A DNA stretch of 32,362 nt from Candidatus Scalinduaceae bacterium (GTDB lineage: Bacteria > Planctomycetota > Brocadiia > Brocadiales > Scalinduaceae), in the NCBI GenBank assembly GCA_046759445.1, contig JBHICG010000037.1:1-32362 (forward strand), given 5' to 3'. Positions 1-32,362 of the stretch are shown here, one piece after another (the stretch's first letter is position 1; each line of letters starts with the position of its first letter). Made by a program: the position numbers and the translations under genes. The notes beneath the pieces were generated by a model that saw nothing but the letters and a program-made list of their open reading frames with translations, had not been told where the DNA came from and did not search any database.

Positions 1-1
1 T

Positions 2-232
2 GAGCAAAAAGGCGCTGGTACCGGATCAGGTACTCAGCAAAAGGGTACTGGTAAGAAATCAGGTGAAGAACAGAAAGTAGCCGGTAAGGAACCGGGTAAA
101 GAGCAAAAAGGCGCTGGTACCGGATCAGGTACTCAGCAAAAGGGTACTGGTAAGAAATCAGGTGAAGAACAGAAAGTAGCCGGTAAGGAACCGGGTAAAG
201 AACAAAAAGGTACTGGCACTGAATCAGGAACA
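2..232 (+). repeat. In-frame coding tandem repeat, 99-bp unit built from three 33-bp subunits
   Basis: Bases 2-100 and 101-199 are identical; a diverged partial third unit starts at 200. Subunits read xQKxxGxxxGx. Confidence 0.95.
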
Positions 233-847
233 GAACTGAAATTAGCGCACAAAGGATCTGGCAATCCTGGAGGCCTATCGCAAAAACGAACAACAGGCAC
301 TGAGGGCATGGCTAGAGGTAACAATAAGATGCAGGGTGTTGCTGAATTAAAGAATCAAATCAAGAACCAAATGGAAAGTTTATCCAGTCAGATTTCTAAC
401 TTAGAAAAGAAAATGGGGTTCGATATTAGTGAAAACTTGGAAAAAGAATTGAAGAATATAAGCCAACCAAGACTTGAAAGCACTAAAAGAAATGAACAAA
501 ATAAATCAAACGAACCACAAGAAAGTATTAGTGGGGTAATCACAAAAGGTGGAAGTGAACGGGGGAAGGAATTATATTCTTCAGAACCGGAAAAGATTGA
601 AACACCTGAAAATGCTGAAGCTCTTAAGTTGAAAGTCAAGGGATTCAAAGATGAATCGGGAGCAAAAAGGGAAACCATATCTACTGGCAAAGGAACAGCA
701 TCCACAAAAAGGCGACTCCCATTAGTAAATTACGACAATGCCGTGAAACTAAGTACTCAACAAGCAGAAGACGAAGCTTTAAGGAAGACATCAATACCAT
801 TAGAATATGAGGAGATTATTAAGAAGATACATTCTGAAAAGGAGTAA
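2..847 (+). CDS. 5'-truncated low-complexity Gly/Lys/Gln-rich repeat protein, first visible gene of the MoxR-VWA operon
   Basis: The frame of ORF 308..847 is open back to base 2 (EQKGAGTGSGTQQKGTGKKSGEEQKVAGKEPGK repeats), so the true start is upstream of the window. It ends in IPLEYEEIIKK and stops 3 nt before the MoxR start. Confidence 0.75.
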   Translation, partial: EQKGAGTGSGTQQKGTGKKSGEEQKVAGKEPGKEQKGAGTGSGTQQKGTGKKSGEEQKVAGKEPGKEQKGTGTESGTELKLAHKGSGNPGGLSQKRTTGTEGMARGNNKMQGVAELKNQIKNQMESLSSQISNLEKKMGFDISENLEKELKNISQPRLESTKRNEQNKSNEPQESISGVITKGGSERGKELYSSEPEKIETPENAEALKLKVKGFKDESGAKRETISTGKGTASTKRRLPLVNYDNAVKLSTQQAEDEALRKTSIPLEYEEIIKKIHSEKE

Positions 848-850
848 AAC

Positions 851-1900
851 GTGCTCAATACTGATAAAACCGAAGAAATAAAAGAAGAAATAGAGGAATT
901 TAAAAAAGATTTTAACTACTTAAGCGAAGAAATTGGCAAGAAAATAGTAGGGCACAAAGATATTATAGAAACTGTCTTAATAGCTTTTTTTGCCAATGGG
1001 CACGTATTGCTTGAAGGGGTTCCAGGTTTGGGCAAAACTTTACTCGTGAAGTCTTTAAGTAAGGCACTTGGTTTCGATTTTAAGAGAATACAATTTACTC
1101 CTGATTTGATGCCCGCTGACATAATAGGCACTCAAATAGTCGTAGAAAAGGGCGAAGGCAGAAAGGACTTTGAGTTTTCTGCTGGTCCTATTTTTTCTAA
1201 CGTCATTCTAGCAGATGAAATTAACCGTGCGACACCAAAGACACAATCGGCTATGTTAGAAGCTATGGAGGAAAGACAGGTAACTGTTGCCGCAAGGACA
1301 CATAAATTAAAAGAACCTTTCTTTGTTTTGGCAACCCAAAACCCCATAGAAATGGAAGGTACTTACACATTACCAGAAGCACAAATGGATAGGTTCTTTT
1401 TTAAGTTAAATTTATCATTCCCAAACTTTAGTGAACTAAAAGACATTCTGAGACAAACAACCGTTAATGAAAACTATACGATTAAACCAGTTTTTGATTC
1501 TAACGGAGCCCTAAAAAGGGTTACTGAAATGAGAAGGTTAGTGAGGGACGTACTCGTTTCATCAAGAGTGGAAGATTATATTACGAATATAATAATGGCT
1601 ACACATCCGAATAGCAAAGAAAAGAAAAATCCAAAGTCTGGTGGAGATGACGTTACAGATTACGTGAGGCAATATATAACCTATGGGTCAAGTCCCCGTG
1701 GCGCACAGGCTATAATTTTAGCAGCAAAGGCAATAGCGCTTTTAGATAACAGGGCCAACATTAGTTATGATGACGTTGATAAGATCGCCGTAGCAGCGTT
1801 AAACCATAGACTGCTCTTAAACTTTGAAGCAGAGGCAGACAATATAAAAACTCAAGACATTATAGAAAAAATATTAGAAAAAGTAAGAAAGAAGAAATAG
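851..1900 (+). CDS. moxR: MoxR-family AAA+ ATPase
   Basis: Walker A GVPGLGKT, RIQFTPDLMPADIIG, Walker B ILADEINRA, ATQNPIEMEGTY, EAQMDRF, GSSPRG. Confidence 0.95.
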   Translation: MLNTDKTEEIKEEIEEFKKDFNYLSEEIGKKIVGHKDIIETVLIAFFANGHVLLEGVPGLGKTLLVKSLSKALGFDFKRIQFTPDLMPADIIGTQIVVEKGEGRKDFEFSAGPIFSNVILADEINRATPKTQSAMLEAMEERQVTVAARTHKLKEPFFVLATQNPIEMEGTYTLPEAQMDRFFFKLNLSFPNFSELKDILRQTTVNENYTIKPVFDSNGALKRVTEMRRLVRDVLVSSRVEDYITNIIMATHPNSKEKKNPKSGGDDVTDYVRQYITYGSSPRGAQAIILAAKAIALLDNRANISYDDVDKIAVAALNHRLLLNFEAEADNIKTQDIIEKILEKVRKKK

Positions 1901-1951
1901 GACGATCTAACTGTATGTATCATTTAAGCTGATTGAAAGGGTCTAATTCAT

Positions 1952-2857
1952 ATGCTTGCAGATATTTTTGACGCTAGATTCTTACGAAAACTGGAATCTT
2001 TATGTATCGAATGTAAAAGAATTTATCTTGGAACCAGAAAAGGCAATTATGAGACTATTAATAAGAGGGGCACCAGTATCGAATTTGCCGATTATCAGGC
2101 ATACACACCTGGAGATGACTTTAGATACATAGATTGGAACATCTATGGACGTCTAGACAGGTTATTAGTAAAAACTTTTAAAGAAGAAGTAGAACTGTCC
2201 GTCCATATCTTACTGGATTCAAGCAGGTCTATGTTATTTCCTATTGAAGATAAAAAATTTGACTATGCCAAGAATCTCGTAATCGCATTGAGCTACATTG
2301 CATTATCAAGTAAAAATAGCGTTCAAGTAGCAAAACTAACAGATGGAGACAATATTTCTAGAAACAAAACACCTTTCTTTCAACAAAAAGAAAATGTCTT
2401 TACGATAGCAGACTTTTTACATGGCATTATACCAGAAGGAGAATTGGACTTTGTTAATTTCCTTTCAAAGTATACGTTTAATGTAAAAGGAAGGATAGGA
2501 ACGGTTGTTGTTATATCAGATTTTATGATGAAACCAGAAGTTTACAGGAAGGGGCTTAATTTCTTACGCTTTAAAAATTATGATATCAAAGTTATACAAA
2601 TCCTAGGGGCAAACGAATTAGATCCATTCAAAAAAATAAGAAAAGGTAAAATAATCGATGTAGAAACAAATAAAAAGAAAACTATAACCTTTTCTGCAGC
2701 AAACCGTAAGCTTTACAAAGATTCTTTAGAGGAGCATAACAGACAGTTAAGACGTTTTTGCAGGACAAATAAAATTGTTTACACGTTAGCTAAAACAAAT
2801 GTAAAATTTGAAGATTTTATCTTACGAGAACTTCCAAAAATAGGATTCATAAGATAA
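1952..2857 (+). CDS. DUF58 domain protein (MoxR partner)
   Basis: GTSIEFADYQAYTPGDDFRYIDWN motif, ILLDSSRSM and VVVISDF; directly follows moxR. Confidence 0.92.
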   Translation: MLADIFDARFLRKLESLCIECKRIYLGTRKGNYETINKRGTSIEFADYQAYTPGDDFRYIDWNIYGRLDRLLVKTFKEEVELSVHILLDSSRSMLFPIEDKKFDYAKNLVIALSYIALSSKNSVQVAKLTDGDNISRNKTPFFQQKENVFTIADFLHGIIPEGELDFVNFLSKYTFNVKGRIGTVVVISDFMMKPEVYRKGLNFLRFKNYDIKVIQILGANELDPFKKIRKGKIIDVETNKKKTITFSAANRKLYKDSLEEHNRQLRRFCRTNKIVYTLAKTNVKFEDFILRELPKIGFIR

Positions 2858-2866
2858 AATGAATCT

Positions 2867-4804
2867 ATGGGTTTTATAAATCTAATAGCTCTTGGGTACT
2901 TATCTTTAATTTCGTTAGTAGTATTAATTTATTTTTTTAATAAAAAAAAGAACGTAATTGAAGTACCTAGCATAATCCCCTGGGAAATATTAAAAGAAGA
3001 CATCGTACGAAGCAGGTTGTTTAAGATAGACTTACTTTTTTTATTACAAATACTCTTAATACTGCTTCTTATATTTTTCCTGGCACGCCCTTACCTTAAT
3101 TCCAGCATAATCAATATTTCCGGAAAGAATTATATCCTCATTATTGACTCCTCTGCAAGCATGCAAACTTCTGAAGCAAATGGCTCACGTTTTGACCAGG
3201 CAAAATCTCAGACTCTCAAAATGGTTAGCAAGTTGAATCAATGGGATAAAATGATGATTATTTCTGCGAATTCTTCTGCCAGGGTTATTACTGAATTTAC
3301 TAACGACAAGCACAAGTTAAATAAAGTAATTAGTAATCTAAAACCCAAAGATACTGGAACAAATCTCGGAGAAAGTGTAAGTCTTGGTATTTCCTTTTTG
3401 AAAAATGTTGAGAGAGGTGAAATGTACGTATTAACCGATCAATCACCATCCTCAATAAGCTTTATTAAACAAGAAGGTAAAAATATAAATTTTGTCAGAT
3501 ACGGGAAAAATTATGATAATGTGGCCATTACATCATTAGACGTATACCAGGATATGTTTAAAGATTACACAGAACGCGAAGCTTACATAACAATCAGGAA
3601 TTTTTCAGATAGCAATAAAAACGTTATATTAAATGTATTCTTAAACAACAAAACTATAGAGGAAAAGGAAGTAGAATTAAAAGGTGGTGGGCAAAAGACA
3701 ATAAGTGTAAAAAATATTTCCTCATCTGGTATATTAAAGGCCGAGATAAAGGCAAACGATTTTCTTTCAGTTGATAACACTGCCTATGCAATAATTAACA
3801 AAATAAAGGCCATTGATATCTTATTGGTTTCTAATAACAATAAACTAAATAGTGAATTGGACAAGATTCAACACAATACACATCGAATAAAGCTGACCCA
3901 GATTGAAGCATCCGATTACACTCGTGAAGATGTAAAGAATTATGATGTTGTGATTTTTCATAAATTTATACCTGACTTTAATCCAGGCATAAACTCCTTA
4001 TACATATTTCCAACAAAAGGCACAGCATATTCTCAAAAAAAGAATTTTGAAGAAGACGAGAAATTTAATAACTTGATATTTGTTAACCAAAGATTAGTCA
4101 AAAACGCCAAGATACTAGACTGGGATAGAACACATCCCACAATGAGGCATTTGGACAATCTTGATGAGATAAATATCATGAATGCCATCAAAATGGATCC
4201 ACCAAGCTGGTCAACACCCTTAATAAAAATAGCAGGTGATTTAAACGATTCTCCAATTGCCTTCGCTGGCAGATATGCAGGCAAAAGGTTAATAGTACTG
4301 GGCTTAGACTTAAGTGAATTCGATTTCTCTAAATCGGATAACTTACAAGTACTGATTATGACTCTTAATTTAATTCAATGGTTAAACCCATATGAAATAG
4401 AAGGCAATAGTAAGATATTAACGGGAAGACAATACATTCCAAATTATGCCTTAAAAAGTAATATAGAAATATTAAATCCTAAAGCTGAAACATTTAAATA
4501 CAATTTTAAAGATAACACAGAAGAACACTTTGTGTTTAATAAAATAGAGTACATAGGAGAATATAAGATTACGGGCGCTAATTTCGAGAGTGTTTTCGTT
4601 GCAAATCTTTTTGACGAAAAAGAATCCAATATCAGACCAAAATCAATTGACAATAAGGAGCTGAATTTTGAAGAAAAAGAAGTTGTCAAATCTAAAGAAA
4701 ATAAAAGAAACGAGTTTGGCAAATACCTGCTCTTGCTCGTACCATTTATCCTTTTACTTGAATGGTTACTTTACTATAGAAAAGTGAGGGCTGGCACTGC
4801 TTGA
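2867..4804 (+). CDS. BatA-like N-terminal double-TM plus VWA domain membrane protein
   Basis: N-terminal hydrophobic helices ending in LARP, MIDAS DSSASM, VLTD, and a C-terminal TM helix (LLLEW). Confidence 0.88.
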   Translation: MGFINLIALGYLSLISLVVLIYFFNKKKNVIEVPSIIPWEILKEDIVRSRLFKIDLLFLLQILLILLLIFFLARPYLNSSIINISGKNYILIIDSSASMQTSEANGSRFDQAKSQTLKMVSKLNQWDKMMIISANSSARVITEFTNDKHKLNKVISNLKPKDTGTNLGESVSLGISFLKNVERGEMYVLTDQSPSSISFIKQEGKNINFVRYGKNYDNVAITSLDVYQDMFKDYTEREAYITIRNFSDSNKNVILNVFLNNKTIEEKEVELKGGGQKTISVKNISSSGILKAEIKANDFLSVDNTAYAIINKIKAIDILLVSNNNKLNSELDKIQHNTHRIKLTQIEASDYTREDVKNYDVVIFHKFIPDFNPGINSLYIFPTKGTAYSQKKNFEEDEKFNNLIFVNQRLVKNAKILDWDRTHPTMRHLDNLDEINIMNAIKMDPPSWSTPLIKIAGDLNDSPIAFAGRYAGKRLIVLGLDLSEFDFSKSDNLQVLIMTLNLIQWLNPYEIEGNSKILTGRQYIPNYALKSNIEILNPKAETFKYNFKDNTEEHFVFNKIEYIGEYKITGANFESVFVANLFDEKESNIRPKSIDNKELNFEEKEVVKSKENKRNEFGKYLLLLVPFILLLEWLLYYRKVRAGTA

Positions 4805-4813
4805 TAAATAACT

Positions 4814-7429
4814 ATGGAGTATCAATTTACTAACCCTGACTTTCTTAAGCTTTTATATTTATTACCAGTATTCTGGATAACGACGGTCTTGGGTTATAAT
4901 CGTTTATCAATCTTGAGAATCCTTCTTTCAATATTCTTGCGCACTATTGTATTTCTTCTTATAGTTTTTGTTTTGGCAGGATTTGGCTGGGACGAAAAAT
5001 CCAAGCGCGAAATTAACACAGTGTTTTTAGTAGATACCTCCAACAGTATAACCAATGAAAACAAGGAATGGGTTTGGAACTATATAGAAAATTTAGAAAA
5101 GAGTATGGATAAAAAGATTAAAAAAGGACTGGTAATTTTTGGTAATGAATCTAAAGTAATTACTCCAACACTCAAAGAAAGTTTAGGATTGGAAGATATC
5201 CATAAAAAGATTACGGATATGAACGTCAACGCTGATAGAACCGATATGGCAAGTGGTATAATAGCCACACTTGGTATTATGCCGGAAGACTCTTCAAAAA
5301 TGGTCATTCTTCTTTCGGATGGAAATGAAAACCTTGGTAACGCTTCAAAGGCAGCAAAATTGGCAGCAAACAACGATGTCAAGATTTTTGTAGTATCACC
5401 CCCCGCTCGTAAAGAAAATGAAATCTTAATAAAAAATATTAATGTTCCTAAAGATGCTAAAGAAGGTGAAACATTTAAAGTAAAAGTGATAATCGAAAAT
5501 AAAAATGATAAACCAATAAGAGGCAAATTAAAACTCTATCAAGAAGATAACTTACTTAAAGAATGGGATACCGATTTTAAGAATGGTACGAATATATTTG
5601 AGGCACCATACAGAAGCAAAGAAAAAGGATTTGTTAAATTTATTGCAAACTTAGACGTTGAAGATACAGCCTCTGACAAAGATGAGAAAAATAATAATAA
5701 ATTTGCATTCGTAAACGTATCAGGAAAAGCTAGAATATTATATATAAATGGCGCCAAACGACAAAAGCTGTTTCTGCCAGAGGCGCTTGAAGACAAAACA
5801 ATTACCGTTGATGTTAAAAACCCAGACCAAATACCGAAATCATTGAAAGAATATCTAAAATATGATTCCTTAATCCTCTCCAATGTATCAAAAGATTTTT
5901 TGGATAATGAACAAATGAATCTAATCAAAAAATACGTAAAAGATTTTGGCGGTGGCTTTGTGATGACGGCTGGAGACAATGTTTATGCCAAAAACGGCTA
6001 CTCAAACACAATAATAGAAGATATCCTGCCAGTTAAGATTATTGGTAACGCTCCACCAAAAGAAGAGAAACGTACAAGACTTTCTCTAATCTTAATAATC
6101 GACAAATCTGGAAGTATGCTGGGAAAGAAGATGCTTTTTGCCAAAAAGGCTTCAATTGAGTTAATCAAACAGCTAAAAGAGAATGATAAATTCGGCATCA
6201 TAGCTTTTGACACTATGCCATACACAGTCGTTGATCTCAAGTCTACTGAAAAAGTCAAAAAGGAGATTATCAGAAACCTGAGCATGTTAAGAGCAGACGG
6301 CGGAACAGATATTTTCCCAGCTATGAACGCTGCTTACGAACAACTTTTACAAAATAATGCAAAGACAAACCATGTTATTTTACTTTCTGATGGAAACACC
6401 AGATCTATTTATTATTACTATAATTCATTAATGAGGAAATTCCAACAAGCAAATATAACTGTTTCAACAATTGCTCTTGGAACATGGCTTGTTAATACAA
6501 GATTACTAAAAGATATAGCAAACAAAACTAAGGGACAGTTCTATCAGTTAACAGATATAATAAAACTACCAAGATTAGTAGTACAAGATTCAGATAGATT
6601 TGTATCACAGTCAGACTTTCATGAAGCGCATTTCTATCCAAGAATCAACCAGGAAAGTCAGATATTGAAAGGTATTTATAAAGAACAGCTCCCACCACTC
6701 AAAGGATATACAATAACGGAAGCGAAGGAAAAGGCTGAAGTTCCACTTGTAACAAATATCTTGGGGAAAACAAACCCTATTTTGGCAAATTGGAGATATG
6801 GTCTTGGCAAAGTAGTAATATACACCTCAGATGCAGATGCAAGATGGTCATCAAAATGGATTAACTGGGTACAGTTCAATAAATTCTGGTCTCAAATCAT
6901 GCACTGGTCTATGAGGGACATCTCAAAAACTGATTACGATCTAAAGGTAGAAGCAGAAAATAATAAAAATTCTCTAATAATAGAATCGTATACAAAGCTT
7001 GAAGATAATACAAAAATAAAGGTTAATCTGATGTCTTCTAAAATTGACAATAATGAGCTTACGCTAAAACAGATTACACCACAAAGATTTATTGCTGGAC
7101 TAGAGAACATAGATCCAGGCACTTACACTGCAAAAATATCAAGGATAAAGGCAGGAAAGGTTATAGATTTAAAGACAAAGGGATTAATAGTTCCAGAAAG
7201 CATAGTTGCAAAGCCTCTTGAATATTCAGGTCAAGGTAATAATATTCCCTTACTTAAGAATATTGCCAAGATTACGGGTGGTAAATATAATCCAAAGAAG
7301 GAAGAGATTACAATAGAAGAAAAGGAGACTACCAAGGCAAAAGACTTTGCAGGTTATCTGATCCCGCTGGCAATGGTCTTATTTATCTTAGACATAACAG
7401 TAAGGAAGTTTAATAGGAAAATGGGATAA
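4814..7429 (+). CDS. Membrane protein with two VWA domains and a glutamine-amidotransferase-like domain
   Basis: MIDAS motifs DTSNS and DKSGSM, two ILLSDG motifs, central YVKDFGGGFVMTAG, WRYGLGKV, TM helices at both ends. Confidence 0.88.
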   Translation: MEYQFTNPDFLKLLYLLPVFWITTVLGYNRLSILRILLSIFLRTIVFLLIVFVLAGFGWDEKSKREINTVFLVDTSNSITNENKEWVWNYIENLEKSMDKKIKKGLVIFGNESKVITPTLKESLGLEDIHKKITDMNVNADRTDMASGIIATLGIMPEDSSKMVILLSDGNENLGNASKAAKLAANNDVKIFVVSPPARKENEILIKNINVPKDAKEGETFKVKVIIENKNDKPIRGKLKLYQEDNLLKEWDTDFKNGTNIFEAPYRSKEKGFVKFIANLDVEDTASDKDEKNNNKFAFVNVSGKARILYINGAKRQKLFLPEALEDKTITVDVKNPDQIPKSLKEYLKYDSLILSNVSKDFLDNEQMNLIKKYVKDFGGGFVMTAGDNVYAKNGYSNTIIEDILPVKIIGNAPPKEEKRTRLSLILIIDKSGSMLGKKMLFAKKASIELIKQLKENDKFGIIAFDTMPYTVVDLKSTEKVKKEIIRNLSMLRADGGTDIFPAMNAAYEQLLQNNAKTNHVILLSDGNTRSIYYYYNSLMRKFQQANITVSTIALGTWLVNTRLLKDIANKTKGQFYQLTDIIKLPRLVVQDSDRFVSQSDFHEAHFYPRINQESQILKGIYKEQLPPLKGYTITEAKEKAEVPLVTNILGKTNPILANWRYGLGKVVIYTSDADARWSSKWINWVQFNKFWSQIMHWSMRDISKTDYDLKVEAENNKNSLIIESYTKLEDNTKIKVNLMSSKIDNNELTLKQITPQRFIAGLENIDPGTYTAKISRIKAGKVIDLKTKGLIVPESIVAKPLEYSGQGNNIPLLKNIAKITGGKYNPKKEEITIEEKETTKAKDFAGYLIPLAMVLFILDITVRKFNRKMG

Positions 7430-7446
7430 CATTGGAGAATATACGA

Positions 7447-8265
7447 ATGAAATCTGAAAACAATACAAGGAGATTTTATTTCCTTATTTTCATGATAGCT
7501 ATGTCTTCGATTAACTTTGCATCACCCATCTTTGCGCAATCAATCTTTTCGGGACTCATTCTGTCAGAAAGAAAAGACGGACTGAAGGTTATTGACGTCC
7601 AGAAAGGAAGTCCCAGTTTTGACGCAGGGTTAAAGTCTGGTGACGTAATCCTCGAAATAGACGGTAAAAAAATAAAGTCTTTAGACGATTACGTAATAAT
7701 ATCAAGCGAGATAAAGGACAAAAAGGTAGAGGCATCTCTAACTGTAGTCAGAGAAGGTGTGTCTTATGAAGCTGTTATTATAATTTATAGTGTTCCAATT
7801 CATCATCATTGGGAGGAGAAGGTTTCTAAACCAAAAGAACTTCCACAAGGTCTAACAAACTCACCATACACATATTGGACTAACAAAGGCAACAGGATTT
7901 TAAAAAAAACTAATAATAAAGCCTCCTTTGAAGCAAAGGTTGGAAATTACAATGAAGCAATTAAATATCTTTACAATGGATTACATTATCAACCAAAATC
8001 AATAGGTACTGCCATTCAGATAGCTAAATCATACCATGAACTCGGTAATACTTATCTAAATAATGGAGTTATAAATAAAGGTATAAAAAGTTATAAAGAT
8101 TCTATTAGACTTTATGCTAACTGTCTTAAAAAAACTCAGAATGAAGATTATCTTAAACTCATCCTAACAAGTCTTCAAGAAATAGAAAAAGAACTCGGTA
8201 AGATAGATACAAATGAGGCAAAACCACCCTTAGAAACAAATAAAGGAACAACAATAATAAATTGA
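7447..8265 (+). CDS. Secreted PDZ-domain protein with C-terminal TPR-like helices
   Basis: Signal-peptide-like N-terminus; PDZ signature VQKGSPSFDAGLKSGDVILEIDG; TPR-like AKSYHELGNTY. ATG 7447 follows GGAG. Confidence 0.8.
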   Translation: MKSENNTRRFYFLIFMIAMSSINFASPIFAQSIFSGLILSERKDGLKVIDVQKGSPSFDAGLKSGDVILEIDGKKIKSLDDYVIISSEIKDKKVEASLTVVREGVSYEAVIIIYSVPIHHHWEEKVSKPKELPQGLTNSPYTYWTNKGNRILKKTNNKASFEAKVGNYNEAIKYLYNGLHYQPKSIGTAIQIAKSYHELGNTYLNNGVINKGIKSYKDSIRLYANCLKKTQNEDYLKLILTSLQEIEKELGKIDTNEAKPPLETNKGTTIIN

Positions 8266-8436
8266 AAACAGTTGTGCTAGAGTTATTGGACCGGTGTCAT
8301 ACGAAATAAAACGGATATAGAGCAGTGGTTTTAGCATCCATCAAAAACGTGATGAGACGAGTGCATCATAGCCACACTCAACATACCCTATGGAATTTAA
8401 TAAGTCATTTATAAACTTTAAGTAGGTTAATAATAA

Positions 8437-9396
8437 ATGCTTAACAAGGAAATCATATATTTAGCACTATCTTTACTCTTTATCACAGGCTGTCATACAA
8501 CAAATATTTCGCAGACGCCATATAAAAAGGAATACTCAAAATACATAAACAACCTGGCAATCTTATATCCAGCAGAAATTCCTGAGATGCACGTAAATAT
8601 TAGATCTGATGAACAATTTATTACCGCGCTTGCTACGGGTCCGGCGATCATACCTCAAATTATAATGCAGATTGCCTTTCTATCTGCGAGAAAAGATGAC
8701 GCCAGAATTTTTAACGAAATGATATTTGACTTAAATATTGGTGAGACCCTATGTGAAAAACTCAATACTAAATTCCAATTATGTTCTTACTTTCATGTTG
8801 TACCACAGGAAAGTATCACAAAAAATAAAGTCGTCTGGAAACTACTGGAGAAAAAAAACAAAGACCTCAAAGACTATCAAAAGATAGGTACAGTATTAGG
8901 AGTAGATACCTTACTTGAAGTAAACATAATATCATATGGTATAAAAGACCCTGGGATATTTTCCGATCCATATGCTATTCTCAAAGCCGATGTTAAAATG
9001 ATTACAGCATCAGAAGGAGCAGTTCTATGGAGAGACATCATTGGCGCAAGGACAAAAATAGAAATGGACACAACTGACTTTGTTTATAACGCATATGAGG
9101 ATGCTCAATTTCTTAAGGAAAAACTTGAAAAAGCTGCTGATGCCGTTTCGGAAGAATGTTTAGAGAGATTGGGCTTTGATACAAACTATACATATCTGCT
9201 GGACAAAGATTATCTTAATAATAAGAAAAACAAGATAGACATTGCTAAAAAACTTGATGAACTAAACAGTCTACGATACGACAGCCTTATTACGGATACA
9301 GATTATGATGGAAAGAAACTAGATCTAATCGAAAGGGCAAGGAATAGAAAGAACGCAATAGTTAAACACGAAACAACTACAAGTGTCACTGAATAA
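8437..9396 (+). CDS. Lipoprotein with C-terminal SHOCT-like motif
   Basis: Lipobox FITGC; C-terminal DIAKKLDELNSLRYDSLITDTDYDGKKLDLI resembles SHOCT. Confidence 0.7.
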   Translation: MLNKEIIYLALSLLFITGCHTTNISQTPYKKEYSKYINNLAILYPAEIPEMHVNIRSDEQFITALATGPAIIPQIIMQIAFLSARKDDARIFNEMIFDLNIGETLCEKLNTKFQLCSYFHVVPQESITKNKVVWKLLEKKNKDLKDYQKIGTVLGVDTLLEVNIISYGIKDPGIFSDPYAILKADVKMITASEGAVLWRDIIGARTKIEMDTTDFVYNAYEDAQFLKEKLEKAADAVSEECLERLGFDTNYTYLLDKDYLNNKKNKIDIAKKLDELNSLRYDSLITDTDYDGKKLDLIERARNRKNAIVKHETTTSVTE

Positions 9397-9564
9397 TAAT
9401 AAATAGTGAAGGATACATTTCCCGAACAAATTTTACATTTCACTTTTTTATGTCGTGTAATCTGGAAACGGGAAACGATTGACATTTTTAGACTGTGCAA
9501 CTCGCACTACAGGTATAATTTGCTATGGTAGATTTATATCCATCGTTTCAAAATTCAATCCTTT

Positions 9565-9843
9565 TTATATCTTCGTCATTTGTTTCCCGCAGCAGACCAT
9601 ATCACAATCAAATTCTCCACACCTGTCAACAACCTGTACCTTTATACCGCACCCTTCATCAAATGTGCAACCATATGTGTCTCCCTGCTCTTTCTCCTCT
9701 GCACCTGTGGCAAGAGTCATTTGCTCACCGCAGCATTTCATATCGCAATCAACCTCACCACATACATCAACTACTTTTACCTTTATCGCACATCCACCTT
9801 CAAAACTACATTCAAGTACATCTCCATTTTTAAGAGCTGCCAT
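9565..9843 (-). CDS. Small Cys-rich protein with two tandem desulforedoxin-like metal-binding repeats
   Basis: AGGAG SD upstream; two repeats C-x5-C-x8-C-x4-C-x3-CCG-x-QM. Confidence 0.75.
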   Translation of the reverse strand: MAALKNGDVLECSFEGGCAIKVKVVDVCGEVDCDMKCCGEQMTLATGAEEKEQGDTYGCTFDEGCGIKVQVVDRCGEFDCDMVCCGKQMTKI

Positions 9844-9966
9844 TTTTCATACTCCTTTCTAAATATTAATGACGAAACGTGGATTTATTTTATCAAATAC
9901 TATTTATAATGGAAGCATTTCTTTATTTCAAGTTAAGCCTTCGGCAGCTTTAATATAATTTTACAA

Positions 9967-10047
9967 GGCAGGAGCCAACTCCCGTTGGCGACAGGGGCTT
10001 ACACAACATTGTGGGATGCTACTCGCCGTCGGGAAACGGCTCCTACC
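9967..10047. repeat. Inverted GTAG-type REP doublet (REPIN-like)
   Basis: GGCAGGAGCCAACTCCCGTTGGCGA on + and GGTAGGAGCCGTTTCCCGACGGCGA on -; each has an internal palindrome; GC-rich patch in AT-rich intergenic DNA. Confidence 0.65.
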
Positions 10048-10229
10048 AAAATACATTGAAATTCCTAGACATAAATTTAGTATCTTGCGCAGCAAAAAAG
10101 GATAAATTAGCTCACTTCGTTCGCTAATTTATAATTATTCAAATTGACAATGTCTTTAGAATGTACTATAAATAAATTGGTTTCTTTCAGTCGCCAATTT
10201 ATGAATGTTTTGTTCGCAAAACAAAATCT

Positions 10230-11768
10230 ATGATTATAAAAAGCTTTATTTCAACCGCAAAGAAAAATTTTAATAAGACCGTATTGGAAGATTCAACAGG
10301 AATATCCTTGACCTATGGACAGACACTCACTGCCTGTATCATCCTGTCTGAACAAGTCCGCAAACTGAAGGGTGAAAATATCGCACTTTTATTCCCTGCC
10401 TCCGTAGGAGGGGCATTATCATATATTGCTACATCTTTTGCAGGTAAAATTCCAGTTGGCCTGAATTTCCTTGCAGGTAAAGAGGAACAGGATTGGGTAA
10501 TAAATGTTTGTGATATTAAAACAATTTTTACCTCCAGAATATTCATTCAGAAGGCAGAAATACCAGAAGACCACAGAATGGTCTTTATAGAAGATCTAAG
10601 GGATAGGATATCAAAAATACAAAAGATACTTACATTTTTATCTTGTAAGATTAAGCCAAGCAGTTCATTAATTCAAAAATTTAAAAAGTACGACGCTCCA
10701 GACAAAACAGCCATTATACTATTTACATCCGGTTCAGAATCCCGCCCAAAAGGTGTTCCTTTAACAAACTATAATATTTACATAAGCACTCAAAACTATA
10801 GTACTGTTTTTGAGCCGGTTCCTGAAGATAAGATACTAGGCACACTACCATTTTTTCATGTCTTTGGTTTTACCGTCAGTATCTGGATGCCCTTAATGTT
10901 TGGTATAGGAGTTGTTTTTCATCCAAACCCTACAGATTACGAAAGACTCGGTAAGATTGTCCAAAAACATCGAGTGACTATGCTCTTGGGAACAAGCACA
11001 CTTTATCGAGGCTTTATGAAAAGATGGAGAAAGGAACAAGTATCAAGTGTTCGCCTGGCATTTGCCGGTGCAGAAAAATTACATGAAAACGTCAGAAAGA
11101 AATTCCATGAAAAACTGAACATAAACATCCTTGAAGGCTATGGAGTTACGGAAAGTTGCTCATGTATTTCAGTAAACTCCCCAAAAGATTTCCGCCACGG
11201 AAGCGTTGGAAAACCTTTGCCGGATGTCCAATGCAAAATCGTGAACCCCGAAACATATGAAGAGCTCCCGTCAGGAGAGGAAGGTTTGATACTCATAAAA
11301 GGACCAAATGTTATGAAAGGATATTATAAATCACCTGAATTGACCAGTCAGGCTTTTCATAATGGTTTTTATATAACCGGTGACATAGGAAAGTTCAAAA
11401 ACGGATTTTTATATATTACAGATCGTTTAAAAAGATTTGCCAAGATTGGTGGAGAATTGATTCCTCTCTCTCCCGTCGAAGACAAATTAGCCCACATCCT
11501 GGATGAAAACACCGATCACGAAAAAAGAAAATGTGCAATTGTGAACATTCCACACACTCAGAAGGGAGAGCAACTCATAGCATTCGTTGTAGAAACACAT
11601 CCGGATAAGCTATTACTTAACCAAAAACTGGACAGCCTCGGTCTGCCAAATCTATCACAACCTGATCATTATGTGCCCATTGACGCCATTCCAATCCTTC
11701 CCTCAGGAAAAGTTGACTATAAGAGTTTGAAAGAACTTGCCATAAAAGAATTTGCACAGATTAACTAA
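10230..11768 (+). CDS. Stand-alone Aas-like acyl-ACP synthetase / AMP-binding protein
   Basis: LFTSGSESRPKGV, EGYGVTE, YITGDIG, DRLKRFAKIGGE and SGKVDY, as in the Aas C-terminal ligase; no acyltransferase or MFS domain. Confidence 0.85.
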   Translation: MIIKSFISTAKKNFNKTVLEDSTGISLTYGQTLTACIILSEQVRKLKGENIALLFPASVGGALSYIATSFAGKIPVGLNFLAGKEEQDWVINVCDIKTIFTSRIFIQKAEIPEDHRMVFIEDLRDRISKIQKILTFLSCKIKPSSSLIQKFKKYDAPDKTAIILFTSGSESRPKGVPLTNYNIYISTQNYSTVFEPVPEDKILGTLPFFHVFGFTVSIWMPLMFGIGVVFHPNPTDYERLGKIVQKHRVTMLLGTSTLYRGFMKRWRKEQVSSVRLAFAGAEKLHENVRKKFHEKLNINILEGYGVTESCSCISVNSPKDFRHGSVGKPLPDVQCKIVNPETYEELPSGEEGLILIKGPNVMKGYYKSPELTSQAFHNGFYITGDIGKFKNGFLYITDRLKRFAKIGGELIPLSPVEDKLAHILDENTDHEKRKCAIVNIPHTQKGEQLIAFVVETHPDKLLLNQKLDSLGLPNLSQPDHYVPIDAIPILPSGKVDYKSLKELAIKEFAQIN

Positions 11769-11960
11769 AACCGTGTTTACCGTCCAGGGTATTGGAATAC
11801 TCGCTGAGTTTGGGCAGGGATCCAAGAATTGGAAGCCCCAAGTAACGGGCTACCTCTCGTTCAGACTTAAATGAGGTATCCGTAATCTCAAGTACACCTA
11901 AAAATATTAGAACAACTAGTACTGAGCCCAAAAAAGACCACATAAGTGGGAAAAGACGGT
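11761..11960 (-). pseudogene. C-terminal remnant of a polysaccharide chain-length determinant (Wzz/Wzc-type)
   Basis: TM helix followed by LEITDTSFKSEREVARYLGLPILGSLP; sequence further upstream does not look homologous. Upstream boundary approximate. Confidence 0.65.
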
Positions 11961-12579
11961 AAGATCGCCAAAGGATAAAATGTGTTTTGGCCTCGATGCC
12001 ACGTAACACTTCGATGTTGCCATTCCATTGTGATGACGTCTCCTGATAACCAGGAACTTGTTCTCTCCCCTCACTGGCTTTCTCAACCAACCGTCTGGTA
12101 ACCAACAAACATGCAGGCTTGGTCTTTAACAAGGTAGCCTCAAGCGATGTAAAGTTCTTTTGATTTCTACAATATCGGCAAGACGCTCAATTTGCTTAGA
12201 TGTAAAACATTCATGGTATTCCTGCATTTACTTTAATAATTGAAACTGTTATATTTCAGAAAGATTTTTATAGAATCTATTATTTTGCATAATAAAAAAA
12301 ACTTGAATGTCAAGGATAATGAATATTTTGAAAATGAAAATATTATGATAAACAAATACAAAGAAGATTAGCCTGGATTCTTATGTATAAGAAAATTCAA
12401 TCAGCTTCAAAGGTCAGTGTAATGGAGATGATAATGCGCTTAATCTTGATAAATGATTTATTATTGATTTTTCATAGCATTTTGATAGTTTTGGTCTATA
12501 GCAAGAATGGAATATGATCTGAGACTCAAGGAGAAATTCGAGAAGCCAAATTCATTGATCAAGATATGCCCCCCTTCTA

Positions 12580-13178
12580 ATGTCTAACATCATAAAAAAT
12601 TACAGGATAAATATCCAGTTATTCCAATTTATAAGGACAGAATAAATGACATCCTCTCTTTATATACTGCCGTATATCCCGAGAGATCTACGGAAAAACA
12701 TCTGTCATCCCGGTGGTACTACGAGTATAGATTAAATCCAAACATGAAGCCTGAAGACCCATGGTTCTACGGAATAAAAAAGGATAATCAAATAGTAGCA
12801 TCGGTTGGTAGATTCCCTGTAAGGATGAAAATTAAGGAAAGAACGTTTGATGCATGTTGGCTTGTTGATTTGTTAGTACACCCTCACTACCAGGGAATTG
12901 GACTGGGGTATTTACTTACCCAAGAATTTATTAATAAGGAAGGTTTTGTCATTAGTCAGGGTGAAACGGATGCATCGTTCAGGCTGCTTAAAAGCATGCA
13001 TACATCCGTAATTGGAAAACTCTATTTCTTGAGAAAATATTATTCAATATATAATACGAAATGGAGTCCACACAAAGAAAATAAAGAATTAAAAGAGAAA
13101 ACTGGTTCTTTTCAACAGGTGAAAGTGACATGTTCATTGTTTAAGGAAATTAACGTATGGCATCCATTGAAAAACTAA
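12580..13178 (+). pseudogene. GNAT-family acetyltransferase, apparently frameshifted near the N-terminus and truncated
   Basis: DLLVHPHYQGIGLG acetyl-CoA motif. The frame of 12744 extends upstream (INDILSLYTAVYP...RWYYEYRLNP) with no in-frame ATG; ATG 12580 is in another frame. Confidence 0.6.
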
Positions 13179-13432
13179 AGGGTGAGGTTCTATCTTTTCT
13201 TGATGTACCACTAGAAAAGATTAATATTAATCTTCATGAATCTCTGTTAGAAAGCGGATTATTGGATTCTATGAATGTCCTAGAACTCATTACGCATCTG
13301 GAACAGGCATATAAAGTTGAATTCACGACTGAAGACATGACACGTAGTAATTTTGAAACTATCAATGCTATTGGTAAACTCCTGACGAGGAAAAATATTT
13401 CTATAGAACATGATAACACAGACAATTCTTAA
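13157..13432 (+). CDS. Acyl carrier protein
   Basis: Phosphopantetheine site GLLDSMNVLELI; acidic 91 aa; AAGGA SD. Confidence 0.9.
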   Translation: MASIEKLKGEVLSFLDVPLEKININLHESLLESGLLDSMNVLELITHLEQAYKVEFTTEDMTRSNFETINAIGKLLTRKNISIEHDNTDNS

Positions 13433-14993
13433 ATATTCCAGTATAAAGTTTCCAGAAAAACATGCGGTTGTATCATCCTCCAAATGCATAAAATACAAAG
13501 AGCTGGAAAGTTTATCAAATAAACTCGCAGCATTACTGATAGAATACGGCATAAAAAGAGGAGATAAAGTTAGTGTCTACCTGCCTAAATCCATAGAGGA
13601 AGTAATATCCATCTTTGCTATCGTTAAGGCAGGAGGGATATTCGTTTTGTTAAATCCTGTGTTAAAAAAGAACCAGGTAGAACATATTATAAATGACTGT
13701 GGAATCAAAATCCTAATAAGTAACAATACAAAACTTAAATATATAAATTATCAGAAACATGAATTCAAATCCCTCTCAAAACTTTTGTTATTTGAAGAGA
13801 AAACGGATTATTCTCCCCACACGTCATCAGAAAAAACAATAAATGTTAGCAATGCTATTGAAAACATTGAGGAGAATTTTATTCAACCAGCCTGTGTCCC
13901 TTCAGACCTTGCAACAATTATATATACGTCTGGTGCGACTGGTAAGCCAAAAGGAATAATGACAACTCATCAAAACCTATTTGAGGGGACTGAGATAATC
14001 TCAAAATATCTAGATATGAATGTTAATGACATTATACTCGGTATTTTACCCTTTAGTTTTGATTATGGTTTAGACCAATTACTTACCAGCTTAAGAGTTG
14101 GAGGAACGATAGTGCTGCACGATTTCCTCTTTCCAGAAGATACATTAAAAGTTATAGCGGAACAAAAAATAACTGGTGTTGCTGGAGTACCCGTAATCTG
14201 GAACATAATAGCTGAAGTTGAAAATATCTCAAGAGAATATAAATTCCCGCAATTGAGATATATAACTAATTCCGGGGGCAAACTTACCAGACAAAACGTA
14301 TTTAAACTCATGGAAATTTTCCCTGATGCCAAATTGTACTTGATGTACGGTTTGACAGAGTCCCATAGGTCAACATTTTTAGACCCTTCTATGGTCAAAT
14401 CAAAACCAGATTCTATTGGAAAAGCTATTCCAAATGTAGAAGTTTATATCCTAAATGAAGAAAACAAGCCTTGCAAACCCGGCGAAACAGGAGAACTCGT
14501 TCATAGAGGAGCATTAATATCCATGGGATATTGGAATGACCCTGTCAGGACAAATGAGGTATTCAGACCTAATCCACTTCTCCCTGAGGATACTCTACAA
14601 TCCGAAAAGGTGGTCTACTCAGGAGATCTGGCCAAATACGATGAAGAAGGATTTATTTACTATGTAGGAAGAAAGGACGATATGATTAAAAAAATGGGTT
14701 ATCGGGTGAGTCCAACTGAGATTGAGGAAGCCATCTTGAAAATGAAAAAGATAAGTTGCGTAATTGCAGTTTGTATTGAGCTGGAAAATCTTGAGCAAGA
14801 CATTTTGTGTTATGTTATTTTACAAAAGAAAGCCAAATGCTCTAAAAGTGAAATACTACAATTTTTACGAAACAATATTCCTTCATACATGATGCCCAGA
14901 GAAATCGTATTTAAAGAATCTATCCCTATTTCGCCTAATGGTAAAATAGATAAATCTTCCCTGAAAAAAGAAGCTCGCATTTATGTCAGTTAA
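13410..14993 (+). CDS. AMP-forming acyl-CoA/ACP ligase (exosortase-A-system-associated type)
   Basis: YTSGATGKPKG, LPFSFDYG, MYGLTE, PDSIGKAIP, GELVHRGAL, YSGD, PNGKID; adjacent to a PLP decarboxylase. Confidence 0.88.
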   Translation: MITQTILKYSSIKFPEKHAVVSSSKCIKYKELESLSNKLAALLIEYGIKRGDKVSVYLPKSIEEVISIFAIVKAGGIFVLLNPVLKKNQVEHIINDCGIKILISNNTKLKYINYQKHEFKSLSKLLLFEEKTDYSPHTSSEKTINVSNAIENIEENFIQPACVPSDLATIIYTSGATGKPKGIMTTHQNLFEGTEIISKYLDMNVNDIILGILPFSFDYGLDQLLTSLRVGGTIVLHDFLFPEDTLKVIAEQKITGVAGVPVIWNIIAEVENISREYKFPQLRYITNSGGKLTRQNVFKLMEIFPDAKLYLMYGLTESHRSTFLDPSMVKSKPDSIGKAIPNVEVYILNEENKPCKPGETGELVHRGALISMGYWNDPVRTNEVFRPNPLLPEDTLQSEKVVYSGDLAKYDEEGFIYYVGRKDDMIKKMGYRVSPTEIEEAILKMKKISCVIAVCIELENLEQDILCYVILQKKAKCSKSEILQFLRNNIPSYMMPREIVFKESIPISPNGKIDKSSLKKEARIYVS

Positions 14994-16266
14994 ACAAATA
15001 AACAAGCTCGGTCATTTGGAAATGTGTGGACACGACCTTTTAGCCATTGCTCATAAGGTTGAAAGCCCATTCTATCTTTATTTTGCCAAAGATATTGAAG
15101 AAAAATATAGACTGCTCAAATCGCTTTTACCAGAGAACATGGGAATTTTTTACGCCGTAAAGGCGAACCCTAACCCAGAAATCCTTGCCCTTTTAAAAGG
15201 TTTTAATTCAGGTTTTGACATATCTTCGGGAGGAGAATTTTCAAGATGTTTAAGTGTGGGGATTTCTCCACAGAATATAAGTTTTTCTGGACCTGGGAAA
15301 AATGAAAAAGAACTTTCCGAGGTTATTCGGAATAATGTTTTTGCAATAAGTGTAGAATCTCAGAGAGAAATTGAAAAGATTATGGATATTGTTAAATCTA
15401 CATCAACGATAGTAAATATCATGTTACGAATTAATCCAACCAAGAAACCCCAGAAATTCTCACTTAAAATGGGAGGGTTGCCATCACAATTTGGAGTTGA
15501 TGAAGAAATGGCGCCAGAAATAATCAAGACTATCGGAAAACACGATTTACTTAATTTCATAGGAATCCACGTTTTCAACGGAACACAGTGTCTGGATTCA
15601 AAGGCCATTATAAATAACATTTCAGAAACAATTAAAATGGCAGAAAGGATATCTCAAAAAGAAAGCATAGAGTTAAAATTCATAAATTTAGGAGGCGGTT
15701 TTGGTGTTCCTTACTATGAGGGAGATGAGGAATTAAACATTCAGGAAGTATGCAATGCCATAAAAGACATCTTATCATTAATACAAAAAACCTCACACAG
15801 TCTTAAAAATACCAGGTTTATTTTAGAATTGGGTAGATTTTTAGTGGCTCAATGTGGAATCTACATAGCAAAAATTACTGACATAAAGGTCTCAAAAGGG
15901 AAAAAATTCATCATACTCAATGGCGGAATGAATCATCATCTTGCTGCTTCTGGAAATTTTGGCCAAGTCTTGAGAAAAAATTATGTTATGTGTCCATTAG
16001 AAATGCGCAATATAAAAAAGCAGGAAAAGGTAAATGTAGTTGGCCCCTTATGCACACCCATTGACAGGCTTGCTACTGAAATCTTATTGCCGGAATTAAG
16101 GATTGGTGATTACATTGGTATTTTTAATTCAGGCGCTTATGGTTTTACGGCAAGCCCACTCCTCTTTCTATCACACAACTTACCTATCGAAGTTTTCCAG
16201 TTAGAGAATAAAATTAAAGTTGTTACGGCTTCAAAAAATATTCAATTTAAGACATATACAATCTAG
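14983..16266 (+). CDS. PLP-dependent decarboxylase, diaminopimelate/ornithine decarboxylase fold (exosortase-A-associated type)
   Basis: YAVKAN PLP lysine, GGGFG, ELGRFLV, GGMNHHLAASGNFGQV, GPLCTPID, GAYG. Confidence 0.9.
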   Translation: MSVKQINKLGHLEMCGHDLLAIAHKVESPFYLYFAKDIEEKYRLLKSLLPENMGIFYAVKANPNPEILALLKGFNSGFDISSGGEFSRCLSVGISPQNISFSGPGKNEKELSEVIRNNVFAISVESQREIEKIMDIVKSTSTIVNIMLRINPTKKPQKFSLKMGGLPSQFGVDEEMAPEIIKTIGKHDLLNFIGIHVFNGTQCLDSKAIINNISETIKMAERISQKESIELKFINLGGGFGVPYYEGDEELNIQEVCNAIKDILSLIQKTSHSLKNTRFILELGRFLVAQCGIYIAKITDIKVSKGKKFIILNGGMNHHLAASGNFGQVLRKNYVMCPLEMRNIKKQEKVNVVGPLCTPIDRLATEILLPELRIGDYIGIFNSGAYGFTASPLLFLSHNLPIEVFQLENKIKVVTASKNIQFKTYTI

Positions 16267-16304
16267 TAATACCTCAATCTTAAAATAAAAGGATTAAGGT
16301 AATT

Positions 16305-16773
16305 ATGAAGATATTATTCTCTGGCTACCATAACCCTAATTTCATCACCATTACCGAGTACATTGAAAGAGCCATATTAAAACAGGGACATGAACTAGAA
16401 ACATATGATTATAGAAGTTTCATTATTCCCGGCAGAATAAGGGAAAAGGTACAGTTCTTGGATCAATGTATCCTGAAAGAGTTGAACTATTTGAAACGCT
16501 TACAGAATTTAATTTGGGCATCTGGGGTCCTGGATGGGAGAAACTCAATATTAATTCTCCCTTAAAAAAGCATATTCGGTGAGGTCATCTAATCCCATCC
16601 GAATGGGTAAAGATATATAATGCATCAAAGATTGTGATGAATTATATGGGACACTATTTTGTTTTAAAGATACAAGAGATGTAAAGGGGCTGGTAAGATA
16701 TTATTTGGATCATCTTAAGAAACGCAAAGAAATTGCACAAAAAGGGCATAGAGAGGTTTTAGAAAAACATACA
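16305..16773 (+). pseudogene. CgeB-like glycosyltransferase remnant with internal deletions, frameshifts and a stop
   Basis: Fragments MKILFSGYHNPNF..., then in another frame [10 protein letters not shown]...GIWGPGW...HIR*GHL...WVKIYNASKIVMN (TGA 16580-16582), then YYLDHLKKRKEIAQKGHREVLEKHT. Confidence 0.8.
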
Positions 16774-17011
16774 AAGATCAAGAAAAAGGTAGTCTTCCCC
16801 TTAATCTCAATTGTTCTATTACATAAAAGCCACCAAAAAGCGATCTTTCACGTCTTTAAAAAACCTTTGAATTTATATCAAATTAATCAACTATTAGTTG
16901 AAAATTTCAACAAAAAACAAAAAAATAGATATAAATCACTAAACAATTCTCTAATTTATAACTGTCATTATATTAACGTGTTATGGAATATTGAAGATTC
17001 AATAAGTTAGT

Positions 17012-17028
17012 TTGGAACAAGACTTGCT
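17012..17028 (+). promoter_or_regulatory. Putative sigma54 (-24/-12) promoter
   Basis: TTGGAAC-AAGAC-TTGCT matches TGGCAC-N5-TTGCW with exact spacing, about 60 nt upstream of a TTG start with AGGAG SD. Confidence 0.65.
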
Positions 17029-17086
17029 CAATTTAATGAATGTAATGAATGCTTTTTTACATTTATGAAATTATAGGAGTAGTAAA

Positions 17087-17275
17087 TTGCAAGATACAAC
17101 AAAATGCCCAAATTGTGATTTTCAAGACTTCAACTACGAAGGCATTCAGACATTTAACAAACCGATTAGAAAGAGCCTAGATTTATGGACATGCAATAAT
17201 TGTCACTCAACTATTTCAATTGAAAGAAGAAAAGAAGAAAGGATTATCCTTTCTGTGGTTACTCCTTCTTTTTAA
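17087..17275 (+). CDS. Small zinc-ribbon protein
   Basis: CPNC...CNNC pairs; AGGAG SD before the TTG start. Confidence 0.65.
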   Translation: MQDTTKCPNCDFQDFNYEGIQTFNKPIRKSLDLWTCNNCHSTISIERRKEERIILSVVTPSF

Positions 17276-17350
17276 TACCCTCAATCTTATTAAAACCAAC
17301 ACTTTCCTCATAGACCTACTTCCAAGTTCAGATTATCAACAAATCTTAAT

Positions 17351-18688
17351 TTAAAGAATATATTTGCTTAAATCCTCATCTTTTATTATATCTTTCAACT
17401 TTTCTTGCACATATTCTGCATCAACCACAACTTCTTTACCTTTTAATTCAGGAGCATCAAATGAATCATCTTCCAACAATTTTTCCATAACCGTATGCAA
17501 TCTTCTCGCCCCAATGCTCTGCCCCCTTCTGTTTATCTTAACAGCCATATCAGTTATTTCATCAATTGCATCTTTTAAAAATCTAAGTTTTACTCCTTCA
17601 GTATTGAGTAATTCGGTATATTGTTTTACAAGAGCATTCTTGGGTTCTGTTAGAATTCTGACAAATTCTTCCTTACCCAAATCCTTTAGTTCTACTCTAA
17701 TGGGAAATCTCCCCTGAAGCTCTGGTATTAAATCTGAAGGTTTTGAAACATGAAATGCGCCAGCAGCAATAAAAAGAATTCTATCGGTCTTGACCATGCC
17801 ATACCTTGTAACAACGGTAGAACCTTCCACTATAGGCAATATATCTCTTTGTACTCCCTCACGTGATATATCTGGGCCGCGTCCAGATTCACGGCTTGCG
17901 ACTTTATCCAACTCATCTATAAAAATTATCCCTGTATTCTCCGCACAATACAATGCCTTCATGATAACTTTGTCCTTATCAATCAACTTTTCAGCTTCCT
18001 CTTGCTTAAGAATCTGTCTTGCTTCACTTATTGTTATTTTTTTCACTTGTGCCCGCTGTGGAATCATCTTTTCAATAACGTTCTGAAAATCTATGCCTAT
18101 CTCCTCGATTCCAGCAACGATGCCCTGCATAACCACTGGTTTTTCCTGAACTTTTATCTCCACCATACGGTCTTCAAGTTTACCTTGTCTCAGCTTATTC
18201 CTGAATTTTTCGCGTGTTGTTTCTTGTTTTTCTACAATCTCAGTTTGCTCTTCAGTATTTTCTTTCTCTTCAGGCAATGGTAGAAGTAAATCCAGCAATC
18301 TTTCTTCGGCATTTATTTCAGCCTTCTTGCTAACCTTCTCCATCTGCTCCGTTCTAACCATATTAACGGCCACCTCAACGATATCTCTTATCATCGACTC
18401 CACATCACGTCCATGATAACCCACTTCCGTATATTTGGAAGCCTCAACTTTTATAAAAGGTGCTTCCACTAAATTTGCTATTCTCCGCGCTATTTCAGTC
18501 TTCCCTACACCTGTGGGACCTATCATTATAATATTTTTAGGCGTAACCTCTTCCCTTAGTTCGTCAGATAGCTGTAATCTTCTCCATCGGTTTCTTATTG
18601 CAATTGCAACTGCTCTTTTGGCATCCTTTTGACCAATTATATATTTATCCAATTCCTTAACAATTTCTCGGGGTGTCAATTCTTTCAC
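17351..18688 (-). CDS. hslU: ATP-dependent protease ATPase subunit HslU
   Basis: [48 protein letters not shown]. Start re-set to GTG 18688, which overlaps the hslV stop and has a GGAGG SD. Confidence 0.97.
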
Positions 18689-19215
18689 TTGATTTCCTCC
18701 ACATGTATGTTTGCATTCGTATATACACATATCTCTGCAGTTATCTTTAAAGCCTCTTCCACTATCTGCCTTGCGTTAAGGTTGGAATATTTTACAAGAG
18801 CCCTTGCCGCAGCTGTTGCATACTGGCCTCCAGAACCTATTCCAATTATACCGTCATCAGGCTCAATTATCTCACCATTACCAGAAATAAGAAGTGAATA
18901 ATCCTTATCAACAACCGTCAATAATGATTCTAACCGTCTTAAAACCTTATCTGTACGCCAGTCTTTAGCAAGTTCATGCGCACTTCTTAGCACATTGCCT
19001 TGAAATTCCTCCAATTTGGCCTCGAATCTTTCTAAAAGAGCAAAGGAATCTGCAGCCGACCCAGCAAAACCCACAATAACATTTTCATGATATAATTTAC
19101 GTATTTTACAAGCCTCTTTTTTTACAATAACCGAGCTCATAGTTACCTGACCATCACCGCCTATGGCTATATTTCCCTTATGCCTTACCGATAAAATGGT
19201 TGTAGACTGAAACAT
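18685..19215 (-). CDS. hslV: ATP-dependent protease peptidase subunit HslV
   Basis: N-terminal [31 protein letters not shown]. Confidence 0.97.
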
Positions 19216-19345
19216 TCAAATCACCCTAAAAAATTGTTATCTTGAAATAAAAACTCTATATCTATGAGCGAGTTAAAAATAACCACATATTCAACGAAAT
19301 ATAAAATGATTTTTAATACTAACAATACGCCCAATGCTTATCAAG

Positions 19346-19425
19346 TTTTTAATTAGTATCTGTTGCAGAAAGCTTAAATGCCTAAAAATGTCATTGGCAA
19401 TTCCGCAACAGAAACTAATTAAAAA
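19346..19425. repeat. 80-bp MITE-like element with 25-bp imperfect terminal inverted repeats
   Basis: TTTTTAATTAGTATCTGTTGCAGAA versus the reverse complement of TTCCGCAACAGAAACTAATTAAAAA: 2 mismatches. Confidence 0.55.
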
Positions 19426-19495
19426 ATACTTTACTTCACAATCTATCGTATTTATAAAAGGAATAATTTATCAACGATAGCATTATCCTGCAATT

Positions 19496-20152
19496 TCATA
19501 ATTCCATGCTTTCCCCTGGGCTTAATATCAGTACTTCAGCCAGACCCCCTACAAGATCTTTAAACTTACATGGATCGGCTTTAATTATTGGAAATGTACT
19601 ATAATGCATTGGGATGACCCTTTTGGGTTTAAGATATTCTACCGCCTTAACGGCTGATCTTATCCCCATTGTATAGCGATCACCTATTGGTAAAAAGGCG
19701 AGATCTATATTAAAGAATTCACCGATTATGTGCATATCACCGAAAAGACCTGTATCACCAGAATGGTAAATTGTTACACCTTCCGTCTCTATAACCACTC
19801 CTGCAGCATGACCATTTAGGCTGGAATGGTTCGCATTAACCATATTTATGGTTACATCCTCCATATTTATTGTGCCACCTATGTTCATTCCTTCCGATTG
19901 AATGCCAGAGTTTTCAGCGTCAACGGCTATCTCATGAATCCCAACTAAAACAGCTCCTGTATTCTTACAAATCTCATAAGCATCACCAATATGATCAGCA
20001 TGATTATGGGTAACAATAACGATATCTGCAACATCTATCTGATCTATAGATATCCCTGCAGTTGGATTTTCACTTAAGAATGGATCTACATAAATAGTCT
20101 TAGCCCCTTTGACGCATATGGCTGAATGTCCAAGAAAAGTTATTTTTATCAT
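19496..20152 (-). CDS. Metallo-beta-lactamase-fold metal-dependent hydrolase (UPF0173-like)
   Basis: FLGHS, THNHADHIGD, YHSGDTGLFGDM, LPIGDRYTMG, IPMHY. Confidence 0.92.
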   Translation of the reverse strand: MIKITFLGHSAICVKGAKTIYVDPFLSENPTAGISIDQIDVADIVIVTHNHADHIGDAYEICKNTGAVLVGIHEIAVDAENSGIQSEGMNIGGTINMEDVTINMVNANHSSLNGHAAGVVIETEGVTIYHSGDTGLFGDMHIIGEFFNIDLAFLPIGDRYTMGIRSAVKAVEYLKPKRVIPMHYSTFPIIKADPCKFKDLVGGLAEVLILSPGESMEL

Positions 20153-20452
20153 ATTCTAACTCCTCATAAGTAATTGTACTAAAATAGCAGGTTTACACTA
20201 CATATTCCCATACAACTGAACCAAAAGAAACATTATAAAATTAAAAGAGAATTAAAATGGTCTCTGTTGATACCCAAAAAGGTGCAGTAATAAATGGATT
20301 TTTTTTGCCCCGTTAGATAAATCCATCTTTCTCTGATTTCAGTTATAGATAATACCTGAATATGTACATAATACTGTCTATAACATAATATCTTACGAGG
20401 TTTATATCTGAAGATATGTACTAGTGTTTAGGAGAATTGGTTGTGGCTAAAG

Positions 20453-20656
20453 TTATTTGTAAACATCTATAGCAAAATCTGGACACATTAAACCGCAAAA
20501 TTTACATGCAGTACATTTGTTACCATTTACATATTGTGCAACATGATAACCTAAATGATTTACATCTTCTGACATCTTTATAAGCTCATAAGGACATGCC
20601 TTAACGCAAAGCTCACACCCTTTACATCTATATTCATTAATTACAATTTTCCCCAT
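20453..20656 (-). CDS. 2x[4Fe-4S] ferredoxin resembling a 2-oxoacid oxidoreductase delta subunit
   Basis: CKGCELCVKACP and CTACKFCGLMCPDFAI. Confidence 0.9.
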   Translation of the reverse strand: MGKIVINEYRCKGCELCVKACPYELIKMSEDVNHLGYHVAQYVNGNKCTACKFCGLMCPDFAIDVYK

Positions 20657-20962
20657 TGTTATTTTTTTATTTAAAAATATTTAATTATAAGTATCATTGA
20701 TTTTAAATAATCCTTTCTTCTTAATCAATAATAAAAAACATAATAATTTTTGAGGCAGTTGTTATTTAAATGGTTCAAAAGTTAAGTCGCTTTTAATTAA
20801 GGATTCTAGATGAAAAATATATCCATTAAAAGTTTTTAATTCATGTATTGCACTTGTTTATTGAATTGAGAACAACTATCGTATATCATTAAAAGTTAAA
20901 CTTTGAGTCCAGTATTCCGTTTTTTATATTATAATTTGACAATAACTCGAATTGTATTCACT

Positions 20963-20999
20963 TATTGCTGGTTCAGTCTACAAGACTGAACCAGCAATA
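20963..20999. repeat. Perfect 17-bp inverted repeat with 3-nt loop downstream of the integrase; possible terminator
   Basis: TATTGCTGGTTCAGTCT-ACA-AGACTGAACCAGCAATA; no long U-tract. Confidence 0.7.
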
Positions 21000-21105
21000 G
21001 ATTTATGATTCAATAAATAAGGGAATTCAAGATGATAGACATACACGCACATATAAGGATAAACGCTTCTCTATCATAATGATAATTAATCACTTACAAC
21101 AATAT

Positions 21106-22146
21106 TCAAATTTCATTTTCTTTAACTGTAGTCAAATTGTAGTCAAACTCTAACACCTCTACTCCATCTCTTAAGCTTTCTGGACAATGATGGGAGTAAC
21201 GCTGAGTCATCTTGATATCTTTGTGTCCTAACAATTTTGATATTTTATAGATATCAATTCCTCCTTGAGCCAAGCGAGTCGCAAAACAATGTCTCAGGTC
21301 ATGGAATCTGAAGTTAGTGATTTTTGCCTTCTCTAATGACTTGCGAAAAGAATCTCCTAAACTATTGGGATTAACTTTTCTACCATCTCTGTTTAGAAAC
21401 ACATAATCATTCTTTATATTCCCTACCTTTGACCTTTGTTCGAGCACATTTAAAGCGTACTTATTAAGTGGAACGGTTCTATGTTCACCATTTTTAGTAT
21501 CGGTGATAAGAATAGTTTTTCTGATAATATTGACTTTTGACCATTCTAGCGAAATTAATTCTCCCTGCCTTAAACCTGTGTTTAGGCTAAAGATTATTAT
21601 TTCACTAAGCCACTCAGGACTATTTTCAATGAGCCGTCTTTCTTCATCTCCATTAAGCCATCTATCTCTCTTATTTTTCTCCTTTTCCTTTGACACTTTT
21701 GAGACAGGATTGTATTTGAGCCATTCCCATTCCTTAATAGCAACATTAAAAGCTGCTGAAAGCATTGACAACTCACGGTTTATTGTGGCTGGTTTCACAC
21801 CATCATTTCTTCTCAACATCTTATAGCGTGAAACCATTTTTGGAGATATAGACGATAAATTCGATTTCCCAAAGAAAGGAATAAGATGTTTTAAAGATGT
21901 TGTATAGCTCTTTCTCATATTCTCAGATACTGTTGGAGAATGCTCCTTCATAAATTTCTCCATCATATCTTTAAGAGTCTTATTATTACCGATAGGTTTC
22001 TCAAAATAACTCCCTTCAACAATCTCAGTCCTGATCTTCGCCTCTATAGCTTGTGCAAGTTTCTTATCAGTAGTTCCCAAACTCCTTTCAGCCTTTTTTC
22101 CTTTATATCTAATACACGTCCACCAGACACGGCCTCGTTTATACAT
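21106..22146 (-). CDS. int: Phage-type tyrosine integrase
   Basis: N-terminal arm-binding-like YKRGRVWW...SLGT; catalytic TGLRQGE, TKNG, FHDLRH, LLGH, TQRY; GGAGG SD. Confidence 0.95.
   Translation of the reverse strand: MYKRGRVWWTCIRYKGKKAERSLGTTDKKLAQAIEAKIRTEIVEGSYFEKPIGNNKTLKDMMEKFMKEHSPTVSENMRKSYTTSLKHLIPFFGKSNLSSISPKMVSRYKMLRRNDGVKPATINRELSMLSAAFNVAIKEWEWLKYNPVSKVSKEKEKNKRDRWLNGDEERRLIENSPEWLSEIIIFSLNTGLRQGELISLEWSKVNIIRKTILITDTKNGEHRTVPLNKYALNVLEQRSKVGNIKNDYVFLNRDGRKVNPNSLGDSFRKSLEKAKITNFRFHDLRHCFATRLAQGGIDIYKISKLLGHKDIKMTQRYSHHCPESLRDGVEVLEFDYNLTTVKENEI
21125..21146 (+). repeat. 22-bp direct repeat copy 1 (integrase arm-type site pair or att core), inside the int 3' end
   Basis: ACTGTAGTCAAATTGTAGTCAA, containing TGTAGTCAA twice; identical to 32240..32261. 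Confidence 0.85.
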
Positions 22147-22200
22147 ATTTACCTCCTTTCCCGAAGCCTGATAGTGCCTGTATAACCGCTATCAGATGTA

Positions 22201-22437
22201 TTATATAGTACCATTGTGGAAATCTACAACAATTTTGTTAGCGTTATTCTCATGTTGAAGGTATGGACGTTTTGAACTAGCCATTACATTATTTATATCA
22301 TGAAGGTCAAAGAGCACTCTGCGCCCAAATTTGATAGATGGTATCTTCCCTTGACTAGCCCACTCATATAGTGTTTTCTCAGGTAAAGATGTATACTCTG
22401 AAATTTCTTTAATGCCTACATATCGTTTATCCAACAT
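22201..22437 (-). CDS. Excisionase-like HTH DNA-binding protein
   Basis: YVGIKEISEYTSLPEKTLYEWASQGKIPSIKFGRRVLFD; next to int; ATG 22437 has a GGGAG SD. Confidence 0.88.
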   Translation of the reverse strand: MLDKRYVGIKEISEYTSLPEKTLYEWASQGKIPSIKFGRRVLFDLHDINNVMASSKRPYLQHENNANKIVVDFHNGTI

Positions 22438-22503
22438 TGTCTCCCTTAAGCATTCCGTTAATAACAATTTTAGATATTCATTTTATTACATTTTTATTTA
22501 ATC

Positions 22504-22662
22504 CTATTTACTATCCTGCTTATTTCTATATTTTCTTAATATGATATTAACACCTTCACGTACTAACTCTGAATATGGGATATTCAATCTATAACTTAGT
22601 TCTTTAATCCCTTTATACTGCTTACCAGTCAGGAAAACGTTGCAACTTTGCTTCAAATCCAT
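22504..22662 (-). CDS. Ribbon-helix-helix DNA-binding protein
   Basis: CNVFLTGKQYKGIKELSYRLNIPYSELVREGVNIILRKY; GGAG SD before ATG 22662. Confidence 0.8.
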   Translation of the reverse strand: MDLKQSCNVFLTGKQYKGIKELSYRLNIPYSELVREGVNIILRKYRNKQDSK

Positions 22663-22872
22663 TTCAATTCTCCATAAAAAAAGACCATGCAAAATTAATC
22701 ACATGGCCTTAATATATATATTAATTTATTTAAAATCTAATTGTTGTTACCATTAGTTACTTTTCACTAAAAGGTAACTGGTTTTTGTTTAAACAGGCTA
22801 ATACTACAAATTACAGGTATGAAACAAAGCTTCAACCTAAAAAATTATTTTATTACTTTAGTTTAAAAGTAA

Positions 22873-23622
22873 CTAACATTTTGTAAATATTTCATAATAT
22901 TTTTTCTTAATAGTTTTAGGTGTGTAACTGAATTTGTATTGGGATAAACATACATTCTCTACTTCCTTAAAATATTTTGGATATCCAAATGTTTTTGGCT
23001 GGCATTCTTTTTTTACAGAAATAAAAATCTTTTTCATTTCTATATCAGATATTTTTTTCTTTCTATCTACACTCTTTAGTTGTCTTTTCAAACGCTTCAA
23101 TTTTTTAAAATCTGATTCGGTAATACATAATGTGCGGATTGAAACGTCATAAGGGTGTTTTTCTATATACGGTGAGACAGGAAAAAGATAATAACCAATC
23201 TCGGGTTCATAGCATTCTTTAAATGCAAGTTTTATATGTTTGCTACTTAAAACGTTATCACTTTTAGCCAAGAATTTCTGTATATCCGTCTTATGATAAA
23301 AAAAGATTGGTTTATCATTGCCTCTTATAGTACCGACATTAACTTCTCCCTTAATACCACTCATGAGAATTTCTTCTTCCTGTAACTTCTTAGATGCTTC
23401 AGTTAACATAACTATTTTGCTAAACCGAGGAACTTTATAAGCTGAATCTTTAAGTGAATCAATAACAAGTGTTTTATCAAATGTAAATAAATTATTAATT
23501 TCCTGGGGTGTTGCACTACTAATAAAATCAAAGATTACTGGAAAGGATTTTTTTTCTTGCTTAACGGTAGTGGATTTTTTTGAAAACTTCTTTAAGGTTT
23601 TACTTTGCTTTTTCTTAATCAT
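22873..23622 (-). CDS. Hypothetical basic protein with possible C-terminal HTH
   Basis: 249-aa ORF with GAGGT SD; C-terminal helix pair ending YTPKTIKKKY. Confidence 0.6.
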   Translation of the reverse strand: MIKKKQSKTLKKFSKKSTTVKQEKKSFPVIFDFISSATPQEINNLFTFDKTLVIDSLKDSAYKVPRFSKIVMLTEASKKLQEEEILMSGIKGEVNVGTIRGNDKPIFFYHKTDIQKFLAKSDNVLSSKHIKLAFKECYEPEIGYYLFPVSPYIEKHPYDVSIRTLCITESDFKKLKRLKRQLKSVDRKKKISDIEMKKIFISVKKECQPKTFGYPKYFKEVENVCLSQYKFSYTPKTIKKKYYEIFTKC

Positions 23623-23658
23623 GCTGCCACCTCTCTTTCGTAGCTCTCTATAAGTGAG

Positions 23659-23715
23659 AATTGGGACAACTGGTAGAGATTGCCAGCTTTTGGATAGCTT
23701 GCCCTAGTCCCAATT
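23659..23715 (-). ncRNA. Putative structured cis-regulatory RNA, copy 1
   Basis: On -: outer stem AATTGGGAC/GTCCCAATT, linker TAGGGCAAGCTATCCAAA, inner stem AGCTGG/CCAGTT, loop CAATCTCTA. Same architecture as 31911..31967. Confidence 0.6.
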
Positions 23716-23782
23716 TGTGATTAGACAATGAAAAAGGAGAAGTGTAGAGATGTTAATCCCTATTTTAAACTTAAATTTGTAT

Positions 23783-24523
23783 TCATCTGTTTAAACCTTC
23801 TTCAACTACTGTAAATGTAATACTCTCACTTGTAGCATCATGAACTAAAATTTTATAGTCTTTAAACCGTATTACTTTTGAATCAGAAGGATATATTAAA
23901 TCCTGAAAGAATGCGGTTCTGGCTAAATTATCTGGAGAGTATTCTCTATATGTTATATGTAATGATTTTTCATCTTTGCCTGTGTAAATCAACTCATAAT
24001 TCTTATAACCTTGTTGAGAATCAACCTTTGTAATATCCTTCTTAATAAATTTAGCATCTGGAGGATTTACTTTAAATTTAAACCAGTTTTTTTGATAGAT
24101 TCCAATATTACGAAAAATCGAACTTCCGTCTACCTCACCATTTTCAGATATTAATAATAAGGAGCTAGCAGGATCGTCAGAAACAATTTTTATAAGGTAA
24201 AATATTTTCTTATTTACCATAGTTTCCCCTACAATTTCATATTGTTCCTGAGCATAAAAAGTGATTCTGCTTAGACTATATTTGATTGTAACATCAACAT
24301 TTGGAGAGACAGTTTTTGCGCTAAATTTTGATAAATAGTAATTCTTAACTTTGATCATTGGTTCACCAACATACATTGTTTTTCTTACGGTTAGCTCGTA
24401 ATTCTTATTAAAAACCTGATCAGTTCCAAGATAATTTGATCTATAGGGTGTGAAACTTGTACAACCCATTAACCAAAAAATGGAAATAAAACACAAAACA
24501 AAAACCTTATTGCTTCTTCTCAT
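23783..24523 (-). CDS. Lipoprotein of unknown function
   Basis: Lipobox LMGC after a hydrophobic stretch; C-terminal ELIYTG...YREYSPDNLARTAFFQDLIY. Confidence 0.75.
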   Translation of the reverse strand: MRRSNKVFVLCFISIFWLMGCTSFTPYRSNYLGTDQVFNKNYELTVRKTMYVGEPMIKVKNYYLSKFSAKTVSPNVDVTIKYSLSRITFYAQEQYEIVGETMVNKKIFYLIKIVSDDPASSLLLISENGEVDGSSIFRNIGIYQKNWFKFKVNPPDAKFIKKDITKVDSQQGYKNYELIYTGKDEKSLHITYREYSPDNLARTAFFQDLIYPSDSKVIRFKDYKILVHDATSESITFTVVEEGLNR

Positions 24524-24573
24524 GACCTTCCTTTATGATAAAAAGATAGGTAGTCAGTTTTTTGTTTTTAATA

Positions 24574-24720
24574 TCAGGCCAGACACACCATGCATGAATA
24601 CTTGAGCTGGACTGCCCGTCTAACTTGTGGAACTAAAATTCTATCGCAGCTTTCACATAAACCATCACTAGTTAACCTTAAAAACTAACCAGATTTTCTA
24701 CAATATTTACACGTAGCCAT
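24574..24720 (-). pseudogene. Small Zn-finger ORF interrupted by an in-frame TAG
   Basis: AAGGAG SD; MATCKYCRKSG*FLRLTSDGLCESCDRILV...; TAG at 24685-24687 lies between the two CxxC pairs. Confidence 0.55.
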
Positions 24721-24898
24721 AATAATATCTCCTTAATTCATTTAATATGTCCGTATAAATGTTCGTCATTGTGATTCCAACCCCCTTGATTTGATAAAGT
24801 TTACAAGACTCCCCCCTAGACACATGGAGCTTTCTGGCTTTCAATCAATCATAATCATGTTAGCCGTTGCATTCTGTGCTGACCGCTTCAACTTTGTG

Positions 24899-25555
24899 TT
24901 ATGGTTTAATAAGTAACTTTAAACAATTTCCTTCATCATCCCAGTTTAAAATAATTTTCTCAAGAGGCATTGACATGTTCTTTCCATTTTCGTCAAGAAA
25001 TGTTGTCCAAAAGTTATTGACTGAAAGCAAAGTTGACTTAAATCTGCTCCTTACATAAAGGCATCGATTCATGGTACTTGTGGAAACTAAAGCCTGTTGG
25101 TCAGGTGCAATTGTAATTCCTTTACCAATCCATTTTGCTAATTCTCTGACTTTACCTAGTCTAAGCTCAATTAATTTTTGAAAAACTTCTTCCGATGCTT
25201 TTATCGTTTGTGACCCTCGTCTGACAAAAGCTTTACCAGCAAAATGAGGAGTATCTCCATCATATTCAATCTCTACACATACACAAGGCTTTCCATCTTT
25301 TTCATAAACTTTAGACTTACAGGTATTAGTAATAGGTGGGTAAATTTTATCGCAAACCTCTTGTACTGTTATCTGTGTTGTTTCAGGATTAACGACTCCT
25401 TCGGTAGTACCATCATCCCTTTCACCTATATAAAATTTTGCTGTATGACCCTGTTTCACAGAATTAGCAAATGCAACAATAGTCCTTGTCATATCTTTCT
25501 TACTTGGATTAACTTTTCGCTCTACTAAATTATCTTCCCATGGTAAATCAGTCAT
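24899..25555 (-). CDS. Schlafen/AlbA_2-domain protein with short beta-rich C-terminal domain
   Basis: EDNLVERK, IVAFAN, YIGERDDG and FVRRGSQT motifs; AAGGAG SD. Confidence 0.85.
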   Translation of the reverse strand: MTDLPWEDNLVERKVNPSKKDMTRTIVAFANSVKQGHTAKFYIGERDDGTTEGVVNPETTQITVQEVCDKIYPPITNTCKSKVYEKDGKPCVCVEIEYDGDTPHFAGKAFVRRGSQTIKASEEVFQKLIELRLGKVRELAKWIGKGITIAPDQQALVSTSTMNRCLYVRSRFKSTLLSVNNFWTTFLDENGKNMSMPLEKIILNWDDEGNCLKLLIKP

Positions 25556-25567
25556 AATATCTCCTTT

Positions 25568-26092
25568 TTACTCATTTTCCTTCTCTTTTAAACCTCTATC
25601 ACCCAAAAAAAGCTCTTCAAATTTATCAATTAGTTTTTTGCTAGTATAAGTTGTTATAGTTTTAATGTTTTTCAGATATTTACTATACGCATTCCCCTCC
25701 TCGCTCATATCTATATACTGAGCAATATCATCTTTAGGAATTACATGAAATAAAAAAACCTTGCTTTTACCTGTAGCTCTGTATCGAAAGGTAACTGCAT
25801 ATATTCCTTCACTCACATCTACTGCTCTCCAACCTATAGGAAAAAAATCTCCGTTGGAATCTTTTGAGCGAACCTCTATAAATTTTTCTGTAGTTAAAAC
25901 CCAACCTTTTCCAGAAGCTAAAATTCCAGAATCTAAAACAACCTTTTTTGCCAACTCTATTGCCTTCTCTTTAGGAGAAACAACATTTTTCTCATTTTCT
26001 TTGGCAATAACACACGTATCAATAAAAGCAATTAAAAATCCAATCATTATTCCAATGTAAATATAATATTTATTTTTCATCTGAGACAGCAT
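25568..26092 (-). CDS. Hypothetical membrane-anchored or secreted protein
   Basis: N-terminal hydrophobic helix; start re-set to ATG 26092 (GGAGAGG SD). Confidence 0.65.
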   Translation of the reverse strand: MLSQMKNKYYIYIGIMIGFLIAFIDTCVIAKENEKNVVSPKEKAIELAKKVVLDSGILASGKGWVLTTEKFIEVRSKDSNGDFFPIGWRAVDVSEGIYAVTFRYRATGKSKVFLFHVIPKDDIAQYIDMSEEGNAYSKYLKNIKTITTYTSKKLIDKFEELFLGDRGLKEKENE

Positions 26093-26274
26093 ACTTACCT
26101 CTCCCTTCCCTTTATCAATTTCCTTACGATTTGTGCCTTGTCCAGCTCTGCGAATATACCCTGTATCTTGAATCATAGCTTTTTTTCATCGGGTCGCCCT
26201 GTACCGCATCCGTAACGACCTCCTCTGTATAGGCAGATATTAAACTAATCTTTTTGTTTACAAGATATATCAAT

Positions 26275-26904
26275 TCAATTATTCCTAATCAGATTTGCCA
26301 GTTTACCGTTCTCACTGGGCAATATGTCTGCATACAGGCTTGTCATTGTGATATTGCTATGCCCTAATTGTTTCTGAACAAACCTTAGATTCTTTGTCGT
26401 ATGATAAAGGTGCGTACCGTAAGTATGCCTAGCACTATGTATCGAGTATCTAGGATTTAACCCTGAGTCTTCTATTGCTTTTTTAAAGCTAATCTGCAAT
26501 GCAGTAGCGGTCGAATGTTTCCCGCCTCTACCAGCAAGGAAAGGAGCTTCAGGTTCTACGGATTCTTTTAAGGTCTTCTTTTTATAAGCGATATACTTTT
26601 TCAGTTCCTTAACCAATCTTTTGTCTAAATACACATCTCTATCCTTGTCCCTTTTACCATTTCTAACAAACAGATAAGGGTCATCTACTTTATTGAGATG
26701 CAAGTCTTTTATCTTTAACTTTGCAATCTCACTTACTCTAAGACCTGAATACAAGACAAGATTAACTAGCATGTTCCTTACAACCCATGTTATACGCCCT
26801 TTCATTAAATCAAGTTCTGCTTTTTCTTTACAAAACCTTATCAACTTATCTCTTTCTTTATCATCCATAAATTTGTCTCTTGTAATTTTATAATCAGATT
26901 TCAT
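26275..26904 (-). CDS. Small catalytic-domain-only tyrosine recombinase
   Basis: SGLRVSE, NGK, HSARHTY, QLGHS, TSLYA; 209 aa; AAGGAG SD. Confidence 0.92.
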   Translation of the reverse strand: MKSDYKITRDKFMDDKERDKLIRFCKEKAELDLMKGRITWVVRNMLVNLVLYSGLRVSEIAKLKIKDLHLNKVDDPYLFVRNGKRDKDRDVYLDKRLVKELKKYIAYKKKTLKESVEPEAPFLAGRGGKHSTATALQISFKKAIEDSGLNPRYSIHSARHTYGTHLYHTTKNLRFVQKQLGHSNITMTSLYADILPSENGKLANLIRNN

Positions 26905-26939
26905 TTTGTAATCTCCTTTCTAGATTATTCCTTTTCTTA

Positions 26940-27923
26940 CTACATAGCTCTGACTTCCTTCCAAAGTTGATTTATCTTTTTCTCAATAGATTTCTTTGTC
27001 TCAGGTTTAATATCAACTGTTTTGTCAAACAATTTATTCACAAATATAATATTAGGTACTGCTCTTTCAAAATCATCTTTATTAATATACAATTTGATCG
27101 CTTTAATAAAGTTTTCAAATGCCCTTTCAAACTCTTTACGCCTATAATAAATATTCCCTTTATTCTTATAAGGGAGAGGGTTATCTCGTTTTAAGTTAAT
27201 CGAGTTATTATAGTCTTCAATTGCTTCCTCATTACTATTGATCCTTCCATAAGCAGACCCTCTATAGTTATAAACAGAAGCAGCACTAGTATCATCTGGT
27301 GCTTCTTCTAATGCATTTGTAAAAGAGTCAATTGCATCTACATATTTCCCATTAATAAATTCTTCAGCTCCTTTATAATACCAGTCATCAAAGGAGTATT
27401 GCTTCTTAATCTTTGTTTGAGGAAGTAAATCTTTAAATTTAGTCTAGTTCAAACGAGTTTCTTCTGGAATAATGGGAACACCTTTCTCTTTAATAACTTC
27501 TTTATCTTTAATAACATCTTTTTCCTTTGCAGCCTCATTAATTACTTGTTGTTCTTCCTTTAAATTTTTAAGCACATCAGCTATCCCTTTTTTTCCTTCT
27601 TCTTCTAACTCATTTGTTAAATTCTCAATTACTTCTTTGGCTAATGGCTCAATTACACTCTTTGCAGTTTCTTTAACTTTTTCTTGAACAGTTTCTATAA
27701 TAGTTTTTTTAATATTTTCATAACCAATAAATGAAAGCAGAGCTATGGCTAAACCTATAGCTGTAATTATCATTCTCTTTTGTGAGCTATCTGACTCTTT
27801 TTTTGAAGTAACCAATTTTTCCAATGCCTTTAGCTGAATATTTGTTTGTTTTTGATTCCCATATACTTTCTCTTCCAAAACTTTTATATCAATATCCTTA
27901 TCTTTCTCTGGTTTTCGTGCCAT
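26940..27923 (-). pseudogene. TM + coiled-coil + TPR protein split by one in-frame TAG
   Basis: After the TAG at 27444-27446 the frame stays open for 167 codons with clear TPRs (DWYYKGAEEFINGKYVDAIDSFTNAL; VYNYRGSAY...EAIEDYNNSI; PYKNKGNIYY) to TAG 26940. Confidence 0.8.
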
Positions 27924-28212
27924 AGCTATACCCCTTTTTCTAAAGAAAAGACATGCAATATTTTTAAGGAATTATAAGTTATTTTTATTAATAAATAAAG
28001 AAAAAAAGGGATATTTTTATTAAAATTTATATTATATTAAAAATACCATGTTTAGTAAGTAAGGCGTATAAAGGAATCTGATTTTGTGGAACAGGCTGTC
28101 CAGAGAAACATAAACAATAAGATGCACTGAATGTTTCAGGTGAGGTGTTTGGCTTGTGGCAGCAGGAATTACAGGCCGTATCTGGAAATTGGAGGAAATT
28201 ATATAAAACGTA

Positions 28213-28641
28213 TTATACTATTGGAATTTCTACTTTATCGGCATCTTTTGGTATAGTCCTAAATGCATCACTATAACCAGAAAATCTGTTTATAGTAGGA
28301 GAAGGTATTTTAGCAAACGCTTTTAACATCAGCGTAGTAATTGAAACTAGCCTTTTGTCCTTAGAAGTGTAATCTGCTTGCACAGCCATTAAATCCATAT
28401 CGTACACATTAAACAATGCGTGTATATCTTTTAGTTGAAAACCAATTGGTTTTTTATCTTCAATTGAGAGATATAATGTTAAATATTCGTCAATTCTTTT
28501 TCGTATTGTGGCAACGTGCATGGTCTTAAAATGAATACAGTCCCCCTCTTGGTTATACCATATTTGAAGGTCGTGTTGTTTAGAACCAAAATCACTCCCT
28601 TTTGCATCTTGCATTATTTGATTTATAAATTCTTTTTCCAT
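28213..28641 (-). CDS. DUF2283-like putative antitoxin
   Basis: IWYNQEGDCIHF...RIDEYLTLYLSIEDKKPIGFQLKDI pattern; overlaps the upstream gene by 19 nt; GGAG SD before ATG 28641. Confidence 0.55.
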   Translation of the reverse strand: MEKEFINQIMQDAKGSDFGSKQHDLQIWYNQEGDCIHFKTMHVATIRKRIDEYLTLYLSIEDKKPIGFQLKDIHALFNVYDMDLMAVQADYTSKDKRLVSITTLMLKAFAKIPSPTINRFSGYSDAFRTIPKDADKVEIPIV

Positions 28642-29033
28642 ATTCGTTCTCCAAAACGGTCTTTCCAACCTATAGGACTTAGTGGATCTTCTATGTCAGC
28701 TTCCTCTGCTCCAAATTCAAAAATACTATTTCTTTCGTTTAAAAATACTAAATAAACAAGATCATCTGGAAATAATGCTGTATCACTTATATTTACTCCT
28801 ATATACCAATGCTTAGGTTTACCAACAACACATAACTTCTTACTGCTATTACTATGAGGCCTGTTAAGACCAGAAAAAATGCGATTGGGATTGTTTAATA
28901 CTTTGTATGCTGTTGAAAGATTAAGAAAATCATTTGGTCTATAAAGCATAAAATAATTATAATCTTTTGGTTCTATTCGTATTTCTTTTTCGCTATTGCT
29001 TACAGGCCATTTGATCGTAAAACGAATAAGCAT
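28623..29033 (-). CDS. Putative BECR-fold (RelE/Barnase-like) nuclease toxin
   Basis: AYKVLNNPNRIFSGLNR helix-P-strand pattern followed by beta strands; coupled to a DUF2283-like gene. Confidence 0.45.
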   Translation of the reverse strand: MLIRFTIKWPVSNSEKEIRIEPKDYNYFMLYRPNDFLNLSTAYKVLNNPNRIFSGLNRPHSNSSKKLCVVGKPKHWYIGVNISDTALFPDDLVYLVFLNERNSIFEFGAEEADIEDPLSPIGWKDRFGERIWKKNL

Positions 29034-29574
29034 TTACTAATACTTATTATAATCCTATTTGTTTTTTAAAGAAATGCTATATTTTGCTGGCGGATAAGGT
29101 CATCTATAATAGTACCCATTATAAAACACTTTTTTTTAAATAGTCAATCAAATTTTATCTATATATTTATCGTTAAGAAATATTTAGAATATAGCGTATA
29201 ATATGAAATTTATTGAAATTAGGACACTACCCAAATTTTATTCATTATTACTTTCCTAGCAACCAACTTATTTTACAAAATCTTATAAAACACATAACCA
29301 GTTGTTAACTTTTGCAATATAAACGTAGATATTTAACATTATATTGCTTATATAAGTAAATCTATTGTTATATTATGATTTGAGAACAACTATATATGGT
29401 AAGAAAGTTCATGTAACAGCATCAACGTAAACACAAACCTAATTTAATATAACTTCTCCACATCACAAGATGTGGTATAGTCTTTATGCTGGTAGAATGG
29501 TATGAAATTTGATAATAAATCTACATATTATTGAAGTCAAGAAAAAAGAGATAAGATAAAATAGGGATAATAAT

Positions 29575-30126
29575 ATGCCACCAAAAGCCGTGAAGACAAT
29601 CCGAGACTTGATTTATTGGCAATATTCTAAAATAATATCTGAATCAGCAGGTGCAGGCAAAAAGAAATACGCTTTTGTTATGGATAGATTTAAGAAACTA
29701 CGGACTGGTGAAATAAACTGGTCTGGATCAATTAGGGAATACATAAAAGAACGTGAAAGCCCTAATGAATGTATTTACTGTGGTTCTATGGATAACCTTT
29801 CCTATGACCACTTGATACCAAAAAGTAAAGGTGGATTTGATATACCTGATAACGTAATAATGGCATGTAAAAATTGTAATTCATCAAAAGGTGATAAAGG
29901 TGTTTATGAGTGGTTTAAATTAGATAGACGTTATGATGTACCAAGAATAGCAGAGGGCAAGTATTTGAAACTACTATATCAACTTCATGAAGAAAAAAAC
30001 ACTTTAGATTTAGGTCGTAAAGATATTGAAGAACTTTGCAAAATGTGTGATTTGGGAAGCCTTTGTTCAGAAACAGATTTAACCGTTTATTGTCTTGAAA
30101 GTATATTGCATAAAATTAGTAATTAA
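29575..30126 (+). CDS. HNH endonuclease (Zn-binding McrA-like core)
   Basis: CIYCG...DHLIPKSKGG...NVIMACKNCNSSKG plus a C-terminal CxxC-x4-C-x8-C cluster. Confidence 0.92.
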   Translation: MPPKAVKTIRDLIYWQYSKIISESAGAGKKKYAFVMDRFKKLRTGEINWSGSIREYIKERESPNECIYCGSMDNLSYDHLIPKSKGGFDIPDNVIMACKNCNSSKGDKGVYEWFKLDRRYDVPRIAEGKYLKLLYQLHEEKNTLDLGRKDIEELCKMCDLGSLCSETDLTVYCLESILHKISN

Positions 30127-30280
30127 TTTTGCCTTACTTTTTTAGCTTATGCGTGCGCTATTAAAATACCTATCATTTTTCAATTCCTATACCCCACTCC
30201 CAAAGAATCATATTCAGTCATAATAGTAATATCTCACCCATATATTGCAGACTAAAAATCGGGGTTTTTGTGTCATCATT

Positions 30281-30781
30281 TTAATAACTTCCTTTAAGTG
30301 CTCTTCTTGCTTCCTTTGGATCAAGCCCCATACTTTTAAAAAAACTATCAAATTTACCACTTTCCTTTTGGCATTCATAAGTTAAATCATAACAATGTCT
30401 GCATCCGAAATAGTCTCCGCCCAAATATAAAACACCTACTCTACGATTACACATCCTTCCATTTACCACAAGAGGACAAAGAAACCACCACCTATGCCCA
30501 CCATAATTGCAAGGAGTAAATACAAGTCTTACCTTATAATCTAACTCTGTCTTCTGACCTGAAAATCTATCTGTCTGTGTATATTGGAATCTGACGTGTT
30601 CATCACCTTTAATGGTTGATACTTGCAAACCGATACTTCCTCGTTTCTCTCCCCCTCTACTCCAAATCACACTGCCAATTTGAATGCCACCATTAAAGAA
30701 ATTGTGTTGATTAAGCCAGAACGTATTTATTGACTTGCATTCTTCAACTGTAATTCTATCTGAATATGACCATCTGCCCAT
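30281..30781 (-). CDS. Mobile-element Zn-finger hypothetical protein
   Basis: TPCNYGGHRWWFLCP...CNRRVGVLY...FGCRHCYDLTYECQ; GGAGGAG SD. Confidence 0.75.
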   Translation of the reverse strand: MGRWSYSDRITVEECKSINTFWLNQHNFFNGGIQIGSVIWSRGGEKRGSIGLQVSTIKGDEHVRFQYTQTDRFSGQKTELDYKVRLVFTPCNYGGHRWWFLCPLVVNGRMCNRRVGVLYLGGDYFGCRHCYDLTYECQKESGKFDSFFKSMGLDPKEARRALKGSY

Positions 30782-30909
30782 GTAATTTCTCCTCCTAATT
30801 TTTACCTAAATCAATAATAGACCTTTTTCTCAAATGCTAAATACCTTTTTAAATGTATTGAAAAACCTTAAGATTTCTTAATATGTTTACGGATTGTAAA
30901 AACCTCTTT

Positions 30910-31860
30910 TCATATAAACTTAACACCCTTTAACCTTTCAAAAAAAGCGTTGTTTGCCTCTGACATATCTTCAGGAAACCTTTGGCAATTGTTTATATAA
31001 GGGATTCTCTTCATATAAAAAATTTCATTCGCAACACCACCATAGACACTTGGAAAATCTCTCAATTGACCAATCAATAAATCCTTGTCGTCTTCATCAT
31101 ACGCTGATAGTCTTGATTTATTTTTCCACATCAAATGTTTTAAGAGTTTATCTCTATTAATTTCTTTAAATGAAATTAAGTCTGGTAAATTAATATCGTT
31201 GATTTTCTCAAAACAATCTAATTCTAAATCTAGTTTTCTGATATACGTTCTATTAAGTCTAAATTCCAGTCTTAAAACATTATTATTATCAATTTTCTTA
31301 GAATACAAAATTATTGACTTACTGTTTTTCCTCTTATGTCCGATATAAAAAGAACCAAATTCATTATCAACAAAACAACTGTTTCCCCTATGAAACTTTA
31401 AAAACAAATGCCTCCAGAAAAACTCCTGCAATCCGTACTCATATGGAGAAATATCTATAGTCAATTCAACATGAGATAATGTAGTTAAAAAACCAAACGA
31501 GTTACAAATAGCATCAAACCAATCAACAGTCTTTATATCAGGCTTATAAATGATTATTCCCATACATGGATACATAAGACGGCGAGATATACAATTGTAG
31601 AGAATTGAAACATTTATACCCGTTTCACTAGAACAATATCTTTTTATTCGGTCATAAATTCCACGTTTTGCCCATCTATCATATTTACATTTATAATCAT
31701 TATCTTTTAACACAGAAAACAATGTTTCTTCTGGTTTATCAACAATACTATTACAGCTAAAGTACATACGGTCTATATGAGGATAAATGACTGAATTAGA
31801 TAAAAAATATAAGATATCTATATAATTATTAGCCCCGTAGCAAATACTTGTGTTATACAT
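30910..31860 (-). CDS. Putative Rep_trans-like (rolling-circle) replication initiator / relaxase
   Basis: LSHVELTID, SFYIG...SKSIILYSK and LRLEFRL resemble the RxDxAxD / TxYxG...YxK / RxExR motifs; GGAGG SD. Confidence 0.6.
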   Translation of the reverse strand: MYNTSICYGANNYIDILYFLSNSVIYPHIDRMYFSCNSIVDKPEETLFSVLKDNDYKCKYDRWAKRGIYDRIKRYCSSETGINVSILYNCISRRLMYPCMGIIIYKPDIKTVDWFDAICNSFGFLTTLSHVELTIDISPYEYGLQEFFWRHLFLKFHRGNSCFVDNEFGSFYIGHKRKNSKSIILYSKKIDNNNVLRLEFRLNRTYIRKLDLELDCFEKINDINLPDLISFKEINRDKLLKHLMWKNKSRLSAYDEDDKDLLIGQLRDFPSVYGGVANEIFYMKRIPYINNCQRFPEDMSEANNAFFERLKGVKFI

Positions 31861-31910
31861 TATTTTTGCCCTCCATTATTTATGCCCTATTGTTTTTAAT
31901 TTAAATAAGG

Positions 31911-31967
31911 GGGAAAGGAGCGGGCGAGGACAAAGACACCCGCTTTTCGGTAGCTAACCTATTTCCC
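31911..31967 (-). ncRNA. Putative structured cis-regulatory RNA, copy 2 (rep leader)
   Basis: On -: outer stem GGGAAA/TTTCCC, linker TAGGTTAGCTACCGAAA, inner stem AGCGGGTG/CGCCCGCT, loop TCTTTGTCCT. Confidence 0.6.
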
Positions 31968-31978
31968 TTTGAACACAT

Positions 31979-32152
31979 TTATCTTGTTGCTTTTGCTTCA
32001 ATCTGTTCAGATTCTTCTTTTGGTCTTTTGCCCATTCGGTAAGGATGTAATGGGCAGTCAGTAATTTGGCATTTGCGAATTTTGGCAAGTTGGTTTGCAC
32101 AGCAATCTTTACATTTTGCCCGAATTGCTTTTATAGGCGTTAATCTCTTCAT
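31979..32152 (-). CDS. 57-aa Cys-rich phage-type protein (absent from the ORF track)
   Basis: GAGGAGG SD; MKRLTPIKAIRAKCKDCCANQLAKIRKCQITDCPLHPYRMGKRP... Confidence 0.8.
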   Translation of the reverse strand: MKRLTPIKAIRAKCKDCCANQLAKIRKCQITDCPLHPYRMGKRPKEESEQIEAKATR

Positions 32153-32239
32153 TCAAATACCTCCTCTATGAAAAAAACACATAGCTATCTAAGTTTTTTT
32201 AAGTTAAAATGAAAAAAGCATGATATTATGACATTTCGT

Positions 32240-32261
32240 ACTGTAGTCAAATTGTAGTCAA
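32240..32261 (+). repeat. 22-bp direct repeat copy 2
   Basis: ACTGTAGTCAAATTGTAGTCAA, identical to 21125..21146. Confidence 0.85.
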
Positions 32262-32362
32262 TTACAGCGTAATCAATCGGAATCCAAAGGAATCTACAGA
32301 AAAAAAGAAAATAGGCTTATCCGGTTGACTGCCGTTAGTTCAACATCTGGTGATTCTCGGTT

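Follow-up and report, generated by a model that had tools for sequence, protein, structure and literature searches.

A stretch of DNA of 32,362 nucleotides from Candidatus Scalinduaceae bacterium (GCA_046759445.1 JBHICG010000037.1:1-32362), called here the window, contains on its minus strand a segment that can be read as a folded RNA reaching up to the start codon of a 249-aa gene. What kind of RNA this is, whether it belongs to a catalogued family and how it could influence the gene that it precedes are the questions raised by this locus. An initial annotation had proposed a structured leader, used twice in the element, with a 9-bp outer stem, an inner hairpin and two downstream tracts able to pair with the hairpin loop. 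These parts were all found on the coding strand as described, and so was the second copy, on the same strand (Table 1). In copy 1 the outer stem (P1), read from the minus strand, consists of nine Watson-Crick pairs and encloses TAGGGCAAGCTATCCAAA followed by the hairpin P3, the RNA between the 5' strand of P1 and P3 being UAGGGCAAGCUAUCCAAA. The linker CUCACUUA then leads from P1 to a purine-rich tail. The loop bases UCUCUA could form six pairs with UAGAGAG or with AAGAGAGGU, and the complementarity announced for both the tail and the Shine-Dalgarno (SD) region was borne out by duplex energies (ViennaRNA) of -6.3 kcal/mol for loop:tail and -6.6 kcal/mol for loop:SD, energies that were matched by 21/1000 and 134/1000 loop shuffles, respectively. 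A further hairpin (P4), absent from the earlier description, carries the SD: the bases AAGAGAGG (23637-23630) occupy its loop and 3' strand, after which come AGC and the AUG.

Table 1. Positions of the two leader copies, their parts and the surrounding genes and repeats in the window.
Feature	Position	Strand	Basis or remark
Copy 1, leader RNA	23715-23623	-	read from minus strand; RF02996 alignment
Copy 1, P1 5' strand, AATTGGGAC (RNA: AAUUGGGAC)	23707..23715	-	direct reading; RF02996 and R1 alignments
Copy 1, P1 3' strand, GTCCCAATT (RNA: GUCCCAAUU)	23659..23667	-	pairs with 23707-23715
Copy 1, joiner UAG and short hairpin P2 (GGG...UCC, one G-U pair)	23692..23706	-	RF02996 and R1 alignments
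Copy 1, joiner AAA and hairpin P3	23668..23691	-	reading, RF02996 alignment, folding
Copy 1, P3, AGCTGG[CAATCTCTA]CCAGTT (RNA: AGCUGG[CAAUCUCUA]CCAGUU)	23688-23668, loop 23682-23674	-	
Copy 1, tail UAGAGAG, predicted pseudoknot partner of loop UCUCUA, SD look-alike upstream	23644..23650	-	6 Watson-Crick pairs
Copy 1, hairpin P4, GCUAC[GAAAGAGAG]GUGGC	23626..23644	-	R1 alignment
Copy 1, SD region, AAGAGAGGT	23637-23629	-	7 nt before ATG 23622-23620
249-aa gene headed by copy 1, no known family	22873..23622	-	ORF list
62-aa RHH_3 protein	22504-22692	-	Pfam
88-aa HTH_17 (AlpA/excisionase-type) protein	22201-22467	-	Pfam
346-aa tyrosine integrase	21106-22146	-	Pfam
Copy 2, leader RNA	31969-31858; fold and joiners 31969-31899	-	RF02996 and R1 matches
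Copy 2, junction stem P1, GGGAAA with UUUCCC	31962-31967 with 31911-31916	-	
Copy 2, P2, GGU with ACC	31957-31959 with 31949-31951	-	
Copy 2, P3, enlarged loop UCUUUGUCCU	31920-31943, loop 31927-31936	-	
Copy 2, target GGAGGGCAAAAAUAAUG, SD and start of 316-aa gene	31858..31874	-	
316-aa gene headed by copy 2, no known family	30910..31860	-	ORF list
22-nt perfect direct repeat, copy A, candidate element end or recombinase site, in last codons of integrase gene	21125..21146		repeat search
22-nt perfect direct repeat, copy B, upstream of 57-aa gene preceding copy 2	32240..32261		repeat search

The leaders sit in an integrated mobile element of ~11 kb in a Scalindua-like genome (anammox, Planctomycetota), both of them between the two 22-nt direct repeats. 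The neighbouring HslU protein is most similar (81-89% identity) to proteins labelled as Candidatus Scalindua, Scalinduaceae and Brocadiaceae, which marks the host as an anammox-type planctomycete. Along the minus strand the order is a 57-aa Cys-rich gene, copy 2, the 316-aa gene, a second tyrosine recombinase, a Schlafen/AlbA_2 protein, a 246-aa gene, copy 1, the 249-aa gene, the RHH_3 and HTH_17 proteins, the tyrosine integrase and the chromosomal hslVU. Neither the 249-aa nor the 316-aa protein matched a Pfam or PHROG family. For the former the Atlas offered no convincing match either (look-alikes all <0.8; Atlas model pLDDT 0.44), and its C-terminal 63 residues resemble the product of the gene that follows the leader of another locus, L020 (35% identity, E 3e-6). 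Diversity is general among the genes headed by the leader, since only 8 similar pairs were found among 21 proteins and a Pfam family above cut-off in 1/19 (a TPR protein). The order of the genes recurs: across 10 wider loci (94 ORFs) the leader is followed by a gene of no known family, a small RHH/HTH protein, a primase-helicase (Prim-Pol + DnaB_C, D5_N + PriCT_2, DnaG zinc ribbon + AAA_25 or Rep_O + DnaB), an HTH_17 protein and a Dam-type methylase or integrase, with toxin-antitoxin/defence genes or host genes lying upstream. Such recurrence indicates that the leader heads the replication/excision operon of integrative, satellite-like elements. Copy 2 begins ~10 nt past the stop codon of the 57-aa gene and the second copy of L020 only 3 nt past the preceding stop, so that some copies must lie inside operons. 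Sigma-70 promoter scans gave nothing adjoining either copy. In 59 instances A and T prevail in the 13 nt ahead of P1, with no positioned TAnnnT standing out.

Considered one by one, the two sequences fold unremarkably, the MFE z-score being -1.38 for copy 1 (17/200 shuffles fold equally well) and -0.79 for copy 2 (41/200 shuffles equal), and the case for the leader fold rests therefore on homology and covariation. When the window was scanned with Rfam at gathering thresholds, 0 matches were returned. The int-alpA family (RF02996), one of those that the initial annotation had suggested checking, was nevertheless matched over its full length (model positions 1-71 of 71) by copy 1 (32.2 bits, E 5e-5) and copy 2 (25.5 bits, E 0.0023), both under the gathering score of 35.8 bits, while a further contig of this genome holds a third copy that, with 36 bits, passed this cut-off. 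Both copies in the window present the architecture of RF02996, with P1 enclosing two hairpins and the joiners CUAG, CGAAAAGC and CUG. The name int-alpA refers to a context near integrase and alpA-type genes in prophage-like elements, and a context of this type exists here, with the 88-aa HTH_17 protein and the tyrosine integrase encoded downstream of copy 1 in the same orientation. By architecture and context, as judged from the sequence, both copies are divergent members of the catalogued int-alpA family, and the idea of an uncatalogued one has to be abandoned. The other family suggested for checking, C4-like RNA, did not appear, as no RF01695 or RF03163 match was obtained at E up to 10 in 23500-23850 or 31800-32100.

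Matches above the RF02996 cut-off were present in 13/41 relatives, 33/132 genomes of the class and 10/151 genomes sampled across the phylum, with up to 12 per genome. Rfam types the family as 'Gene; sRNA', and we take it to originate from the survey of Weinberg et al. (2017). The literature adds little about it. A full-text search for 'int-alpA' returned, within the texts that it covers, nothing on the function of the motif; the retrieved passages either name the motif in a list of small RNAs predicted for E. coli strains or use the words for a gene order. E. coli strain CFT073 itself gave no RF02996 match. The word 'alpA' is absent from the main text of the survey (PMC5737381).

The catalogue entry describes only part of the RNA. 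In ~60 instances from the same bacterial class, parsed by alignment and model because MFE-based parsing misfolded many of them, the segment 3' of the Rfam matches has a constant continuation, beginning with a linker rich in U and C, after which come a purine-rich tail able to pair with the P3 loop, P4 and the start codon. By these comparisons the whole leader folds into a three-way junction of P1, P2 and P3 with near-invariant joiners (UAG, CGAAAAGC and CUG), in which the pyrimidine-rich P3 loop pairs with the tail 6-12 nt past P1 to give a pseudoknot. P4, a short AU-rich hairpin, follows directly after the tail; its loop contains the SD, and its 3' strand is what separates the SD from the start codon. 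An alignment made with MAFFT (A1) included 53 of the 60 instances in hand, leaving out copy 2, L009 (insertion), L021 and L018 (low scores), L052 (duplicate of L051) and the atypical L054 and L056. The covariance model R1 was built from these 53 instances, mostly above the RF02996 cut-off, and has 100 positions and 21 pairs covering P1-P4. R1 assigned 68.3 bits to copy 1 (E 3.7e-12) and 29.0 bits to copy 2 (E 0.0012). Searched over the window and 62 loci, it produced 70 matches, and two or three copies, each ahead of a different gene, were found in the window and in five loci (four distinct places, as L015 and L021 overlap). Between 20000 and 32362 only copies 1 and 2 rose above noise in an R1 search with filters off.

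Covariation was evaluated for a structure of 26 pairs, 5 of them belonging to the pseudoknot. Against shuffles that ignore relatedness, and for a structure derived from the same sequences, 86.7% of the cells of A1 (53 rows) were paired versus 71.3 +/- 0.7% (0/500 as high; 37.7-54.2% in slid controls), with a covariation score of 0.486 versus 0.228; in the model-fitted alignment A2 (67 distinct rows) the figures were, under the same controls, 87.9% versus 69.4 +/- 0.7% (0/500 as high; slid controls 35.7-55.7%) and 0.519 versus 0.218. The remaining values are those of A2. Four pseudoknot pairs were 83.1% paired and one 78.7%, with changes on both sides that include compensatory ones (UA 27 / CG 25 at one pair, GC 17 / CG 16 / UA 10 at another). 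Fitting to a model gives these columns no advantage, because a covariance model cannot encode a pseudoknot. The P2 pairs covary in relatives (95.9% of cells paired), and the pairs of P4 were 90.6-98.4% paired with compensatory changes (UA 32 / CG 22). G-U pairs are frequent (UG 12 at one pseudoknot pair, UG 8 in P4), which is consistent with the sense strand being the structured one. Every predicted helix, the pseudoknot included, is therefore backed by covariation across relatives.

The same data bear on the view that the conserved object is a DNA site or a single-stranded DNA structure (an attC-like recombination site, an origin or a transfer origin) and not an RNA. The motif does occur in integrative elements provided with recombinases and primases, it recurs before successive genes in a cassette-like fashion, and Weinberg et al. 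state, in the main text of their survey, that their method cannot tell ssDNA from RNA structures and that attC sites were found (PMC5737381). The motif orientation, however, is always that of the downstream gene, the 3' part of the motif consists of an SD hairpin and a start codon at a constant distance, the loop covaries with the ribosome-binding region, and the candidate ends of the element are a different 22-nt repeat. A DNA function is for these reasons regarded as very improbable. The SD hairpin and the fixed spacing to the start codon also point to a gene leader and not to a free-standing small RNA. The spacing is tight throughout, the linker from P1 to the tail measuring 6-12 nt in 64/68 instances, the gap from tail to P4 0-3 nt in 57/68, and the distance from the end of the Rfam match to the chosen start codon 19-26 nt in 18/21 (from ORF lists), as would be expected of a compact fold within a single molecule.

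A leader of this shape could be an operator read by a protein or a small ligand. The junction (UAG, CGAAAAGC and CUG) would be bound, the pseudoknot stabilised and the ribosome trapped or blocked, the binder being a host factor (a ribosomal protein or the 30S subunit, cf. rpsO/S15), an element-encoded protein or a metabolite. The joiners stay nearly invariant while all stems vary, and the scaffold is kept in the class, in the phylum sample and in unrelated viral contigs, which would suit a universal partner; operators of this type and SD-sequestering riboswitches, moreover, usually have a pseudoknot beside the SD. The conserved adenines may equally be tertiary contacts inside the fold, however, and no conserved protein accompanies the motif, whose downstream genes are diverse and without a metabolic theme that would hint at a ligand. 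The conserved proteins of the neighbourhood have DNA-binding folds (RHH_3, HTH_17). No riboswitch family of Rfam was matched in the window. An operator of this kind is accordingly held to be quite unlikely.

The specificity of the loop was addressed by an alignment-free comparison, restricted to Watson-Crick runs, of each loop with its own downstream region and with those of non-kin, defined as instances whose loops share no 5-mer. Fixed zones were used instead of start-codon anchors, since AUGs chosen by regular expression fell inside P4. The two best sites in the own region summed to 10.70, compared with 7.23 +/- 1.40 for 2166 cross pairs, and in 36/53 instances at most 5% of the cross pairs reached the own score. 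In the tail zone of the 53 class instances the own score was 5.81 versus 3.31 +/- 0.88 for non-kin, with cross pairs reaching the own value in at most 5% of cases for 32/53; exceptions are L037 and L038, whose loops do not match their own tails. In the SD zone of the same instances the values were 4.87 versus 3.71 +/- 0.99, the 5% level was attained in 10/53 and the 20% level in 27/53, and the median share of non-kin SD zones equalling the own one was 0.18. An independent set was assembled from 59 viral contigs with the conserved-joiner pattern, of which R1 matched 25, 18 of them distinct. These 18 behaved alike, with 5.78 versus 3.01 +/- 0.77 (cross) for the tail and 4.89 versus 3.32 +/- 0.83 for the SD. 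Among them are partners that are not SD-like, such as UAAUGA + UAAUGAA in L113 and GUGACUA + UGACU in L123.

The predicted loop:tail pairing is thus firmly supported. Matching of the loop to the SD appears real on average, with modest support, being weaker than that to the tail and partly generic, because the loops resemble an anti-SD and their targets an SD. The pseudoknot originally proposed between the loop and the SD region has for this reason to be redrawn: a pairing with the downstream sequence exists and covaries, its conserved partner being the upstream tail and not the SD, which sits in the P4 loop. What survives of the loop:SD pairing is that overlapping loop bases serve tail and SD in 48/53 instances, making the two pairings mutually exclusive, while its specificity is moderate and, for copy 1, missing. 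Indeed, SD regions of other genes of the element pair with the copy 1 loop at -7.7 and -7.0 kcal/mol versus -6.6 for its own, so that several would be about equal as targets in trans. A small leader ORF served by the tail was also considered and discarded, as visual inspection of the printed instances showed no start codon suitably spaced from the tail, copy 2 being the exception.

Copy 2 keeps the joiners UAGG..AGCU..CCGAAAAGC and the fold of copy 1 with different stems, as had been noticed in the initial annotation and as was confirmed by reading and by the RF02996 alignment. Its P4 is barely recognisable. The bases GAGGGCAAA (31865-31873) pair with UUUGUCCUC, which comprises the P3 loop and the first base of the P3 3' strand, in 9 contiguous pairs of loop:SD with -14.0 kcal/mol by duplex folding, a value that 27/1000 loop shuffles reach. 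For this loop, its own SD region is the best among the 15 SD regions of the element. Loop and target sequences differ between the copies, and cross-pairing at the tail amounts to 3 pairs versus the 6 that copy 1 makes with itself. This fits poorly with a single sequence-specific regulator acting in trans through the loop.

Taken together, these features make it probable, on grounds of sequence, that the leader is a cis-acting control of translation initiation. In the pseudoknot state the tail would occupy the anti-SD-like loop, and P4, stacked on the pseudoknot, would dampen the access of ribosomes. In the alternative state the same loop bases would pair with the SD in a loop-loop contact and initiation would be blocked. 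The loop may thus toggle between an upstream look-alike site and the SD or, if there is no toggling, the stacked pseudoknot and P4 may simply exert a damping effect. Copy 2 would be a variant in which the SD is contacted directly by the enlarged loop, through 9 contiguous pairs. The balance could be shifted by the order of folding during transcription, the ribosome, a protein or a second RNA copy, and the outcome would be that the leader throttles or times the translation of accessory, possibly harmful genes of the element. An SD in a hairpin loop could remain accessible, and the effect could be repression or activation.

The position of the leaders suggests another scenario, in which they would be the source of a trans-acting antisense 'immunity' RNA comparable to CI of phage P4 or C4 of phages P1/P7. 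The P1-P3 domain would be freed, either through processing of the leader or because termination occurs at the U-rich linker, and its loop would pair with the tail or SD of other transcripts, from the same or matching elements, silencing their replication/excision operon. In phage P4, used as positive control (RF01695 74.9 bits, RF03163 44.1 bits), the CI RNA and its targets lie shortly downstream of the AlpA-like vis gene, in the leader of an operon whose last gene is that of the alpha primase; the leaders described here occupy the same position in their element and head operons with primase-helicases and HTH_17 genes. According to passages of PMC4825925, CI RNA arises by processing of the leader and has two sites of complementarity to pair with, seqA and seqC, and according to passages of PMC8198154 the C4 RNA of P1 is cotranscribed with the genes under its repression. 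The presence of one loop with two sites, in many distinct loop/target classes, recalls heteroimmunity specificities, and the sRNA type given in Rfam and the U-rich stretch after P1 would agree with a released RNA. A purely trans-acting RNA would not need, however, the tight linker and spacing that suit an intramolecular fold, and the two copies of this element differ in loop and target. Several copies lie 3-10 nt after a stop codon within operons, and the searches for RF01695 and RF03163 around both copies were negative. The immunity scenario is for the present considered unlikely. More speculative, and quite improbable, is a reading in which the triad of loop, tail and SD would work as a programmable specificity code. 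Leaders released from one element would pair in trans with matching leaders, while the tail would protect the element's own nascent transcript. If that were true, the pairing would decide on immunity or incompatibility between rival satellite-like elements and would be an RNA-only counterpart of P4 CI and P1 C4, with another scaffold of far wider distribution. As an alternative, two near-equal pairings would form a timer that lets only fresh mRNA be translated.

Cis control remaining the preferred reading, the gain concerns the family more than the window. The int-alpA motif is, by the sequence comparisons presented above, longer than its catalogue entry, adding a covarying pseudoknot and a ribosome-binding-site hairpin. 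An sRNA of unknown role acquires in this way a concrete hypothesis, that of translational control by a loop with two alternative partners. In anammox-type Planctomycetota the leader heads unrelated genes at the start of replication/excision operons, and it is found also in viral contigs. The contribution of the window itself is small, consisting of two divergent copies that add a planctomycete host, an operon context and, with copy 2, the variant with direct pairing to the SD.

Three groups of known RNAs invite comparison. Pseudoknot operators and SD-sequestering switches are exemplified by the rpsO/S15 leader, the preQ1-II and SAM-II riboswitches and the refolding of hok mRNA. They share with the present leader a pseudoknot beside or including the SD and alternative pairings that set the access of ribosomes. 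The scaffold of the present leader is instead a three-way junction, complemented by a distinct look-alike site and a hairpin that presents the SD, and the leader heads unrelated genes of mobile elements in place of one conserved gene.

The CI RNA of phage P4 and the C4 RNA of P1/P7 (RF01695, with targets RF03163) are likewise structured RNAs in the leader of a replication or antirepressor operon of satellites or prophages, with a loop complementary to two sites of the cotranscribed mRNA, one of them at the ribosome-binding region, and with a specificity that varies among related elements. This is a likeness of possible working and not of membership. RF01695 belongs to clan CL00128 and the leader, matching it neither in sequence nor in structure, is not a member, just as phage P4 has no int-alpA match. 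The closing stem of C4 is long, its two hairpins are adjacent and the joiners found here are missing. One of the C4 sites precedes the RNA and the other follows it; in the present leader the two are downstream. C4 and CI are processed and then act in trans, CI via transcription termination, whereas the leader would probably act in cis.

The closest relative is int-alpA RNA itself (RF02996), with which the leaders share a full-length match, the same three stems and joiners, and the vicinity of an integrase and an AlpA-type HTH_17 gene. The copies of the window differ from it in their sub-threshold scores (32.2 and 25.5 versus 35.8 bits) and in their host, an anammox-type planctomycete, the family having presumably been described from Proteobacteria and a phage. 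The RF02996 model ends inside the tail, so that the predicted pseudoknot, the P4/SD hairpin and the fixed distance to the start codon fall outside the entry as displayed, and copy 2 departs further from it through an enlarged loop that would pair straight with the SD.

A search for repeats found a perfect 22-nt direct repeat whose two copies, separated by a spacing of 11,115 nt, lie on either side of both int-alpA leaders. The repeat unit consists of two 11-mers, each having TGTAGTCAA at its end. One copy falls within the final codons of the integrase gene, and the second coincides in part with a promoter-like site that precedes a gene for a 57-aa protein. The repeats are candidates for the ends, or for recombinase-binding sites, of an approximately 11-kb element enclosing the two leaders. 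The further genes of this element and the gene sets of the chromosome are listed with the other features in the table.

Repeats, genes and leader-associated features of the window
Feature	Position	Strand or remark
Chromosomal set: MoxR AAA+ / DUF58 / VWA (BatA-like)	851-8265	
Chromosomal cluster: two AMP-binding enzymes, carrier protein, PLP-dependent decarboxylase	10230-16266	
22-nt direct repeat, integrase copy	21125-21146	
Sequence upstream of P1 of copy 1, with CUUCUCCUUUUUUAUUG-like block	23716-23782	
Schlafen/AlbA_2-domain protein	24899-25555	
Second short tyrosine recombinase (209 aa)	26275-26904	
HNH endonuclease	29575-30126	opposite strand
Mini-ORF of copy 2 (7 codons + stop)	31853-31876	minus; AUG at 31876-31874
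22-nt direct repeat, promoter-like site copy	32240-32261	

Copy 2 of the leader contains a mini-ORF, the AUG of which is found where R1, the extended covariance model built from relatives of the leader, places the start codon. This short frame spans the Shine-Dalgarno sequence (SD) of the 316-aa gene and stops just past the AUG of that gene, the two start codons being preceded by near-duplicate sequences (AUAGGGCAUAAAUAAUG and GGAGGGCAAAAAUAAUG). The arrangement could reflect translational coupling, or else have arisen by chance.

Two kinds of shared sequence were noted upstream of the outer stem (P1). The first is a CUUCUCCUUUUUUAUUG-like block located approximately 10-25 nt from P1 and common to four instances, namely that of the window and, correspondingly placed, those at loci L019, L012 and L020. 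Its reverse complement resembles a strong SD (AAAGGAGAAG), and on the plus strand of the window the ATG that follows opens a frame of 14 codons only. The second, AGATAG-N13/14-TAAAAT, is common to a subgroup of four loci (L004, L007, L041 and L048, with the variant TAGAAT in L007), the hexamer ending 6 nt from P1 in L004 and L041, 4 nt in L007 and 3 nt in L048. It is a candidate promoter or operator, from which a transcript would begin near P1. When all 59 instances were taken together, the sequence upstream of the motif showed no prominent -10 element at a set position.

In two instances from other genomes of the class, L037 and L038, the loop of the P3 hairpin has no match to its own tail; in L037, a loop of the UCUCCA class stands against a tail of the CAAGG class. 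These two may be recombinant leaders. Elsewhere in the phylum sample, some genomes of one family carry many int-alpA matches (12 in G202, 5 in G248 and 4 in G266, at E up to 0.001), and within this group several matches share one short contig. These multiple matches look like arrays of leader-gene cassettes.

Follow-up and report, generated by a model that had tools for sequence, protein, structure and literature searches.

Does the leader of a predicted replication gene in mobile DNA control the translation of that gene, and what kind of RNA would it be? The question arises at positions 31861..31967 (minus strand) of the window, by which we mean the whole stretch of 32,362 nucleotides from a Candidatus Scalinduaceae bacterium that was analyzed. 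A sequence-only reading had described this segment as the second copy of a structured leader whose loop can cover the Shine-Dalgarno of rep. It had gone on to suggest a pseudoknot-based control that links replication and regulatory genes of one element. The feature at 31861..31967 is real, and its fold and both of its loop pairings are present.

We checked the fold against the minus-strand sequence. In the outer stem (P1), GGGAAA at 31967-31962 pairs with UUUCCC at 31916-31911, and in the 8-bp inner stem (P3), 31944-31937 pair with 31926-31919, with one U-G pair. The bases leading from the outer to the inner stem had been described as a linker. This part of the description had to be revised, as the "linker" is not plain but holds a 3-bp hairpin (P2, GGU/ACC with loop UAGCU); the rest of the fold is as described. 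Because of this hairpin, the RNA is a three-way junction. For copy 2 alone, the fold energy gives a z-score of -2.36 for the core and -0.09 for the whole 107 nt. In the viral copies of the RNA introduced below, P1 and P2 covary, with 270 compensatory (two-sided) cells compared with 91 after shuffling. Four P3 pairs counted in this comparison are fixed by the search pattern, and P3 is therefore uninformative on covariation.

The P3 loop can pair with two places downstream. Its bases UUUGUCCU pair at 8 of 8 positions (one G-U) with AGGGCAAA at 31872-31865, and this distal target (t2) has 3 nt in common with the GGAGG at 31874-31870. The second, partial target that had been proposed, AGGGCAUA at 31888-31881 (proximal target, t1), forms six contiguous base pairs with the loop. 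The duplex energies in Table 1 are for the loop only and are not pseudoknot energies. The proximal site has a mean unpaired probability of 0.43 in the copy 2 ensemble.

A site as good as one of these was found for the loop in 32 of 1405 background windows, and both sites in 7 of 1405. Seen against chance, the case for copy 2 by itself is modest, and the strong evidence is comparative. Eight close relatives retain all three helices and the 8-bp pairing, with 96% of cells paired. The loop:t2 helix is 98% paired among them. It has no two-sided change in these eight relatives, and its two one-sided changes are both G-U wobbles, which fits an RNA on the minus strand. Copy 2 itself has an atypical linker of 22 nt from P1 to t1 and a wobble at a position where 7/7 relatives have C-G. 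It may therefore be weakened.

Table 1. Positions of the two RNA copies, their targets and the surrounding genes and repeats in the window.
Feature	Positions	Strand	Basis or remark
Tyrosine integrase of the element	21106..22146	-	Profile matches
22-bp direct repeat, left copy, at the integrase 3' end	21125..21146	.	Repeat comparison
Excisionase-like HTH gene, preceding the integrase	22201-22437		Profile matches
RHH gene, preceding the integrase	22504-22662		Profile matches
Copy 1 targets	23629..23650	-	23650-23645 proximal; 23634-23629 at ribosome-binding site
Copy 1 of the RNA, before a 249-aa ORF without assignable function	23659..23715	-	Rfam E-value scan, 32.2 bits
316-aa Rep_trans-fold nickase (replication initiator or relaxase; predicted)	30910..31860	-	Structure match
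Distal target t2, 8 bp with one G-U; overlaps Shine-Dalgarno and spacer; putative OFF state	31865..31872	-	Duplex -9.6 kcal/mol
Shine-Dalgarno GGAGG of rep	31870..31874	-	9 nt 5' of ATG; rep ATG at 31860
Proximal target t1, 6 bp with loop; decoy, putative ON state	31881..31888	-	Sequence; duplex -7.4 kcal/mol
Optional 7-bp hairpin, may hide part of the proximal target	31885..31910	-	MFE fold
Three-way-junction RNA, copy 2	31911..31967	-	P1 6 bp, UA, P2 3 bp, GAAA, P3 8 bp, CC
P3 loop UCUUUGUCCU, variable anti-target loop	31927..31936	-	Unpaired in nested ensemble
P2 hairpin inside the earlier "linker"	31949..31959	-	Fold, Rfam alignment; P2 covariation in viral copies
57-aa cysteine-rich ORF, stops 11 nt before P1	31979..32152	-	Conserved in L003-L006; unnamed phage-type clusters
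22-bp direct repeat, right copy, upstream of the 57-aa ORF	32240..32261	.	Repeat comparison

What is this RNA? Rfam at gathering threshold gave no matches in the whole window. An E-value scan of 20300-32362 gave two full-length matches to int-alpA (RF02996), one at 23645-23714 (copy 1, 32.2 bits) and one at 31899-31969 (copy 2, 25.5 bits), neither of which reaches the gathering cut-off of 35.8 bits. Judged by its sequence, copy 2 is a divergent relative of this catalogued phage RNA motif; because it scores below the cut-off, we do not file it as a formal member. It follows the int-alpA junction order P1-UA-P2-GAAAA-P3-CU-P1 over model positions 1-71, with CC as J3/1, and contains the core bases UAG, CGAAAAGCGG and CCGC. 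The two share the three-way junction, the UA and GAAAA joiners, the GCGG/CCGC core of P3, a variable loop and a place in mobile DNA 5' of a gene, here the Rep_trans-fold ORF 50 nt downstream. Copy 2 differs in having a P3 of 8 bp instead of 5, a 22-nt linker to t1 and a score below the cut-off, and it precedes a predicted Rep_trans-fold protein, whereas int-alpA has an int/alpA neighbor. The Rfam consensus ends in a word complementary to its own loop, which is the proximal site, and the 71-nt model stops before the second target that overlaps the Shine-Dalgarno.

Rfam types int-alpA as "Gene; sRNA" and not as cis-regulatory. The motif is reportedly from Weinberg et al. 2017. Because the Rfam model reaches as far as the proximal site, a pseudoknot with this site may already be drawn in the motif's source, and possibly the second one too, which bears directly on novelty. 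The name int-alpA does not occur in the main text of that paper (PMC5737381). In those passages of the literature that name the motif we found no published mechanism, and the titles and opening parts of abstracts that were searched held no description of two-target pairing. The motif is known but unexplained, and copy 2 is a divergent variant of it. The sequence-only reading had overlooked that the RNA is a variant of int-alpA, which is located before many unrelated phage genes, and is no control device peculiar to this one element. A resemblance of the junction to hammerhead or tRNA-like folds was considered and discarded for want of Rfam support, and there is no tRNA in the window.

We sampled int-alpA-like RNAs with two patterns, one derived from the consensus, which found at least 120 viral loci, and one written from the copy 2 variant, which found 55. 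Twenty first-pattern loci were chosen by eye; all of them match int-alpA, 17 above the cut-off and 3 below. The viral set began with 175 loci among the matches listed. A P1 no shorter than 5 bp, together with 60 nt of downstream sequence, was present in 137 of them, and dereplication at 80% reduced these to 83 copies. Model R1 was built from 74 of these 83 copies, nine being omitted for odd length or doubtful parse. Copy 2 is the best match to R1 in the window (31.2 bits, E about 5e-6) and copy 1 matches weakly (15.9), a result that is not fully independent of copy 2 since one of the two seed patterns was taken from its variant. Of the 92 genomes of the anammox order, 39 contain a match to R1, and of the 28 genomes of the family, 9 contain int-alpA copies above the cut-off. 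The set from the anammox order and from Rep-linked loci, including both window copies, comprised 46 loci, of which 39 were parsed and 27 were left after dereplication. L221, L230, L238, L001, L008, L009 and L013 went unparsed, and the misparsed L228 and the probable false hit L241 were retained. At L228 (G026:C69), a small hairpin is apparently inserted between P1 and the proximal target, and both targets are kept.

Is pairing with two sites a property of the family? Each loop was scored both on its cognate region, the 45 bases downstream, and on the regions of all other copies, a control that retains the Shine-Dalgarno bias. In the 83 viral copies, the mean cognate scores for the best and second site were 15.6 and 12.6, compared with maxima of 12.1 and 9.65 in 20,000 permutations. 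In the 27 copies of the anammox-order set, 0 of 20,000 permutations reached the best-site or the second-site score. Because kin are not independent, these permutation counts overstate certainty. For the viral copies, the signal lies in the first 18 nt 3' of P1 (14.5 vs 8.3; 0 of 5000 permutations) and at -16..-3 of the start codon (12.9 vs 9.2; 0 of 5000). There was no signal for a target in the 45 nt 5' of the RNA (1834 of 5000 permutations reach the score), for loop pairing inside the ORF (442 of 5000) or for pairing of the P2 loop upstream or downstream (788 and 4391 of 5000).

The distal site is present in 63 of the 72 viral copies whose called start lies at least 24 nt 3' of P1. It uses 55 different paired words, and so many distinct words argue for many independent compensations. 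An ORF and two sites are present in 76 viral copies, and in 55 of these the distal site stops 3-16 nt 5' of the start; the starts were called mechanically and are in some cases wrong. In the 55 copies with both sites placed, it ends 7.8 +/- 2.0 nt before the start and overlaps a Shine-Dalgarno match by at least 2 nt in 47. At least four loop bases are common to both sites in 49 of the 55, so the sites are mutually exclusive. The proximal helix is the one that reaches further 3' in the loop, nearer the stem (33 copies vs 5), and the distance between proximal site and stem is narrow. Family-wide, the two duplexes are similar in loop-only energy (-8.4 vs -7.9 kcal/mol; 29 vs 24; p 0.13). Sequence alone thus leaves the resting state unfixed, and a trigger may be needed. 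By comparison, these data show a three-way junction whose P3 loop has the potential to pair with two downstream sites through the same loop bases, the second site lying on the ribosome-binding site. The conserved pairing of loop and ribosome-binding site with two alternative targets, first suggested for this locus, is therefore upheld by permutation tests in both the viral and the anammox set.

Other explanations of the downstream bases were tried and rejected. An intrinsic terminator 3' of P1 is not a general feature, as at least 5 T in 8 nt occur in 6 of 83 viral copies; U-rich tails follow P1 in 9 of 27 anammox copies, and no terminator follows P1 in copy 2. A tandem GGA site of the CsrA type does not account for the many paired words without GGA. 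A triplex that holds both sites together was dropped because the sites are direct repeats of mixed bases that obey Watson-Crick rules.

The gene behind copy 2 is an intact ORF of 316 aa without sequence match in Pfam, PHROG, NCBIfam or the PDB. Pfam Rep_trans (PF02486) matches neither this protein nor 34 scanned relatives among the 150 listed. Its relatives comprise 34 close matches and 221 representatives at E 0.001 or better, and none was found in viral contigs. The predicted structure (pLDDT 84) best matches RepDE and RepSTK1 (PDB 4cwc and 4cij) at E 8e-8 to 1e-6 and a TM of about 0.4. According to PMC4797284, the motifs of these two proteins include three metal carboxylates, a catalytic tyrosine, R140 and R189. 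The 316-aa protein likewise has carboxylates (D30, E132 and E199) and a tyrosine (Y186), invariant in 28 sequences, at positions mapped by eye from the motifs and not by superposition. It differs in that identity is about 10% and the equivalents of R140 and R189 are H130 and I184. The model thus has a TBP-like catalytic fold with three carboxylates and a predicted catalytic tyrosine. The name "rep", given from the sequence, can be kept as a prediction that is supported by the fold match and the invariant motif residues.

Among Rep relatives, the RNA model matches in 12 of 14 loci with upstream sequence; at L013 the RNA was recognized by eye and at L011 there is none. The Rep relative L244 is not preceded by the RNA either. 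Three different loop/target codes are found on this one Rep family. At L005, a second, truncated rep start lies on the opposite strand (120-299, minus), with a weak RNA-model match upstream.

Copy 1 was missed by the repeat search and by pattern searches with up to 3 mismatches, and was found by the E-value Rfam scan. Its loop (23682-23674) has two targets too, and loop and targets differ together between copies 1 and 2, in agreement with the sequence-only reading. The idea that the RNA links replication and regulatory genes is not supported. Cross scores between the copies are 13/11 and 11/11, compared with cognate scores of 18/14 and 14/13; cross-pairing thus does not surpass cognate pairing and does not extend to both sites, and cross-talk between the two copies is unsupported. 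The 249-aa ORF behind copy 1 has no assignable function, and two Rep relatives (L011 and L244) are without the RNA. ESM Atlas gave no named family for the 249-aa or the 57-aa ORF. A third RNA copy in the same genome (L001, G000:C89:3028-3098) scores 36 bits and passes the Rfam cut-off. After it come ORFs and an RHH gene that resembles the one at 22504-22662 of the window, and it probably marks a second related element.

An exact 22-bp repeat flanks the roughly 11-kb element in which the rep gene and its RNA lie. These repeats are probably the element ends or integrase arm sites. The repeat has an internal tandem unit, and a 20/22 copy occurs on another contig (G000:C39, near 9587). If the element were circularized, int would precede the small ORF, the RNA and rep on one strand. 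The cargo between 24899 and 30126 includes a Schlafen/AlbA_2 protein (24899-25555), a short second tyrosine recombinase (26275-26904), a two-gene pair without family matches (28213-29033) and an HNH protein (29575-30126). Promoter-like sites are at chance level, with 19 found and 18.8 expected. An out-of-frame mini-ORF of 7 codons (31876-31853, minus) overlaps the rep start; it is present in 8/8 close relatives and absent from L008-L010 and L013. In 3 of 8 close relatives, t1 stands at Shine-Dalgarno distance from the ATG of this mini-ORF. At the right edge of the window (32300-32362), the final 55-60 bases recur in many other contigs, often at a contig end, and this terminal genome-wide repeat probably broke the assembly there. 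At the left edge (2-265), the first ORF contains tandem repeats of 99 nt (33 aa).

Which genes follow the RNA elsewhere? Among the viral copies, 78 downstream ORFs were called, 6 were dropped for doubtful starts and 72 were scanned, of which 33 match a PHROG family. These 33 include 17 nucleases (mostly HNH), 5 replication initiators or primosomal proteins, 2 antirepressor-type regulators, and one each of an integrase, a ParB-like, an AAA+, a small terminase and a tail-chaperone protein; the first match is an unnamed PHROG family in 4. In E. coli 042, an RNA-like match lies between an integrase and a hypothetical gene that precedes an HTH regulator, and in two named phages an RNA-like match is intergenic, before small genes. 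Given this wide range, a trigger specific to the downstream protein seems unlikely. At L138, L139, L142, L146, L214 and other anammox loci, the RNA is followed by a 250-490-aa gene of unknown family, often with RHH or HTH genes next, which parallels the int-RNA-hypothetical-HTH order of E. coli 042. Some viral copies (L085, L154, L171, L186 and L200) lie before tail-assembly-chaperone-like genes, with a named match for L154 only, and the RNA may also tune structural-gene ratios.

The reading we favor, which has good support from covariation and which we hold to be probable, is that the RNA is a cis-acting leader that uses two alternating pseudoknots, of which only one can form at a time, to throttle translation of the gene that follows. 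The t1 site, transcribed first, would capture the loop and leave the Shine-Dalgarno free (ON). The loop would later shift by strand exchange to t2 and block binding of the 30S subunit (OFF). Through such a shift, each transcript would get a limited share or time window of initiation. Copy 2 is probably OFF at rest, because its t2 duplex is the stronger one and t1 can be hidden in a hairpin. This would probably keep the Rep_trans nickase low during integration of the element. The module would be portable and deployed before dosage-sensitive DNA-cutting genes.

Two near-equal alternative duplexes would also suit a signal-responsive switch, in which the junction binds a metabolite, ion or protein of phage or element activity and so selects one pseudoknot, as in a riboswitch. 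Loop and targets vary freely while junction bases recur, and they do so in copies found through the Rfam model or the Rep protein, independently of the search pattern. However, the downstream genes have no common pathway, the search patterns themselves impose core invariance on the viral set, and junction bases drift in the anammox copies, with no ligand candidate at hand; we find such a switch rather unlikely. Also unlikely, in our judgment, is a trans-acting sRNA like P4 CI or P1 C4, the latter being an RNA of the same type as the former. The released RNA would bind t2 on other transcripts and t1 would neutralize the mRNA's own loop, giving copy-number sensing or immunity with loop-coded specificity. 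The Rfam type "Gene; sRNA", the U-rich tails after P1 in 9/27 anammox copies, and the high diversity of loops, as for specificity groups and with three codes on one Rep family, speak for it. The P4 CI RNA offers a precedent (PMC4825925): it pairs with seqA and seqC, has targets on both its upstream and its downstream side and, once processed, acts in trans by causing termination. Like copy 2, P4 CI and Gifsy-1 IsrK are small structured RNAs of mobile elements with two complementary targets on their own transcript, and they guard replication or antirepressor genes (PMC4825925). Both targets of copy 2 are instead downstream within 50 nt, and in the viral copies a CI-like upstream target is missing in the 45 nt tested (1834/5000). 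The scarcity of T-rich tracts in viral copies (6/83), the lack of a terminator in copy 2, the narrow distance between proximal site and stem, and pairing of 5-8 bp only also argue against release and action in trans.

An activating or coupling device is, in our estimate, quite improbable. Here a ribosome ending the upstream ORF would remodel the leader and the t1 pseudoknot would hold the rep start open, much as in ColIb-P9 repZ. The 57-aa ORF does stop 11 nt before P1, an ORF of at least 60 codons ends within -15..+25 nt of P1 in 34 of 83 viral copies, and the mini-ORF lies over the rep start in 8/8 close relatives. Against this, such an upstream ORF is missing in 22 of 83 and ends outside this range in 27 of 83, distances counted without a null model; the small ORF is absent in L007 and L014, as is the mini-ORF in L008-L010 and L013. 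ColIb-P9 repZ and IncB repBA have one pseudoknot each, which activates, depends on a leader peptide and is blocked by antisense RNA (PMC4705826). What they have in common with copy 2 is a pseudoknot between a loop and downstream bases in a replication initiator's leader, which in repZ/repBA controls translation. The repZ partner, however, is upstream of the Shine-Dalgarno and activates, whereas copy 2 has a three-way junction and two alternative partners, the second of which covers the Shine-Dalgarno. Neither PK-repZ or PK-repBA nor C4 or IsrK was matched by Rfam, in the threshold scan of the window or in the E-value scan of 20300-32362. Finally, copy 2 could be a decayed or chance match without regulatory effect. 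It scores below the Rfam cut-off, has a whole-region z of -0.09 and a long linker, and some Rep relatives are without the RNA. Yet the helices and the 8-bp pairing are kept in the 8 relatives (96% of cells paired), rep is intact, and 7 of 1405 background windows match equally well, which makes decay or chance very improbable.

The favored leader reading also has a parallel in the T4-type homing endonucleases I-TevI, SegB and MobE. Their ribosome-binding sites are sequestered by simple hairpins and relieved by an internal late promoter (PMC2988022). In both cases, RNA structure would limit translation of nucleases on polycistronic transcripts, nucleases being the commonest downstream class here too. 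The T4 hairpins differ in having no conserved junction and no decoy site. By analogy, the leader of copy 2 would work like an RBS-occluding leader, with a pseudoknot like that of repZ and two targets like those of P4 CI; the features that define repZ and P4 CI are not found in it.

With cis-acting throttling through alternating pseudoknots as the favored reading, an orphan Rfam motif typed as an sRNA gains a specific mechanism, in which one loop would have two competing targets, one of them at the site where the ribosome binds. Joint changes of loop and targets are seen in phages that infect a wide range of hosts, and in anammox genomes as well. A broader view, which we consider possible but doubtful, is that int-alpA-type RNAs are widespread, portable two-state translational switches with a programmable loop. 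The conserved junction would sense a phage or stress signal, or a copy of the RNA itself in trans, and license nucleases as well as replication initiators. In the anammox-type bacterium studied here, replication of the integrated element would be gated in this way. Copy 2 is one more example of the motif, and what it adds is the link to an unannotated Rep_trans-fold family with swapped loop codes. If the mechanism is true, mobile elements would share a general, reprogrammable means of holding down their nucleases and replication initiators, and synthetic biology could draw on the natural loop/target codes as orthogonal parts.
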